Part shown: one piece after another, positions 1 to 64,000 of the stretch
Layout of the letters: every line of letters starts with the position of its first letter
Numbering within the stretch: position 1 is the first letter of the stretch
From: Candidatus Omnitrophota bacterium
GTDB taxonomy: Bacteria > Omnitrophota > Gorgyraeia > Zapsychrales > Zapsychraceae
NCBI GenBank assembly: GCA_015233195.1
Contig: JADFYE010000007.1
Coordinates: 8,684-72,683, forward strand
Reading direction: 5' to 3'
DNA length: 64,000 nt
The notes under the pieces: generated by a model
Database searches by the model: none
The model's input: only the letters and a program-made list of their open reading frames with translations
Told to the model about the DNA's origin: nothing
Made by a program: the position numbers and the translations under genes

Positions 1-1259
1 TTTCCGTCGGGTTTTGCCAAAGGGATATCTTCATTAATGGTGCGGATTAAATTTTCACGCAAGTCAGTAATGTCTTTGAGACCAAAGAGTTTATTTTGTA
101 CTGAAAGCGGAGCGATCAAAGAAATTATTTCAGGGATCAATGCCAGCGTATTACGGATAGCCAAAATATCTTTAGGGTGTGAATATCCACAACTTAATCT
201 GGAAATATTTTTTTCCAGGTCAGGGATTTTATCCAGATAGACTTTTAATTGAGTTTGGATATTTTTATTGTTTTTTAATGTGGTTACTGCTTCCAAACGC
301 TCGTCTATAAGCTTTTTATTTTTCAACGGATGATAAAACCAGAACCATAAATTTCTTTTACCAAGAGCTGTCCGGGTGTGGTCAATGGTTTGTACTACTT
401 GGTCTAATTCCAGTCCGCGCTGAGCAGCAGGGGAGATAAACGCGAATTCTTCGTCTGTATATTGCACAATCCGGTCAATGTGCAAAAGCGGCTGTTTGTT
501 CATCTCTTTTAGATATTGAAGAAGACCGCCTACAGCACCGATGCATAGAGTTTTATTTTCAATGCCGAATCCGTGCAAATTCAGAATTTTAAAATGTTCG
601 AGGATAGTTTTTTTGCTTATTTCTGGATTAAAACCCCATGCGCCATAAGGACTTAAAGTTATGGTTTTAGAACGCAATACAGGAGATTTGAACAAGGCTT
701 TAAAATGATCGGCATCATGGTCGGGAAAAATGCACTCATAAATCGGAAGCCGGCAAATTAGCTGGGTCAGTTTATTGTCGTCTATTGGAAATTCCTGGGT
801 TTGAATAGTTCCATTTGTAGGGTCAGTAAAAGCTAAACCATAAGTTTTTTTATCTCGCCATACTGCCATAATATAACGTACCGCGTCATCATTCTCGTCG
901 AGATATGTACCGGAAGTTATGATCCGGATAATATCGCGTTTTACTATGCCTTTAGCCAGGGCTGGGTCTTCCATTTGTTCGCAGATTGCGATTTTGTATC
1001 CAGCTTTGACTAAACGGGAAATATATCCTTCACTGGCATGATGGGGAAATCCGCACATCGGCACGTGATTAGCAGAGCCTTTGCCCCGTGAAGTTAAAAC
1101 CAGATCTAATACTCGAGAAACTTCCTTAGCATCGTCGAAAAACATTTCATAAAAATCACCTAAGCGGAAAAAAAGAATACAGTCTTTGTGCTTAGCTTTT
1201 AGCGCGTGATACTGCTTCAACATAGGCGTGGTTTCTGAGGACTGTTGCAAAACGCCCAT
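1..1259 (-). CDS. mutS: DNA mismatch repair protein MutS, N-terminal ~400 aa (gene continues beyond the left edge; absent from the ORF track because no stop lies in the window)
   Basis: Manual minus-strand translation gives ...TPMLKQYHALKAKHKDCILFFRLGDFYEMFFDDAKEVSRVLDLVLTSRGK...PMCGFPHHASEGYISRLVKAGYKIAICEQMEDP..., the MutS domain I signature. In-frame ATGs lie at 1223, 1259, 1376 and 1391. Starting at 1259 leaves an E. coli-like ~11 aa before TPML. No clear SD precedes any of them, so the start is uncertain. Confidence 0.9.
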   Translation of the reverse strand, partial: MGVLQQSSETTPMLKQYHALKAKHKDCILFFRLGDFYEMFFDDAKEVSRVLDLVLTSRGKGSANHVPMCGFPHHASEGYISRLVKAGYKIAICEQMEDPALAKGIVKRDIIRIITSGTYLDENDDAVRYIMAVWRDKKTYGLAFTDPTNGTIQTQEFPIDDNKLTQLICRLPIYECIFPDHDADHFKALFKSPVLRSKTITLSPYGAWGFNPEISKKTILEHFKILNLHGFGIENKTLCIGAVGGLLQYLKEMNKQPLLHIDRIVQYTDEEFAFISPAAQRGLELDQVVQTIDHTRTALGKRNLWFWFYHPLKNKKLIDERLEAVTTLKNNKNIQTQLKVYLDKIPDLEKNISRLSCGYSHPKDILAIRNTLALIPEIISLIAPLSVQNKLFGLKDITDLRENLIRTINEDIPLAKPDG

Positions 1260-1360
1260 CTGCGGCGTTATTCCCTCGTTCTCTTGTGCGGCGTACTTAC
1301 TACTGTACGCCTCCGTGTTCACTCCGGAATGCCTTGCATCTGGGCATTTTCCATCAGTCC
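1239..1360. repeat. Long imperfect hairpin repeat, family D, copy 1 (~122 nt)
   Basis: ggactgttgcaaaacgcccatctgcggcgttattccc...ccggaatgccttgcatctgggcattttccatcagtcc. The termini ggactg/cagtcc are inverted. It is alignable end to end with 8801-8923. It overlaps the 5' end/possible start region of mutS. Confidence 0.8.
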
Positions 1361-1529
1361 CTGGAAAGTCATTCATATGTTTAGAATTCATAAGAAATTA
1401 GTTATAGCATAAGTATTTGATTTTGGAAAGTAACCGTTTACTTCAAACCCTACTTTCCCCCTTATTTTAGGTAAATATATAATTTATACTTTATATGTAG
1501 TGTTGAATAGTTTTGAAGGGGGTAAAAAG

Positions 1530-4500
1530 ATGGGGCAAGTTTTTAAAAAATTCATATGTTGTTTAACACTAGTTATGTTTATATTTACTAGTGTTACTCC
1601 GTCTTATGGTCAAAGCGTGTTGAGCGTTCCTGCGCCAACTACTTTAGTTCAGCTTAGTCAGCCGTTTAATCCTCCAATGCTTACAGGTATCAAGGTTCAC
1701 ACAGACAACCCGTTTAGATTTGAGTTTATTTTGGACGCAGGAAATAATAATGATAAAAATAGCGTAGGGGCACGATACTTCGTGCCCGAATCAGCAGATA
1801 TAAAACAAGAAGCTAATCGCTTGATTAAATATTTCCTCGCCTCACTTACTGTCCCTGAAAAAGATTTATGGGTTAACTTATCGCCTTATGAAAAAGACCG
1901 CATTGTGCCGGAAGCGTTTGGTAAGACTGAAATGGGACGAGACCTTTTGGCACAGGATTATTTATTGAAACAACTTACAGCATCGCTTATGTATCCGGAA
2001 GGGGAGATTGGGCGAAAATTTTGGGATAGAATTTATGCAGAAGCTGCTCAAAAATTCGGTACTACTGATATACCAGTTGATACATTTAACAAAGTCTGGA
2101 TTGTGCCGGAAAAAGCAGTGGTGTATGAAAATGCTGAAGCTGGTACGGCATACGTTGTTGAGAGTCATTTGAAGGTGATGACGGAGAAAGATTATAAAGT
2201 CATTCCTTCGCGTACCGCTCAGGATGACAACACCAATAAAATTATAAAATCAGTCATTATTCCCGCGCTTGAACGCGAGGTTAACACCGGCAAGAATTTT
2301 GCCCAGCTTCGCCAAGTCTATAACTCACTCATCCTCGCTACTTGGTATAAAAAGAAAATTAAAGAAAGTATTCTCTCCCAGGTGTATGTAAACAAAAATA
2401 AAGTCGTAGGCGTAAATATAGACGATACCAAAGCCGCAGAAAAAATCTGGGCACAATACGTCGAGACTTTTAAAAAAGGCGCGTACAATTACATTAAAGA
2501 AGAATATGATCCGGTTAATCAAAAAATCATTCCTAAAAAATATTTTTCCGGCGGGTTTACAGCTTTGAATTTAGACGAGGCAATGATAATAGAATCAAAA
2601 GAAGTCCCGTATGATCCCGATGATCCCAATAATCACAACCAATTACAAAAAATAATTATGGATTTGCTTCCGCGCGATACGCCGCCGTTTACGCCTCTAG
2701 CAAGTGTTACTCCAGTGTCAATTAAATCTATACCGCCAATTCACGCACTGGAGCCGATTCCAGCAACCAATCCTTATGCAGGGGCGGTCGTGGTATCAAA
2801 CATAGAACAAGCAATTAAAAACGAAACACCAAATGTTGTTAATTTTACTCCTCAAGTCACGCCTAAAACAAAAAAAGATAAGTTAAATGAAAAATTAGAG
2901 GCATTGCTTGGGATATCCGCTAATGAAAAGCTTAGAAGTTTTATTAGTGACATGCTAAACGAATTATCTTGGGCGGATAATTTTGATTCATTTCTTATTT
3001 CGCAATCAAAATTATTAAGGAATTTACTTTTAGAGATTGGTTTTACATTTTTCGATTTACCTTTAACTCAAAGGCTTCTGGCGTTGGTGATTGAGTGGGC
3101 AATTAATTTAGGAGAAATTAATATTGATCAAATAAATTGGTTTGATGGTTTTTACACCACAAAACCAGTTTTTGCAATTGCAACTACAGCTTTGTCTGGT
3201 TTAGGTGACATAACCAAAATTGACATGGTCATACAAGGGATAAATCAGGAGCTCGAAAAATTGGGAATAAAAGGAGCTAAATTTAAAGTGTTAGCTTTAA
3301 TAAAAGATAAAAGCAGGATTGATATTTTTAAAGACAAACTTCTTGAGATGAAGTCTTTAAACGTTACCTTTGAATTTGTTGAGGATATTATACCTGAAAA
3401 CTCGCCGTTACTGGCTGATGTAGACGCGTTGATCGCGCTGGTTGAGCCGGTAACAACATTTGTAAAATTTGATGAACATCGCTCTCATGCCAGGTCTTCG
3501 CCACTTTTATGCTGGACAATAAATGAATATGATAAGGATATTAATCCTAATACTCGAGACACAGCGTTTAATTTCACAAATTTAAATACTGGATTTGATA
3601 GCCGTAGTATAGGTTTTTTTATTAATCCTTTCGCTGTAGGTTTGTATAACCAAAATTTAGGATTAAATGTAGAAGGTAGAATACAACAAAAAGAGGAACT
3701 TTTACGTCAATCTCTCAGTGAGATCGGGAATAAAATTAACGTACAGCCAATTAATGTAGAGGAGAAAGCCGCACAAGCGGCTGCGACAACTTGGGGATTT
3801 GTTTATATGCATAGGGACGGAGGGCAATATTTGAGGAATTTATTCCAGTATTTTTCAGAACAAAATATTACGGTATTTACTTTTTTTGGGGCTAACAATA
3901 GGTGGGAAAAAGATATAGATGAATTTGTAAAGTTTAAAGTCATAGTAGACGCCTATCGTTTACCAATTGAGATTTATGATTTAAGCGCAGATCCTAACCA
4001 AATTAAGACGATCGATTTTTCAAAACCAGTAATCCGGGTTATCAATTTAGGGGTACGAGATTTGACGACTAATATTCGTTTTATGGCTGCTTCTGATTTA
4101 CCAGTTGGAGTAACCGGAGATGAGAGCTTTGCCGCCGCAGCAACATTGAGGCTGCCATTTGTTTATGAAATGGCTCCTTGGAAATGGGAGTTAGCTTACA
4201 ACATTTCGCAATGGATGCGCCGTATTAATGGAGAACAAGGTAAGGCAAGTAAATTACTTTGGAATTTTATTATTAGGGAGACAGATAGCGCTGAACAGGA
4301 TTTTTTATGGGGCAACTCTCCTAAAAAATATGATGAATTTAAAAGGTTTGGAGATTTTGTGGAAAGCCGACCGCTTTATCCTGATTTGGTTCGGAAAATG
4401 TTAAGGACCTTAGCTTTTTTGCATTTAATGCAGGATAGACAAAACAAGGGTGTTCCTGCAAGTAAAAAAGCATTAGTCGGGGCTTATAATTTTTGGACAA

Positions 4501-7004
4501 AATGTCGGGATTTCTTAAGGCAGACCTTTCAAAGCGGGGATGAAAAATTAAAAAGCTATAAAGTTTATTTAGATTCAGAAAATGATCAGGCGATGCTGCA
4601 ACAAAATAGTGCTAAATTTCTTAGTGAAGCAGACCAGAAAATGTTGGGTGATTTTATTTTGAAGGCTAATGATGGGCGTAGATACAAGTTATTTTTTTAT
4701 AAAAAGCCGAGCAGTGAGGGAAGCTATAAAATTATTATTCGTGAAATTGATCAGAAAGATCAGGTGATTAGAGGACGAAGGAAAGCTGGATATATAGTGA
4801 TATTTCCATTTAATGAAAAAGGCTATAGAAACAGGAATGGTTTTTTTCAATTAATTATCGAAAGATTTGTTTTATTTCAAAAATCACAACAGGGAAAAAG
4901 AATTAGTAGTTCATTTTTGGAAAATTTGCCAAAAGGAACATCATTGCGAGGGAAAAATATCATCAATGAGGCTACGATAGATCAAATGAAAGATGAAGTT
5001 TTTGCTAAATTAAAAGCTACTGCTTCAGATGATGAACTTGTGCGCCTTGAAGAAAACGAACGTTATATTAATAGGGGAAGCGGGAGAGGTAGGGTTGAAA
5101 GTACAGTTCGTTTTTTTATGAATTATCAAGAGGATAAAAAGGTTGATCTTCATTTAAGTGAGATTTTCAGAAATACTCCAATAGGGAAATCATTGGGTTA
5201 TGGCGGTTTTGAAATATCGGATGTGGTAATTGGGGAACAATATATGGGTAGCTTCTATGTGGCTGAATTATCGTACATTGCTCTTAAACCAGTTGATCAG
5301 GCGATGAATCAACAAGAGATCATAATTAATGAAGAGCTTTCAGTAAAAACATCAGATGTTTTTAATGTGCGTTTAAAAGATAATCCTCAAGAAGGAATTC
5401 TGCAGCCGGCAACAGTTGATCGTCGGGAATTTTTAAAAACTGCTGTGGGACTTGCGGCTATTATGGCTTTGCCGGGCTTTTTAAGAGCGGCAGAACCTAA
5501 AAAGAATTTATTACCTGCCGGAAAAAGCGAACCAACCCTTGCTAAGGCGCGGCAGATTGTTTTAGATCATTTAACTGATATTCTTCACTCAGGTAAAATG
5601 TGGACCAATATTCCTTCAACAGAATATTGGCAGGATAATGTTTTTAAAGGCGATAAAACAATGTATTTGTTTGCAATGGACGATATTGAAATTGCGCTGA
5701 AAGCGGGGTTAAAGCCGTATAATGCAGGAGAAAGTTTGAATGCAAAAGAATTCGCCCGGTTAGCCATTCAGGCGATAAAGGAACAGACTGTTGAAGAAAA
5801 ATTAGATAAGTTTTTTTCAGGCAGTTGGTCGAGATATATGGTTGCCTTAGCGAATAACAGTGAAAATATAGAAATTTATGCGGAAGTTATCCGTCAAAGA
5901 GCTAAAGATATAGATCCGATTTTGGGCGCATTGGTTGCTCAATTGGCAGATAATACCAAGGATTGGCAGGTCAAAGATATAGAAAATGTATGGCAAAAAT
6001 TTAATGATTCATTTTTAATACCAAAAGGATATTATGCCAGCGTTTCATCAGCAACGAATAATCTTAAACATCACAAGTTTTATTTCGCGCTAATTTATAA
6101 GATTGAATCCCGGGAGCAGACAGCTTTATCTTCTGGAAGAAAAATCGAAGTGTTGATAGCGCGAAGGCTTGATATTGTTAATTTTGCGGGAAGCCTAGGG
6201 CATACGCAAAAAGGGTTTGACCGGATATTTATTGATTTAGATTCTATCGATTATCAGATAAAAACATTGGCAGGTTATTCTAGAAAAGATTTAGTATCTG
6301 ACGGTGAGAAAGTTTCAGAGAAAGATTTAATTAGTATTGAAAGCTGGGTAAGACAATTCAATAGCAGAGAGAATTTAAAACAATTAATTGTTGATGATAC
6401 CAAAATGCATGAATTGGCGCATAAGCAGTATGATGATCTGAAGAAAAATTTGACAAAAGGTTTTGGCATATATCAATCGAATTTTGATAATCTTCGTGCG
6501 CGAGATCCTCAAGGCACTGATATTATTCAATCTGAAATTTATGCATATCTGACTGAAATCAAGAATGGGAATTTGCCGGGCTTGTCAATTTTTATCCTAT
6601 GGCGAAGTTTTATGAAGCAAGTCCCGACAGCGGAATTTTTTGCCGGATGTTTTATTTTAAATCAATTAACAGGCGATGAGCTGAACCCTAAAAACGGAAT
6701 GCAGCATGTTTTTGAGAGGGTGGCTGAGCTTTTGAATATGCCTAAAATAGAAATTTCAAAAAAAGCAGAAAAAGTGTTACAAGAATTTTTCGCTGATAAG
6801 GCGATGAACATAAGCGATCACACCGGTGGTATTGATTTCACTGCTGATAAGACGCCTTTGGAAATTAAAAATATAGGTAAAGATATCAAATTCAATATAG
6901 ACGCTGCAATGCTGCAGAAACTCCAAAATACTACAGGGTTTGAGCCATTAATAATTGACATCCAGCCAATGACAGATCTAAAAGCTTTTTTGGAATTGAA
7001 ATAG
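1530..7004 (+). CDS. Giant exported modular protein, paralog 1 (~1824 aa), function unknown
   Basis: Long ORF (track 1500-7004). The ATG at 1530 follows gaagggggt (SD) and opens a signal peptide, MGQVFKKFICCLTLVMFIFTSVTPSYGQ. The N-terminal ~350 aa are shared with 21252-28415 and 61639->64000. Confidence 0.85.
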   Translation: MGQVFKKFICCLTLVMFIFTSVTPSYGQSVLSVPAPTTLVQLSQPFNPPMLTGIKVHTDNPFRFEFILDAGNNNDKNSVGARYFVPESADIKQEANRLIKYFLASLTVPEKDLWVNLSPYEKDRIVPEAFGKTEMGRDLLAQDYLLKQLTASLMYPEGEIGRKFWDRIYAEAAQKFGTTDIPVDTFNKVWIVPEKAVVYENAEAGTAYVVESHLKVMTEKDYKVIPSRTAQDDNTNKIIKSVIIPALEREVNTGKNFAQLRQVYNSLILATWYKKKIKESILSQVYVNKNKVVGVNIDDTKAAEKIWAQYVETFKKGAYNYIKEEYDPVNQKIIPKKYFSGGFTALNLDEAMIIESKEVPYDPDDPNNHNQLQKIIMDLLPRDTPPFTPLASVTPVSIKSIPPIHALEPIPATNPYAGAVVVSNIEQAIKNETPNVVNFTPQVTPKTKKDKLNEKLEALLGISANEKLRSFISDMLNELSWADNFDSFLISQSKLLRNLLLEIGFTFFDLPLTQRLLALVIEWAINLGEINIDQINWFDGFYTTKPVFAIATTALSGLGDITKIDMVIQGINQELEKLGIKGAKFKVLALIKDKSRIDIFKDKLLEMKSLNVTFEFVEDIIPENSPLLADVDALIALVEPVTTFVKFDEHRSHARSSPLLCWTINEYDKDINPNTRDTAFNFTNLNTGFDSRSIGFFINPFAVGLYNQNLGLNVEGRIQQKEELLRQSLSEIGNKINVQPINVEEKAAQAAATTWGFVYMHRDGGQYLRNLFQYFSEQNITVFTFFGANNRWEKDIDEFVKFKVIVDAYRLPIEIYDLSADPNQIKTIDFSKPVIRVINLGVRDLTTNIRFMAASDLPVGVTGDESFAAAATLRLPFVYEMAPWKWELAYNISQWMRRINGEQGKASKLLWNFIIRETDSAEQDFLWGNSPKKYDEFKRFGDFVESRPLYPDLVRKMLRTLAFLHLMQDRQNKGVPASKKALVGAYNFWTKCRDFLRQTFQSGDEKLKSYKVYLDSENDQAMLQQNSAKFLSEADQKMLGDFILKANDGRRYKLFFYKKPSSEGSYKIIIREIDQKDQVIRGRRKAGYIVIFPFNEKGYRNRNGFFQLIIERFVLFQKSQQGKRISSSFLENLPKGTSLRGKNIINEATIDQMKDEVFAKLKATASDDELVRLEENERYINRGSGRGRVESTVRFFMNYQEDKKVDLHLSEIFRNTPIGKSLGYGGFEISDVVIGEQYMGSFYVAELSYIALKPVDQAMNQQEIIINEELSVKTSDVFNVRLKDNPQEGILQPATVDRREFLKTAVGLAAIMALPGFLRAAEPKKNLLPAGKSEPTLAKARQIVLDHLTDILHSGKMWTNIPSTEYWQDNVFKGDKTMYLFAMDDIEIALKAGLKPYNAGESLNAKEFARLAIQAIKEQTVEEKLDKFFSGSWSRYMVALANNSENIEIYAEVIRQRAKDIDPILGALVAQLADNTKDWQVKDIENVWQKFNDSFLIPKGYYASVSSATNNLKHHKFYFALIYKIESREQTALSSGRKIEVLIARRLDIVNFAGSLGHTQKGFDRIFIDLDSIDYQIKTLAGYSRKDLVSDGEKVSEKDLISIESWVRQFNSRENLKQLIVDDTKMHELAHKQYDDLKKNLTKGFGIYQSNFDNLRARDPQGTDIIQSEIYAYLTEIKNGNLPGLSIFILWRSFMKQVPTAEFFAGCFILNQLTGDELNPKNGMQHVFERVAELLNMPKIEISKKAEKVLQEFFADKAMNISDHTGGIDFTADKTPLEIKNIGKDIKFNIDAAMLQKLQNTTGFEPLIIDIQPMTDLKAFLELK
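1764..1789 (+). repeat. GTAG-headed hairpin repeat, family A, inside the paralog 1 CDS (in frame, encodes VGARYFVPE)
   Basis: gtaggggcacgatacttcgtgcccga has stem GGGCACGA/TCGTGCCC. It matches the reverse complement of 61754-61779 at 25 of 26 nt. The paralogs lack ~10 aa at this position. Confidence 0.8.
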
Positions 7005-7061
7005 TTGGATCAGTTGGTTAATATGTTTGATATAATAAGAAAAATTGCAAAAAAGTAAGAC

Positions 7062-7646
7062 ATGAAAAATAAAAATATTTATATTATAGCTGGTCCGAAT
7101 GGGGCGGGAAAAACAACTTTCGCTGTAAAGTTTTTGCCTGATTATGTTAAATGCCCTAACTTCGTAAATGCGGATCTTATTGCTCAGGGGCTGGCTCCAT
7201 TTTCTCCTAATACAGCAGCTATTAAAGCGGGGAAATTGGTTCTTAATCAGATTGATAATTTTGCTGCGCAAGGCGTGGACTTTGCTTTTGAGACAACACT
7301 TTCTGGTAAAACTTATTTGCGCTTGTTTAAAGCGTTGAAAGCAAAAGGATATAAATTGCATCTATTTTTTTTATGGATACCGGATAAGCGGCTGGCTTTG
7401 GCAAGGATTAAAGATAGAGTTCAAGCGGGAGGACATAATATTCCTCCTAATGATGCCCGGCGAAGATTCGTACGCAGTATTTATAATTTTTCTGTGGTTT
7501 ATCGTTTTGTGTTTGATTTTTGGATGTTATTTGATAATTCAGGTACTACGCCTAGACTAATTGCTCGAGAAAAGGATTGCGAACTTTATATTGCTGATAA
7601 AAAGTTATTTGGTATAATTGTTCGTATTAAGGAGATAATTGAATGA
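7062..7646 (+). CDS. Zeta-toxin-like P-loop kinase / AAA ATPase (COG4185-type)
   Basis: Walker A motif in IIAGPNGAGKTTF. The overall pattern ...FVNADLIA...FAFETTLSG...GYKLHLFFLWIPDKRLALARIKDRVQAGGHNIP is typical of the zeta-toxin family. Confidence 0.7.
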   Translation: MKNKNIYIIAGPNGAGKTTFAVKFLPDYVKCPNFVNADLIAQGLAPFSPNTAAIKAGKLVLNQIDNFAAQGVDFAFETTLSGKTYLRLFKALKAKGYKLHLFFLWIPDKRLALARIKDRVQAGGHNIPPNDARRRFVRSIYNFSVVYRFVFDFWMLFDNSGTTPRLIAREKDCELYIADKKLFGIIVRIKEIIE

Positions 7647-7810
7647 AAAAACCTGCGACTCTTCAAGCAAAAGCGATGTGCGCGCTTCGAAAAGCGATAC
7701 GCGGAGTAGTATTACAGCATCAAAAAACTGGTCGTCCGCTTATGATTTGGCGTAATGGAAAAGTTGTCCGCGTGTCAGCTGATGATGTTTTGTTAAATAG
7801 CAGCAAGTAA
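7643..7810 (+). CDS. Small ORF (55 aa) translationally coupled to the zeta-like gene; candidate partner/antitoxin
   Basis: Its ATG overlaps the upstream stop (ATGA at 7643-7646). Translation is MKKPATLQAKAMCALRKAIRGVVLQHQKTGRPLMIWRNGKVVRVSADDVLLNSSK. It falls below the ORF-track size cutoff. I recognise no family. Confidence 0.4.
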   Translation: MKKPATLQAKAMCALRKAIRGVVLQHQKTGRPLMIWRNGKVVRVSADDVLLNSSK

Positions 7811-7919
7811 CCGCTTTCTCGTCTACCCTCTCAACCCCTTGTTTTCCTATAAATATATCAGGCATACTTGTAATAGATTGCAGTTGTGGCTTATATGTTT
7901 TTTAACAAGGAGGGGGGCA

Positions 7920-8717
7920 ATGAAACAGATATTATTTATTATAAGTTTGGTAATGGTTTTTGCAGTACCTGCATACGCTGATAGAGGCGAGCTTACCGAT
8001 TCATTTAGTTTTATTGAAGAAGGACATGACGTAAGTAATGTTTATGTGGGGTTGGCGTATTCAGCGTATGAGAAGAAAGATTTTGATACTGCAAAAACAG
8101 AATGTTTAAAAGCTTTAAGAATTGACCCGAATAATTGCAAAGCTTTAAAATTAATGAAAAAGCTTGATCCAAAAGCTGTAGCAACTAAAGATCGCAGGGC
8201 GCTGCAAAAAGAAGTTAATGATTATAAAAAACAGATTGAAGATCTGCGTATAGAAAATGCTACAATTCTGGTTGAGTCAGGACGCAGGTTAGAACAAGCA
8301 GCAGCTTTAGCAAAACAAAATAAGCAGACAGCGGATAATTATGCTAAAGATATGAGCGCGTTAAAAGCCAGGTTTGATTCTAACGTGGCTGCTTCAGTGA
8401 AATATCAAGAACTGCTTCTCCAAACTAATGCAACACAAGCCAAAAGCAAAGACCAGAAAAATCAGGAATTCTATACTAAGAATGAAGTGTTTAACGCGGT
8501 TGATAGTTATGCGTTGATTCAGAACAATAAATTGCAGGAAATCGGAGATTATACTTTGGCAAGCGCAGGCACATTGCAGAAGAATGCTGATAATGTGGAA
8601 GCGCAGAAAAAGATTGTGGAGGAGTTATCAAATAGTTTAGATAATTATAAAAAGAATATTGAAGAGCAGAGAAAGATTTTATTTCGTCAAACGCACAGGT
8701 TTGAACTTATGAATTGA
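7920..8717 (+). CDS. Exported TPR/coiled-coil protein, unknown function
   Basis: The ATG at 7920 follows aggagggggg. The signal peptide is MKQILFIISLVMVFAVPAYA. There is one TPR-like unit (YEKKDFDTAKTECLKALRIDPNN) followed by a long Q/K/E-rich coiled-coil-like region. Confidence 0.6.
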   Translation: MKQILFIISLVMVFAVPAYADRGELTDSFSFIEEGHDVSNVYVGLAYSAYEKKDFDTAKTECLKALRIDPNNCKALKLMKKLDPKAVATKDRRALQKEVNDYKKQIEDLRIENATILVESGRRLEQAAALAKQNKQTADNYAKDMSALKARFDSNVAASVKYQELLLQTNATQAKSKDQKNQEFYTKNEVFNAVDSYALIQNNKLQEIGDYTLASAGTLQKNADNVEAQKKIVEELSNSLDNYKKNIEEQRKILFRQTHRFELMN

Positions 8718-8759
8718 TGAATATAAATATTCCGAGCCAGTATTGGTTCGGGGCCCATA

Positions 8760-8794
8760 GGCACTAAGTTACGGGATAACTTAGTGCCTTTTTT
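8760..8794 (+). terminator. Rho-independent terminator
   Basis: ggcactaagtt-acgggat-aacttagtgcc followed by tttttt. Confidence 0.7.
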
Positions 8795-8800
8795 ATTTGC

Positions 8801-8923
8801 GAGACTTTTGCAAAACGCCTATCTGCTACGTTATTCGTTCGTTCGCTTGTGCGATGTACTGACGACGTACATCTCCGCACTTACTCGCGAATGCCTTGCA
8901 TCTAGACATTTTTCAACAGTCTC
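8801..8923. repeat. Long imperfect hairpin repeat, family D, copy 2 (~123 nt)
   Basis: gagacttttgcaaaacgcctatctgctacgttattcg...cgaatgccttgcatctagacatttttcaacagtctc. Paired positions differ from copy 1 by compensatory changes: attcC/Ggaat versus attcG/Cgaat, and gccCa/tGggc versus gccTa/tAgac. Confidence 0.8.
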
Positions 8924-8931
8924 TTGTATAA

Positions 8932-10563
8932 ATGCTTAATATCTTATATAAGTATCATATGAAAAGGATATGGGCTTTTTTAAATTCCGGGAAGGGAATA
9001 GGTTGTTTATTTTTTGTGGTCGTGGCAGGGCTTTATTATAAATCGTTTGCTTTTGATTTGACCTATTTTGACGACCAGGTATGGGTGTTGGACTATCAAT
9101 GGTTTTTTGCTAAATGGTCCAATGCTTTAAAGTTTTTTACCGGAGCAGATTTTATATCTGGATGTTTTTACCGTCCGCTTTTAAACCTTACTTTTTTGAT
9201 CGACAGTCAAGTCGGTCATTTTCATTTATGGGCATATCGTTTAACAAATATAATCATTCATGTTAGCGGGGTATGGCTGGTATATAAATTTTTCGAACAT
9301 TTTTTGAAAGATAAAAAACCGGCTTTGATATTAGCTTTGGTTTTTGCGGTTCACCCGACCTTGACTATGGCTGTGGCTTGGCTACCTGGACGGACAGATT
9401 CGCTATTGGGTGTTTTTATTCTTGCTGCGTTTTTGTGTTTTGCCTATTACATAGATAATCCTAAAAAACGGTTTTGGTTAGGTCATGTTTTTTTTATGTT
9501 GTGCGCTTTTTTGACTAAAGAAACAGCGTTGGTTCTGCCTGTGATCTGTTTACTGTATTTATGGATGGTTAAAAAAGAATGGGGAGTTAAAAAGGGTTGG
9601 AGTTTTTGGTTGTTGTGGTTGATAGTTCTACCGGCTTTTCTGATATTACGCAAGTCTATAATGGCTCAGCAGATCACAATTGTTCCTCTGGGCACCTTAA
9701 TCTCGTCATTTTTTGAAAATCTGCCAGCAGTTGTTTTATATTTGGGCAAGACTTTATTGCCTATAAATTTATCGGTCTTACCGATATTGAGGGATGTTAC
9801 TCATTGGTACGGCGTAGTAGTCGCAGCGTTTCTTACGATATTATTTATTTTTACGTCTGAAAAAGATTGGCTTAAAATATCTTTCGGGTTTGTTTGGTTT
9901 TTATTATTTTTGTTACCGTCTTTGGTGATGAGTTTTATAGAGCATGAATACCGTTTGTATTTGCCGCTGCTCGGTATATTGCTGGTGCTTGCCCAGACGG
10001 ATCTTTTCCGTGCCAGCATGAAAAATAAATATGTTTGGGTGTGGGTTTTGATAATAGCTAGCTTAGGTTTAAAAACTTTTTATCACCAGGATAATTTAAA
10101 AAACCGGTTGATTTTTTGGAAAAGCGCGGTTAATGTTGCTCCGCACTCGCCGTTAGCGCACCGTAATTTGGCGGCTATGTATTGTTTGGTAAAAGATTTT
10201 GATAGGGCAGAGCCGGAATTTAAAGAGGCAGCCAGGCTTAATTATAAAGAGCCGATGGTGCATAATAATCTCGGTCTGATTTATATGAATCGGGGTAAAA
10301 ATATAGAAGCAGAGAAAGAGTATTTGTTGGAAATAAAATACAATCAGACTTACGGTAATGTTTATTATAATTATGGGCTTTTGAAATATATGGAAAAACA
10401 ATATCCCGAGGGGGCAAAGCTTTTTGAGCAGGCAATTTTTTATGATCCTAAGCATATGGACGCTGTAAAGATGTTGTTGCAGTATTATCGGTACATAAAA
10501 GATGAGGGTCAAATTAAGCGCATAGAGGATTATTTACGATCAAATGGGGTAAGCGGATTTTAA
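8932..10563 (+). CDS. Polytopic membrane protein with C-terminal TPR repeats (PMT/ArnT-like glycosyltransferase architecture)
   Basis: The first ~400 aa contain about 10 hydrophobic segments. TPR-like repeats follow (LAHRNLAAMYCLVKDFDRAEPEFKEAARLNYKEP, HNNLGLIYMNRGKNIEAEKEY...). An alternative start is at 8959. Confidence 0.5.
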   Translation: MLNILYKYHMKRIWAFLNSGKGIGCLFFVVVAGLYYKSFAFDLTYFDDQVWVLDYQWFFAKWSNALKFFTGADFISGCFYRPLLNLTFLIDSQVGHFHLWAYRLTNIIIHVSGVWLVYKFFEHFLKDKKPALILALVFAVHPTLTMAVAWLPGRTDSLLGVFILAAFLCFAYYIDNPKKRFWLGHVFFMLCAFLTKETALVLPVICLLYLWMVKKEWGVKKGWSFWLLWLIVLPAFLILRKSIMAQQITIVPLGTLISSFFENLPAVVLYLGKTLLPINLSVLPILRDVTHWYGVVVAAFLTILFIFTSEKDWLKISFGFVWFLLFLLPSLVMSFIEHEYRLYLPLLGILLVLAQTDLFRASMKNKYVWVWVLIIASLGLKTFYHQDNLKNRLIFWKSAVNVAPHSPLAHRNLAAMYCLVKDFDRAEPEFKEAARLNYKEPMVHNNLGLIYMNRGKNIEAEKEYLLEIKYNQTYGNVYYNYGLLKYMEKQYPEGAKLFEQAIFYDPKHMDAVKMLLQYYRYIKDEGQIKRIEDYLRSNGVSGF

Positions 10564-10592
10564 TCAAAATCTTAATGCTAATGGATTTTTGA

Positions 10593-10601
10593 TGATATAA
10601 T
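10593..10601 (+). promoter_or_regulatory. Candidate extended -10 promoter (TGaTATAAT)
   Basis: tgatataat lies ~30 nt upstream of the ATG at 10631. Confidence 0.3.
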
Positions 10602-10630
10602 GTTGACGTAAAATTTAAAAAGGAGCAGAT

Positions 10631-11035
10631 ATGGCAGAAGGTCAAACCCAAAGAAAAATTCTCTACCATATAAACAAATACCAGAAAATATTATTTTTTC
10701 CAACGGTATTAGTCTTCATGATCGGGTGCATGATGGCTTGGTTAAGTCTCTTATATTTTGTGTTGGGCGATTATTCCGCAAATCCCGGACTAGGGCAGCT
10801 TCGTTTTATCATTCCTTCATTTTTATTTATTTTGGTAGTTGCGTTTGTTTTAGTGATCGTTTGGCAATGCAAATTGTCAAATAGTGTGGTCGGCGCGTTT
10901 TCCCGGGTCATCCGTGAGATGGATGAAGTTCTGGACGGTAAACGCAAGGGACCGATCATTGTCCGTCAACGCGATGAAATGTTTTATGAGATCGTTCAGC
11001 GGGTGAATGCTTTCATTGAAAAACAGCCGAAATAA
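10631..11035 (+). CDS. Small membrane protein (2 TM), unknown function
   Basis: The ORF has SD aaaggag upstream and two hydrophobic helices. Confidence 0.5.
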   Translation: MAEGQTQRKILYHINKYQKILFFPTVLVFMIGCMMAWLSLLYFVLGDYSANPGLGQLRFIIPSFLFILVVAFVLVIVWQCKLSNSVVGAFSRVIREMDEVLDGKRKGPIIVRQRDEMFYEIVQRVNAFIEKQPK

Positions 11036-11067
11036 TAAATTTCATTCATTAAAGAAAGCGAGGTTTT

Positions 11068-12417
11068 ATGCGTAGGATAGGAGTACTTTTTTTAGGGGCG
11101 ATTATGGTATTTTCTATCAGTTCAAACGTCCATGCCTCGAAAATAATATTAAAAAACGGTAAAGAAAAGAACGGGACTGTCACAGAGCAAAAGGCTGATT
11201 CAGTCCGGATTGATGTAGAGAATCTCGGAGTTCCGATAACATATTATTTAGACGAGATTGAAAAAATTTATGATGATGAAGGCAAAATTGTATATCCTGC
11301 AGATACTACGGCTGCTCCAGTAAATGCTCCAGCATCAAATGTGCCAGTTGCCTTACCTGGAAAAATAAAAGATGGTCCGTATAAAGTTTTTTATGACAGC
11401 GGTAAATTAAAACAAGAAGTTATGCTTAAAGACGGGAAAAGGGATGGTTTATTTAAAGAATATTTTGAAGGCGGGCAGGTTAAAATTGAAGTTATGTATA
11501 AAGATGATGTGAGGGTTAGTGATTATAAGGAATATTTCGAGGATGGTAAGTTAGCTTACCGCGAGCAATATAAAGACGGTAAAGTCGATGGTTTGATGCA
11601 AGAATATTATCAGAATGGTAATTTGATGCGGGAAATAAATTTTGTGGCAGGGAAAAGAGTTGGGGTAGCTAAAGAATATTATGAAGATGGAAAAATAAAA
11701 AATGAAGTGACTTTTGTTGACGATATCCAAAATGGACCTTATTCCGAATATAATGCGAAAGGTATAAAAAGTGTAGACGGGGAATATAAAAAAGGAATTA
11801 AAGACGGCGCGTTCAAATTCTATTCAGATACTGGTATTTTATTTGCCGACTCAACTTATGTGAATAATAAACAGGTTGGCGCGTATACAGAGTATTTCCC
11901 GAGTGGAAAAGTTAGTGTTGAATTAAATTTTGCTGAGGGTTTAAAGAACGGACCATTTCAAGAGTTTAATGACCAGGGTCAGTTAACTTATAAGGGAACT
12001 TATGCTAATGATAAAGTGTCGGGTGTGGTGCAGGAGTTTAAGGATGGGGTTTTGTTGAAAGAGACTACGTATGATAATGGAAAAAGAAACGGGTCTTATA
12101 AAGAGTTTTACACCGACGGAAAGGCTAAAACCGAAATAGTTTTTAAAGATGACGTCCGGCAGGAATACCGGGAATTTTTTGAAGACGGAAAAGTGCAGTA
12201 TGAAGAACAATATAAAGACGGGAAAGTAAGTGGAGAGGTAAAAGAATATTATGCCAGCGGTAAGCTTTTGAGAGATTTGAATTATGTGGACGGGAAAAAA
12301 GATGGAATATATAAAGAGTATGATGAAGCGGGTAAGCTTTTAATCGAGATAGAATTTAAAGATGATAAAGAGATCAGCCGTAAAACGCCTGATGAAAAGG
12401 CGGAAGGAATAAAATAA
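11068..12417 (+). CDS. Exported MORN-repeat-variant (YwqK-like) repeat protein
   Basis: Signal peptide, then many tandem ~23-aa units of the type YKEYFEDGKL..E..YKDGK.DG. Confidence 0.7.
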   Translation: MRRIGVLFLGAIMVFSISSNVHASKIILKNGKEKNGTVTEQKADSVRIDVENLGVPITYYLDEIEKIYDDEGKIVYPADTTAAPVNAPASNVPVALPGKIKDGPYKVFYDSGKLKQEVMLKDGKRDGLFKEYFEGGQVKIEVMYKDDVRVSDYKEYFEDGKLAYREQYKDGKVDGLMQEYYQNGNLMREINFVAGKRVGVAKEYYEDGKIKNEVTFVDDIQNGPYSEYNAKGIKSVDGEYKKGIKDGAFKFYSDTGILFADSTYVNNKQVGAYTEYFPSGKVSVELNFAEGLKNGPFQEFNDQGQLTYKGTYANDKVSGVVQEFKDGVLLKETTYDNGKRNGSYKEFYTDGKAKTEIVFKDDVRQEYREFFEDGKVQYEEQYKDGKVSGEVKEYYASGKLLRDLNYVDGKKDGIYKEYDEAGKLLIEIEFKDDKEISRKTPDEKAEGIK

Positions 12418-12422
12418 TTTTC

Positions 12423-12449
12423 GTAGGGACAGCGTCTTCGACCTGTCCG
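12423..12449 (+). repeat. GTAG-headed hairpin, family A variant (3' of the MORN gene)
   Basis: gtagggacagcgtcttcgacctgtccg sits directly after stop TAA + ttttc, the same context as 28421-28447. Confidence 0.6.
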
Positions 12450-12475
12450 TTCCAAACAAGATATTGGAGGTCAAT

Positions 12476-12862
12476 ATGCTAAAAAAATTAAGTTTATTCG
12501 TGTTAGTTGCTGGTGTTAGTTGTATGTTATCTGGATGCTTTTTATTAGTCGCTGCCGGAGCTGGAGCTGGTACAGCAGTATGGATGTCCAATAAAGTCAC
12601 TCAAACGTTTGAAGCGAATTTTGAAAAAACTACTCAGGCAGCGGATAAAGCTTTAAGTGATTTAAAACTTCCGACTAAGAAAAAGACCATAGAAACTAAT
12701 GTTGTGAAATTAGTCAGTGAATCAACCCAAGGTAAAACCATTTGGATCGATATAACTCCGATATCAGATAAAGTTACACAGGTTGAAGTGCGCGTAGGAG
12801 CTGTAGAAGCTGACAAAAAACTCGCCGGCGACATATTGGCTATGATTAAGAAAAAATTATAA
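12476..12862 (+). CDS. Lipoprotein (DUF3568-like)
   Basis: The ATG at 12476 follows ggagg. The lipobox is LSGC. A GAGAGAG segment follows, as in DUF3568 proteins (family assignment from memory). Confidence 0.55.
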   Translation: MLKKLSLFVLVAGVSCMLSGCFLLVAAGAGAGTAVWMSNKVTQTFEANFEKTTQAADKALSDLKLPTKKKTIETNVVKLVSESTQGKTIWIDITPISDKVTQVEVRVGAVEADKKLAGDILAMIKKKL

Positions 12863-12890
12863 CCGTCCGTAACCCCTGGGGTTGTTTTGG
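12863..12890. repeat. Degenerate copy of palindromic repeat family B
   Basis: ccgtccgtaacccctggggttgttttgg; compare 19447-19475 and 41147-41175. Confidence 0.5.
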
Positions 12891-12904
12891 TTGAAAGGAT
12901 TAAC

Positions 12905-13201
12905 ATGTTAAAAATTATATTGTGTTTTGTAGTTTTATCCTGCGGATTTATTTTTTTAGCACAAGCCGAACAAATTGAGTTGAAAACATATTATCCTTCC
13001 CCTCAAGGGGTATATCAGAAATTACGCCTAGTCCCAATTCCCGAAGAGAAATTACCAGATACCTGTGAAACTGGTACGTTACTTTTTGCAGAGAAAAAAG
13101 AACAGGATAAAAAAATATACACGCTTTTTATTTGTGTTGAAGGATTATGGGGAAAAGTAGTTACTTACGAAGGAGTGAAGCCTGCGCAGGATAATAAATA
13201 A
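12905..13201 (+). CDS. Small exported protein, unknown function
   Basis: The ATG at 12905 opens signal peptide MLKIILCFVVLSCGFIFLAQA. Confidence 0.5.
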   Translation: MLKIILCFVVLSCGFIFLAQAEQIELKTYYPSPQGVYQKLRLVPIPEEKLPDTCETGTLLFAEKKEQDKKIYTLFICVEGLWGKVVTYEGVKPAQDNK

Positions 13202-13212
13202 GGGATGCTAGT

Positions 13213-14226
13213 ATGGGAAAAGATAGTGTAATTAATGTTGATGGCAAAGAAGTAAAATTTAATTTTTATCCTGGCAATAGAAAAACCCCGCCTAGTTTTG
13301 AACTTATTCTTGAAATAAATTTTAGAGCGCATGCGGTATTTCGAAAAGAAACTGGAATAGATATTTTTGGGAAGCAAATAGGTTTTAATAAAGAAATACA
13401 GCTTAATGATCCAATGTTTGATCAGTCTATATATGTTGAGTGTGAGGACCAGGGATTTGTGACGCAGTTTTTAAATTCTTGGGGAGCTAAGAACGCATTG
13501 AAAGAAGTATTACAAAATTTTTCCTCTTTGCAAATTGACGGAACGCGGATGAAGTTGATTAAAAATTCATGCGAGGATTCTGTAAGTAGTCTTTCCGAAT
13601 ACGTTGTTGCAGGAGCACGGGCTTTAGTAATGTTAGCTAATGGTGTGCCGGAATATTCTTTTGGAATGCAGTCAGCGACTCCAGAGACGGATAAGCTGGT
13701 TCAAAAAGATCATATTTATTCTTTCGCTACTATTTTTTTACTTATTGGAGGTATTGGGCTTTTTATATGGTCAACAAGTTTTAACGTGGTCATGCAAGGA
13801 TTACTTTTTAGGCAGTCATTGACGCTAAGCGTGCCTTTAATTGCTCTAGTGGTATTTTTTATTTTTATGCAATATGGGAGTTCATCTAAATCCTTGGCTG
13901 CGCTTATATCAGGTTTTGTGTTTTTAGTGATTGGATGTTTATTGATCGTATATTCCAGTATAGTGATTTTAAATAGTAAAATGGACGTATCATTACCAGA
14001 AAAATATGAGGTAACGGTTATAGGAAAATATATTACGCATAGTAAAAACAACACCACATATCATATTGCGGTTTCTTCTTGGTCAGATAAAATTTCTAAG
14101 TATGCTTTTTCAGTTGGGTCAAGCAGGTATGATCAAATAATGGTTAATGATCCATGTGTGCTTACAACTCGTTCTGGAGCATTTGGTTTCCCGTGGGTGG
14201 TATCATATCAGTGCAGTAAAAAATGA
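13213..14226 (+). CDS. Membrane protein (3-4 TM), unknown function
   Basis: 337-aa ORF with a central hydrophobic block. I recognise no family. Confidence 0.5.
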   Translation: MGKDSVINVDGKEVKFNFYPGNRKTPPSFELILEINFRAHAVFRKETGIDIFGKQIGFNKEIQLNDPMFDQSIYVECEDQGFVTQFLNSWGAKNALKEVLQNFSSLQIDGTRMKLIKNSCEDSVSSLSEYVVAGARALVMLANGVPEYSFGMQSATPETDKLVQKDHIYSFATIFLLIGGIGLFIWSTSFNVVMQGLLFRQSLTLSVPLIALVVFFIFMQYGSSSKSLAALISGFVFLVIGCLLIVYSSIVILNSKMDVSLPEKYEVTVIGKYITHSKNNTTYHIAVSSWSDKISKYAFSVGSSRYDQIMVNDPCVLTTRSGAFGFPWVVSYQCSKK

Positions 14227-14262
14227 ACGTTTGAAAGAGCAATGCGAAAGGAGGATTAGTAT

Positions 14263-14328
14263 ATGGGAGATAAGAGCAAGGGAAAGAAAGATAAAAAAGT
14301 TAAAAAGCCAAAGCAGAATAAAGCATAG
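14263..14328 (+). CDS. Candidate 21-aa lysine-rich micro-ORF
   Basis: The strong SD gaaaggagg lies 7 nt before the ATG. Translation is MGDKSKGKKDKKVKKPKQNKA. Support rests only on the SD and its position. Confidence 0.25.
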   Translation: MGDKSKGKKDKKVKKPKQNKA

Positions 14329-14348
14329 TGTTATTTATTTAATACGTT

Positions 14349-14388
14349 ATACTTTTTTAAGGTCGCAATTTGCGACCTTAAAAAGTAT
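14349..14388. other. Long near-perfect hairpin between convergent genes (possible bidirectional terminator)
   Basis: tatacttttttaaggtcgca-att-tgcgaccttaaaaagtata. The T-run precedes and the A-run follows the GC core, so there is no canonical trailing U-tract. Confidence 0.4.
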
Positions 14389-14401
14389 ATTTGCATCTTA
14401 C

Positions 14402-15922
14402 CTACCACTTCCTATCCAAACTTCTATACTGTATCGCTTCAGCTATATGCTGGGTTTGGAGGTGTTCTTGTCCGTCGAGATCAGCAATGGTGCGGCTCAA
14501 TTTCAATATTTTGTTATATGCGCGGGCGGATAAATTTAGTTCTTCGATAGCGTGTTTCAGCAAGGATTTGCTGTCTTCATTAATTTCGCAATGTTTTTTG
14601 ATTTGCCGGGCTGACATGAATGCGTTAGCAAATGTAAGCTCTTTTTTAAATCGGTTTTTTTGTATTTCCCGCGCATTTTCAGTGCGTTTTTTTATTTCAA
14701 GCGAGGGTTCTTCGTCGCCGGTTTTTAATAATGAAGTAGTATCCAATGCAGGGACATCTAAATGTATGTCAATTCGGTCGAGGATTGGGCCGGATATTCT
14801 GGATAAATATTTTTCAACTTGTAACTGCGAACATCTGCAGGTTTTTTTCTGGTCTGATAAATGTCCACATGGGCAAGGGTTCATGGCGCAGACTAACATA
14901 AATTTTGCCGGGAACTTTAGCACGTTGGCAGCCCGGGCTATAGTTACCACATGGTCTTCCATTGGCTGACGCAAGGATTCAATTACAGTGCGGTTGAATT
15001 CAGGAAACTCGTCGAGAAATAATACTCCGTTATGGCTGAGAGTTATTTCACCTGGTCTAGGAATTGTCCCGCCTCCGACTATGGCAGCGCTGGACGTGGT
15101 GTGGTGCGGAGAACGAAACGGACGATAACTAACTAGTCCGGTATCTTTTTGTAGTAGTCCAGAGATAGAATGTATTTGAGTTGTTTCCATTGATTCTTCC
15201 CAGGTCATGTCCGGTAGTATGGTCGGTATTCTTTGGGCGAGCATACTTTTTCCGCTTCCCGGCGGTCCGATCATCAGAATATTATGTCCCCCGGCAGAAG
15301 CGACTTCAAGACCGCGTTTAACGTGACGCTGTCCTTTAACTTCACTAAAATCTACAAAATATTGGTTGGGTTTTTCAGTTTTAGGAAGGGGAGTGTACGG
15401 CGGCCGATCTGTAATATTTTCAATAACCTGAATAGCTTCATTAAGAGTTCGTACTGGAAAAATTTTAGTTTTGCTGAATATCGCGGCTTCTTCAGCATTT
15501 TCAGCTGGGACGATTAATCCTTCAAAATTATCTGCGTGTGCTGCCATTGATACAGATAAACATCCTTTGACCGGCTTAACTTTTCCGTCTAAAGATAATT
15601 CTCCCAGGATCGCGAATTTATGGAGGTTTGGTAGAATCACGTGTTCTAATCCGGTGAGTATTCCAAGAGCCATAGCTAAATCAAATGACGGACCTTCTTT
15701 TTTTATGTCAGCAGGCGAGAGATTAATGGTGATCTTGCGTGATTCAAACGGATATCCGCTGTTTTTTATAGCAGACCTTACTCGTTCTTTGCTTTCTTTA
15801 ATCGCGTTATCCGGCAGACCGACTATGGTGGTTGCAGGCATGCCTTTGTTGATGTCAGTTTCGATAGTAATTAAAAACGCGTTTAGTCCAATGATGCCGT
15901 AGCTGTAAGATTTGGATAACAT
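14402..15922 (-). CDS. comM: Mg-chelatase-like ATPase YifB/ComM
   Basis: The N-terminal Lon-like domain (GLPDNAIKESKERVRSAIKNSG) and the AAA core (MIGPPGSGKSMLA) are both full length. Confidence 0.9.
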   Translation of the reverse strand: MLSKSYSYGIIGLNAFLITIETDINKGMPATTIVGLPDNAIKESKERVRSAIKNSGYPFESRKITINLSPADIKKEGPSFDLAMALGILTGLEHVILPNLHKFAILGELSLDGKVKPVKGCLSVSMAAHADNFEGLIVPAENAEEAAIFSKTKIFPVRTLNEAIQVIENITDRPPYTPLPKTEKPNQYFVDFSEVKGQRHVKRGLEVASAGGHNILMIGPPGSGKSMLAQRIPTILPDMTWEESMETTQIHSISGLLQKDTGLVSYRPFRSPHHTTSSAAIVGGGTIPRPGEITLSHNGVLFLDEFPEFNRTVIESLRQPMEDHVVTIARAANVLKFPAKFMLVCAMNPCPCGHLSDQKKTCRCSQLQVEKYLSRISGPILDRIDIHLDVPALDTTSLLKTGDEEPSLEIKKRTENAREIQKNRFKKELTFANAFMSARQIKKHCEINEDSKSLLKHAIEELNLSARAYNKILKLSRTIADLDGQEHLQTQHIAEAIQYRSLDRKW

Positions 15923-15924
15923 AA

Positions 15925-15962
15925 AACTCCTTTTAATCCGAAAAATCGGATTTTAAGGAGTT
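15925..15962 (-). promoter_or_regulatory. 5'-UTR hairpin that pairs the comM Shine-Dalgarno with an upstream anti-SD
   Basis: The minus-strand RNA is AACUCCUU-AAAAUCCGAUUUUUCGGAUU-AAAAGGAGUU-UUAUG. CUCCUU pairs with AAGGAG. Confidence 0.35.
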
Positions 15963-16100
15963 GAAAGGGAAAAGCGAGAGGGGTTAAAGAAAAGGTATTG
16001 CTTTTCTTTTCTCAAATAATATAATGTAACCTATCATATGCACGTCAAACCGTCAATAATATAATATCTATAAAATATTTTAGATGCTGGTCTAAGGAGG

Positions 16101-16943
16101 GTGTTCGTGAAGAATCGTAATGTTATGATCGCAGGGATTGCTGTTATAGTTATCGCTATTGTTTGGGTAGGCTTGCTTAAGAAAAAAGAGGTGTCTAATA
16201 AATCCAACGAAGTCGCGGTTGCGTCAACGACTAAAAGCGTGTCGGCGCATGAGATGTATAAACAGGCAGAAGAATTGCAAAAAACTGGAAAACCCGAAGA
16301 AGCAAAAAAACTTTATCAGAATATCATGACTGAACATCCGGATTTTGAACAGATCGAGAATGTTCAGACCCAGGTAGGCGCGCTTAATATCGAGCAGATA
16401 TTTTCGAAAAAGATGATTGAAGGCAAGACCACAGAATATGAAATAATGCCGGGAGATTCTTTAGTTAAGGTCGCGAAAAAATTTAAGACCACCGTTCCGC
16501 TTTTACGTAGGAGCAATGGACTTAAAGGTGATACCATACGTTTAGGTCAGAAATTGAGGGTATGGACTGGAACGTTTACCATTTTGGTTAACAAGTCGCA
16601 AAACACTTTAATGTTAAAAGACGGAAATGATGTGGTCAAGGTTTATAAAGTGTCTACGGGAAAAGAAAATTCCACGCCGGTCGGAATTTTTAAAATAGTT
16701 TTGAAACAGGAAAATCCGGTATGGTTTAGCAAAGAAGGAGTGTTTCCTCCGGAAAGTCCGGATAACCAGTTAGGTTCGCGCTGGATGGGATTTAATATTG
16801 AAAGTTATGGAATCCATGGTACTATAGCGCCGGAAAAATTGGGAGAGCAGGCGACTGCAGGTTGTGTACGCATGCTTAACGCGGACGTGGAAGAATTATA
16901 TGACATTATCCCGACTGGTACGGAAGTAACGATAGTAAATTAA
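16101..16943 (+). CDS. LysM domain-containing L,D-transpeptidase (YkuD family)
   Basis: TM anchor, LysM (YEIMPGDSLVKVAKKF) and the YkuD catalytic motif HGT...ATAGCVRM. The start may be the GTG at 16107. Confidence 0.8.
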   Translation: MFVKNRNVMIAGIAVIVIAIVWVGLLKKKEVSNKSNEVAVASTTKSVSAHEMYKQAEELQKTGKPEEAKKLYQNIMTEHPDFEQIENVQTQVGALNIEQIFSKKMIEGKTTEYEIMPGDSLVKVAKKFKTTVPLLRRSNGLKGDTIRLGQKLRVWTGTFTILVNKSQNTLMLKDGNDVVKVYKVSTGKENSTPVGIFKIVLKQENPVWFSKEGVFPPESPDNQLGSRWMGFNIESYGIHGTIAPEKLGEQATAGCVRMLNADVEELYDIIPTGTEVTIVN

Positions 16944-16960
16944 ATTAGGAGAAATCTATA

Positions 16961-17911
16961 ATGAGCATTTTGGAATTTGAACGACCTATTTATGAAATCG
17001 AAGAGAAAATCCATGAATTACGCGAATTGGGCGAAAAGAATTCAGCTGGCATTTCTCCGGAAATAAAACGGTTGCATAAAAAATTGGAACAGTTGAAAAA
17101 AGATATTTATGGGAGACTGAGCGTTTGGCAGCGTATTCAAGTGGCTCGGCATCCTGACCGTCCATATATGCTGGATTATGTAAGAGCGATGATGACTGAT
17201 TTTGTGGAGTTGCACGGCGATCGTCAATTCGCGGACGATCTGGCAATGATTGCTGGTTTCGCTATGTTTGAAGGTGAGAAAGTCATGGTCATTGGTCAGC
17301 AAAAAGGACGTGACACTAACGAAAATATCAAGCGCAATTTTGGTTGCGCGCATCCTGAAGGATACCGTAAAGCAATGCGTATGATGCGCATGGCAGAAAA
17401 ATTTCAAGTACCGGTTCTGGTTTTTGTGGATACTCCTGGAGCATATCCGGGCGTCGGAGCAGAAGAACGTGGTCAAGCTCAAGCTATTGCTGAAAATTTA
17501 CGGGATATGATGTTGATTGAAACGCCGATCATCGCGACTGTTATTGGAGAAGGCGGCAGCGGCGGGGCATTAGGTATAGGGGTGGCAGATAAAGTTTTTA
17601 TTTTACAGCATGCGTATTATTCAGTAATTTCTCCAGAAGGCTGCGCGTCCATTTTATGGCGCAACGCGGTTAAAGCTCCGGATGCGGCTGAAGCTTTGAA
17701 ATTAATGGGCGAAGATTTAATAAAATTTAAAGTTATCGACGGGATTATCCCTGAGCCATTAGGCGGCGCGCATCGTGACCCAGAAGTGGTTTGCCAAAGC
17801 ATGAAAAAATTATTTTTAGAAAATATTAAGGCGTTGAAAACTTTGTCACCTAAGGATTTGGTTGAACAGCGATACCAACGTTTCCGGCAAATAGGTGAGT
17901 ATCTTGAGTGA
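16961..17911 (+). CDS. accA: Acetyl-CoA carboxylase carboxyltransferase alpha subunit
   Basis: ARHPDRPY...FVDTPGAYPG..AEERGQ..AIA, full length. Confidence 0.9.
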   Translation: MSILEFERPIYEIEEKIHELRELGEKNSAGISPEIKRLHKKLEQLKKDIYGRLSVWQRIQVARHPDRPYMLDYVRAMMTDFVELHGDRQFADDLAMIAGFAMFEGEKVMVIGQQKGRDTNENIKRNFGCAHPEGYRKAMRMMRMAEKFQVPVLVFVDTPGAYPGVGAEERGQAQAIAENLRDMMLIETPIIATVIGEGGSGGALGIGVADKVFILQHAYYSVISPEGCASILWRNAVKAPDAAEALKLMGEDLIKFKVIDGIIPEPLGGAHRDPEVVCQSMKKLFLENIKALKTLSPKDLVEQRYQRFRQIGEYLE

Positions 17912-18936
17912 AAAAAATTGATATAAAAAATTTGTCATCAGAAGAGCTGCAGGAGTTTTTACTTTCTAACGGTCTGCCTAAATTTCGCGCGGAACAAATC
18001 AGGACCTGGATATTTCAAAAAGCTGAACTCAATTTAGATAAGATGGTTAATTTGCCGCTGCCTTTGCGCAAATTATTGGACCAGCACTTTATTTTCTGGT
18101 CTCTCAAATTATGTTCTACCAAAATCTCCAAAGATAAAACCATTAAAAATTTATTTGAATTATCTGACGGGGAATTGATTGAGACAGTTTTGATACCGGC
18201 TGATGGACGCAATACGGTTTGTGTTTCTACCCAGGCTGGGTGTAAATTTGGATGTAAGTTTTGCGCGAGCGGGTTAAAAGGGTGGAAACGGAATTTAACA
18301 GCTGGTGAAATTTGTGAGCAGATTTTGTTAATACAAAAAGAAGCAGGTGTGAGGGTAACGCACGTGGTTTTCATGGGCGTAGGCGAGCCGTTTGATAATT
18401 ATGAAAATGTAATAAAGGCAGTACGTGCTATTAACGCTAAAGACGGTATGGGTATTGCTGCTCGTCGGATAACTATATCAACGTGTGGTGTAGTGCCAGG
18501 GATTGAGCGTTTTGCGGGCGAAGGACTGCAGGTTGAATTAGCAATATCTTTGCATGCTTCTAATGATAAATTACGCGATGAATTTATGCCTATCAATAAA
18601 AAATATCCGCTTAAAGAGCTTATAAAATGCTGTGGTCAATATGTAAAAAAGACTGATCGGCAGATAACGTTTGAATATATTTTGATTAAAGATATTACTT
18701 GTACTGAAAATGCAGCGAGGGAATTAGGGGTTTTGTTGCGTGGGCTTTTGTGCAAATTGAATTTGATTGTTTATAATCCGGTACAGGAGTTTGCGTTTAA
18801 GTCGGTCGGTAAATCAGATATAACCCAATTTCAAAAATGGTTAAAAGCAGAGGGTTTGCATTCTACAGTAAGAGCTTCTCGAGGGACTGACGTGTCTGCT
18901 GCTTGCGGACAACTGCGTACTACTTTTCTATCTTAG
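17908..18936 (+). CDS. rlmN: 23S rRNA/tRNA (adenine-C2)-methyltransferase, radical SAM
   Basis: The CKFGCKFCASG radical-SAM cluster motif, and a C-terminal ...GTDVSAACGQL. Confidence 0.9.
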   Translation: MKKIDIKNLSSEELQEFLLSNGLPKFRAEQIRTWIFQKAELNLDKMVNLPLPLRKLLDQHFIFWSLKLCSTKISKDKTIKNLFELSDGELIETVLIPADGRNTVCVSTQAGCKFGCKFCASGLKGWKRNLTAGEICEQILLIQKEAGVRVTHVVFMGVGEPFDNYENVIKAVRAINAKDGMGIAARRITISTCGVVPGIERFAGEGLQVELAISLHASNDKLRDEFMPINKKYPLKELIKCCGQYVKKTDRQITFEYILIKDITCTENAARELGVLLRGLLCKLNLIVYNPVQEFAFKSVGKSDITQFQKWLKAEGLHSTVRASRGTDVSAACGQLRTTFLS

Positions 18937-19417
18937 CTCCAACCTTTTCCATCATTTTCTTCATATTTGGGTTGTTCATTAATTCTTGGGTCTTGGGATT
19001 ATTTTGTACAGCTTGAATATCTTTGTTCATGACTGCTTTTGAAAATTCCGGATCCTGCAATATCTGCATAATTTCTTTATCATTCATTAGCGCCTGAATA
19101 TCCTGCATTAGACCAGGATCTGCCATTATTTGATTTTTAACCTGATCCATTTGCGCTGAGGTTTCAGCTGGTAGAGCAGGGGTTGTTTGTTGAGGAGGTA
19201 GCGTTGTGTTACTGATGTTTGCTACGTCTTCAGATTTTACGGTAAGCTCGCCCAGAGTATCGGTTTTAATTGTATAAAATCCATTGGTAAGGCTGAGCAC
19301 TTGCCCCTTGATGTCTGAACCGTCTTTTAAATGGATGACGTTTTCGGCGTAGGATAATGGAACGGAAATAGTAACAAAGAAAATAATTGATGATACTAAT
19401 GTTTTAATATGGCGCAT
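18920..19417 (-). CDS. Exported protein, unknown function
   Basis: Signal peptide MRHIKTLVSSIIFFVTISVPLSYA. The C-terminal half is M/Q/N-rich with repetitive helices. Confidence 0.5.
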   Translation of the reverse strand: MRHIKTLVSSIIFFVTISVPLSYAENVIHLKDGSDIKGQVLSLTNGFYTIKTDTLGELTVKSEDVANISNTTLPPQQTTPALPAETSAQMDQVKNQIMADPGLMQDIQALMNDKEIMQILQDPEFSKAVMNKDIQAVQNNPKTQELMNNPNMKKMMEKVGAKIEK

Positions 19418-19446
19418 ATATCTCTCCTAATGTTTAAAAGTTTTAA

Positions 19447-19475
19447 CCTTCCGTAACCCCGGGGGTTACGTATGG
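19447..19475. repeat. Palindromic repeat family B
   Basis: ccttccgtaaccccgggggttacgtatgg. Confidence 0.6.
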
Positions 19476-19501
19476 TTATATAATTGCTTAAAAGTAGCGT
19501 A

Positions 19502-19530
19502 TTGACAATAAAAATGTTGAATGTTATATT
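19502..19530 (+). promoter_or_regulatory. Sigma70-like promoter for the tRNA pair
   Basis: TTGACA-17 nt-TATATT, 24 nt upstream of tRNA-Ala. Confidence 0.5.
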
Positions 19531-19553
19531 GGGACAGCTTTTTTAAGAGATGA

Positions 19554-19626
19554 GGGGCTGTAGCTCAGCTGGGAGAGCGCTTGAATGGCATTCAAGAGGC
19601 CAGGGGTTCGATCCCCCTCAGCTCCA
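19554..19626 (+). tRNA. tRNA-Ala (anticodon GGC)
   Basis: A cloverleaf can be folded by hand. It has acceptor GGGGCTG/CAGCTCC with the G3:U70 Ala identity pair, anticodon loop aTGGCat and T-loop TTCGATC. No CCA is encoded. Confidence 0.9.
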
Positions 19627-19650
19627 TTTAATAGACAAATATTTTTTTAC

Positions 19651-19734
19651 GCCGGGGTGGCGAAATTGGTAGACGCGCTGGTCTCAAAAACCAGTGAGTG
19701 CAAGCTCATGTGGGTTCGATTCCCTTCCCCGGCA
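19651..19734 (+). tRNA. tRNA-Leu (anticodon CAA)
   Basis: Acceptor GCCGGGG/CCCCGGC, anticodon stem ctggt/accag with loop cTCAAaa, a long variable arm and T-loop TTCGATT (one T-stem mismatch). Confidence 0.85.
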
Positions 19735-19792
19735 TTTTTTATTTCCCATCTGTTTATGTAATGTAAATTTATAGTGACACTATAAATCTGCA

Positions 19793-19821
19793 TTGACATT
19801 TGACGCGTTTAATGTTATAAA
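19793..19821 (+). promoter_or_regulatory. Candidate sigma70-like promoter
   Basis: TTGACA-17 nt-TATAAA just upstream of the ATG at 19828. Confidence 0.35.
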
Positions 19822-19827
19822 TCAAGC

Positions 19828-21033
19828 ATGAAATATTACAAGCGCGAAATAGAACCGGTGTTGTTAACGTGCATCAAGTCGTTCCCCGGGGTAGTTTTAA
19901 CCGGACCGCGCCAGTCGGGTAAGTCGACATTACTCAAAAATACCTTTCCTAAGTATCAATATATAACTTTTGATGATATCTCCGTACTAAACTTTGCTAA
20001 AACAGATCCTAAATCCTTTTTAAATAATTTAGAAGAAAAATTTATTTTGGATGAAATTCAGTATTGTCCGGAAATATTGTCATATTTAAAAATTAAGATT
20101 GATGAAAACCCCCAGCTTAATGAGAGGTTTTTGTTAACGGGTTCGCAACAGTTCAGTATGATGAAAAATTTAGCAGAGACTTTAGCAGGCAGGGTGGCGC
20201 TTCTTGAATTATTGTCATTTTCTTATTTTGAGAAAGAACATATAAAATCTGAAATTAAAAGTTCGAATGTGTTTGTTAAGATGTGTGTCGATGGCTCATA
20301 TCCGGGGGTATTGTTAAAAGCCGATAAAGAAAATAAAAGTAATTGGTACAAAAGTTATTTGAGTACTTATTTAGAGCGAGATATAAAGAATTATTATGGT
20401 GTTGGAAATATTTTACAATTTCATAAGTTATTGCAATTATTAGCCGGCAGATGCGCACAAATATTAAATTACTCAGATCTTGCGGTTAGTATAGGTGTTA
20501 CAGTGGCTACTATTCAAAATTGGATTTCTGTTTTAGTTAATTCTAAAATTGTTTATATATTAAAACCGTATCATGAAAATTTCGGAAAAAGAGTTATTAA
20601 AAGTCCGAAAGTATATTTTTTAGATACTGGATTTTTGTGTTATTTATTGGGAATTGAAAGAAAAGAACAGGTGTATAAATCATATTTAGCTGGAAATATA
20701 TTTGAAAATTTTTGTGTTGAAGAAACCATCAAAACTATAATCAATTCTGGTAAAAGGGACAATGTTTTTTTTGTGAGAACTTCAAATCAGTTAGAAGTTG
20801 ATCTATTGCTAGAAATAAAGGACGAACTTATTCCTATTGAATTTAAAATGAGCATGACTCAGAATCCAGAAATGGCAGTTAATTTACAAAAATTTCGTGA
20901 ATTATTTCCTAAGCTAAATTTAGGCCAAGGAATGGTTGTTTCTTTAGATGATGAAAAGCAGCTATTAAAAGGATCAGGATTTTTAGGCGTTAAGGAATAT
21001 TTATCTTTTGTGAAAAAAACATATAAACCCTAA
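19828..21033 (+). CDS. AAA ATPase with DUF4143 (AAA_14 family)
   Basis: Walker A motif LTGPRQSGKSTLL. Length and C-terminal layout are typical of the AAA_14/DUF4143 family. Confidence 0.75.
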   Translation: MKYYKREIEPVLLTCIKSFPGVVLTGPRQSGKSTLLKNTFPKYQYITFDDISVLNFAKTDPKSFLNNLEEKFILDEIQYCPEILSYLKIKIDENPQLNERFLLTGSQQFSMMKNLAETLAGRVALLELLSFSYFEKEHIKSEIKSSNVFVKMCVDGSYPGVLLKADKENKSNWYKSYLSTYLERDIKNYYGVGNILQFHKLLQLLAGRCAQILNYSDLAVSIGVTVATIQNWISVLVNSKIVYILKPYHENFGKRVIKSPKVYFLDTGFLCYLLGIERKEQVYKSYLAGNIFENFCVEETIKTIINSGKRDNVFFVRTSNQLEVDLLLEIKDELIPIEFKMSMTQNPEMAVNLQKFRELFPKLNLGQGMVVSLDDEKQLLKGSGFLGVKEYLSFVKKTYKP

Positions 21034-21251
21034 TTTTTTCCACTTATTTCTCCCCCCATTTTCTTCATTTTTTCATTTCTCGTCGGTAATATATAATATA
21101 TAATATTTTAGGTAAACGGTTTCTCTGTAACCCCTTGCAGCCCTTGTTTTTTGGAAGTTTTGTGGCATATTTGGGGTAGATTTATAAAGGAGGGGCAAGT
21201 CCCTTTATAACGGAAAAGATATATTTGATAAATTATTTAAAGGAGAACGTT

Positions 21252-24200
21252 ATGTTCCGATCTATTTATTTTAAGTCTTGCGCGATTACAGTGTTGATCG
21301 CGTTTCTTATGACAACCGTGTTTCAGACGACAGGCTTTGCCCAAGTGGCAATGTATATGCCTGCGGTTGGCACACAAGTAATGCCCTCAGCATTTTATGA
21401 ACCAGCTAGTGCAGTGGGTATGCAGGTTGATCCTGTAAATCCGTTTCACTTCAATTTCTTCATTGACCGCGGTCAAGACCCGTTAGCCGGTGAAATTGAA
21501 AAGACTGAATATAAAAAATTAGTTAAATATTTTTTAGCCGCATTGACCATCCCTGATAAAAACCAATGGGTCAACCTTTCGCCTTATGAACATAACCGTA
21601 TAGTGCCAACTGATTTCGGTGATACTGAAATGGGTCGCGATCTTTTAGCCCAAGATTATCTTTTAAAACAGTTAACTTCTTCACTTATGTATCCTGAAAA
21701 AGAAATCGGCAAGGTATTTTGGGATAAAATTTACGAAAAAGTCTACGCTAAATACGGACAGAATGCAGAAGTGCCGGTTAATACTTTTAATAAAGTTTGG
21801 ATTACTCCGGATAAAGCGGTTGTGTATGAAGACGGTGATAAAGTTTGGATTATGGAAAGCCATTTGAAGATTATGTTAGAGCAGGATTATATGGCTTTAG
21901 ATAAAAATAAAGACAATTCCCGTTTTGGTTTATCAGCTAATAACAATACTAATTTAAGTGAAACCAGCACTGCCTCGTCTCAAATTGTGCGCGAGATCAT
22001 TGTACCTGCGATTGAAAAGGAAGTTAATACAGGGAAAAATTTTGCTTTATTGCGTCAAGTTTATAAGTCTATGATTCTTTCTGCTTGGTTTAAGAAAAGA
22101 CTTAAAGATCATTTATTATCTCAAGTATATAAAGATAAAGATAAAGTTATAGGCGTGAATTTAGATGATAAACAAGCTAATGAAAAGATTTATCAGCAAT
22201 ATATAGAGTCTTTTAAGACTGGTGTGTTTGACTATATTAAGGAAGAGTACGACCCTGCAAGTCAGACAGTTATTCCTCGTAAATATTTCGCGGGTGGGGG
22301 CGATTTTGCTATGTTAACTACGGATATAGTGAATGTTGTAACTCCGCGATCAGCAACTCCTGCGCAAAGAGCAACATTCGCAGAAGCAGTTAAAGGACTT
22401 GATGGTCGTATAGATATATTAAGTGCTTTGTTTACGGAAAATGATCGGGAGGCTATTGCTGCTACTGCTAAATACAAAAAAGCTCTTGAGACAGTACAGG
22501 CAGTATTGCCTCCTGAAGTGATAGCACATTTAAAGCAGTCGATTATAGATCAGTTAGCAGCAGAGGATGTAAATTTTTCAGAACGCCAAAATGCCATTGA
22601 AGCTGCATTGGTTTTAGCTGTAGCACAGTGGATAGATTTAAATAATAGCTTACACCGTAAAGATGTTGTAGTTATGGATAAGAACGGTAAATTAGCAGTG
22701 GTATCGACTGAGGTGTTATTTAAAAATACACCAGCAGAAATTAATATTGATGAATTAACTAGTTTGGTAATGGGCGGTATCAGATTTTACGCGCATTACG
22801 GTGATGCCGGACTAGCATTAGCTAATAATATAAATTTTGTGTCTGCTATCCAAGCTATGAATCGGGTAGAAGAAAGAGTTATAAGATTAGAAAAAGAGAC
22901 TGATTTGAGTAAATCCGAGGTCTTAATAAGTCAGTTGGAAGATCATTACGACTTGTTTAGGAAGTATTCGGATTTGGTTGTAAAAAATCAGGAACAAGTT
23001 GAAAATGCTTTTGCTGGAAATAAGCAAGTTATTTATCAGTCTGTAACAATAAGGCAGATGTTTAGGAGTTTTGAAAATAATAAATATGATTTAGGCAGAC
23101 GTTCGGGAAAATTATTTCAAAGAATTGATGCTTATAAAAGAACTGCTAAATCAACGTCTAGAACTTCAACAGCTTCGTCTACTACTGGAACTGATGAACG
23201 TACTGCTGAACAAAAAGCTATGGACGCTTGGACGGTAGCTATCTCGCCGATCTTAGATTCTAAAGAGACGGTAACTCCTGAAAAATTAAATCAATTGGCA
23301 GCTCAGATTGCAGATATGGTTTGGGCGCAATTAACACCAGATCAGCAAACTCAATTACCACGACCAGAATTAGAAGGTAAATTAGCAGCTGCTTTAGGAC
23401 AAGTTTTAGATGAATACCAAGCAAAACCAGAGCAGAAGGCTGAAGTAACTGATCTGAAAGTTTTAATACAAAAACTTATTAGTATTTTATTCCCGCAAAA
23501 AGAGTCTGAACCTGCAACTAAACCAGCGGTAAAGGTAGTTGATCTAATAAAGAAGTTGAGTGGATTCGCTAAAGCTGGAAATATGGATGAAAGTGACGTT
23601 CAGTTATTTTTAGGTTTGTTGGATCAGGAAACGTTTATCAGCCTATTCAATAAATATCAGGCGTCTGCAATATATGATGCAATAAAATTTGTAATGAAAA
23701 ATTTGCCTCAAGTGCCAGATGAGGAATTAGTTAAAGCTATTGTTGCAGCAATTAAAACAAAAATAGAACCTGCAGGTAAATCAGAAGAAGAATTAGCTGC
23801 AGAAAAAGCTGCAGAGCAAGCCGCCGCCGCAGCTCAAGCAGTTAAACCAAAGTTAGGAATATGGGGAAAACTAAAAGCTGCAGTAAGAAATGGATATGCG
23901 AATTGGGCAGCAGGAAGACAAGCTAAAGCCGAATTAAGAATGCAAGTTAAAGCCGCAACAGTTACCTGGAAAGAAGTTGCTAGAACCTACCACTTAGATT
24001 ATAAATTTGAATCAGGAACAGCTGGAGATAAATGGGTAGACCAGTTAATGGTTCTTTCTGAAATTCAAAAAAGTGGAGTATCTCGAACAGATCTGTTGGA
24101 AGTTGTAAAAATTACGCTGAATGACGAGTTTATGAAGAACAGGAATAATCTTGAAGGGTCATTCTTATATATTTATAACGAAATTTTGCTAAACATAAAA

Positions 24201-27200
24201 TATTCTATATTACGTGAAAAGGTGTTTTTACAATATTCTGAAGTAATTAATGATTCAGCAGAAAATAAGGTTGAAGCTGTAGCGGATAATATTATTGAAA
24301 CTTTTAAATCTATAGGGTCTAGTCTAGAAATTAATAAACAAATATTAATCGATAACATTAAAGCTAATATTGCTGAACAACAAAATACGATTAAATCAAT
24401 TCCTGAAAATCAGTATGATGCTGTCTATAATCAAGGGTTTGCGGAGTTGGTACGACCGTTGATAGAAGCAGACGCTGCTATGGTTGTAGAAGCAGACGAA
24501 ATGACTGATCTGTTGGTTGCACTTGAACAAAGAGGGATTGTAGCTGATGAGAAAACAATCGCGGAAATTGTTGCAAATATGCCAGAAGTTGATGAACAGC
24601 TAAAAGATTATATTGGTACTGATATTTTGGCTGGTTGGACTATTATTGCTTTAATAAATGGACAAAAAGAAAGTCCGAAACCCGCTGTAACTCCTAAGCC
24701 AGCAGAGGTAGCACCTTCAGCTCGTAGTTTAGTAGAAGGCAGGATAAACAAATTAGTTGGTCAAGAGAGGGTAGATGTATTTTTTGGTTATTTGAGTCAG
24801 CAACCAACGTATAATCTCATATCAGACCACAATTATTCGGAAAATGAAATAAAAGAAGTGATACAAGCGTTACTTACAGCAGGAAAAGAAGTGACCGTGG
24901 TTGGTGTTGTAATGCAACTTATAAGAAACCGACAAGCGCTTATACCAGAGCAATTTAAAGCATTTGTTAATGGTATAGAACAATTAATACCAAACCAATA
25001 TGTAAATCGTAGTGCTTTATTAAATGATTTTTTTGATACTAAAATAAGTCCTCAAAATAAGGAAATGTTAGATCAGCTTTGGGCGGCTTTTGCTGCAGAA
25101 CCTGAAGGACAACAAATGGGTCTTACTCCTGAGGAGGCTAAGGATGCGGTAATAAAAATATTGCTTGATCCTACTAAAACAAAAGATTTTGAAGAAATGT
25201 TAATTAATTTTAATAAATTTCATAGCGAGGTTTTTGCTGCTGCAAAAGCAGAGAGAGCTAAATTACCTCAGAAGTCAGAAAAGTTAAATCAACTTATTGA
25301 TAATTTTTTAGCTCAAACCAAGAGCGTAAAAGATTTTATAAAAGACAATCAGACTTTATGGAATGATTTTATAAACGAGCTTAAAAATTATTATCAGGGA
25401 TCACCGGTGCTGGATATAAAAACGGCTTCTGATGTTGTAGAATACATTTTGGATATGGATTCTGCACCAGCGAGGTTTAAGGAGGATTTTCCAGCGTTTT
25501 TTGAAGCGTTTTTAAAACAATTAAAAGAGGGTGTTCCTGCTGTAAAAGCGGCACGTACACCAGAAGAAGTTTTTACTCAAGGAATGGAAGATTTATTAAT
25601 AGCTGTTCAAGCGGTAGAAAAAGATAGACCAGGAAACGGAGTAATAGTTATAACAGCTTCTAGAGTGAAGAACTTTTTACCGTACTATATGTTAACTGAT
25701 GATAATGTGTCAACTGCAGTGGTTGCTTTAAGGAAGTTCTTTACGGCAAATAAAGCTAAAGCTAAAGCTGACGAGCTGGAAAAGATAAAAGATTTAAAGT
25801 TTTTTAGTTTATTGGGAAAATTTGATAAATCAGAAGTTGATGTACAAAAACAAAATACTGTAAATGTGGTTATAAACGCAATAATATCGAGAATGGAAGT
25901 AATTGATATAGTTGCCCAAAAGGAAAAGTGGGAAACTAAAGATATAATAAGTGAAAGATTGCGTTCAAAAGATCAAGTATTGTCAAAGTCTGCTGGAGTA
26001 GAATTAATAAACCAGATAATGACCTATATTCAAGAAAAAGGTATGCAGCTTACAGAGCAAGAGGTGATTGATGCAATAAAAAGTATTTTTACTTCTGCAG
26101 AAACTACAGAAATGGAAGGCTTTAAGACTAATTATTTAGAATTTTATAAATTAGTGGCTCAACAAGCTATGAAAGACGCGGCCATGATTGTTGTTCCAGA
26201 AAATGTCACAGAGATTATAAGTCTTCTTCGTCAATTATGGGATGGTACAAATATTAATCCTTCCGACCAAGACATTAAGGATGTTTTGGAAAGTATGACA
26301 ATGCCTGCTGGTCTAACGCAGGATAATGATGTTATTGTTGGTATGCTGGCGAATATGTTTTTACAAGCTCAGGAAGCAGGAAATCAACCTGCTGGACAGC
26401 CATCATTATCAAATGATTTAGATGGTTTACAACGCTCTGTAAATGCAAATTCTAAGACTTGGAAAGAAAGAATGGCGCAAGTTGGGCGGTGGGCATTAGG
26501 AGCTACAGGGTTAGGAATGGTTGTGGCAGCGGTTTTAGGTGCAATTGGGTTTTTTAAAAACGTACAACCAGTTGCTCCGGAGGCTGAGAAGCCAGCGGCA
26601 GAGCGCACATTTGATGTTAGTAGATCAAATGCATTAAAAGGTGCAATAAAAGATGGATTGACAGGAAATAACGCAAAAAAAGCAGTTCTTGATTCTTTGA
26701 AAGATAGATATGCAGAATCAGGCACAGCATTTCAGCCGGCAAAGGTAGATGCTAAGGCTCAAGGAATCGCAGATGCTCAATTTGATATTTTACATGCTCG
26801 CAATAGCGATCCAATGTTAGGCAAAAGCTATACTGATGTAGATGGAAAAAAACATGAAGGGCGTAATGCATTCAAAACATTTTTGAGAGACGCTAAGGCG
26901 TCGGGATTTTTTGCTAATATAACGGAAGCTTTTTGGGATGGTATTAATGGGTTAAATGAGGATCAACAGAAAGAATTTTTAGCTGAAATGGCAGCTATTC
27001 AAGGTCAGGTAAAAGAATTATCAGACGGCTTGATAAAAACTTTTGGCGCAGAGCTCGCAGCTTTGCAAGCAGAAGGTCCAAATAAAGAAAATCAGCAGAG
27101 GATACAGGGTCTGAAAGATAGTATCGCTTCATTAAAAGAAAAAAATGATGAAAGTCCAGATGCGATTGTTGGCAAATCTTCAGAGTATTGGCTTACATTA

Positions 27201-28415
27201 AATCGCTTAAAAGAACTTGCAGAGATTTCTAATAAAATGGGAGTTGTAGCAAATATCACTACAGAAGCTTTAGTTCAAGCTGAAGACGCTGGAACAACAA
27301 AAAGTAGTCCTGGTAAAGCAGTGATTTTTTCAAGAGTTTTTGAGGAGGGAACCACCAGCCCTGCAAAAACAGCCGCGGGTAACGCTACAATAGTATATGA
27401 CACACAAGTTCAAGTGGCTAACAATGGTGCGCCGTCTGCATATAAGTATGTTGCAGGGGCAGGTCAAAGATTAAAGGGAGTATTTAATTCCGTAACAGGC
27501 GCAACTTATTCTTTATTGGATAAAGGCGGGAAGGTTGTTACAGGCATGGGCAAAGGATTAAAAACTCTTGCAGGGGTAAAACAAACTACAGCTGGACCAG
27601 TTACTCCAGAAGTCAGTGCTAGGTTGAATGCTTCTTCTAAGTGGATGAAAGCACTTTTAGCTCAAGCAAGGATTGATATTAATGAAAATAATTTTGCTAA
27701 TGTGGCTTTAGCTGATGCAGTACGGGACAGACCCGAACCTGTAAATGTAGGTAGAACAAATCCTTACGGTATAACGGATGCTGATGTTACCAGATTATTA
27801 ATGGCAGTAGGTTATATGCCGGATCAAGGATTGACTCTCGATGATATGGAAGCTATTGTGCATAATGGCAGTGATGAAGATGCAAGATCTCTTTATGAAA
27901 TTGTTTTTGGTGCGCATGTGGTTTTAGCGGGTAATAGCCTTAAGGTTGTTGAGTCTTTTGGAGAGCAGGGAGCAGTTACATTTGAAACACCTGATATAGT
28001 TGCTGTAGGTAGAGGACTAGTTTTTAGAGAAATTTCTAACCCTGGAAAGTCAAAGAAAGAAATACAGAAAAGAGTTGGTGCGATAACGCCAGCCCAGGTG
28101 AGAGACGCTTTATTGGAGGCTATAAAGGAAGAAAGGGCAAAGCGACCAGCAGATAGAGCTATGTTTATCTTTGGTGAGGAAATTAGTTTTTATCCGCAAG
28201 ATGATCCAGTCGGTGGTATCGACATGGATTCAGCAATGTTGAACTTGCAGATTAAACGCGATCCTAATGGCGTACCATTGCCAATGAATTTCCAGGATCC
28301 GGCAATGATGCAGAATTTAAAAGGTTTGATGCCGGTTATTATGGATATAACTAATATGCCGTCGAGTATGCTGCCGAATTTATCAGCAGCAGGTACAGCG
28401 CCGAATCAGGCATAA
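21252..28415 (+). CDS. Giant exported modular protein, paralog 2 (~2387 aa), function unknown
   Basis: The ATG at 21252 follows aaaggag. The signal peptide is MFRSIYFKSCAITVLIAFLMTTVFQTTGFAQ. It shares the N-module with paralogs 1 and 3 and the C-terminal tail with paralog 1. Confidence 0.85.
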   Translation: MFRSIYFKSCAITVLIAFLMTTVFQTTGFAQVAMYMPAVGTQVMPSAFYEPASAVGMQVDPVNPFHFNFFIDRGQDPLAGEIEKTEYKKLVKYFLAALTIPDKNQWVNLSPYEHNRIVPTDFGDTEMGRDLLAQDYLLKQLTSSLMYPEKEIGKVFWDKIYEKVYAKYGQNAEVPVNTFNKVWITPDKAVVYEDGDKVWIMESHLKIMLEQDYMALDKNKDNSRFGLSANNNTNLSETSTASSQIVREIIVPAIEKEVNTGKNFALLRQVYKSMILSAWFKKRLKDHLLSQVYKDKDKVIGVNLDDKQANEKIYQQYIESFKTGVFDYIKEEYDPASQTVIPRKYFAGGGDFAMLTTDIVNVVTPRSATPAQRATFAEAVKGLDGRIDILSALFTENDREAIAATAKYKKALETVQAVLPPEVIAHLKQSIIDQLAAEDVNFSERQNAIEAALVLAVAQWIDLNNSLHRKDVVVMDKNGKLAVVSTEVLFKNTPAEINIDELTSLVMGGIRFYAHYGDAGLALANNINFVSAIQAMNRVEERVIRLEKETDLSKSEVLISQLEDHYDLFRKYSDLVVKNQEQVENAFAGNKQVIYQSVTIRQMFRSFENNKYDLGRRSGKLFQRIDAYKRTAKSTSRTSTASSTTGTDERTAEQKAMDAWTVAISPILDSKETVTPEKLNQLAAQIADMVWAQLTPDQQTQLPRPELEGKLAAALGQVLDEYQAKPEQKAEVTDLKVLIQKLISILFPQKESEPATKPAVKVVDLIKKLSGFAKAGNMDESDVQLFLGLLDQETFISLFNKYQASAIYDAIKFVMKNLPQVPDEELVKAIVAAIKTKIEPAGKSEEELAAEKAAEQAAAAAQAVKPKLGIWGKLKAAVRNGYANWAAGRQAKAELRMQVKAATVTWKEVARTYHLDYKFESGTAGDKWVDQLMVLSEIQKSGVSRTDLLEVVKITLNDEFMKNRNNLEGSFLYIYNEILLNIKYSILREKVFLQYSEVINDSAENKVEAVADNIIETFKSIGSSLEINKQILIDNIKANIAEQQNTIKSIPENQYDAVYNQGFAELVRPLIEADAAMVVEADEMTDLLVALEQRGIVADEKTIAEIVANMPEVDEQLKDYIGTDILAGWTIIALINGQKESPKPAVTPKPAEVAPSARSLVEGRINKLVGQERVDVFFGYLSQQPTYNLISDHNYSENEIKEVIQALLTAGKEVTVVGVVMQLIRNRQALIPEQFKAFVNGIEQLIPNQYVNRSALLNDFFDTKISPQNKEMLDQLWAAFAAEPEGQQMGLTPEEAKDAVIKILLDPTKTKDFEEMLINFNKFHSEVFAAAKAERAKLPQKSEKLNQLIDNFLAQTKSVKDFIKDNQTLWNDFINELKNYYQGSPVLDIKTASDVVEYILDMDSAPARFKEDFPAFFEAFLKQLKEGVPAVKAARTPEEVFTQGMEDLLIAVQAVEKDRPGNGVIVITASRVKNFLPYYMLTDDNVSTAVVALRKFFTANKAKAKADELEKIKDLKFFSLLGKFDKSEVDVQKQNTVNVVINAIISRMEVIDIVAQKEKWETKDIISERLRSKDQVLSKSAGVELINQIMTYIQEKGMQLTEQEVIDAIKSIFTSAETTEMEGFKTNYLEFYKLVAQQAMKDAAMIVVPENVTEIISLLRQLWDGTNINPSDQDIKDVLESMTMPAGLTQDNDVIVGMLANMFLQAQEAGNQPAGQPSLSNDLDGLQRSVNANSKTWKERMAQVGRWALGATGLGMVVAAVLGAIGFFKNVQPVAPEAEKPAAERTFDVSRSNALKGAIKDGLTGNNAKKAVLDSLKDRYAESGTAFQPAKVDAKAQGIADAQFDILHARNSDPMLGKSYTDVDGKKHEGRNAFKTFLRDAKASGFFANITEAFWDGINGLNEDQQKEFLAEMAAIQGQVKELSDGLIKTFGAELAALQAEGPNKENQQRIQGLKDSIASLKEKNDESPDAIVGKSSEYWLTLNRLKELAEISNKMGVVANITTEALVQAEDAGTTKSSPGKAVIFSRVFEEGTTSPAKTAAGNATIVYDTQVQVANNGAPSAYKYVAGAGQRLKGVFNSVTGATYSLLDKGGKVVTGMGKGLKTLAGVKQTTAGPVTPEVSARLNASSKWMKALLAQARIDINENNFANVALADAVRDRPEPVNVGRTNPYGITDADVTRLLMAVGYMPDQGLTLDDMEAIVHNGSDEDARSLYEIVFGAHVVLAGNSLKVVESFGEQGAVTFETPDIVAVGRGLVFREISNPGKSKKEIQKRVGAITPAQVRDALLEAIKEERAKRPADRAMFIFGEEISFYPQDDPVGGIDMDSAMLNLQIKRDPNGVPLPMNFQDPAMMQNLKGLMPVIMDITNMPSSMLPNLSAAGTAPNQA

Positions 28416-28420
28416 ATTTC

Positions 28421-28447
28421 GTAGGGGCGGGTTTATAACCCGCCCGA
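28421..28447 (+). repeat. GTAG-headed hairpin repeat, family A (intergenic, directly 3' of paralog 2)
   Basis: gtaggggcgggtttataacccgcccga, stem GGGCGGG/CCCGCCC. Confidence 0.75.
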
Positions 28448-28457
28448 TGAAAAACAT

Positions 28458-28496
28458 AATCCCCGTTGAATGATTCTATTCTTCGGGGATTTTTTA
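28458..28496 (+). terminator. Rho-independent terminator
   Basis: aatccccg...cggggatt followed by ttttt. Confidence 0.65.
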
Positions 28497-28510
28497 TTAA
28501 ACATTTTAGG

Positions 28511-28538
28511 TTGACAATATAACCTTTTATGTTATATT
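28511..28538 (+). promoter_or_regulatory. Promoter with embedded inverted repeat (candidate HigA operator)
   Basis: TTGACA-16 nt-TATATT. The inverted repeat TATAAC-N7-GTTATA (28518-28536) spans the spacer and -10. Confidence 0.45.
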
Positions 28539-28552
28539 TAAATCAGCGATAT

Positions 28553-28852
28553 ATGATAGAAAAAGATGATTTTTACAATTTGGAAACTTTTGATATTTAT
28601 AATGGCAAAAGATCAAAAAAGGCACTTAAAACATTGCCGGATAACTTGTGGGTCATTGCGTATCGTAAGTTTACGTTTTTAAATAGGGCGGATAAATTGG
28701 AACAATTGCGTATACCGCCGAATAACAGATTGGAAGCTTTAAAGGGTGAGCGTAAAGGACAGTATAGTATACGAATAAACGATAAATATAGAATGTGTTT
28801 TGAGTGGTATAAAGACCATCCAGCTCGAATTGAAATTGTGGATTATCATTAG
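28553..28852 (+). CDS. higB: Type II toxin HigB (RelE/ParE superfamily, killer-protein type)
   Basis: ...RIPPNNRLEALKGERKGQYSIRINDKYRMCFEWYKD..IEIVDYH. The track start at 28529 lies inside the promoter, so 28553 is preferred. Confidence 0.8.
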   Translation: MIEKDDFYNLETFDIYNGKRSKKALKTLPDNLWVIAYRKFTFLNRADKLEQLRIPPNNRLEALKGERKGQYSIRINDKYRMCFEWYKDHPARIEIVDYH

Positions 28853-28861
28853 GAGAAAAAT

Positions 28862-29179
28862 ATGTTACCAGAATTAAGACCACCAACCCATCCCGGCGAA
28901 ATGCTTTTAAAAGAATTTATGGAGCCGTACGAAATTAGCCAGATGAAAATGGCTGAACTGCTTGAAATTAGTTATAAACATGTGAATGAGTTGGTTAATC
29001 AAAAAGTTCCGTTAAGCGTGGAAGTAGCTAATAGAATTGCTAATTTATTTGGTATGCCGGTAGAGATGTGGGTTGGTTTTCAGGCTGATTGGGACGCGTG
29101 GCATGCGAAATTCAGACCAAGTAAAATAGCCTTGAAATGTTATAAAAAAGGCGAACAATTACACTTAGCACATTCATAA
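28862..29179 (+). CDS. higA: Antitoxin HigA (XRE-type HTH)
   Basis: HPGEMLLKEFMEPYEISQMKMAELLEISYKHVNELVNQK, immediately downstream of higB. Confidence 0.8.
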   Translation: MLPELRPPTHPGEMLLKEFMEPYEISQMKMAELLEISYKHVNELVNQKVPLSVEVANRIANLFGMPVEMWVGFQADWDAWHAKFRPSKIALKCYKKGEQLHLAHS

Positions 29180-29249
29180 CAAATGGCGTCTGATCTCATA
29201 TATACAAAAGTTGTGAGATCTTATACTATTTTTCCTATTTTTTAATCTC

Positions 29250-29981
29250 ATGCAAAAAATAATCCCCAACACAAAATATCTCGGTAAGAATATTCAATGG
29301 TTCGGCGAGGTGTCGTCTACCATGGATATTGTTAAAGCACAGGCTGTATCCGGCGCTGTAGAAGGTTTGGTAATTGGCGCGGATAAACAGACTGCTGGAC
29401 GAGGAAGGTTTAACCGCAAATGGGAATCGCCTTCTAATACAGGACTTTATTTTTCGTTTGTCCTTCGACCGCGTTTATCCTCTAAAGAAATGTTTGTGGT
29501 TACATTTTTATCTTCTCTTGCAGTTTGTGAAGTATGCAGAGAGTTAGGTGTGAATGCTTCAATCAAATGGCCAAATGATGTTTTGATCGAGGGGAAAAAG
29601 GTTTGCGGGATTTTAACTCAAGCGGAATTTAAGAGGATGGATTTAGATTTTTTGGTGGTTGGCGTGGGATTGAATGTTAATACCTTGGAAAAAGATATTC
29701 CTGCCGGGGGATGTTCTTTATTGTCGGTCACTGGTAAGGAGTTTGACCGGGAAGAGGTTTTGGTAAAACTTTTGGATCGGATAGAATTTTGGTATGAGCG
29801 GGTAAAAGTTGAAGGCGTTGCGCCGGTTGTAAATTCGTGGAAAGGGATGTGTGTTACTTTAAATTCTCATGTTACAATAGCTGATTCAAATAAAATTATT
29901 GAAGGGTTAGCAATAGACATTGCGGACGACGGTGGTCTTTTGGTAAAACAAAATAATAATGAAATTATCAAAATTTTGTAA
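29250..29981 (+). CDS. birA: Biotin-[acetyl-CoA-carboxylase] ligase (group I, no HTH)
   Basis: GRGRFNRKWESP motif and KWPNDVLIEGKKVCGIL. Confidence 0.85.
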   Translation: MQKIIPNTKYLGKNIQWFGEVSSTMDIVKAQAVSGAVEGLVIGADKQTAGRGRFNRKWESPSNTGLYFSFVLRPRLSSKEMFVVTFLSSLAVCEVCRELGVNASIKWPNDVLIEGKKVCGILTQAEFKRMDLDFLVVGVGLNVNTLEKDIPAGGCSLLSVTGKEFDREEVLVKLLDRIEFWYERVKVEGVAPVVNSWKGMCVTLNSHVTIADSNKIIEGLAIDIADDGGLLVKQNNNEIIKIL

Positions 29982-29982
29982 T

Positions 29983-30792
29983 ATGGCTACGATAAAAACT
30001 AATCACAAGATTACTTGGAATTATGAGGTCGAAGGGGAAGGTAGGGACCTGCTTTTTATCCATGGCTGGGGCGTTGACCATCGTATTTGGCGGCAGCAGA
30101 CAAAATATTTTTCGGATAAATACCGGGTAATAAGTGTAGATCTCCCCGGACATGGGGCGAGTGATTGGCATAGTGATCTTACTTTATCTGAGATTGCTGA
30201 AGATTTAGTTTTGGTTTTGGAATCTTTATCTTGCCGGGATGTTGACGTAGTTGGTAGTTCTTTGGGCGGGATGGTGGCGCTTAAAAGTTTTGAAATTGAT
30301 CCAGCGATGTTTGGGTCTTTAATTTTTGTCGGATCTCTACCCAGGTTTTCCAAAACTCCGGAGTATCCGTATGGTGTTGACGTCCAGCAGATGCTTAAAG
30401 TTGCCCGTCAATTGCAGATGAATTTTCCAGATGTCTTGCATTCATTTTTTAAATCTATGTTTACGTTGGAAGAACGTCAGTCCCGCAGGTTCAAAATGAT
30501 GGAACGTTTTCGTCAGGAAAGTGGACCGCCAAATGTACACGCTATTACAGAATATCTTGAAATAATTTTTGACGAGGATCTGCGCAGTATTTTAATGTAT
30601 GTTAATGTTCCGGTTGCGTTTTTTTACGGCGCAGGGGATGTTATTTGTCCGCCGGCAGCTATGGATCAGATGAGAAAATTAGTTCCGGCTGCAAAATATC
30701 AATGTTTTGAAAAAGCCGGACATTTTCCGTTTTTAATCGAGGCTGAACCGTTTAATAACGAATTGGAAAGTTTTTTGCGGGTGAGGGAATAG
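29983..30792 (+). CDS. Alpha/beta hydrolase, BioH-like (possible pimeloyl-ACP methyl ester esterase)
   Basis: LLFIHGWGVDHRIWRQQ...VDLPGHGAS...GSSLGGMVAL nucleophile elbow. It is adjacent to birA. The BioH role is inferred from context. Confidence 0.55.
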   Translation: MATIKTNHKITWNYEVEGEGRDLLFIHGWGVDHRIWRQQTKYFSDKYRVISVDLPGHGASDWHSDLTLSEIAEDLVLVLESLSCRDVDVVGSSLGGMVALKSFEIDPAMFGSLIFVGSLPRFSKTPEYPYGVDVQQMLKVARQLQMNFPDVLHSFFKSMFTLEERQSRRFKMMERFRQESGPPNVHAITEYLEIIFDEDLRSILMYVNVPVAFFYGAGDVICPPAAMDQMRKLVPAAKYQCFEKAGHFPFLIEAEPFNNELESFLRVRE

Positions 30793-30795
30793 GTA

Positions 30796-30960
30796 ATGTC
30801 TAAAATAATAAATGATAATAACGCAGTAAATAAAATTTTTAAAAAGCAAAAAAGTTTTGATTGGAATGCTGAGAATAAATTAGCCGAAGAAGATGTTAAG
30901 AGTGGTAAAGTTAAGAAGTTTAAAAAGAAAATAGCTGCGATTAAATGGTTAAAGAAATAA
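30796..30960 (+). CDS. Candidate small basic ORF (54 aa)
   Basis: The ATG lies 4 nt after the previous stop. Translation is MSKIINDNNAVNKIFKKQKSFDWNAENKLAEEDVKSGKVKKFKKKIAAIKWLKK. No homology is recognised. Confidence 0.25.
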   Translation: MSKIINDNNAVNKIFKKQKSFDWNAENKLAEEDVKSGKVKKFKKKIAAIKWLKK

Positions 30961-30967
30961 AAATAAT

Positions 30968-31006
30968 CCCTTCTCCCGCCTCTGGGGAGAAGGTTAGGAT
31001 GAGGGG
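30968..31006 (+). repeat. Hairpin + G-rich tail repeat, family C, copy 1
   Basis: cccttctccc-gcctct-ggggagaagg-ttaggatgagggg. Confidence 0.8.
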
Positions 31007-31081
31007 TTAGTTTTTTAAAAATACGAATTTTATGTTTAATTGAATTAATCATTAATTGGTTTAAAATTATTTAATTTATTT

Positions 31082-31119
31082 CCCCTCACCCTGCCCTCTC
31101 CCCAGAGGCTGGAGAGGGG
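31082..31119 (-). repeat. Family C repeat, copy 2 (inverted relative to copy 1)
   Basis: cccctcaccctgccctctccccagaggctggagagggg. Its reverse complement aligns with copy 1. The two copies bracket a 75-nt AT-rich core. Confidence 0.8.
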
Positions 31120-31188
31120 AATCATTCTTATATTTGACAAAAAGCATAAAACAAGCTATTTTTTACTCTATACTAATTAGGAGCAGTG

Positions 31189-33693
31189 ATGTCATACAAC
31201 ACCAATGAAATTCAAAGAATAGAAGAAAAGTGGCAGAAATTTTGGGACGAGAAGAAAATCTTCAAGTCTGAAATGGATGCTGCAAAAGAGAAATATTATG
31301 TTTTGGAAATGTTCCCATATCCGTCTGGGAAAATCCATATGGGACATGTTCGCAATTATACTATCGCTGATGTGATCGCCCGTTTCCGCATGATGCAAGG
31401 CTATAATGTTCTGCATCCTATGGGCTATGATGCTTTTGGTCAGCCTGCAGAAAATGCGGCAATCAAACGCGGCGTTGATCCTGCAGAGTGGACGTATGGG
31501 TGTATTGATGAGATGACCCACGAGTTGAAACGTATGGGTTTTTCTTATGACTGGGACCGCGGACTTTCAACTTGCGACGCTGAATATTATAAATGGAACC
31601 AATGGATATTTTTGAAAATGTACGAGAAGGGGTTGGCGTATAAAAAAGAATCTCCGGTTAACTGGTGCCCGAGTTGTGATACGACATTGGCGAATGAAGA
31701 AGTAATTAACGGCGCGTGTTGGAGATGTAAAAGTGAAGTTAAACAGAAAGATCTTAGCCAGTGGTATTTAAAAATTACAGATTACAGTGAGCGTTTACTC
31801 GAGGATTTAGATACTTTGAAGCATTGGCCGGAACGTGTTGTAACAATGCAGAAAAATTGGATCGGCAAGAGCTTTGGGGTCGAAATATTTTTTAAAGTTA
31901 AAGATTCAAATGAAGTTATAAAAGTTTTTACGACCAGACCTGACACTATTTTTGGCGCTACTTATGTTGTGTTAGCGCCGGAACATCCTCTAGTAGATAA
32001 ATTTACAACGTCTGCGAATAAGGCTGCGGTTGAGGCTTTTAAAAAACAAGTAGCTGCTCTAAGTAAGAGTGAACGTGTTTCAGGCACAGATGCCTCTTCG
32101 GAGTCTCGGCATGATGCGCCTCTTGCCGGCGCCTCAGGCGTGTTTACCGGCGGCTATGCAATTAACCCAGTTAATAATGAGATCATTCCAATTTGGCTTG
32201 CTGATTATGTATTAATGGAATACGGCACAGGCGCGATCATGGCTGTTCCGACACACGACCAGCGCGATTTCGAATTTGCTAATAAACACCAATTACCAAT
32301 GCGGATTGTTATTCAGGACCCTGCTCGTCCAGATTTAAAAGTTGAGCAAATGGATGCTGCTTATGTTGAAGAAGGTAAGTTAGTTAATTCCGCGCAGTTC
32401 AACGGTATAAATAATGTTGAAGCAATGCGGGCTATAGGCGAGTGGATGGAAAAAACTAATATAGGCAAGACTACAATTCATTGGCGTTTACGGGATTGGC
32501 TGATTTCTCGTCAAAGGTATTGGGGTACGCCGATACCTATGATTTATTGCGATTGTTGTGGGGTCGTGCCTGTTCCTGAAAAAGATTTGCCTGTTGCATT
32601 GCCTGAAAAAATTAAAATTACTGGTCAGGGCGGCAGTCCTCTCGCGTATTGCCAAGATTTTGTGAATGTTAAATGTCCGAAATGCGGTAAGCCTGCTCGT
32701 CGTGAAACTGATACTATGGCTACATTTTTTGATTCGTCTTGGTATTATTTACGCTATTGCTCGGCGCAAGATACGTCGCAGGTGTTTGATAAAAAAGGGG
32801 CAAAATATTGGATGGCAGTTGACCAATATATCGGCGGCATTGAACACGCGATTTTGCATTTGTTGTATTCACGTTTCTTCACCAAATTTTTTAAAGATAT
32901 AGGTTTGGTAAGTGTAGACGAGCCTTTTGTGCGTTTGCTTACTCAAGGCATGGTTTTAAAAGACGGTGAAGTCATGTCTAAATCCCGCGGTAACACGGTT
33001 GACCCGGATACGATAATAGTTAAATACGGAGCTGATCCATTACGGGTTTGTATTTTATTTGCTGCCCCGCCTGAAGACCAGTTAGAGTGGAGCGACGGTG
33101 CGGTAGACGGTTCATGGAAATTTTTGAATCGTTTAGATCGTTTAGTTGAAGATAAATTTAAAGGTGTGAAAGTAAATTATACGATTAAAGATTTATCAGG
33201 TGCGGCTGAAGAATTGGAACGGGAACGCCACGCGACCATTAAAAAAGTTACCAGCGACTTGGAAACTTATAAATTTAATACTGGCGTAAGCGCCATGATG
33301 ATTTTAATTAACGCAATTGAAAAATTTGCTCCGAAAGATGAAATTGAACAAGCAGTATTCGACCAGACTTTAAGATCATTCGTTTTATTGCTTGCGCCGT
33401 ATGCTCCGCATTTATGTGAAGAATTGTGGCAAAAGATGGGCGGTACAGAGGCGAGTATAATTAAAGCTAAATGGCCGCAATATGACGAGTCTGCATTAAA
33501 ACGGTCGGTAGTTGAGGTGGTTGTTCAGATTAATGGTAAGCTCAGGTCTAAAATAGATGTGCCTATAGAATTTACGTCTGATCAAGTCCGCGATCTGGCA
33601 ATGCAAAATGAAATAGTGCATAAGTGGGTCGAAGGCAAACCAATTCGTAAATTTATCTACGTGCCGGAGAAACTTATAAATATTGTTATTTAA
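31189..33693 (+). CDS. leuS: Leucyl-tRNA synthetase
   Basis: HMGH and KMSKS (VMSKSRGN) class I motifs, CP1 editing domain, full length. The ATG at 31189 lies 5 nt after aggag. Confidence 0.95.
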   Translation: MSYNTNEIQRIEEKWQKFWDEKKIFKSEMDAAKEKYYVLEMFPYPSGKIHMGHVRNYTIADVIARFRMMQGYNVLHPMGYDAFGQPAENAAIKRGVDPAEWTYGCIDEMTHELKRMGFSYDWDRGLSTCDAEYYKWNQWIFLKMYEKGLAYKKESPVNWCPSCDTTLANEEVINGACWRCKSEVKQKDLSQWYLKITDYSERLLEDLDTLKHWPERVVTMQKNWIGKSFGVEIFFKVKDSNEVIKVFTTRPDTIFGATYVVLAPEHPLVDKFTTSANKAAVEAFKKQVAALSKSERVSGTDASSESRHDAPLAGASGVFTGGYAINPVNNEIIPIWLADYVLMEYGTGAIMAVPTHDQRDFEFANKHQLPMRIVIQDPARPDLKVEQMDAAYVEEGKLVNSAQFNGINNVEAMRAIGEWMEKTNIGKTTIHWRLRDWLISRQRYWGTPIPMIYCDCCGVVPVPEKDLPVALPEKIKITGQGGSPLAYCQDFVNVKCPKCGKPARRETDTMATFFDSSWYYLRYCSAQDTSQVFDKKGAKYWMAVDQYIGGIEHAILHLLYSRFFTKFFKDIGLVSVDEPFVRLLTQGMVLKDGEVMSKSRGNTVDPDTIIVKYGADPLRVCILFAAPPEDQLEWSDGAVDGSWKFLNRLDRLVEDKFKGVKVNYTIKDLSGAAEELERERHATIKKVTSDLETYKFNTGVSAMMILINAIEKFAPKDEIEQAVFDQTLRSFVLLLAPYAPHLCEELWQKMGGTEASIIKAKWPQYDESALKRSVVEVVVQINGKLRSKIDVPIEFTSDQVRDLAMQNEIVHKWVEGKPIRKFIYVPEKLINIVI

Positions 33694-33735
33694 AGGTTGT
33701 TGCATTATAATTGAAACATCGCAGTTCCTTTTCAA

Positions 33736-33777
33736 CCCCTGTTGATCCTTCCCTGGATCTAATTACAGGGGTTTTTT
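33736..33777 (+). terminator. Rho-independent terminator after leuS
   Basis: cccctgt...acagggg followed by tttttt. The T-tract abuts the comEA ATG. Confidence 0.6.
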
Positions 33778-34116
33778 ATGTTTAGCTTCAACAAGCAGGA
33801 AATTATCACCATAATTGTAATTTGTTCCGTGATTGTAATCGGTTCGATTTTGCGTTTTACGTCTACGCGTTTTCCTCGCCATTGGCAAAAAACTGAGTTA
33901 ATGTCAGGTAATACTTGTTTCGTTAAGGTGAACGTTAACCGCGCCTCTGTCAAAGATTTGGACAATGTTCCCAATTTAGGTTTAAGCACTGCTGGTCGGA
34001 TAATTTCTTATCGTAATAGTCATGGTCCATTCAAAGCAGTTGATGAAATAAAAAATATCCCGCGCGTCCGCGAAAAAGATTTCGCTCTATTCGCAAAATA
34101 TCTAGAGGTTAGGTGA
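33778..34116 (+). CDS. comEA: ComEA-like helix-hairpin-helix DNA-binding protein
   Basis: TM anchor, then VNVNRASVKDLDNVPNLGLSTAGRIISYRNSHGPFKAVDEIKNIPRV. Confidence 0.8.
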   Translation: MFSFNKQEIITIIVICSVIVIGSILRFTSTRFPRHWQKTELMSGNTCFVKVNVNRASVKDLDNVPNLGLSTAGRIISYRNSHGPFKAVDEIKNIPRVREKDFALFAKYLEVR

Positions 34117-35615
34117 TGAAACAAATTTATACTCATCGTCCATTCGTCCCGATCACCATAATGTTTTGCATAGGAATAATCGCTGGATATTATTTATCTG
34201 TTCCGATCTGGGCGTGGGTGGTTTTGGCAGTGACGATGCTTTTGGGGTGCATGCTATCTTTATCTTATCCATTCGGTAAATTCTTAATATTACTTTTGAT
34301 ATTTTTTTGCGGGGCCGCACATACGAAAATATTACTGCAAGCAAATCAGGCTGACCAATTAACCCAAAATTTATGGAAGGGGCAGGAAGTTTATATTGAA
34401 GGCTTTGTATCGTCGGACCCAGTAATAAAACATCTGCGCAATATAGATAAAACTATATTTACGCTGACATTATTTAAGCCGATGCGGGGCGAGGTTTTGG
34501 TTAATATTTTTTCTGCCCAACAGGTTTCGTATGGCGATAGCCTTAGATTAAAAGGTAAATTGAGCCGACCAATGAATTTTGGACAGGGGAGTAAATTTTC
34601 GTACCGGACGTATTTAGAAAATTCCGGCATACTTTATTGTTTAAACGTTAAGAAAGACGTAGAGATAAAAAAGTCAGGGCGTATTCAAGGGAATGGTTTG
34701 GTAAGGTTTGCGTATAATACCCGTCAGTATTTTCGCAGGATTTTTGATAAAAATTTTTCTGAGAACGAATCCGGTCTGGTCAGAGCATTGATGCTGGGCG
34801 ATCGCACTGGAGTTCCTTATTTTATATCAGATATTTTTAGAAAGACCGGCACTACGCATATTTTAGCGATCAGCGGATTTAATATCGCAGTTTTAGCATT
34901 AATGTTTTTGGTGATTTTGAAATTCGCGCCTATTCACCGTAACATAATTATGACCACAGTAATAGTCTTGCTGATATTTTATATGGTAATGTCTGGATTA
35001 TCTGCCTCAGTTGTAAGGGCGTCATTAATGGCTTCAATAGTCTTGCTATCGTTTATTATAGAGCGACCGAAAGATCATTTGAACGTTGTGGCAGCCGCCG
35101 CGTTTGCAGCATTAGCAGTCACGCCTTTGGTATTATTTGATATTGGCTTTCAATTATCTTTTGGATGCGTAATATTTTTAATTATACTTCCGCCCAGGAT
35201 TAAAGTTTTGACCACGAAATATTGGGGTGAGCCTAAAACTAAATTCGGAAAATGGATTCTTGAAGCTTTAATTTTGTCGTTTTCAGTTTGGATCGGGATA
35301 TTACCGGCTATAGTCTATTATTTCAATTCCATATCATTTGTTTCAATATTTGCTAATTTATTGATACCAACCATGATGTCAGGCGCAATGTTTTTGGCAA
35401 TGGGTGTGATGGTATTCTCTTTTATATCAGCATATGTTATGAATTGTTTTGTGATAGTTTTAAAATTGTTGTTGAACGTTACTATAGGCGTTACATTTCT
35501 TTTTGCGCAATGCCCGGCAGGATTTGTTCAGATTAGAGAGCAAAGTCTTTGGTTTGTAGGAGTTTACTATTTAATGCTGTTCTTTGTGGTGGGTATATTG
35601 TATAAAAATGAATAA
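34113..35615 (+). CDS. comEC: ComEC/Rec2 competence channel (DUF4131 + competence domains; no metallo-beta-lactamase domain)
   Basis: Polytopic; LMLGDRTGVPYFISDIFRKTGTTHILAISGFNI signature. The start overlaps the comEA stop. Confidence 0.8.
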   Translation: MMKQIYTHRPFVPITIMFCIGIIAGYYLSVPIWAWVVLAVTMLLGCMLSLSYPFGKFLILLLIFFCGAAHTKILLQANQADQLTQNLWKGQEVYIEGFVSSDPVIKHLRNIDKTIFTLTLFKPMRGEVLVNIFSAQQVSYGDSLRLKGKLSRPMNFGQGSKFSYRTYLENSGILYCLNVKKDVEIKKSGRIQGNGLVRFAYNTRQYFRRIFDKNFSENESGLVRALMLGDRTGVPYFISDIFRKTGTTHILAISGFNIAVLALMFLVILKFAPIHRNIIMTTVIVLLIFYMVMSGLSASVVRASLMASIVLLSFIIERPKDHLNVVAAAAFAALAVTPLVLFDIGFQLSFGCVIFLIILPPRIKVLTTKYWGEPKTKFGKWILEALILSFSVWIGILPAIVYYFNSISFVSIFANLLIPTMMSGAMFLAMGVMVFSFISAYVMNCFVIVLKLLLNVTIGVTFLFAQCPAGFVQIREQSLWFVGVYYLMLFFVVGILYKNE

Positions 35616-35683
35616 TTTAGGGCAATTGTTTTGTGTTTGCTTTATTATATAAATTGGTTAATTATAAAAATCGGGAGAAGTAA

Positions 35684-36553
35684 ATGAAAAAAGATGTTTT
35701 AATTCGATTGAAAATTAAGTTTGATGAGATTTTGAAATTATTTCCTAAATCACAGGTTGAGTTTTGGTATGCTCGGGATTTGATGGCAGTGCTGGGCTAT
35801 GAACGGTGGGAAAATTTTATTAAAGTTATTAATAAAGCAATAAAGGCGTGTGATAAATCGGGAGGTGAAGTTTTTAACCATTTTCGTGGTGTCACGAAAA
35901 TGGTTAGTATCGGTTCTGGCGCAGAACGACCAATAGACGATATTATGCTTACGCGTTACGCATGTTATTTGATTGCTCAAAATGGAGATTCGCAGAAAGA
36001 GCAGATCGCGTTTGCGCAGACATATTTTGCTATACAGACACGGAAACAAGAAATAATAGAAGAACGAATACGATTTCAAGAAAGATTGGAAGCACGTAGA
36101 AAATTACGTGAATCAGAAACTGAGCTTTCAAAAAATATTTATGAACGAGGGGTTGATGATCAGGGTTTTGGACGGATACGATCCAAAGGAGATGCTGCTT
36201 TGTTTGGAGGATATACTACACAAGAGATGAAAAATCGTTTGGGCATTTCTGAATATCGTCCTTTAGCGGATTTTTTGCCGACAGTGACTATTGCGGCTAA
36301 GAATTTGGCGACTGAAATTACTAATCATAATGTTAAGACGTATAACTTATTAGGAGAAACAGCTATTACGGATGAACATGTTCAAAATAATAGTAGTGTT
36401 AGAGGCATGTTGGGTGAAAGAGGAATTAAACCTGAAGAGTTACCTTCTGAGGAAGATTTAAAGCGATTGGAGCGTAGAGTAACTGTATTGAAAAAGCAAA
36501 TGATTAAACAAGCTCAACTTCCTACAATTAAAAAAATTAATCATAAAAAGTAG
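35684..36553 (+). CDS. dinD: DNA damage-inducible protein D
   Basis: FWYARDLMAVLGYERWENF...YACYLIAQNGDSQKEQIAFAQTYFAIQTRKQE matches the DinD family pattern. Confidence 0.7.
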   Translation: MKKDVLIRLKIKFDEILKLFPKSQVEFWYARDLMAVLGYERWENFIKVINKAIKACDKSGGEVFNHFRGVTKMVSIGSGAERPIDDIMLTRYACYLIAQNGDSQKEQIAFAQTYFAIQTRKQEIIEERIRFQERLEARRKLRESETELSKNIYERGVDDQGFGRIRSKGDAALFGGYTTQEMKNRLGISEYRPLADFLPTVTIAAKNLATEITNHNVKTYNLLGETAITDEHVQNNSSVRGMLGERGIKPEELPSEEDLKRLERRVTVLKKQMIKQAQLPTIKKINHKK

Positions 36554-36618
36554 AGAGGCAAATCATCTTTTCTGGAGCTTAATTGACAAAGACTATAGTC
36601 TATGCTAAAGTTCTCGCA

Positions 36619-37593
36619 ATGAAAAAATATACTATCTTACTTATATTATTAGTATCATTGTTTCTCGCCCAGAATGCTTCTGCTTTTTGGATGTGGACGC
36701 CGCAGACCAATAAGTGGGTAAATCCTAAATATTCGGTCAAAGACACCCCTAAAGAACAGTTGGATTATGGCAAGCAATTCTATGATTCAAAGCAGTATGT
36801 TGAAGCTGTGCGCGAGTTTAAAAAGCTTATCAAGAATTATCCTAAATCCCGTGATGCGGCTAACGCCCAATATTTCATAGGTCTGTGCTATGAAGATCAA
36901 AGCAGGCTGTATTCCGCGTTTAAAGAATATCAGATGGTGTTAGAAAAATATCCATTCAGCGATATGGCTCCACAGATTATTGAACGGGAATACAAGATCG
37001 GGCAGAAATTAATGGATAACCCGAATAAGGGTACTATTATCGACGCTGTAGCTGGAGAAAAATATGATATTGTAAAAGTTTTTCAGACCATTATTAAAAA
37101 TGAACCATACGGTAAATATGCCGCGCCTTCGCAATATAAAATTGGTTTGTATTTAATGGGTAAAGGATTGACGCAAGAGGCTCGGGATGAATTTGAAAAG
37201 GTGGTTAATGATTATCCTGAAAGTGAATGGGTTAAGGCTGCGAAATATCAGATAGCAGTAGCAGATGCGAAGCGCTCGACTAAAGCGCAGTATGACCAGA
37301 AAGTTACCGGCTCAGCTGTAGAAGAGTTTAAGACTTTTGTAAAAGAATATCCAGACGCTGAATTAACTCAAGTAGCGCAAGATCAAATATTAGCTTTACG
37401 GGATAAAGAAGCTGAAAATAGTTTTGTGGTTGCTGAGTTTTATGAAAAACAAAAGAATTTTCCTGCAGCTAAGGTGTATTATGAAGCGATAGTGCAGGAC
37501 TATAAAGATTCTCCATGGGCAATTAAAGCTTTAAGAAAATTGCGGGATATTGGAGATAAAGATAACCAACAGAAAGTTCAGGGAAAGAAATGA
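36619..37593 (+). CDS. bamD: BamD-like outer membrane protein assembly factor (TPR)
   Basis: Signal peptide, then YfiO-type TPR repeats (QFYDSKQYVEAVREFKKLIKNYPKSRDAANAQYFIGLCY...). It has no lipobox Cys. Confidence 0.6.
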   Translation: MKKYTILLILLVSLFLAQNASAFWMWTPQTNKWVNPKYSVKDTPKEQLDYGKQFYDSKQYVEAVREFKKLIKNYPKSRDAANAQYFIGLCYEDQSRLYSAFKEYQMVLEKYPFSDMAPQIIEREYKIGQKLMDNPNKGTIIDAVAGEKYDIVKVFQTIIKNEPYGKYAAPSQYKIGLYLMGKGLTQEARDEFEKVVNDYPESEWVKAAKYQIAVADAKRSTKAQYDQKVTGSAVEEFKTFVKEYPDAELTQVAQDQILALRDKEAENSFVVAEFYEKQKNFPAAKVYYEAIVQDYKDSPWAIKALRKLRDIGDKDNQQKVQGKK

Positions 37594-38132
37594 AACGGTT
37601 ATTTTTTTTCATGGGTTTAGTTGGGATATTTTCTTTAATAGCTGGATGCGGGTATACCACCTCAGGAGCATTATCGCCTAACCATCGTACCTTGTTTGTG
37701 AAAAATTTTGAAAATAAAGTCGAGTTTTCCGAGAACAATAATTCCGCGGCGTATTTTCCGTTGTTAGAGGTAAAAGCGCATGACAGAATAGTGGATAGGT
37801 TTTTATTTGATGGACATTTGAAGATAGTGCCTGAAGAATCAGCAGATTTGATTTTGACGGGTACGCTTAGAAATTATGAAAAAAAACCATTACGTTATAC
37901 GGATAACGAGGATGTTCAGGAATACCGGGTATATGTTACAGTAGATTTGAAAATGGTGGAACGCGAAACCGGGACAGTCGTATGGGACGAGCCGGGTTTT
38001 GTCGGAGAAGGGACTTATTTATTACAAGGCACAGTTTCTTCTAATGTGGCTGGTTCGGAGCAAGGAGCTGTTGATTTGGCAGTACAGGACTTGGCACGTC
38101 GGGTTGTTGAACGAACAGTCGAAGCTTGGTAA
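37590..38132 (+). CDS. lptE: LptE-like LPS-assembly lipoprotein
   Basis: Lipobox LIAGCGY and ~180 aa. The lptE-holA adjacency is the same as in E. coli. Confidence 0.6.
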   Translation: MKRLFFFMGLVGIFSLIAGCGYTTSGALSPNHRTLFVKNFENKVEFSENNNSAAYFPLLEVKAHDRIVDRFLFDGHLKIVPEESADLILTGTLRNYEKKPLRYTDNEDVQEYRVYVTVDLKMVERETGTVVWDEPGFVGEGTYLLQGTVSSNVAGSEQGAVDLAVQDLARRVVERTVEAW

Positions 38133-38140
38133 GGAAAATG

Positions 38141-38171
38141 TTGTAAAACGCCCATCTGCGGCGTTATTCTC
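38141..38171. repeat. Truncated copy of family D repeat (5' arm only)
   Basis: ttgtaaaacgcccatctgcggcgttattctc matches 29 of 31 nt of the 5' arm of copy 1. Confidence 0.7.
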
Positions 38172-38210
38172 TATTTTCGATAATTTAATGGGGGGAGTTG
38201 CGAACTTTAT

Positions 38211-38235
38211 GCCCTGGGGGATTTTTTCCCAGGGC
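38211..38235 (+). terminator. Hairpin, possible terminator/attenuator between lptE and holA
   Basis: gccctggg-ggatttttt-cccagggc followed by tttattatt. Confidence 0.35.
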
Positions 38236-38257
38236 TTTATTATTAAGCGGGGGCGGT

Positions 38258-38920
38258 ATGATATATTTTTTGATTGGTGATAAGGTTGATGAAAAGGACG
38301 CAAAATTAGCTGAGATCAAGAAGTCGGTTTTGGGTACTTCGATCGAAGCTGAGAATTTTGATTATGAAATGTTTTATGCTGATGATTTGGATTCTGATCA
38401 GTTAAAAAAATCACTTATTTCTATTTCTGCAGTTGCCCGCCAGCGCGTAATTGTCATAAAAAATATTAAAAAATTAAATAAAGCTCTACAGGAAACTTTA
38501 TTGTCTTGTCTAGACCAGAAATTGGATCAAGTACATTTGATATTTGATTGTGACGGCGAGCCTGAAAAAGGCGCGTTTTGGACTAAACTAATGTCAGGCG
38601 CTAAAATATTCAGGTTTGGCGCTGTAGAAAAGAAAAGCAGTGTTTTTGATATGGGTAATGCGATTTTGGCAAATAATTCAGTCAGGGCTTTACAGCTTAT
38701 GGAAGAAATTTTATCGGAAAAAGGTCAGGACCCATTGAAAATGATGGGGGCGGTTTTGTGGTCTTGGAAAAACGGTCGTTCTAGAATGGCGGTTGAACAA
38801 TATAAGAAAGGCCTCCAGTATATACAGGAGGCCGATCTTAATATTAAGCGGAGCCGTTTAGCTCCAGAATACGCGATGGAATTTCTAATCGTTAAGCTAT
38901 GCTCTTTAACAGCTTGCTGA
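38258..38920 (+). CDS. holA: DNA polymerase III delta subunit (short form)
   Basis: It starts MIYFLIGDKVDEKDAKLAEIKK, typical of HolA, and sits downstream of lptE. At ~220 aa it is shorter than canonical HolA. Confidence 0.55.
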   Translation: MIYFLIGDKVDEKDAKLAEIKKSVLGTSIEAENFDYEMFYADDLDSDQLKKSLISISAVARQRVIVIKNIKKLNKALQETLLSCLDQKLDQVHLIFDCDGEPEKGAFWTKLMSGAKIFRFGAVEKKSSVFDMGNAILANNSVRALQLMEEILSEKGQDPLKMMGAVLWSWKNGRSRMAVEQYKKGLQYIQEADLNIKRSRLAPEYAMEFLIVKLCSLTAC

Positions 38921-39155
38921 AACGTGATTTGCGGCGGCTAGCTGTGTTATCTTTGAGGATATTAGTCTTTGCGGCTTTATCAATTTTTTTGTGCAAAATC
39001 TTTAAAGTTTCTTTAGCTTCGTCGAGTTTTTTCTCTTGAACCGCTTTTAAGAAACTTTTTTCAGTTTTTTTGATCACAGTTTTTTGGTCAAGATTATTCA
39101 TCTTGCGTGTGTGACTTTTGCGTAGATCTTTAATACCTGCTTTTCTTTGTGGCAC
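38892..39155 (-). CDS. rpsT: 30S ribosomal protein S20
   Basis: The GTG start at 39155 lies 8 nt after GGAG. Translation is PQRKAGIKDLRKSHTRKMNNLDQKT...DKAAKTNILKDNTASRRKSRFSKLL. Confidence 0.85.
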   Translation of the reverse strand: MPQRKAGIKDLRKSHTRKMNNLDQKTVIKKTEKSFLKAVQEKKLDEAKETLKILHKKIDKAAKTNILKDNTASRRKSRFSKLLKSIA

Positions 39156-39236
39156 TGTAAAACTCCTTTCTTGAAAACATTTCCGCCAGGGGTTTCCTGC
39201 GGAAGAGAGGCACAAATATAGCAAAAAGGATTTCGG

Positions 39237-40853
39237 ATGTCAACCAATAAATTTGAGCTGCCTAAGACTAAAGTTCGGGAACGCTGGAACCTTGCTTTCA
39301 TAAAAGGAAAGGATTCCTTTGGTTCAATTATGCGGTCAACAATTTTTATGTCAGGAGCGACTTTGATCTCTCGCGTTTTAGGCTTTGTGAGGGATATAGT
39401 TTTAGCAAAATTATTAGGTACTGGATTTCAGGCGGATGCGTTTTATACTGGATTTAAGATCCCGAATTTGTTCCGTTCGTTGGTTGGCGAAGGCGCAATG
39501 AATTCCGCAGTAGTGCCTACCTTATCCGGTTATTTAGAAAAGCGTAACCGCGCGACATTTTGGAATTTTGTCAGCGTGTTTTTGAAAGTGCTGGCTATAG
39601 TGTTATTTTTGTTAACTGCTTTAGGGATAATATTCTCGTCGGGTTTGGTGCGAATCATGGTCCCTGGTTTTATGTCAGATCCGGTAAAATTTAAAATGAC
39701 TGTGCAGTTGACTCAGATTATGTTTCCGTATTTGTTTTTAACCGGGTTGCTGGCGTATTTTATGGCGATATTGTTTACGTTCCGGGCGTTTTGGGTTCCG
39801 ACTTTTAGTCCGACGTATTTGAATATTTGTATGATAGCTGGGGCGCTGTTATGTTCGGGAATGAAAGAGCCAGTTTATGGCATAGCGATAGCAGTTGTGG
39901 TCGGTGGAATATGGCAGGTTCTCGCGCATATTCCGGAATTAAAGAAAGTGGGTTTTAGATATAAAAAACCTAGGAGATTGTCGCATCCGGGGGTTAAAAA
40001 CGTGGGAAGACTTTTGATTCCAAGAGTTCTCGGCAGCGGGGTTTATCAATTATCGATTGTAGTAGATTCATTTTGCGCGTCGTTAAGCACGATAGTTGGG
40101 ATGGGAGGAGTTTCAGCTATTTATTATGCTAATCGGATCGTACAGTTTCCTATGGGGTTGTTTGGTATAGCTTTAGCGTCGGCAGTATTACCGTCTTTGT
40201 CTTTGTTAGCCAGCCGTAAGGACACGGATTCTTTTCGTAAGACTTTGGCATTTTCCCTCGAGAATATGTATTTTGTAATGGCACCTATGGCAGTTTTGAT
40301 AATGGTGCTGGCGTTTCCAATGACTAAAGTTTTATTTCAACGCGGGTTATTCGACGCGTATTCGACGGATATAACCGCTTGGGCTTTGGCATTTTCTGCT
40401 CTAGGTTTGTTTACTTTCGGCGGGGTAAAAGTTCTGGTCGCTGCGTTTCATTCTTTACAAGACACTAAAACCCCGGTGTGGGTGGCGTTTTATTGTTTGA
40501 TCATAAATGTTATTTTAAATTTTGTTTTAATGTATCCGCTTAAAGTCGGCGGAATTGCCTTAGCCAGTTCTATCGCCGGCACATTTAATTTTGCTGCGTT
40601 GTTTATTATTATGCGAAAACGTTTAGGCGGTTTTCAGTCGCAGTTACGTTGGTATTGGATTAAGGTAACGTTTGCTTGCATATTGCAGGGTTTTTTGGTT
40701 TGGTGGTTATGGCAAAAATGGGAATTGTCGTGGATGTGGGTTAAATTAGGATCTGTGATATTGATAAGCTTAGTGTTTTATCAGGCGTTGTGTATGTGGT
40801 TTAAAGTAGAGGCAGCAGAGAAAGCATGGAAACAGATATTAAGGAAAAAGTAA
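39237..40853 (+). CDS. murJ: Lipid II flippase MurJ
   Basis: ATLISRVLGFVRDIVLAKLLG... and ~14 TM. The ATG at 39237 has aagga 6 nt upstream. An alternative start is at 39330. Confidence 0.85.
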   Translation: MSTNKFELPKTKVRERWNLAFIKGKDSFGSIMRSTIFMSGATLISRVLGFVRDIVLAKLLGTGFQADAFYTGFKIPNLFRSLVGEGAMNSAVVPTLSGYLEKRNRATFWNFVSVFLKVLAIVLFLLTALGIIFSSGLVRIMVPGFMSDPVKFKMTVQLTQIMFPYLFLTGLLAYFMAILFTFRAFWVPTFSPTYLNICMIAGALLCSGMKEPVYGIAIAVVVGGIWQVLAHIPELKKVGFRYKKPRRLSHPGVKNVGRLLIPRVLGSGVYQLSIVVDSFCASLSTIVGMGGVSAIYYANRIVQFPMGLFGIALASAVLPSLSLLASRKDTDSFRKTLAFSLENMYFVMAPMAVLIMVLAFPMTKVLFQRGLFDAYSTDITAWALAFSALGLFTFGGVKVLVAAFHSLQDTKTPVWVAFYCLIINVILNFVLMYPLKVGGIALASSIAGTFNFAALFIIMRKRLGGFQSQLRWYWIKVTFACILQGFLVWWLWQKWELSWMWVKLGSVILISLVFYQALCMWFKVEAAEKAWKQILRKK

Positions 40854-42106
40854 AAGCATTGCCAACGACCAGCGGCGTGTATTTGATGAAAAACGTTGAA
40901 GGGAAGATCATTTATATTGGCAAAGCCATAAATTTACGTAAGAGGGTTCAGTCATATTTCCGTGCGTCATCTTCGCAATTAAGCAAGACTGATCTTCTGG
41001 TTGCTGATATAAGAGACATTGATTATATTCCTACATTAAGCGAAGCTGAGGCGCTGATTCTTGAGGCTGGCTTAATAAAAAAACATGCTCCGAGATACAA
41101 TATCGATCTTCGGGATGACAAATCCTATCCATATATTGAAATCAAACCCTCCGTAACCCCCGGGGTTACGGAGGGTTATTCTAAAATTTTGGTGACGCGA
41201 CCGAGGGAGAAATTAAAGGGTTCGATTTATTATGGACCGTATGTTAATGTTTCTTTGGTAAGAGAGGCTTTGAATTTATTGCGTAAAATATTTCCGTACT
41301 GTAACAAGATTAATTGTGGTAACAAAGAATGTTTGGATTATCATATGGGATTGTGTCCTGCTCCCTGTGCTGGAAAAATTTCTGCTAAAGATTATCAGGA
41401 TAATATAAAAAATATTTGTTTGGTGTTAGACGGGGAAAAGGATGCGTTATATAGGCGTTTGCAGAAAAAAATGGCAGAGCTGGGAGAGAAAAAAGAATAT
41501 GAAGAGGCGGCTAAAGTCCGTGACCAATTACGAGCAGTTTCAGCTTTATATTCTGGTTCAGCTAGTCTTAATTTTTATAAAGAGGCAGAACAATTGCAAC
41601 GGACGCTGGAATTGCCCAGACTGCCAGAGAGGATCGAAGCATTTGATATTTCAAATATCATGGGCAACCAGCCGGTTGGCTCAATGGTGTCTTTCTTAAA
41701 CGGCAAACCGTACAAGAGCAATTATCGTAAATTTAAAATTAAGACTGTTGAGGGAATAGACGACTTTCAAATGATGGCTGAAGTAGTTTATAGACGATAT
41801 AAAAGACTAAAAATAGAGCATAAAATTTTTCCAGATCTAATACTTATTGATGGTGGAAAAGGTCAATTAGCTGCGGCAGAAGCTGAGCTTAAAAAATTAG
41901 AAGTAGAAATTCCGATCGCGTCCTTAGCTAAAAAAGAAGAAGAGATTTTCTTGCCTCGACGCAGAAATTCAATTAAATTAGCTAAAGATTCTTTGGCTTT
42001 ACATTTATTACAAAGGGTGAGAGACGAGGCGCATAGATTCGCGGTTACGTTTCATAGGTTGAGACGCAGAAAAGTAAGCTTGAGTATGAGTAGAGGAAAT
42101 AAATAG
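40826..42106 (+). CDS. uvrC: Excinuclease ABC subunit C, short form lacking the C-terminal (HhH)2 domain
   Basis: GIY-YIG (SGVYLMKN...IIYIGKA), UVR motif (YEEAAKVRDQL) and the RNase H-like endonuclease domain are present. At 426 aa it is well short of the usual ~600. Confidence 0.8.
   Translation: METDIKEKVKALPTTSGVYLMKNVEGKIIYIGKAINLRKRVQSYFRASSSQLSKTDLLVADIRDIDYIPTLSEAEALILEAGLIKKHAPRYNIDLRDDKSYPYIEIKPSVTPGVTEGYSKILVTRPREKLKGSIYYGPYVNVSLVREALNLLRKIFPYCNKINCGNKECLDYHMGLCPAPCAGKISAKDYQDNIKNICLVLDGEKDALYRRLQKKMAELGEKKEYEEAAKVRDQLRAVSALYSGSASLNFYKEAEQLQRTLELPRLPERIEAFDISNIMGNQPVGSMVSFLNGKPYKSNYRKFKIKTVEGIDDFQMMAEVVYRRYKRLKIEHKIFPDLILIDGGKGQLAAAEAELKKLEVEIPIASLAKKEEEIFLPRRRNSIKLAKDSLALHLLQRVRDEAHRFAVTFHRLRRRKVSLSMSRGNK
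41147..41175. repeat. Perfect 29-nt palindrome (family B) inside uvrC, read through in frame as PSVTPGVTEG
   Basis: ccctccgtaacccccggggttacggaggg. The related copies at 19447 and 12863 are intergenic. Confidence 0.8.
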
Positions 42107-42134
42107 AGACAGGAGCTGTTTTTTAAAAAACCAC

Positions 42135-42149
42135 TTCCCAAACTGGGAA
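42135..42149. promoter_or_regulatory. Inverted repeat upstream of the second higB (candidate operator)
   Basis: TTCCCA-aac-TGGGAA lies 20 nt before the GTG at 42169. Confidence 0.3.
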
Positions 42150-42168
42150 ATTGTGTTATACTCTTACC

Positions 42169-42468
42169 GTGAGAATAATCGCTCGATCTACATTAAGAAA
42201 TTTTTGGTTGAAGCCAGAGCATTCAGACTCGGAGCAGGCGTTAAGAGCTTGGTTTGAAGAGGCTGAAAAAGCCGATTGGAAGCGACCAAATGATGTTAAA
42301 AAACATTATAGTTCTGCGAGTATTATTGGAAATGATAGGGTTGTATTTAATATTTGTGGTAACAAGTATAGGCTGGTTGTTGCGATTAAATATGATTTTA
42401 AAATAGTTTATATAAGATTTATAGGAACACATAAAAAGTACGATAAAATTAATGTCGAGGAGATATAA
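42169..42468 (+). CDS. higB: HigB-type mRNA interferase toxin (PF09907-like family)
   Basis: RIIARSTLRNFW...AWFEEAEKADWKRPNDVKKHYSSASIIGNDRVVFNICGNKYRLVVAIKYDFKIVYIRFIGTHKKYDKI. Confidence 0.8.
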   Translation: MRIIARSTLRNFWLKPEHSDSEQALRAWFEEAEKADWKRPNDVKKHYSSASIIGNDRVVFNICGNKYRLVVAIKYDFKIVYIRFIGTHKKYDKINVEEI

Positions 42469-42470
42469 TT

Positions 42471-42824
42471 ATGACTATTAAGCCTATAAAAACAGAAAAA
42501 GATTATCGGTTGGCTTTAAAAGAGATTGAATATTTATGGGAGGCAAAGCCGAACACGAAAGAGGGGGATGTATTAGATATTTTAACGACCTTAGTTGAAG
42601 CGTATGAACTTAAACATCATTCTATATATCCGCCTACTCCGGTTGAAGCTATTAAATTCCGGATGGAGCAAATGGGATTAAAAAATTCGGATATTGCGCC
42701 TTATTTGGGCGGACAAAATAGAGTTTCTGAAGTTTTGAGAAAGAAGCGAAGGCTCACAATAACGATGATCAAAAAATTACATGAAGCTTTATTTATCCCG
42801 TATGAATCTTTAATTTTAGGATAA
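42471..42824 (+). CDS. higA: HigA-type antitoxin (COG5499-like HTH)
   Basis: It lies 3 nt downstream of the toxin. It has a C-terminal HTH (SDIAPYLGGQNRVSEVLRKKRRLTITMIKKL). Confidence 0.7.
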   Translation: MTIKPIKTEKDYRLALKEIEYLWEAKPNTKEGDVLDILTTLVEAYELKHHSIYPPTPVEAIKFRMEQMGLKNSDIAPYLGGQNRVSEVLRKKRRLTITMIKKLHEALFIPYESLILG

Positions 42825-42837
42825 AACAAGGAGAGAC

Positions 42838-43434
42838 ATGGCAGTTAGTAATATTGGTATGCCGGATCAGGCAACGTGGGAGAATTTGTTTGATATTAAA
42901 AAAGTTTTCGCTACGCTTAAATTAAATGGTCGGATTCAAGAAGTGGTTGAGTTTGGCTGCGGGTATGGGACGTTCACGATTTCGGCGGCGGAGATTATAA
43001 GCGGAACAATTCATGCTATCGATAGCGATCCTGAAATGATCCGGGTGACGTCAGAGGCAGTTAAAAAACACCAGCTTGAAAATGTTGAAGTTATCCAGCG
43101 GGATTTTGTGTTGAGCGGGTCAGGTATGAAAAATTTGAGTATGGATTATGTAATGCTTTTCAATGTTCTTAACGCTGAAAATCAAAACGCGTTATTCAAA
43201 GACGCGAAACGGGTTCTTAAAAAATGGGGATATATCGGAGTGGTCATTTGGAATGGGGATCCGGAAACGCCGGGTGCATTAGAAATGGAAGCCGCTCCTT
43301 CTCCGGAGCAATGCAGGATTTGGGCGCGCGCGGTCGGGTTGAGTTTTGAATTAAAGTGTGAGCTTAAACCATATTTTTATGGAATGCTATTTGTCAAAGG
43401 TAATACGCTTAAGTGGAAGGACCGGCAAATTTAA
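42838..43434 (+). CDS. Class I SAM-dependent methyltransferase
   Basis: Motif [13 protein letters not shown]. Confidence 0.7.
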
Positions 43435-43661
43435 TGGATCAAAAACATCCGAATGATTTTTTACACGGCGTGACCTTGGAAATGATATTAAACCAGCTGG
43501 TCGAGAAATACGGCTGGGAAAAATTGGCTCAACGGATAAAGATTAATTGTTTTAGTAAAGACCCAAGTATTAAATCCAGTTTAACTTTTTTGCGTCGGAC
43601 GCCTTGGGCGAGGGCAAAGGTTGAAAATTTGTATTTAGAAACGGATTGGGAACAGGTATGA
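43434..43661 (+). CDS. VF530/DUF2132 family small DNA-binding protein
   Basis: [36 protein letters not shown]...[15 protein letters not shown]. Confidence 0.65.
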
Positions 43662-43969
43662 AATTTGAAATAGATGTTAAAAAACATAAATTGACAAAAT
43701 TTCAATGGCGCGTATTAGAACTAACTTTTACAATACCTTTAGGTGAGACGAGGACTTATCAATGGGTGGCTAAGCAGTTGGGTAAACCTGGAGCAGTGCG
43801 TGCTGTAGGGAATGCTTTACGACGAAATCCATATCCTTTGATCATACCTTGTCATCGGGTAGTTAAGAGTAATGGAGATGTGGGCGGATATGAAGGCGGA
43901 TCTCCTCTTAGAAAGATTGCTTTATTAGAATTAGAAAAGCAGATAGCTGATGAATTTAAAAATTTATAG
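43658..43969 (+). CDS. Methylated-DNA-protein-cysteine methyltransferase (MGMT DNA-binding/active-site domain only)
   Basis: The active-site PCHRVV motif is present. It has ~100 aa. Confidence 0.75.
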
Positions 43970-43981
43970 ATCGGAGTTGGC

Positions 43982-45058
43982 ATGAATATTCGTGAATTAT
44001 TTGTAAAAATGGTAAGCACAAAAGCGTCAGATCTTTATTTGCGTACTAAAGCTATCCCAAGATTTAGAATTAATGGAAAGATTGAGCTGCTGGGCAATTC
44101 TCCGATAACTAAAGAAGAAATGACTGGGGTGACTCATTTGCTTTTGGCAAATGATGAGCGGCGTAAAAAATTTGAAGCTCAAAAGAGTTTGGATTTTATG
44201 CATTTTGAACCTGATATTGGAAGGTTTAGAATTAATATTTTTTTACAGCGTAATACTCCTTCTATTGTGGCGCGGCATATTTTTACTGCTATTGATACGT
44301 TTGAAGAGTTACATCTGCCAGATATGGTTTGCAGTAAATTTGCTGACTCGATGCAGGGTTTGTGTTTGGTTTGTGGTCCTGCAGGCAACGGTAAATCTAC
44401 GACAGTGGCAAGTATTCTTGAACACGTAAATCGGAATCAACCAAAACATATCATTACTCTCGAAGAGCCAATAGAATTTTTGTTTGAGGATAAGAAGTCT
44501 ATCATTAATCAGCGGGAAATAGGCAGTGATGTTATGTCGTATCCTGACGCGCTGCGTAATGTTACCCAGCAAAGTCCGGATATAATTTATATTGGTAATA
44601 TTCGTGATTATTCGACCATGAAAGCCGCAGTTACTGCAACTGAATTGGGAGCTTGTGTTTATACAACTTTTCATACGGTTAACGCGGTGCAGACGATAAT
44701 GCGGATTGTTAATTTTTTTCCGCCACATCAGCATGATGAAGTACGGATGCAATTATCATTAATTCTTAAGGGGTCAATATCTTTGCGTTTGCTTCCGCGC
44801 AAAGACGGACAAGGGCGCGTTCCAGCGTATGAGACCATGGTGGTCACGCCTACAGTCGCCCGGTTGATTCATGAAAATAAAATTAAAGAAATTCAGACTT
44901 TTATTGATGAGGGGTCATTGTTCGGCATGTGTTCTTTTCAGCAATCTTTAATCCAGCTGGTTAAAGATGGTTTGGTAGATGTGGACGTTGCCCGCGCCTA
45001 TGCTGACAGTTCGGATGATTTTGATTTGGAGATAAAAGGAATAAAAAGATTAAGATAG
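43982..45058 (+). CDS. pilT: PilT-family type IV pilus retraction ATPase
   Basis: Walker A motif GPAGNGKSTT, Walker B motif IIYIGNIRD, and a PilT-like N-terminus (ASDLYLRTKAIPRFRINGK). Confidence 0.8.
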   Translation: MNIRELFVKMVSTKASDLYLRTKAIPRFRINGKIELLGNSPITKEEMTGVTHLLLANDERRKKFEAQKSLDFMHFEPDIGRFRINIFLQRNTPSIVARHIFTAIDTFEELHLPDMVCSKFADSMQGLCLVCGPAGNGKSTTVASILEHVNRNQPKHIITLEEPIEFLFEDKKSIINQREIGSDVMSYPDALRNVTQQSPDIIYIGNIRDYSTMKAAVTATELGACVYTTFHTVNAVQTIMRIVNFFPPHQHDEVRMQLSLILKGSISLRLLPRKDGQGRVPAYETMVVTPTVARLIHENKIKEIQTFIDEGSLFGMCSFQQSLIQLVKDGLVDVDVARAYADSSDDFDLEIKGIKRLR

Positions 45059-45146
45059 TATATTAATATAATAAGAAATATGTAATTTTTGTACAAATGC
45101 AACTAGTTGTAATTAAACAACTTACAATTTCCGCATTAAATTTCGT

Positions 45147-45175
45147 TTGACCTTAAAAAGCTATTTTGCTATATT
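45147..45175 (+). promoter_or_regulatory. Sigma70-like promoter for the purine operon
   Basis: TTGACC-17 nt-TATATT, ~50 nt upstream of purB. Confidence 0.45.
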
Positions 45176-45226
45176 ATACCGTTCAAGAAACCTACCAAAA
45201 ACCCACATAACAGAGAGGGATTTTTT

Positions 45227-46522
45227 ATGATAGATAGATATACGCTATCGAAAATGGGCAATATTTGGACTGAGAAAAGAAAGTTCGAAATATTTCTCGA
45301 TATTGAAATTTTAGCTTGCGAGGCAAACTGCAAATTAGGGCTTATCCCCAAAAAATCCATGGAAAAAATCAAGAAAAGCGCGAAATTTGACAGCGAAGAA
45401 ATTAAGCGTTTAGAAGAAAAGACTAAGCATGATGTGGTCGCTTTCATAAATAATGTTGGTCAGTCTTTAGGCTCAGACGCGCAATATTTGCATGTTGGGT
45501 TAACTTCATCTGATCTTTTGGATACAACGTTATCAGTACAGTGCGTTGAAGCCAGTGATATTTTGATAGCAAATGTTAAAAAATTACTTTTTGCTTTGAA
45601 ACAAAAAGCTAAGAAATATAAAGATACTCCGTGTGTAGCGCGTACTCATGGTGTCCACGCTGAACCTACGACTTTTGGTTTGAAGATCGCGGTTTGGTAC
45701 GATGAAATGAAACGAAATTTAGAGCGTTTGGAGCAGGCTCGTGAAATGATGCGGATCGGAAAATTGTCGGGCGCTGTTGGTACTTACGCTAACATTGATC
45801 CATCGGTTGAAGAATTTGTTTGCGAAAAGCTTGGTCTTAAACCAGCAAATATTGCTACTCAGATTATTCAGCGTGACCATCATTGCCAATTCATTTCTAC
45901 TATCGCGTTAGTTGGTTCTACTTTAAATAAGATTGCTACTGAGATCCGGCTGCTTCAGAAAACCGAAGTGCTGGAAGTTGAAGAGCCGTTTTTCAAAGGG
46001 CAGGTTGGATCATCAGCTATGCCGCATAAACGTAATCCCGTAACTTGCGAACGTATTTCCGGGTTATCCCGTATTTTACGTTCAAACGCTCAAGCTGCTT
46101 TTGAAAATATTTGTTTATGGCATGAACGCGATATCAGCCACTCGTCGGTAGAACGGATAATTATACCGGACAGCACGATCGCGTTGGATTACATGTTGTA
46201 TAAATTGATCCCGCTTATCGAGGGGCTTTTGGTATATCCAAAGAATATGATCAAAAGTTTGGGTATTACTCGGGGGTTGATTTATTCACAGCGAGTGCTT
46301 TTGGAACTTATGAAAAAAGGGCTGACCCGCGAAGCTGCTTACGATATTATTCAGCGCTGTGCTATGCAGGTTTGGCAGGAGACTTCGGATTTTAAAGAAG
46401 TGTTGATGCGCGACCGTCATGTGCGTAAACATCTTAAAGAATCAGAGATTGAATGTTGTTTTGATATTAAATATTATACTCGGCATACAGATAAAATTTT
46501 TAAACGGGTAGGGTTAAGATAA
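45227..46522 (+). CDS. purB: Adenylosuccinate lyase
   Basis: Fumarate-lyase signature GSSAMPHKRNP, full length. Confidence 0.95.
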   Translation: MIDRYTLSKMGNIWTEKRKFEIFLDIEILACEANCKLGLIPKKSMEKIKKSAKFDSEEIKRLEEKTKHDVVAFINNVGQSLGSDAQYLHVGLTSSDLLDTTLSVQCVEASDILIANVKKLLFALKQKAKKYKDTPCVARTHGVHAEPTTFGLKIAVWYDEMKRNLERLEQAREMMRIGKLSGAVGTYANIDPSVEEFVCEKLGLKPANIATQIIQRDHHCQFISTIALVGSTLNKIATEIRLLQKTEVLEVEEPFFKGQVGSSAMPHKRNPVTCERISGLSRILRSNAQAAFENICLWHERDISHSSVERIIIPDSTIALDYMLYKLIPLIEGLLVYPKNMIKSLGITRGLIYSQRVLLELMKKGLTREAAYDIIQRCAMQVWQETSDFKEVLMRDRHVRKHLKESEIECCFDIKYYTRHTDKIFKRVGLR

Positions 46523-47226
46523 TGGAAAAAAGAAACCGTATTTACGAAGGCAAAGCCAAGATCGTTTATTTAACCGACGATCCTGATTTGGTAATTCAAT
46601 ATTTCAAGGATGATGCCACAGCTTTTAATGCGGCTAAACGCGGTACAGTTGCGGAAAAAGGTATTGCGAATAACCGTATCTCGTCGAAGATGTTTGAATA
46701 TTTGGAATCCAACGGGGTTAATACCCACTTTGTGAAACGGCTTAGTGACCGGGAAATGTTGATAAAAAAAGTAGCGATCGTTCCTTTGGAGGTTATTGTC
46801 CGTAACAAAGCGGCTGGAACTTTTTCTCGTCGTTATGGTGTGGATGAAGGCTCAGAATTAGCTTGTACGGTTTTTGAATTATCGTATAAACGGGATGATC
46901 TGGGCGATCCTTTGATTAATGAATATCATGCTTTAGCTTTGAAATTAGCGACTGAAGCAGAGCTGAAGACGATCCGCGATCTGACTTTTAAGATCAATGA
47001 TCTAATGAAAAAGTTTTTTGATAATCTGGGATTGGAATTGATTGATTTTAAGTTGGAATTCGGTCGTTTTAAAGGCGGGATTATTTTAGCTGACGAGATA
47101 TCGCCTGATACTTGCCGGATTTGGGAAAAAGGTACAGGACGCAAATTGGATAAAGACCGTTTCCGTCATGATCTGGGCGATATTGAACAGGCTTATCAGG
47201 AAGTTTTGAGCAGGGTGGAGAAATAA
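46522..47226 (+). CDS. purC: SAICAR synthetase
   Basis: YEGKAK.VY...LEVIVRN...DEISPD..R.W. Confidence 0.95.
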   Translation: MEKRNRIYEGKAKIVYLTDDPDLVIQYFKDDATAFNAAKRGTVAEKGIANNRISSKMFEYLESNGVNTHFVKRLSDREMLIKKVAIVPLEVIVRNKAAGTFSRRYGVDEGSELACTVFELSYKRDDLGDPLINEYHALALKLATEAELKTIRDLTFKINDLMKKFFDNLGLELIDFKLEFGRFKGGIILADEISPDTCRIWEKGTGRKLDKDRFRHDLGDIEQAYQEVLSRVEK

Positions 47227-47350
47227 AAGAAGTAGTAAAGGTGTAGAGGTGTAAAGGTATAAATGTTTGATAGCGGCTTCGCCGAGGTTGAGATATAAAA
47301 TTATTTTTAAAAGTGAATAGAAAATATAAGATAAAAGAAGGCAGAGAGTT

Positions 47351-47388
47351 CCCTCTCCAGCCTTTGGGGAGAGGGTTAGGGTGAGGGG
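47351..47388 (+). repeat. Family C repeat, copy 3
   Basis: ccctctccagcctttggggagagggttagggtgagggg. Confidence 0.8.
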
Positions 47389-47443
47389 ATTAAAATAAAA
47401 CAAAACCTCTCATCCTTTTCTTTTTGTTAAAGGGTAAATAATT

Positions 47444-50347
47444 ATGATTTGGCGGATTGAAATTTTTAATAAAGAAGGTGTTTTTGACGTTCAGGGCGAC
47501 GGAGTTATGCGATCCGTGGTTGACCTTGGAATACATTCGGTGCATAAAGTTGAAGTTACTCAAGTTTATTCTATTGAGGGAGAACTTGACCATAACGCGG
47601 TTACCAAAATTTGCAAAGAACTTTTAACTGACCCTATAACTCAGGATTTTAAGTTTACAGTACAAAAAGATTTTTTACCTACTGTTAATTTGGAAGAGCT
47701 TAGGGTCATTGAAATCGCTTATAATCCTGGAGTAATGGATCCGGTTGAGTATTCGGTGATTAAAGGTATTCGCGACCTTGGGCTGGGAGAGGCTTCTGGT
47801 GTAAAGACTGCTAAAGAATACAAGATATTCGGACATATTACTGACGGGCAAGCTGATACTTTAGTTAATAAGGTTTTAGCGAATAAAATTATTCAGCATC
47901 AGGTAGACCACGCTCAAATACGCAGTGATCATTTTGCCACTATGGGGAATGCAGAACATGAAGTTATATCAGTAGATTTGATCGACGCAAAAGATAAAGC
48001 TTTGATGAAGTTGAGCAAAGATGGTCAGTTGTTTTTAAATATTGAAGAAATGAAAACCATCCAAGCGTATTTTAAGAAGTTAGGACGGAATCCTACTGAC
48101 TGTGAACTTGAAACCACTGCCCAGACCTGGAGCGAACATTGTTTTCATAAAACTTTCAGAGGGAATATTGAATTTGAATATAAAGAAAAAGGTAAAACTA
48201 AAAAACGGCTGATAAAGAATTTGCTTAAATCCACAATCGTAAAAGCTACGCAGGAATTGGATAAAAAATGGTGTGTGTCAGTATTTCATGATAATGCGGG
48301 TGTTATTGAATTTGATAAAGAATCGAACGTGTGTTTTAAAGTTGAAACGCATAATCATCCGTCGGCGTTGGAACCATTTGGTGGTGCGAATACTGGTATC
48401 GGCGGGGTTATCCGCGACATTTTAGGAACTGGTTTGGGCGCTAAACCGATCTGTTCGACTGATGTGTTTTGTTTTGCTCCTCCAGATACGGATTGGAAAG
48501 ATGTGCCTGCGGGAACTTTACATCCGAAACGGGTAATGAAAGGTGTGGTCAGCGGGGTACGCGATTATGGAAATAAAATGGGTATTCCGACGATAAATGG
48601 CGCGATAATTTTTGATCCGCTATACATTGGTAATCCTCTGGTGTATTGCGGTAATGTTGGGATCATGCCGAAAAATAAAGTATTTAAAAAGGTGAATAAA
48701 GGCGATTGCATTGTGGTTGCTGGCGGGCGCACTGGACGGGACGGTATACACGGCGCGACCTTTTCATCAGGAGAATTAACGACTGATTCCGAAGTGGTGT
48801 CATCAGGCGCGGTACAGATTGGCGACCCGATCCAGGAGAAAAAAGTTTTAGATGCTATGTTGATCGCGCGTGACCGGGGTTTGTATTCGGCAGTAACTGA
48901 TTGCGGAGCAGGTGGTTTGTCGAGCGCGGTTGGTGAAATGGGTCAGACTTTAGGCGCGTGGGTAGACCTTGATAAAGTTCCGTTAAAATATCAGGGACTT
49001 AATTACGACGAGATATGGATATCTGAATCGCAGGAACGGATGGTGTTCAGCGTACCGGAAAAAAATGTGGATGAGATGTTGAAAGTGTTCGCGTCTGAAA
49101 ATGTTGAAGCTACAGTTATCGGATATTTTACGGGCAAGAAAAAATTGGAATTGTATTACCGCGGCTCACAGGTTTGCGACATAGACATGGAATTTTTGCA
49201 CGAGGGCAATCCGAGAATTACTAAAAAAGCCAAATGGACAGCTCCTAAATTAAAAGCTAAAAAACTTCCGGCAAAAATTGATCTTAACGAAAAATTGCTT
49301 GAGGTTATGGGGCATTATAATATTTGTTCAAAAGAGTGGGTTATCCGTCAGTACGATCATGAAGTTCAAGGGGGAAGCATTATTAAACCTTTGATTGGTA
49401 AAAATTGCGATGGTCCGTCTGACGCGAGCGTTATAACTCCTAAATTGGGATCGAAAAAAGGAATTGCGATATCGAATGGGATTAATGCCCGGTATGGAAT
49501 GATTGATCCATATTGGATGGCAGGAAATTGTATAGACGAGGCAGTCCGTCAAATTGTAGCTGTAGGCGGGGCAATTGACCGTATTGCAATTTTGGATAAT
49601 TTTTGCTGGGGAAATCCGGATAAGCCTGATCGCTTGGGTTCTTTAGTCCGTGCTGCCGAGGGTTGTTATAAATTCGCGGTTGGTTATGGCGTGCCATTTA
49701 TTTCCGGGAAAGATAGTTTGTATAATGAATACGCGCAGAATAAAAAGACCACTGCTATTCCAGGTACATTGTTAATATCAGCAATTGGTATTGTAGACGA
49801 TGTTTCGAAGACCGTGACCATGAATTTCAAGAAACCTGGCAGTTTGATTTATGTGGTCGGTGAGACCAGAGATGAAATGGGCGGAGCAGTATATTTGGAT
49901 ACTTGCGGTGATATGGGCGTGAATGTTCCGCAAGTTGATCCTAAAGCAGCCATTAAAACTTTTAAAGCTTTGAATCAGGCTACAGCAAAGGGTTTGGTTA
50001 ATGCTATGCATGATTGTTCAGACGGTGGATTAGCGGTTACTTTAGCAGAAATGGCATTTGCTGGAAATTTAGGGGTTACCGCTCGAATAGATAAAGTGGT
50101 TTATAAAGGCAAAGAAAAAAGAGATGATGTTGTAATGTTTTCTGAGACGCCTTCGCGTTTGGTAGTAGAAGTATCGCCGGAGAAACAGAAAAAATTTGAG
50201 GCAGAATTAAAAGGGGTTAAATATAGTGTTATCGGGCGGGTGGAAAACTCGCCGGAGTTTGTTATATACGGATTTAAACAAAATGTGGTGGTTAACCTTT
50301 TTATCCAGGATCTTTGCGAAGCCTGGAAACAACCTTTGAGGTGGTAA
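47444..50347 (+). CDS. purL: FGAM synthase II (PurL) fused to two N-terminal PurS-like domains
   Basis: The PurL core begins around ...TWSEHCFHKTF. The preceding ~180 aa form two PurS-like ~80-aa units. Confidence 0.85.
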   Translation: MIWRIEIFNKEGVFDVQGDGVMRSVVDLGIHSVHKVEVTQVYSIEGELDHNAVTKICKELLTDPITQDFKFTVQKDFLPTVNLEELRVIEIAYNPGVMDPVEYSVIKGIRDLGLGEASGVKTAKEYKIFGHITDGQADTLVNKVLANKIIQHQVDHAQIRSDHFATMGNAEHEVISVDLIDAKDKALMKLSKDGQLFLNIEEMKTIQAYFKKLGRNPTDCELETTAQTWSEHCFHKTFRGNIEFEYKEKGKTKKRLIKNLLKSTIVKATQELDKKWCVSVFHDNAGVIEFDKESNVCFKVETHNHPSALEPFGGANTGIGGVIRDILGTGLGAKPICSTDVFCFAPPDTDWKDVPAGTLHPKRVMKGVVSGVRDYGNKMGIPTINGAIIFDPLYIGNPLVYCGNVGIMPKNKVFKKVNKGDCIVVAGGRTGRDGIHGATFSSGELTTDSEVVSSGAVQIGDPIQEKKVLDAMLIARDRGLYSAVTDCGAGGLSSAVGEMGQTLGAWVDLDKVPLKYQGLNYDEIWISESQERMVFSVPEKNVDEMLKVFASENVEATVIGYFTGKKKLELYYRGSQVCDIDMEFLHEGNPRITKKAKWTAPKLKAKKLPAKIDLNEKLLEVMGHYNICSKEWVIRQYDHEVQGGSIIKPLIGKNCDGPSDASVITPKLGSKKGIAISNGINARYGMIDPYWMAGNCIDEAVRQIVAVGGAIDRIAILDNFCWGNPDKPDRLGSLVRAAEGCYKFAVGYGVPFISGKDSLYNEYAQNKKTTAIPGTLLISAIGIVDDVSKTVTMNFKKPGSLIYVVGETRDEMGGAVYLDTCGDMGVNVPQVDPKAAIKTFKALNQATAKGLVNAMHDCSDGGLAVTLAEMAFAGNLGVTARIDKVVYKGKEKRDDVVMFSETPSRLVVEVSPEKQKKFEAELKGVKYSVIGRVENSPEFVIYGFKQNVVVNLFIQDLCEAWKQPLRW

Positions 50348-50349
50348 AA

Positions 50350-51054
50350 ATGGTAGAATCAAAGCTTGCGAAAAAAGTACCAGATTTTCAGATGGAAGAC
50401 CCATGGCGGGTTTTTCGGATTATGTCAGAGTTTGTTTATGGGTTTGAACATTTATCGAATTTAGGACCAGCAGTTACTGTGTTTGGTTCTGCCCGGACTA
50501 AGAATGATGATAAAATGTATAAGTTGGCGGAAAAAGTTTCAAAACAGTTAGCAGAAAAAGGATATACAGTTATTACTGGCGGCGGTCCAGGGATCATGGA
50601 AGCTGGCAACAAAGGCGCGTGTGAGGGCGGCGGTATTTCGGTTGGGCTTAATATTGAATTGCCGTTTGAGCAAAAACCAAATCCGTATATAAATCACCTG
50701 GTTAATTTTCATTATTTCTTTTGCCGCAAAGTCATGTTTTTGAAATATGCCTGGGCAGTAATTATTTTTCCAGGAGGGTTTGGTACTATGGACGAGCTTT
50801 TTGAATGTTTGACTTTAGTGCAGACTGAACGGATTGAAACTGTACCAGTTATTTTTATGGGCGGTGATTTTTGGACTGGACTTATTGATTGGATGGAAGA
50901 TAAATTGGTGGGAGATCATAAAATAGATCCTAAAGATATGAAGGTGTTTAATGTGGTCGATTCAGCCGAAGAAGCAGTGGCTATCGTCGATAAATTTTGT
51001 AAACAAGAAATGAAACGTAAAAAACGTAATAATAGCTCATGGAAAAAAATGTAA
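50350..51054 (+). CDS. LOG/TIGR00730 family nucleotide 5'-monophosphate nucleosidase-like protein
   Basis: GGGPGIMEAGNKGA and PGGFGTMDELFE motifs. Confidence 0.8.
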   Translation: MVESKLAKKVPDFQMEDPWRVFRIMSEFVYGFEHLSNLGPAVTVFGSARTKNDDKMYKLAEKVSKQLAEKGYTVITGGGPGIMEAGNKGACEGGGISVGLNIELPFEQKPNPYINHLVNFHYFFCRKVMFLKYAWAVIIFPGGFGTMDELFECLTLVQTERIETVPVIFMGGDFWTGLIDWMEDKLVGDHKIDPKDMKVFNVVDSAEEAVAIVDKFCKQEMKRKKRNNSSWKKM

Positions 51055-51854
51055 AAGTTTTAGTGTTGCGTACCGCAGGCACAAATTGTGACGGAGAAAC
51101 CGCGAATGCTTTTGCTCATTTTGGAGCAACAGTTGAAAGAGTTCATATCAAACGTTTGCGCAACCGGGAAGTATTGCTCAAAGATTATCATATTTTAGCT
51201 ATACCCGGCGGATTTACTTATGGAGATGACATTGAATCTGGACGGATTTTGGCTAATGAATTAAGGATACATTTAGGTGATGATTTGGCACAGTTTATTA
51301 ATGATAAAAAATTGATCGTCGGGATATGTAATGGATTTCAGATTTTGGTTAAAGCGGGTATATTGCCAGGTAATTTGGATAAGGGACAAGCTGCGGCTGC
51401 AGCCGGGTTTAAACAAACTGTTACTTTGACCAATAATGATTCTGGAAAATTTGAAGACCGCTGGTCTTATTTGAAAGTTTCGGGTGAGAGTGTGTGGACA
51501 AAGAATTTACCGAAGGTGGTTTATTTTCCAGTAGCTCATGCTGAAGGTAAGTTTGTTCCGTCTGATAATGCAGTGCTGGAAGCTTTGAAACATAATCAGC
51601 AGGTCGCGTTTACATATTGTTCGTCTGAAGGAAATGCGCCGGTATATCCAGAAGCGCCGAATGGTTCAATCGAGCACATCGCAGGAATCACGGATGTTAC
51701 TGGACGTATCTTAGGTTTGATGCCTCATCCAGAACGGCATTTTTATTTTGAGAATAGTCCAGGGTGGAATGGACAGACGAAAAAGGGATTGTTAGGCGAT
51801 GGCGCGCAGGTATTTAAAAATGGAATTGAGTATATAAAAGGAAATCTTTTATGA
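51039..51854 (+). CDS. purQ: FGAM synthase I (glutaminase subunit PurQ)
   Basis: LRTAGTNCDGET..., nucleophile in GICNGFQ, HPE near the C-terminus. Confidence 0.9.
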   Translation: MEKNVKVLVLRTAGTNCDGETANAFAHFGATVERVHIKRLRNREVLLKDYHILAIPGGFTYGDDIESGRILANELRIHLGDDLAQFINDKKLIVGICNGFQILVKAGILPGNLDKGQAAAAAGFKQTVTLTNNDSGKFEDRWSYLKVSGESVWTKNLPKVVYFPVAHAEGKFVPSDNAVLEALKHNQQVAFTYCSSEGNAPVYPEAPNGSIEHIAGITDVTGRILGLMPHPERHFYFENSPGWNGQTKKGLLGDGAQVFKNGIEYIKGNLL

Positions 51855-52852
51855 CGAAGAGCGTTACTTATAAGACGAGCGGTGTTGATATTGCGAAAGC
51901 TAATGAGTTTGTGGATAACATTGGTCCGGCAGTCAAGAGTACTTTTGTTAAAGGGATGATAAACCGCAAAGGTTCGTTTGGCGGGTTGTTTGAATTAAAC
52001 AGCAAAGCTTATAAAAATCCAGTTATGGTTTCATCTACAGACGGAGTTGGAACAAAATTATTGATCGCTAAATTATTGAACAAGCATGATACAGTCGGGA
52101 TTGATTTGGTCGCCATGAATGTGAATGATATTTTGTGTGTGGGCGCTAAACCGTTGTTCTTTTTGGATTATATTGCGTGCGGTAAAGTTCAGGTGAAAGT
52201 TTTAACTGATGTAGTTAAAGGTATTGCTGAAGGGTGCCGTCAATCCGGATGTTCTTTAGTGGGGGGAGAAACTGCAGAAATGCCGGGCATGTATGCAGAG
52301 GATGATTATGATTTGGCAGGGTTCACAGTGGGTGTGGTCGAGAAATCTAAGATAGTGGACGGCACAAAAATCAAAGCTGGTGATGTTTTGTTTGGCTTGC
52401 CTTCGACTGGCGCGCATTCTAACGGATATTCAATGGTGCGAAAAGTTTTATCTCAAGAGGATATGAAAAAAATGAAGGACGTGGTGTTAGCTCCGACAAA
52501 AATTTACGCTAAAGAAGTTGCTGCAGTATTGGCTAAATTTGACGTGCGTGGCATGGCGCATATTACAGGCGGCGCGTATTATGAAAAATTACCGAGGGTG
52601 CTGCCTAAAGGGCTTTGCGCGAAAGTAGACACATCGAGCTGGGAAGTTCCGGAATTATTTAAGATCATTCAGAAAAAAGGGAATGTGGCAAAAAGCGAAA
52701 TGTACCGCACTTTTAATATGGGGATTGGTTATGTGTTTGTGATCGCGAAAAAAGATGCGGCTGCGTTTGGAAAATTTTTGAATGTAAAAAAGATCAAGCA
52801 TTATATTATTGGGGAAGTGGTGAAGGATGGCAGGAGAGTGATATTAGAATAA
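51851..52852 (+). CDS. purM: AIR synthetase
   Basis: DGVGTK...GGETAEMPG. Confidence 0.95.
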   Translation: MTKSVTYKTSGVDIAKANEFVDNIGPAVKSTFVKGMINRKGSFGGLFELNSKAYKNPVMVSSTDGVGTKLLIAKLLNKHDTVGIDLVAMNVNDILCVGAKPLFFLDYIACGKVQVKVLTDVVKGIAEGCRQSGCSLVGGETAEMPGMYAEDDYDLAGFTVGVVEKSKIVDGTKIKAGDVLFGLPSTGAHSNGYSMVRKVLSQEDMKKMKDVVLAPTKIYAKEVAAVLAKFDVRGMAHITGGAYYEKLPRVLPKGLCAKVDTSSWEVPELFKIIQKKGNVAKSEMYRTFNMGIGYVFVIAKKDAAAFGKFLNVKKIKHYIIGEVVKDGRRVILE

Positions 52853-52947
52853 TTGTTTGCAGCTCATTTCGGGAATACGGACCGTGCTCAAACAGCGCTG
52901 GCGCTCAACTGCGCGCGGTCATATTCCCTGCATTCGTACAAACAATT
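52851..52947. repeat. ~97-nt long imperfect palindrome (same architecture as family D, different sequence)
   Basis: aattgtttg...gggaatacggaccg...cggtcatattccc...caaacaatt. Confidence 0.6.
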
Positions 52948-52975
52948 ATTTTATAGATAAAAGGTAAGGTTTTTT

Positions 52976-53012
52976 CCCTCTCCAGCCTTTGGGGAGAGGG
53001 TAGGGTGAGGGG
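52976..53012 (+). repeat. Family C repeat, copy 4 (its G-rich tail ends 6 nt before the purD ATG)
   Basis: ccctctccagcctttggggagagggtagggtgagggg. Confidence 0.8.
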
Positions 53013-53018
53013 TAATAG

Positions 53019-54290
53019 ATGAAAATTTTAGTCATTGGTTCGGGTGGACGGGAACACGCGTTGGTGTGGAAAATTAAACAAAGTCCGCACGCGGAAAAAA
53101 TATTTTGCGCGCCGGGTAATGGTGGCATAGCGGCATTGGCTGAATGCATTGATATAAAAGCTGATGATGTTGCCGGGATATTGGCTTTTGCCAAAAAAGA
53201 AAAAATAGATTTAACTGTGGTGGGACCTGAAGTGCCTTTGGTATTAGGAATAGTAGATGCGTTTGAACAGGCTGGGCTATGTATATTCGGACCGACGCAG
53301 AATGCCGCGGAATTAGAGGGCAGTAAGATTTTCGCCAAAGAATTTATGAAGGAGATGGGGATACCTACGGCAGAGTTTGCTGCGTTTGATAATATTGTTG
53401 AAGCAAAAGAATATTTGAAAACCAGTGCTTTTCCAGTGGTGGTAAAAGCTGACGGATTAGCAGCAGGTAAAGGTGTTGTAATCTGCAAGAATGAGCAGGA
53501 AGCGATTGCAGCTTTAGATCAGATAATGGGCGAGAAGATTTTTAAGGATGCTGGCGCTAAAGTTGTGATTGAAGAATTTTTAGAGGGAGAGGAAGTTTCA
53601 GTATTAGCTATAAGTGATGGAACGCATTTTGTAATGTTGGACTCAGCGCAGGATCATAAACGGATTTTTGATAATGATCAGGGACCGAATACCGGCGGGA
53701 TGGGCGCGTATTCTCCGGCTCCGGTTTTAACCGCTGAATTAAAAGATGAGGTTGCTAAAAAAGTTATAGCTCCTACAGTTCGAGGTATGCAGCGGCGGGC
53801 TTCGCCTTTTGTTGGGGTTATTTACGCGGGGCTGATGATAACGCCGCGTGGTCCGATGGTATTGGAATATAACGCGCGTTTTGGCGATCCTGAAACCCAG
53901 GCAGTTTTGCCTCGTTTAAAAACTGATCTGGTAGATGTGTTAATGGCTGCGTGTAATGATACTTTAGATAAAATACATTTGGAATGGGATTCTCGTCCAG
54001 CAGTGTGTGTGGTAATGGCAGCAAAAGGATACCCTGGAGATTACCCTAAAGGTGATATGATTTTAGGATTGGATGCCGCGGCTAAAATTAAAGATGCGGT
54101 TGTGTTTCATGCCGGAACAGTGAGCAAAGATGGGGGAGTGGTTACTGCAGGCGGCAGAGTTTTAGGCGTGACAGCTTTAGGCGTTGATATTAAAAGCGCG
54201 ATCGCTCAGGCTTACGAAGCAGTTTCAAAAATCTCGTGGGGCGGCGCGTATTTTAGAAAAGATATAGGACATAAAGCTATTAATAGATAA
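53019..54290 (+). CDS. purD: Phosphoribosylamine-glycine ligase
   Basis: MKILVIGSGGREHAL..., ATP-grasp fold, full length. Confidence 0.95.
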   Translation: MKILVIGSGGREHALVWKIKQSPHAEKIFCAPGNGGIAALAECIDIKADDVAGILAFAKKEKIDLTVVGPEVPLVLGIVDAFEQAGLCIFGPTQNAAELEGSKIFAKEFMKEMGIPTAEFAAFDNIVEAKEYLKTSAFPVVVKADGLAAGKGVVICKNEQEAIAALDQIMGEKIFKDAGAKVVIEEFLEGEEVSVLAISDGTHFVMLDSAQDHKRIFDNDQGPNTGGMGAYSPAPVLTAELKDEVAKKVIAPTVRGMQRRASPFVGVIYAGLMITPRGPMVLEYNARFGDPETQAVLPRLKTDLVDVLMAACNDTLDKIHLEWDSRPAVCVVMAAKGYPGDYPKGDMILGLDAAAKIKDAVVFHAGTVSKDGGVVTAGGRVLGVTALGVDIKSAIAQAYEAVSKISWGGAYFRKDIGHKAINR

Positions 54291-54302
54291 AAAGGAGACG
54301 AT

Positions 54303-54791
54303 ATGTCGCATATTCTTGTTTCTATCATGATGGGCAGTAAAAATGATCTTTCGGTTATGGAAGACACGCTAAAGACTTTTAAAGAGTTTGGCGTGGGTTA
54401 TGAAGCTAAAGTTTTATCCGCGCATCGTACTCCTAAAGAAACAGTTGAATATGCTGAGAAATTAAAAAGCCGGGGGATAAAAGTAGTGATCTGCGGTGCT
54501 GGAGCATCTGCTGCTCTCGCCGGTACAGTTGCAGCGCATTCTGATCTGCCGGTATTAGGCGTGCCGATTGATGCTACTTGTTTTCATGGCTGGGATGCTT
54601 TACTTTCTACAGTGCAAATGCCTCCGGGAATTCCAGTAGCTTCTTTAGCTGTTGGTAAAATGGGGGCGAGAAACGCGGCATTATTCGCGTTAAGAATTTT
54701 AGCTTTACAGGATGATAGATTAGCGGATAAACTGGTGGCGTTCAAAGAAGAACAACGTAAAACCATTTTAGATACAAAAATTGAGCTGTGA
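54303..54791 (+). CDS. purE: N5-CAIR mutase
   Basis: IMMGSKNDL...SAHRTP... Confidence 0.9.
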   Translation: MSHILVSIMMGSKNDLSVMEDTLKTFKEFGVGYEAKVLSAHRTPKETVEYAEKLKSRGIKVVICGAGASAALAGTVAAHSDLPVLGVPIDATCFHGWDALLSTVQMPPGIPVASLAVGKMGARNAALFALRILALQDDRLADKLVAFKEEQRKTILDTKIEL

Positions 54792-55846
54792 AAACTAAAG
54801 TATTAAAAGTACATGCGGATTTTCCAGCGCGTGAAGTTATCGCTGAAGCGGCTAAGGCGTTAAGAGACGGTAAAGTTGTAATTTTCCCGACTGAAACTGT
54901 ATATGGCGTGGGTGTTGATTGTACTAATCAAAAAGCCATGGCGCGTCTTAAAGAAATCAAGCGTCGGACTGATAATAAACCTTTTGCTTTACTGTTGCCT
55001 TATATGGAAAGCGTTGCCCGGCATACAGCTGAAAATGCTGCTCTTTATAAATTGTTGACGAAATTTTGGCCTGGTCCATTAACTATAGTGGTTCCAAGCA
55101 AGCAGGGCGGGAATATTGGTTTGCGGATGCCGCGCCATACTGTGGCGCTAAATTTGATACGAGCAGCGGGTTGTGATATTGCTGCGCCGTCGGCTAATTT
55201 TGAAGGTAATCCCCCGCCGGTAAATTGCTCTCAGGCTTTACGGGATCTGGAGGGCTTGGTTGATCTGGCTCTAGATAGCGGCGAATCAGAGGTAAAACAA
55301 AGCTCGACAGTAGTGGATTTGACTTTTTCGCAGCCGAAAATTTTGAGGGAAGGCGTGATTACTTTAGAGGAAATTCAAAAAGTCATGAAAACCAAAACGA
55401 TTTTATTTGTTTGCACCGGTAATAGCTGCCGGTCAGTTATGGCAGAATATATTTTAAAAGACGCGCTTAAAAAAAATAAGCGGGACGATGTTGAGGTAAT
55501 GTCTGCAGGTACAGCAGTTTTTGTTAATGCTCCGGCGAGTAGTAATACTTTAGAGGTTTTACAGGCTGAAGGAATAGACGCTGGGGAGCATGTTTCTCAA
55601 CCAGTTGACAGTGCTTTGTTAAAACGAGCGGATTTGATTTTGACCATGACCAATGGTCATAGGCAGCAGATTATTGATAAAATACCGGAAGTCGCGTCTA
55701 GGGTTTTTTTACTTAGAGAATTTTCGGATAAAAATCCGACTGGAAATATGGACGTGGATGATCCGATGGGTGGGTCATTGCAAGAGTATAAAATGTGTTT
55801 GAGCGTTATTAAAGAAGCAGTGAATAAAATTATTGGATTAATATAA
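54788..55846 (+). CDS. tsaC: Fusion: YrdC/TsaC-type threonylcarbamoyl-AMP synthase + low-molecular-weight protein phosphatase
   Basis: The N-terminal half has VIFPTETVYGVGVD (YrdC). The C-terminal half has ILFVCTGNSCRSVMAE (the CX5R(S/T) P-loop). Confidence 0.8.
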   Translation: MKTKVLKVHADFPAREVIAEAAKALRDGKVVIFPTETVYGVGVDCTNQKAMARLKEIKRRTDNKPFALLLPYMESVARHTAENAALYKLLTKFWPGPLTIVVPSKQGGNIGLRMPRHTVALNLIRAAGCDIAAPSANFEGNPPPVNCSQALRDLEGLVDLALDSGESEVKQSSTVVDLTFSQPKILREGVITLEEIQKVMKTKTILFVCTGNSCRSVMAEYILKDALKKNKRDDVEVMSAGTAVFVNAPASSNTLEVLQAEGIDAGEHVSQPVDSALLKRADLILTMTNGHRQQIIDKIPEVASRVFLLREFSDKNPTGNMDVDDPMGGSLQEYKMCLSVIKEAVNKIIGLI

Positions 55847-55855
55847 AGGATAAAC

Positions 55856-56308
55856 ATGAAAGTATACATTGGCGCGGATCACCGCGGTTTTGATTATAAA
55901 ACCAAGATTAAAAAGATTTTGGAAAAATTGGGACATGAAGTTTTTGACGTCGGAACTAATGATCCGGAATGCAGCTGCGATTATCCGCGATTCGCTTATG
56001 AAGTAGCGACTAAAGTGGCAAAATTTAAAAATTCTCGGGGAATATTGGTTTGTATGTCTGGGATTGGACAATCGATCGCGGCAAATAAAGTTAAAGGCGC
56101 GTATGCCGCGTTAGTATACAGCGTCCAATCAGCACGGTTGTCTCGTCAGCATAACAATGCCAATATTTTAGTGATCGGGATGGAATCAATAAAAGCCAAA
56201 GATCTTAAGACGGTGGTTGAAGTGTGGATGAATGAAAAATTTGAAGGCGGTAGACACCAGAGAAGGTTTAATTTAATAAAGAAAATTGAAGCAGGAAAAG
56301 CTATTTAA
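55856..56308 (+). CDS. rpiB: Ribose-5-phosphate isomerase B
   Basis: MKVYIGADHRGFDYK...GILVCMSGIG.SIAANK. Confidence 0.9.
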   Translation: MKVYIGADHRGFDYKTKIKKILEKLGHEVFDVGTNDPECSCDYPRFAYEVATKVAKFKNSRGILVCMSGIGQSIAANKVKGAYAALVYSVQSARLSRQHNNANILVIGMESIKAKDLKTVVEVWMNEKFEGGRHQRRFNLIKKIEAGKAI

Positions 56309-56322
56309 TTTAGGAGAAGAAT

Positions 56323-57570
56323 ATGAGTTTGCATAAAGTTGATCTGGAGATTTTTGAGGCGATTAGTAAAGAATTAAATCGTCAGAAAAATAATTTGGAA
56401 TTGATCGCGTCGGAAAACATCGTGTCTGAGGCGGTGTTAGCAGCACAGGGTTCAGTGTTGACAAACAAGTACGCGGAAGGTTATCCTGCTGCCCGCTGGT
56501 ACAATGGTTGTGAATTTGTCGACGAGGCTGAGCAGTTGGCAATCGATCGCGCGAAACAATTATTCAAAGCTGAGCATGTTAATGTCCAGGCTCATTCTGG
56601 TTCACAGGCAAACATGGCAGTATATTTGGCAGCTTTGGAATATGGTGATACTGTTTTGGCTATGGACTTGGCATGCGGCGGACATTTGACTCACGGACTT
56701 AACATAAATTTTTCCGGTAAATCATATAAATTTATTGGCTATAAAGTTAATTCTAAGACGGAACAACTGGATTATGATGAAATTGCCGCTCTGGCAAAAG
56801 AGCATAAACCAAAGATGATAGTTGCTGGCGCGTCAGCTTATTCTCGGACGATAGATTTTAAAAAGTTCCGTGAGATTTGCGATTCAGTAGGTGCAATGTT
56901 GTTTGTAGATATGGCGCATATTGCAGGTTTGGTTGCTGTAGGACTACATCCCTCTCCAGTGCCGTACGCTGAATTTGTTACTACGACTACCCACAAAACT
57001 TTGCGAGGTCCTCGCGGCGGCATGATACTTTGCAAAGAAGCTTTTGCGAAAAAATTAAATTCGCGTATATTTCCGGGAATTCAGGGTGGACCGTTGATGC
57101 ATGTCATTGCTGCAAAAGCTGTAGCATTTAAAGAAGCTTTGAGTCCGGAGTTTAAAAATTATCAAATGCAAGTTTTAGCGAATGCAAAAGTTTTTGCCAA
57201 AGAATTAGAAACGCTTGGTTATCGTATTGTTGCGGGAGGCACAGATAATCATTTATTTATGGTTGATCTGCGACCGAAGAATATTTCTGGAAAAGATGCG
57301 GCAACATTGTTGGATCAGGTGAGAATTACGGTTAATAAAAATCTGATTCCTTTTGATCCACAGCCTCCGACTGTAACCAGCGGAATTAGAGTAGGGACAC
57401 CGGCTGTTACTACACGGGGCATGAAGGAAGCGGAAATGAAACAAATCGCGCGTTTGATCGACCAGGCGGTAATTAATCGGGACAATAAAGCTAAATTAGA
57501 TGAAGTTAAATTGCAGGTCGAGAAATTGACCAAACAATTCCCGATTTATGAAAATTTAAAAATAAATTAA
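56323..57570 (+). CDS. glyA: Serine hydroxymethyltransferase
   Basis: LIASEN...[14 protein letters not shown]. Confidence 0.95.
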
Positions 57571-57573
57571 TTT

Positions 57574-58032
57574 ATGAAATGTCCGACGTGTCATTATAGT
57601 GAAACTAAAGTTGTTGATTCGCGTTTAGGTGGCGACGGTAATTCTATCCGGCGCAGACGAGAATGTTTAAAATGTCAGTTTCGTTTTACTACTTATGAAT
57701 ACGTTGAGCATGTGCCTTTGTTAGTGGTTAAACGGGATGGTCGGCGTCAAGCATTTGATAGGGAAAAAATAATTTCCGGTTTGGTTAAAGCTTGCGAAAA
57801 ACGTCCGGTAAGTATTGAAAAAATTGATAATATTACCAATGAGATTGAACGGACTATTCAGAAGAAATACGACCAGGAAGTTAATTCTAAGGATATTGGT
57901 GAAATGGTAATGGAACAGTTGATGCCGGTAGATGAAGTGGCTTATGTAAGGTTTGCGTCGGTGTATAGGCAGTTTCGTGACGTGAACCAATTTATGAAAG
58001 AATTGCAGGAGATGAAGGAAAAAGGCAAGTAA
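57574..58032 (+). CDS. nrdR: Transcriptional repressor NrdR
   Basis: [17 protein letters not shown] zinc ribbon plus ATP-cone. Confidence 0.9.
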
Positions 58033-58443
58033 ATGATTCGTGTTGAATTAAGTAAAATTATTATTGATGAGAAAAGATCTGACCAGGTTATTGTCTTAAA
58101 GGAAAAAGACGGCGACCGGCAGTTCCCGATCATTATTGGTTTAGTTGAAGCATCCAGTATAAAAATGGAGCTCTCAAAGATCAAGCCGCCGCGTCCTTTG
58201 ACCCATGATTTTTTGTATAGTGTTACTGCAGCGTTGGACGCTAAAGTAGAATCTTTGGCTATTGATAAAATGGTTAAAGGCACTTTCTTCGGTAAGCTGA
58301 TCTTGATCTCAAAAGAAGGGGAACGTAAAGTGGTGGATTGTCGTCCATCCGACGGGATAGCTTTGGCTGCCCGCGCGTCTGCCCCAATATATGTTTCTGA
58401 AGAAGTGATGCAAAACGCGGATATTTTTAGAGTTGAAGAATAA
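58033..58443 (+). CDS. Bifunctional nuclease (BFN/DUF151) family protein
   Basis: RQFPIIIG..EA..I......PPRPLTHDF...CRPSDGIALAAR..APIYV. Confidence 0.75.
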   Translation: MIRVELSKIIIDEKRSDQVIVLKEKDGDRQFPIIIGLVEASSIKMELSKIKPPRPLTHDFLYSVTAALDAKVESLAIDKMVKGTFFGKLILISKEGERKVVDCRPSDGIALAARASAPIYVSEEVMQNADIFRVEE

Positions 58444-58447
58444 AAAT

Positions 58448-59893
58448 ATGGCTTTTTTATCCGATTATCCACATTTGTTTACCCTTCGTGAACTTGCCCT
58501 CCAAAAGAAAATATCAATTTACATGGTCGGTGGTTTTGTCCGCGATTTAATTTTAAAACGCGTTAATCTGGATTTTGATTTTGCAGTTGAAAAGAACGCG
58601 CTTAAATTAGCTGAAGCTTTTGCGGATAAAATAAAAGGCGCTTATGTTTTGTTAGATGATGAAAATGTATGCGGTCGAGTGGTTAAAAAACAAAAAGGGA
58701 TTATTTATACTTACGATTTCGCCCAGTTTCGCGCGCCTACCTTAAAACAGGATTTAGCTCATCGAGATTTTTCAATCAACACTTTGTTGATTGATATAAA
58801 TAATATTTCTTTAGATGAAGATTTAACCGCGCAGATAAAAGATCAGAATAAAGGATTGGTTGATCTTAAAAAGAAAACAATCCGCATGGTGTCGCCAAAG
58901 ATATTTGTCGAGGATCCGTTGCGGGTTTTGCGCGCTTATAGCATCTGCGCGGTATTAAATTTTAAGATCGACCCTAACACCCTTAAACAAATTCAAAAAG
59001 ATATGAAGCTGCTCCATAAGGTTTCTATGGAACGCGTTCGGGAAGAATTCTTTAAAATATTAGGTTCACCGAGTGCAGCTTTGGTTTTGAAAGAGATGGA
59101 TAAGATTGGTTTGTTATCTGAGATTATTCCGCAAATTCAGGTTATGAAAGGGTGTAAACAAGGAGGGTATCATCATTTGGATGTATGGAAACATTCAATG
59201 GAGGCGCTGCGGCAATATGAAATTTTAGCTGAAAATTTTACCGGAACAGAAATGGGTGCTTATTTAAATAAACCTTTGAGTGGTACGCATACTTATAATG
59301 CCATGATTAAATTGGCGTGTCTATTACATGATATTGGTAAGCCTGATACTCGAAAGAAAGAAATAAATGGATTTTCTTTTCATGGTCATGAGAATGCTGG
59401 CAAAGGGATGGCTCGTCATATAGCTAAGATGTTAAAATTGTCGACTGAAGAGCGGCATTGGCTGGAAGATTTGGTGGCGTTTCATTTACGTCCGGGTTAT
59501 TTAGCAAATTTTAAAGTACCAAGTTCGCGGGCGATATTCAGATTTTTGCGAGACGCTGGTTATAAAGCGCCGGCTATAACCATTTTAACTATGGCGGATC
59601 AATTAGCGACCAGAGGACCTTTGACTACGCAGGAATCAATGGATCATTTAGCGCAAATATGCGGGGATTTGATTAAAGAATATTTTAGAAAACAAAATGA
59701 AAAACCTTTGGTGAAGTTTATTAATGGGCATGATATTATGAAGGCGTTGAAATTAAAGCCGTCTCCTGAAGTGGGTAAGATTTTGCGGGAGGTTGAAGAA
59801 GCGCAGGCGTTGGGGAAAATTAAAACAAAAGAAGAAGCGGTGGAGCTGGCGAGAAAAATTTGCGTATCTCAGCGGAGCGAATGTGAAAATTAA
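58448..59893 (+). CDS. cca: CCA-adding enzyme / poly(A) polymerase-family nucleotidyltransferase with HD domain
   Basis: YMVGGFVRDLIL head domain and the HD motif CLLHDIGKP. Confidence 0.8.
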   Translation: MAFLSDYPHLFTLRELALQKKISIYMVGGFVRDLILKRVNLDFDFAVEKNALKLAEAFADKIKGAYVLLDDENVCGRVVKKQKGIIYTYDFAQFRAPTLKQDLAHRDFSINTLLIDINNISLDEDLTAQIKDQNKGLVDLKKKTIRMVSPKIFVEDPLRVLRAYSICAVLNFKIDPNTLKQIQKDMKLLHKVSMERVREEFFKILGSPSAALVLKEMDKIGLLSEIIPQIQVMKGCKQGGYHHLDVWKHSMEALRQYEILAENFTGTEMGAYLNKPLSGTHTYNAMIKLACLLHDIGKPDTRKKEINGFSFHGHENAGKGMARHIAKMLKLSTEERHWLEDLVAFHLRPGYLANFKVPSSRAIFRFLRDAGYKAPAITILTMADQLATRGPLTTQESMDHLAQICGDLIKEYFRKQNEKPLVKFINGHDIMKALKLKPSPEVGKILREVEEAQALGKIKTKEEAVELARKICVSQRSECEN

Positions 59894-60659
59894 AAATTGT
59901 GAATTAGAAATTGTTAAAGGCGATATTGCGCAATTTAAAGCTGATTATATTGTGGATGAGGCTGTTTTTGGTTTAGACGGTAAAATTGATGAGCATAAAA
60001 TTCGTGAAGCGAGCGCGAAAGCTTTGACATTAGCAAATGAAAAGGGTGCGTCGTCTATTGCTTTTCCCGCATTAGGCTGCGGCAGCGGATTTCCCTTAGT
60101 GGGAGCAGCAAAGATTATGGCGCAGGAAGTTTTGAAATTTTTAAAATTAAATAAAGAAACTTCTTTAAAGAAAATTTTATTTTGTCTTTTAGACGATAAA
60201 ACCTACCAAACCTTTTTTAATACAGTGTCTGGTTATGTCACGCATTTTCAGGATACTTTAGGAGACGGTCCTTATGTTACTGCTGATATAATTATTGAGA
60301 TAGAAGCCGGCATTGTTTTGATCGAGCGTTCGAATCCGCCGTTTGGGTTTGCTTTGCCAGGCGGGTTTGTGGATTATGGAGAGTCAGTTGAGACTGCGGC
60401 ACGTCGTGAAGCAAAGGAAGAAACTAATCTCGAAGTAACAGAGCTAAAACAATTTCATACTTATTCAGCGCCTGATCGTGATCCGCGTTTTCACACAGTT
60501 ACTGTAACGTTTACAGCTAAGGGAGTGGGTACGCCTAAGGCTGGTGATGATGCAGCAGCTCTACGGATTGTGAAGTTTGAGGATTTGATGAGTTATGATT
60601 ACGCGTTTGATCACAAAAATGTTATTAAAGATTTTTTAGACCATAAAGGGACAATATGA
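59883..60659 (+). CDS. Fusion: Macro-like domain + NUDIX hydrolase
   Basis: The GTG at 59883 overlaps the cca stop. It has a Macro-like N-half (IVKGDIAQFKADYIV...IAFPALGCGSGFP) and the NUDIX box GGFVDYGESVETAARREAKEETNL. Confidence 0.7.
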   Translation: MKIKNCELEIVKGDIAQFKADYIVDEAVFGLDGKIDEHKIREASAKALTLANEKGASSIAFPALGCGSGFPLVGAAKIMAQEVLKFLKLNKETSLKKILFCLLDDKTYQTFFNTVSGYVTHFQDTLGDGPYVTADIIIEIEAGIVLIERSNPPFGFALPGGFVDYGESVETAARREAKEETNLEVTELKQFHTYSAPDRDPRFHTVTVTFTAKGVGTPKAGDDAAALRIVKFEDLMSYDYAFDHKNVIKDFLDHKGTI

Positions 60660-61543
60660 ATTCACACGCAAGTCACGAAAAGAATAAAGCCGCGGGCAGT
60701 TCAGTTATCGCCGCGTTAGGTTTAACTGGCATGAAGATTGTGGTGGGAGTTATGACCGGAAGTCTGGGTATTATAGCTGAAGCTGCGCATTCGGGCTTGG
60801 ATCTGGTCGCTGCAGTTATTACTGCGTTTGCGGTTAAAAAATCAGCTGAGCCTGCAGACCGCGAACATCCTTATGGTCACGGTAAGTTTGAAAATCTTTC
60901 GGCTTTTGTTGAGACGCTGTTATTACTTTTTACAGCAGGATGGATCATAATGACAGCTATTAAACATATAATTGCTGGCAAAGTTGAGATTGAGGTAACG
61001 TTCTGGTCATTTGCAGTTATGATCGTTTCGATAATTGTGGATATTTCCCGCTCGAGGATGTTGTACCGGGTAGCAAAAAAATATAACAGTCAGGCGCTGG
61101 AAGCTGACGCGTTGCATTTTAGTACGGATATTTGGAGTTCTGCTGTAGTCGTTTTTGGTTTATTTTGTGTGTTGTTGAGCGATTGGGTAAAGGGCTGGGA
61201 TTTCCTGCATTATGCTGATTCGGTCGCTGCGCTTATAATCGCGATTATAGTTATTCAAGTAAGCATGAAATTAGGCAAGCAGACCATTGATTCTTTATTA
61301 GATGTTGCGCCTAAAGGTTTGGATTTAAAGATCAAAACTACAGTTGAAGCTTTGCCGTATGTTAAAAACTGCCATAAAATCCGCATTCGTTCCCTCGGAC
61401 ATCAGTATTTTATTGAACTGCATGTTGTAATGGACGGAAGCATAGCTCTGCGTGAAGCGCACGCCTTGACCGAGGAGATTGAAAAAGTAATTGAAGGCAT
61501 TCTCCCCGACGCCGACGTTACAGTCCATCCCGAAGCGAATTAA
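60656..61543 (+). CDS. Cation diffusion facilitator family transporter
   Basis: Six TM, EAAHSGLDLVAAVI and HFSTDIWSS metal-site motifs, and a C-terminal cytoplasmic domain. Confidence 0.85.
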   Translation: MNSHASHEKNKAAGSSVIAALGLTGMKIVVGVMTGSLGIIAEAAHSGLDLVAAVITAFAVKKSAEPADREHPYGHGKFENLSAFVETLLLLFTAGWIIMTAIKHIIAGKVEIEVTFWSFAVMIVSIIVDISRSRMLYRVAKKYNSQALEADALHFSTDIWSSAVVVFGLFCVLLSDWVKGWDFLHYADSVAALIIAIIVIQVSMKLGKQTIDSLLDVAPKGLDLKIKTTVEALPYVKNCHKIRIRSLGHQYFIELHVVMDGSIALREAHALTEEIEKVIEGILPDADVTVHPEAN

Positions 61544-61638
61544 AATCATTTCGTTTTGCTTTTCCCTCTTGTTACATGGCATACTTTCCTTACTAACTCT
61601 AAATATTAATAATACTAATTAATCTTAAATTTCAAGTT

Positions 61639-64000
61639 ATGGCGCATCAGCAGAATTTTTTTATTAACCGGGGTGTATTATTTATTGTATTAGTTACTTT
61701 TTTTGTAACTAATATTATGCCGGTTTCGTATGCCCAGACTGTTATGCCGGTTATCGGGCACGAATTATCGTGCCCCTACAAATCTACCGTTTTTACACCA
61801 GTCTTGATTAAAGGCGTGACTGTTTATCCTAAAGAACCTTTGCGTTTTAACTTTATCGTCGATTCTGGCACATCAAAAGACGCGGATGATGCTATTAAAA
61901 AACAAGCGCAAAAAATGGTGAATTATTTTTTGGCTGCATTAACTGTTCCGCAAAAGGATTTATGGGTCAATCTTTCTCCGAATGAACCAGATAGAATAAT
62001 TCCGCAAGAATTAAGCAAAACTAATTTAGGCGTTGATCTTTTAGCGCAGGATTATTTGTTAAAACAATTAACTGCCTCGCTCCTGGATCCTGATGGAGAA
62101 GCAGGACGAAAGTTTTGGGAAGCGATATATGCGAAAGTATATGCATTACACCTTCCCCCCAACAAAAGTACGGGGGTGGGGAAGGGTAGGGAAGGGGGGA
62201 AAGATTTTGATATTCCAGCCGATATTTTTAACAAAGTCTGGATCGTACCGGAGAGCGCAACGATATACGAAAATGGCAATGGTTCGACAAGCTCACCAGG
62301 GGCTACGGTTTATATCGTCGAAAGTCGACTGAAAGTAATGACTGATGTTGACTATTCTGAACACCTTCCCCCCAACAAAAGTACGGGGGTGGGGAAGGGT
62401 AGGGTAGGGGGGATCACAGCAGATATAATAAAACAAATTATACTCCCTGAAATCGAACGTGAAGTTAATGAAGGCGAGGGATTTGCTCAGCTTCGCCAAA
62501 TCTATCACGCCTTGATTCTCGCTAAATGGTATAAAGAAACAGTCCGCAATAGTATTCTATCGCAAGTGTACGTTGATAAAAATAAAACTTCCGGCGCAGG
62601 TAATGTGGATCCTCGAGCTAAAGAGCAAATTTACCAGGAGTATTTGGCTGCTTTTAAAAAAGGAGCATTCGCGAAAATCAAAGAAGAATACGACCCGCAA
62701 GAGCAGAAAATCATTCCCAGGAAATATTTTTCAGGCGGATTTACTGACGATGGACAAATGAAAATGAAACTTGCAGATCAAGCCGCGCTAACAAAAATTC
62801 ATACGGGGCGCACATTTCAAATGCCGGTTAAACTTAATCCAGAAACAGACCGCGCCTCATTAGCCGAAGAAAAAGACTGCAAGGAAGCTTTAAAATGGAA
62901 GAGAGCAGTTCCGGGAATTAAATTTTGGACGGCAGATCAGATCGTTCAGAAGAGTAAAGAAGCACTTAAACGGAAGCCAGTAAATCTTGGTTTTTTAGAG
63001 GCCAGTATTCTTATGTTAGATGAAGAGGACAAGAGGAGAGTTTTGCGTGAAATGCCGAAGTATGGACATGATCTCATTTTAACAGGACGAATGCTGGATT
63101 TGGCTAGTCGAAGGACTATGTTTGATGATGATCAAAAATATAGATTTTTTAAGTCATTTTTGGTTTTTGATGAGATGTGGTCAAAGGTCAAATCTATAAA
63201 AGGTATGACGGGCAGATTTGAATTTCTTTTTCCTAAGTCGGTCAAATATTATGCTCACAATTATGATGGAATTAAATCAGCGGATAAATTTTTAGCCATT
63301 GCTAAAAAAATAAAACTTTGGGGACACGGGTTTGGTAATTTTCATATGAGTGAGGCTGCTTATCATGGGGGTTATACGTTAGATCATCAATGGGCGATGC
63401 TTGAGGTAATGTTGACCCGGTGGGAAAGAGGAGCATTTGAAGTGTTTAAAGATTTTGGTTCATTTTTATCAACAGAAGGATACGGTCCGTATTTTATGAT
63501 TGACCGGAATCATAGTAGGAAGAATGTTTCGTTGGAACAATTAAATCAAGAAGCTTTATTTGTTGTGCCGCTGGGTTTGGACCTGGAATTTTTCCGTCAG
63601 GGATTATTGGTTGCAGTTGAGAAAAATTTGATCTCCCGTGAAAAAGCAGTGGATGTGTATACCCGTATTGTGACGATGAAGGAAGTGGTGGATTATGAAA
63701 CAAAAGCGGATGCTCGCGCCATGTTCACGCCTGAGTGGCATAGTAAGAGGAATATTGATAAGCCGGTTAAAGTAAATTCAAAAATAGATCGCGCCATGAT
63801 AATTGATGATGAGGATATGATACATCTTCAAGAAAAATATAAGAGAATGACCGCGCTTGTAAAAGTGTTTGGCGAATATCTCCCTGAAACCTACACAGGT
63901 CAGAAAATAAGAGTGGCTGAACTCCTATATAAAATGGAAAAAGAGATGCCGGAGCTGATTAAGAAATTATCAATGTCGGCTGATCTTAAAGGTGAGATAT
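61639..64000 (+). CDS. Giant exported modular protein, paralog 3 (first ~787 aa; continues beyond the right edge; absent from the ORF track)
   Basis: I translated frame 1 by hand from the ATG at 61639 and found no stop to position 64000. The signal peptide is MAHQQNFFINRGVLFIVLVTFFVTNIMPVSYAQ. It shares the N-module with paralogs 1 and 2 (LWVNLSPNEPDRIIP, DLLAQDYLLKQLTASL, FNKVWIVPE, EREVNEGEGFAQLRQIY, IKEEYDPQEQKIIPRKYFSGGF). Confidence 0.85.
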   Translation, partial: MAHQQNFFINRGVLFIVLVTFFVTNIMPVSYAQTVMPVIGHELSCPYKSTVFTPVLIKGVTVYPKEPLRFNFIVDSGTSKDADDAIKKQAQKMVNYFLAALTVPQKDLWVNLSPNEPDRIIPQELSKTNLGVDLLAQDYLLKQLTASLLDPDGEAGRKFWEAIYAKVYALHLPPNKSTGVGKGREGGKDFDIPADIFNKVWIVPESATIYENGNGSTSSPGATVYIVESRLKVMTDVDYSEHLPPNKSTGVGKGRVGGITADIIKQIILPEIEREVNEGEGFAQLRQIYHALILAKWYKETVRNSILSQVYVDKNKTSGAGNVDPRAKEQIYQEYLAAFKKGAFAKIKEEYDPQEQKIIPRKYFSGGFTDDGQMKMKLADQAALTKIHTGRTFQMPVKLNPETDRASLAEEKDCKEALKWKRAVPGIKFWTADQIVQKSKEALKRKPVNLGFLEASILMLDEEDKRRVLREMPKYGHDLILTGRMLDLASRRTMFDDDQKYRFFKSFLVFDEMWSKVKSIKGMTGRFEFLFPKSVKYYAHNYDGIKSADKFLAIAKKIKLWGHGFGNFHMSEAAYHGGYTLDHQWAMLEVMLTRWERGAFEVFKDFGSFLSTEGYGPYFMIDRNHSRKNVSLEQLNQEALFVVPLGLDLEFFRQGLLVAVEKNLISREKAVDVYTRIVTMKEVVDYETKADARAMFTPEWHSKRNIDKPVKVNSKIDRAMIIDDEDMIHLQEKYKRMTALVKVFGEYLPETYTGQKIRVAELLYKMEKEMPELIKKLSMSADLKGEI
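61754..61779 (-). repeat. GTAG-headed hairpin, family A, inverted orientation, inside the paralog 3 CDS (encodes IGHELSCPY)
   Basis: The reverse complement of tcgggcacgaattatcgtgcccctac is gtaggggcacgataattcgtgcccga, which matches 1764-1789 at 25 of 26 nt. Confidence 0.8.
62149..62199 (+). repeat. 51-nt hairpin + G-rich tail repeat, family E, copy 1, in frame in paralog 3 (HLPPNKSTGVGKGREGG)
   Basis: caccttccccccaacaaaagtacgggggtggggaagggtagggaagggggg, stem CCTTCCCC/GGGGAAGG. Confidence 0.85.
62362..62412 (+). repeat. Family E, copy 2, in frame in paralog 3 (HLPPNKSTGVGKGRVGG)
   Basis: It is identical to copy 1 except for one nt (a/t), lies 213 nt downstream, and is in the same codon phase. 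Confidence 0.85.

Follow-up and report, generated by a model that had tools for sequence, protein, structure and literature searches.

Two 51-nt segments within one protein-coding gene of the window (the whole 64-kb stretch of DNA that was analysed) are, with a probability that we put at roughly three in four, copies of a repeat of the intrastrand-triplex (BoxC/PIT/TM) type that was inserted into its host gene. The initial annotation had read them as palindromic elements inserted in frame into variable loops of the third of three paralogues, and this interpretation is supported by the analysis below. Coordinates of the host gene, of both copies and of the related intergenic repeats are given in Table 1.

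Table 1. Host gene, 51-nt copies with their arms and loops, and intergenic family C elements in the window
Feature	Position	Strand	Description
Host gene (paralogue 3)	61639-64000	+	ORF intact from ATG 61639, runs past the window end
51-nt element, copy 1	62149-62199	+	17 codons, HLPPNKSTGVGKGREGG, residues 171-187; loop between IYAKVYA and FNKVW
Copy 1, pyrimidine (C-rich) arm	62151-62158	+	CCTTCCCC; three-arm motif scan
Copy 1, loop 1	62159-62177	+	19 nt
Copy 1, first purine arm	62178-62185	+	GGGGAAGG; Watson-Crick partner of C arm
Copy 1, loop 2	62186-62189	+	GTAG
Copy 1, second purine arm	62190-62197	+	GGAAGGGG; mirror of first purine arm, predicted third strand
51-nt element, copy 2	62362-62412	+	17 codons, HLPPNKSTGVGKGRVGG, residues 242-258; variable linker before EREVN block
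Copy 2, arms	62364-62371, 62391-62398, 62403-62410	+	Three-arm motif scan
Family C element	30970-31005	+	Intergenic; stem variant CTTCTCCC/GGGAGAAG; inverted pair with 31084-31118
Family C element	31084-31118	-	Intergenic; partner in inverted pair with 30970-31005
Family C element	47351-47386	+	Intergenic; CCCTCTCC-loop-GGAGAGGG-TTA-GGGTGAGG; BoxC/TMECO-like, type A second loop
Family C element	52976-53010	+	Intergenic; 9 nt upstream of ORF starting 53019

The host gene

The reading frame of paralogue 3 stays open for 787 codons, from its ATG to the window end. Its product has an N-terminal signal/TM helix and a module of about 370 aa, which ends near residue 400, followed by an orphan C-terminal region, and is a secreted protein of an Omnitrophota bacterium. 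The N-terminal module is an Omnitrophota module, its named sources being mostly Omnitrophica/Omnitrophota MAGs. All protein-search matches to paralogue 3 are at most 52% identical and the best ones cover the N-terminal part; the C-terminal 373 aa have no homologue at E ≤ 0.001. A Pfam scan of all three paralogues gave no domain match, a Foldseek search of the host-domain model against the PDB gave no match with E ≤ 0.001, and an Rfam scan of the whole window found two tRNAs only, with no match at the elements. The two best long-contig matches (P0003 and P0026) have no synteny with the window, and the databases yielded no ortholog of paralogue 3 that could show an empty site.

Two copies of a discrete 51-nt unit

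The 51-mer, written with W at position 44, matches the window at the two copies only, both on the + strand, and this pattern has no match in 100 shuffles. As described initially, the copies are identical at 50 of 51 nt, the one difference being an A in place of a T that makes a codon GAA (Glu) in one and GTA (Val) in the other. Each comprises 17 whole codons and, as their offsets from the start codon (62149 - 61639 = 510 and 62362 - 61639 = 723) are both multiples of 3, each lies in phase 0 and is translated as HLPPNKSTGVGKGR(E/V)GG, again as the annotation had it. The stretch common to both copies is 53 nt, including a flanking A on either side, and the flanks are otherwise dissimilar; because the similarity ends there, what was copied is a discrete unit and not a segment of the gene. 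The two insertion places are 213 nt apart in the gene. The element has 64.7% GC versus 38.9% in the remainder of the gene, and five of its six reading frames are free of stop codons.

No third copy of the exact 51-mer, intergenic or genic, is present in the window, and a blastn search with it against 5426 E. coli genomes gave no match. Nor did an intergenic copy turn up in the collections scanned, from which the genome of the window itself appears to be missing. No target-site duplication longer than 1 nt was found at either copy, the single A on each side being all that they have in common there, and no evidence of a transposase was seen.

It is hardly credible that the pair is an assembly or sequencing artefact, a repeat having been put in the wrong place on two occasions when the metagenomic contig was assembled. 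Structured G-rich repeats are difficult to sequence, and the loop 20-mer CCCCAACAAAAGTACGGGGG gave no match to any other sample in an exact search of the metagenome collection, but the copies differ by one base, and both are exactly 51 nt long, codon-aligned and stop-free inside an otherwise conserved domain. Moreover, the inserts fall precisely at the family's two length-tolerant places, and a misassembly would not respect frame and loops twice.

Position of the inserts in the protein

The two sites were compared across 123 sequences (120 homologues, paralogues 1 and 2, and paralogue 3). Site 1 is exactly 23 residues long in 119 of the 123 family members and 39 in paralogue 3. The 15 extra residues reported earlier are recovered relative to paralogue 2, and the excess over the family mode is 16. 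The linker at site 2 was called variable, and it does range from 38 to 96 aa across the family. Minus its insert, the site 2 linker of paralogue 3 would be 30 aa, whereas the shortest linker among the other 122 sequences is 38 aa; what happened at site 2 may therefore have been something other than a simple insertion. In the alignment, paralogues 1 (1500-7004) and 2 (21225-28415) are without both segments, in agreement with the annotation. Structure prediction had been suggested as a check, and in the AlphaFold model both inserts are largely coil. This applies to residues 172-193 and to most of insert 2, which also contains one short helical turn. Averaged over blocks of 10 residues, pLDDT is 54-76 in the inserts versus about 90 in the strands and helices after each insert. 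Judging from alignment and model together, both 51-nt segments appear to be insertions in permissive surface loops.

Conservation of the 17-aa segment in distant homologues had been named as the result that would overturn an insertion, and the peptide is found in none of the 120 homologues and in neither paralogue. This also makes it very improbable that a functional loop motif of 17 residues was duplicated here, with selection acting on a positively charged Gly/Lys/Pro-rich peptide and the DNA structure being incidental. Selection of that kind could account for two copies in the same frame and orientation, both on loops, and for a sole difference that is non-synonymous (E/V), but not readily for 50/51 nt identity with zero synonymous divergence, nor for a sharply bounded 65% GC unit with unrelated flanks in a 39% GC gene. 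The three-arm design described in the next section is, in addition, common to non-coding repeats in the window, and peptide selection would not yield it.

Other Omnitrophota homologues have different, unrelated hairpin repeats in the same two loops. We suggest tentatively, and with more doubt than confidence, that the two loops of the 370-aa module serve time and again as landing pads for structured DNA repeats. These would be of several kinds unrelated to one another, among them triplex motifs in both strand orientations, paired GTAG/CTAC hairpins and long palindromes.

Three-arm design of the element

The class II triplex criterion used here comprises three consecutive blocks on one strand: a pyrimidine arm, the purine arm that pairs with it, and another purine arm that is the antiparallel mirror of the first (G*G, A*A or T*A), with a stem of 6-15 nt and at most one mismatch. 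Each of the two copies has 8 perfect triads by this criterion. No perfect 8-triad motif arose in 20000 composition-matched shuffles of the 51-mer. An ITxF-like scan of the window recovered exactly six perfect 8-triad class II motifs, namely the four intergenic family C elements and the two ORF copies, and the same scan recovered none in 20 whole-window shuffles. The second purine arm is GGTAGGGG in copy 2, versus GGAAGGGG in copy 1; the A to T difference between the copies thus lies in this arm, opposite an A of the first, and purine-motif rules accept A or T at such a position. The element had been described as a hairpin with a GTAGGG-rich tail. Its stem (CCTTCCCC/GGGGAAGG) is present as described, but the tail is not an arbitrary one, for it mirrors the purine arm, and since this arrangement is the published class II motif (PMC4666352), the repeat is of a kind already described.

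Folding of the 51-mer against shuffles gave z = -2.0 and -0.6 as RNA and about -0.7 as DNA. These energies are unexceptional because shuffled C-runs and G-runs pair well anyway, and they pertain to the Watson-Crick hairpin only, triplexes lying beyond the ViennaRNA model. The exceptional property of the 51-mer is its ordered three-arm arrangement, not its folding energy. The first loop, at 19 nt (11 nt if two more C-G pairs across a T bulge are counted), is longer than the published limits, which are 1-6 nt in ITxF, 3-6 and 3 nt in the TMECO pattern (PMC4666352) and 0-10 nt in Hoyne et al. (as cited in PMC4666352), and a loop of 19 nt would weaken a triplex. The second loop is within range whether it is taken as GTAG (4 nt) or as TA (2 nt, one triad then being unpaired). 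By analogy, we infer that a triplex may actually form in the 51-nt element; triplex formation has been shown for the E. coli consensus only, in vitro (PMC4666352).

The element could instead be a hairpin/G-quadruplex switch and not a triplex, its five G-tracts forming a quadruplex in the mRNA or in the displaced DNA strand that would compete with the C-arm hairpin and so could modulate transcription or translation; we consider this rather unlikely. It does have the canonical G-quadruplex pattern (at least four runs of at least three G, 1-7 nt apart), which reads GGGGG-T-GGGG-AA-GGG-TA-GGG-AA-GGGGGG, and the mRNA carries the motif as well, the G-rich strand being the coding one. Purine-motif triplexes are impossible in RNA (PMC4666352), so a structure at the RNA level would be a hairpin or a G-quadruplex, and a conserved G-quadruplex-hairpin-duplex switch has been proposed for E. 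coli, as outlined in PMC5100583. NMR of the E. coli consensus, however, found a triplex and not a G-quadruplex when the C arm is present (PMC4666352), and a G-quadruplex leaves the mirror tail unexplained, as well as the A or T opposite A in most related elements. Such a switch is in any case compatible with insertion of the element, and competes with the triplex only over which structure forms.

The GTAG that directly adjoins the stem (GGGGAAGG-GTAG-GG) raises the question of a REP-type palindrome mobilised by a RAYT (IS200/IS605-family) tyrosine transposase, with the G-rich extension as a family tail. We regard this as improbable. In the canonical REP layout a 5'-GTAG is followed by the hairpin. 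REPs do occur inside genes (PMC3733652), and the linker of one homologue of the host protein (P0034) contains a GTAG...CTAC hairpin pair, but REPs end in GTAG at one terminus (PMC3733652), whereas the GTAG of the 51-nt element is internal and 3' of the hairpin. It arises trivially from GG-GTA-GGG and, because the second loop of related elements is TA, TTA or CA, it is not conserved across the design.

Family C repeats and E. coli BoxC

That the ORF copies share their design with the intergenic family C repeats was proposed in the annotation and holds, both kinds being recovered by the three-arm scan. The ORF copies are a variant of this design with another stem and a longer first loop (19 nt versus the 3-6 nt of TMECO); the first loop of family C is 9 nt when its stems are taken as 8 nt. 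Family C itself matches E. coli chromosomes in 5410 of the 5426 genomes, the median number of unannotated places matched in a genome being 17. It also aligns to the E. coli gabT-gabP spacer CCCCTCGCCCCTCTGGGGAGAGGGTTAGGGTGAGGGG, which is of the same type as the Table 1 entries of PMC4666352. The family C repeats of the window are near-identical to E. coli BoxC. Further points in common are a second loop of type A ('TTA') and the occurrence of an inverted pair. Set against the TMECO / E. coli BoxC consensus (CCCTCNCCC N3-6 GGGNGAGGG N3 GGGNGAGGG), family C matches that sequence family and the 51-mer, with its different stem and lack of an E. coli blastn match, does not.

Related elements in other genomes

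The purine arms of the element, GGGGAAGGGTAGGG(A/T)AGGGG preceded by CCCTTCCCC and a short loop, are found again in contigs of many phyla with 30 to 72% GC. Beyond the positions that the search pattern fixes, 65 of the 116 distinct matches have two A/T bases next, usually with a run of 4-5 G after them. Among the metagenome matches, the length of the G-run in the purine arm covaries weakly with that in the tail (Spearman 0.19, Fisher p = 0.025). A purine-arm scan of the genome collection gave 27 matches, 0 of them from Omnitrophota records. Elements with these purine arms are multi-copy in other MAGs, for example on three contigs of one Hydrogenophilaceae MAG.

Other bacteria, too, gave in-frame cases of the triplex type, in genes of the HemW-like, amidase, ImuB-like and DUF6798 kinds. 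A Pfam scan of four in-ORF candidates found domains on both sides of the element only in the HemW-like case (L038), and on one side in the other three (L051, L098 and L113); in L038 the element lies in frame between Radical_SAM and HemN_C, which are in the same frame, and reads TLPLLKGKGRDG. In-ORF calls in high-GC metagenome contigs are unreliable, since long spurious open frames are common there.

Proposed origin of the inserts

We propose that one DNA strand of the element can fold back twice, through C-G*G, T-A*A and T-A*T triads, and that the element was copied into two places of a gene for a secreted Omnitrophota protein. Copy 2 would derive from copy 1, or the reverse, by local copying, as suggested by the lack of a third copy in 64 kb. 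The copying probably acts on single-stranded DNA. The + strand, which bears the G-rich arms, does not serve as the template in transcription, and a GC skew of +0.21 suggests that it is probably also the lagging-strand template. Both copies would have persisted because the unit is 3n long, five of six frames are stop-free and the landing sites are tolerant surface loops; the Pro/Gly/Lys-rich 17-mer would then be a by-product of the DNA element and not a selected protein motif. We know of no enzyme or process in the literature that copies elements of the BoxC/PIT/TM type.

If correct, this reading joins two literatures that have been separate, that of the BoxC/PIT/TM triplex repeats, described as intergenic, and that of the RPE and intragenic REP repeats that are translated as loops. 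In-frame colonisation of ORFs by small palindromic repeats (RPEs and intragenic REPs) is already known. The near identity and sharp boundaries of the pair indicate a recent copying event and make it a good substrate for studying how units that consist of little but the motif are copied. E. coli and an uncultivated Omnitrophota lineage have the same kind of element, with almost the same bases. For annotation, GC-rich, Gly/Pro/Lys-rich 'low-complexity' loops in MAG proteins can be inserted DNA repeats and not sequence that evolved as protein. Should the more doubtful idea of landing pads be true as well, selfish or structure-prone DNA would regularly supply new surface-loop sequence to a large protein family of roughly 550 members that diversifies fast, in a phylum that is probably host-dependent, and triplex-motif repeats, strictly intergenic in E. 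coli descriptions, would more generally be translated into protein.

Comparison with known systems

The annotation compared the inserts with the Rickettsia RPEs, small structured repeats that leave the ORF intact and add a by-product peptide at a position compatible with the fold. The analogy is apt, as the 51-nt unit is in frame, stop-free, 3n long and in a permissive loop, and the RPE features of in-frame insertion, an intact ORF and a structurally permissive position are all found here. The suggestion that the repeat family is a different one is also borne out. RPEs are about 100-150 bp long, form families in Rickettsia with dozens of members per genome (Ogata et al., as cited in PMC10969869 and PMC3733652), end in CGTC, as summarised in PMC3733652, and are simple palindromes with no mirror purine arm, whereas the present unit is 51 nt long, is without CGTC, is of triplex design and has two copies in one gene of an Omnitrophota host. 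Membership among the RPEs was therefore rejected, and the relation is one of mechanism only.

The annotation had pointed to Rickettsia for in-frame colonisation of ORFs by palindromes, and this is right but too narrow, as intragenic REPs extend it beyond that genus (PMC3733652). These are 20-40 bp long and lie wholly inside ORFs that encode known proteins, and they do so in several phyla (Di Nocera et al. 2013, PMC3733652). Different REPs at about the same site of orthologous genes are known from recB of Xanthomonas (PMC3733652), and the recurrent use of the same loops in Omnitrophota homologues is similar. What defines a REP is a GTAG or CGTC tag at its terminus, and REPs with GTAG are associated with RAYT transposases (PMC3733652). 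In the 51-nt element, by contrast, the GTAG is internal and on the opposite side of the stem, and there is an extra mirror arm; with GTAG 3' of the stem and then a 10-nt purine arm, it was not accepted as a REP.

MITEs (ERIC, BOX and others; PMC10969869) resemble the element in being small, non-autonomous repeats that can be translated within a host ORF. They usually measure 70-300 bp, with inverted repeats at their termini and a duplicated target site (PMC10969869). The only inverted repeat of the 51-nt unit is its internal stem and its flanks share one A on each side, and assignment to the MITEs was rejected.

The closest likeness is to BoxC/PIT/TMECO (Hoyne et al. 2000, as cited in PMC4666352; Holder et al. 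2015, NAR, PMC4666352), where one strand likewise has a C-rich arm, the purine arm that pairs with it, a short second loop and a mirroring purine arm, in a unit that is little more than the motif and has no associated transposase. The ORF copies differ from BoxC/TMECO in their stem (CCTTCCCC/GGGGAAGG versus CCCTCNCCC/GGGNGAGGG) and first loop (19 nt versus 3-6 nt). Omnitrophota are absent from the phyla named in the text of PMC4666352. Unlike TMECO, which is 'always located intergenically' in MG1655 (PMC4666352), the 51-nt copies lie inside coding sequence.

In-frame copies of a three-arm repeat in paralogue 3

There are exactly two instances of the 51-mer CACCTTCCCCCCAACAAAAGTACGGGGGTGGGGAAGGGTAGGG(A/T)AGGGGGG in the 64-kb window, one at 62149-62199 (copy 1) and the other at 62362-62412 (copy 2), both on the + strand; the window has no third copy, and dinucleotide-preserving shuffles of it yield no match. 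Both lie in paralogue 3, whose ORF starts at the ATG at 61639 and stays open to the window end (787 codons). They begin at offsets of 510 and 723 nt from this ATG, which makes each copy 17 whole codons long in a common phase, and they are translated as HLPPNKSTGVGKGREGG and HLPPNKSTGVGKGRVGG. They are 213 nt apart, alike in orientation and frame, and differ by one substitution; the finding is real, and the initial annotation described these near-identical in-frame copies correctly in coordinates, phase and translation. Identity extends by only one A on each side to 53 nt (family D10 of the repeat finder). The flanks beyond show no relation to each other, which means that the copying involved a discrete unit and not a segment. 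We found no target duplication at the copies beyond a single A. The G+C content of the element is 64.7%, compared with 38.9% in the remainder of paralogue 3.

The element had been described as a hairpin with a GTAGGG-rich tail. The hairpin arms are indeed present, a pyrimidine arm 1 (CCTTCCCC) and its Watson-Crick partner, arm 2 (GGGGAAGG), but the tail is not arbitrary. The stretch GGGGAAGGG-TA-GGGAAGGGG is a mirror repeat when read outward from the turn; the tail thus mirrors the purine arm, and the unit has three arms. The third, a second purine arm (GGAAGGGG), could by its sequence sit antiparallel on arm 2 through G·G and A·A contacts. The first loop is 19 nt long; including two additional C-G pairs formed across a bulged T shortens it to 11 nt.

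Our motif finder followed published criteria for class II (purine-motif) intrastrand triplexes. It admitted G·G-C, A·A-T and T·A-T triads, with 8-nt stems, loop 1 of at most 25 nt and loop 2 of at most 6 nt. The perfect motifs that it found in the window number exactly six, the four intergenic family C repeats and the two ORF copies; it found none in 20 shuffled windows or in 20000 shuffles of the 51-mer. That all six fall in these two groups bears out the earlier suggestion that they share a design. The A-to-T difference between the ORF copies concerns a base of the second purine arm that faces an A, and both bases are admissible at such a position. The plain-hairpin folding energy of the 51-mer is no better than that of shuffles, but shuffled C-runs and G-runs all pair well, so this energy is no evidence here.

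Coordinates of repeat elements and associated features (P-handles, homologous database proteins; L-handles, metagenome loci)
Feature	Position	Strand	Context
Shared N-terminal module	61639-62750, 1500-2600, 21225-22330		signal/TM helix in all three paralogues
Family C element	30970-31005	+	intergenic, perfect class II motif
Family C element	31084-31118	-	intergenic, perfect class II motif
Family C element	47351-47386	+	intergenic, perfect class II motif
Family C element	52976-53010	+	intergenic, perfect class II motif
About 120-nt repeat family	1240-1362, 8803-8924 (long copies); 38139-38172 (34-nt piece)		
L038 element	around 1600-1640	-	HemW-like radical SAM protein, in frame between two domains
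L051 element			amidase, in frame; Pfam domain found on one side only
L098 element			ImuB-like protein, in frame; Pfam domain found on one side only
L113 element			DUF6798 membrane protein, in frame; Pfam domain found on one side only
Full-palindrome form	L033, L046, L063, L089, L109, L123, L138		
Repeat-bearing homologues P0081, P0034, P0100, P0020, P0019	L148 1984-2103, 2167-2400; L149 10649-10801; L150 10604-10816; L151 1487-1624; L152 8754-8987		

Host protein family and insertion sites

The N-terminal approximately 370 residues of paralogue 3 form a module common to paralogues 1 (1500-7004; 44% identity) and 2 (21225-28415; 39%). A minimum of 550 proteins in the database contain it; where a source is named for a listed match, this is in most cases a Candidatus Omnitrophica/Omnitrophota MAG. 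The module matches neither a Pfam family nor a PDB fold, and the C-terminal parts attached to it vary widely from protein to protein (NUDIX, ankyrin, HEAT, adenylate kinase, epimerase, HAD); it resembles a common module for export or anchoring that takes interchangeable cargo. The C-terminal 373 visible residues of paralogue 3 (62881-63999) are an orphan region, with no homologue at E <= 0.001 in a collection of 5.8 billion proteins.

We aligned the 120 best matches with the three window proteins (123 sequences). The loop from IYAKVYA to FNKVW (site 1) has 23 residues in 119 of the 123 sequences and 39 in paralogue 3. The linker from LKVMT to EREVN (site 2) varies from 38 to 96 residues in the family and has 47 in paralogue 3; without the insert only 30 would remain, and all the other 122 sequences have more, so the insertion there may have replaced part of the existing linker. 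Neither the 17-aa peptide nor parts of it occur among the 120 homologues, which speaks against a conserved piece of the domain. In an AlphaFold2 model of paralogue 3 (53-sequence alignment, mean pLDDT 71.7, pTM 0.67) insert 1 (residues 171-187) is in coil 172-193, between helices 154-171 and 194-198, and insert 2 (242-258), flanked by helices 236-242 and 258-278, is mostly coil apart from a single short turn of helix. Averaged over 10-residue blocks, pLDDT is 54-76 within the inserts and about 90 in the strands and helices after each. The ORF copies are insertions into permissive loops, as the initial annotation had proposed from the absence of this sequence in paralogues 1 and 2.

Sites 1 and 2 also hold unrelated repeats of hairpin, palindromic or triplex type, read in frame, in several homologues from other Omnitrophota contigs. 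In P0081 a perfect hairpin (z = -4.1) encodes 17 inserted residues at site 1, and site 2 contains a long palindrome. A GTAG...CTAC hairpin pair (z = -7.0) is present in P0034, and other long palindromes are found in P0100 and P0020. The site 2 linker of P0019 contains, on the opposite (minus) strand, the only perfect class II motif in the 76 kb of other Omnitrophota DNA examined. These five were picked for repeat-like peptides, so they demonstrate recurrence and not frequency; many homologues in the 123-sequence alignment have ordinary linkers with a conserved motif.

The window also holds an approximately 120-nt repeat family without an Rfam match. Its two long copies share 78-83% identity, and each is followed closely by the start of an ORF (paralogue 1 at 1500; an ORF at 8932); the 34-nt piece is 94% identical.

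Origin, persistence and strand context

Both ORF copies would be recent. Two independent long-range insertions 213 nt apart are unlikely, and one copy probably derives from the other through a local event. Persistence would be eased by a unit of 3n length, by the five of six reading frames of the 51-mer that are open (the closed one has the TAG of GGGTAGGG), and by the tolerance of both sites for length change in the family. The predicted triplex-forming strand is the coding (non-template) strand of paralogue 3. The + strand has a strong and uniform positive GC skew (+0.21; 0.15-0.28 in 8-kb segments), so this strand is probably the lagging-strand template as well and would be the one most often single-stranded. 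Most long ORFs listed in the window are on the + strand, which together with the skew suggests that the window belongs to a single replichore and that its genes run in the direction of replication.

Comparison with known repeat families

The motifs earlier named BoxC and PIT were described as TM/TMECO, with the pattern CCCTCNCCC N3-6 GGGNGAGGG N3 GGGNGAGGG (Holder et al. 2015; PMC4666352). In vitro they form a stable class II triplex and not a G-quadruplex (CD, NMR), whereas RNA, according to the same paper, is unable to adopt triplexes of the purine motif. The motif shows no association with transposases and has a statistical link to local genomic instability; for E. coli MG1655, which has 23 copies, it is described as "always located intergenically" (PMC4666352). 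No copying mechanism for these elements is established in the literature, and none was found in this analysis.

At the sequence level the window's family C repeats are members of the BoxC/TMECO family. A 61-nt query around 47351 matches 5410 of 5426 complete E. coli genomes, at a median of 17 places each and with no annotated feature, and aligns to the gabT-gabP spacer CCCCTCGCCCCTCTGGGGAGAGGGTTAGGGTGAGGGG, which is of the same type as the "type A mm" entries of PMC4666352. The window's repeats are almost base-for-base the E. coli element (GGGGAGAGGGTTAGGGTGAGGGG). The inverted pair 30970/31118 recalls inverted pairs described in E. coli. For two of the four elements, the next gene starts 9 and 58 nt downstream.

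The ORF copies have the BoxC/PIT/TM architecture but not the sequence. Their stem is different, their first loop has 19 (or 11) nt against 3-6 nt, they deviate from the consensus and the intergenic habit, and blastn found no match of the 51-mer in E. coli genomes. Purine arms GGGGAAGGGTAGGG(A/T)AGGGG occur in MAGs of Hydrogenophilaceae, Alphaproteobacteria, Clostridia, Chloroflexota and others, many with CCCTTCCCC and a short loop in front. Among the matches listed, the gapped pattern CCTTCCCC N4-30 GGGGAAGGGTAGGG is found in metagenome contigs of 30-72% GC, and in 65 of the 116 distinct matches its fixed part is followed by two A/T, usually then a run of 4-5 G, a continuation that is the mirror arm. 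Given the common architecture, the different stem and loop and the widespread purine arms, the ORF element is best described as a putative long-loop variant of a triplex-motif subfamily.

In metagenome loci whose GC content is not too high for an open frame to be informative, triplex-type elements are mostly outside ORFs; some elements with the same arms as the ORF copies are in frame inside long ORFs of other bacteria. In the L038 protein the element peptide TLPLLKGKGRDGVA (315-328) lies between Pfam domains Radical_SAM (18-189) and HemN_C (346-408), in the frame of the ORF copies (LP...GKGR[D/E]G). Several high-GC metagenome contigs have the element as a full palindrome, CCCCCACCCTACCCTTCCCC-loop-GGGGAAGGGTAGGGTGGGGG, in which the third arm pairs with its own complement to give a 20-bp hairpin with a triplex motif on both strands.

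RPEs and intragenic REPs likewise are small structured DNA repeats translated as surface loops (PMC10969869, PMC3733652), and the ORF element acts like them, in support of the insertion and RPE analogy first proposed. Membership in either family was rejected, as size, terminal tag and architecture all differ. The ORF copies are not a new kind of element; what is novel is the combination of a triplex-motif repeat within a coding sequence, an Omnitrophota host, and loops that have accepted other repeats too.
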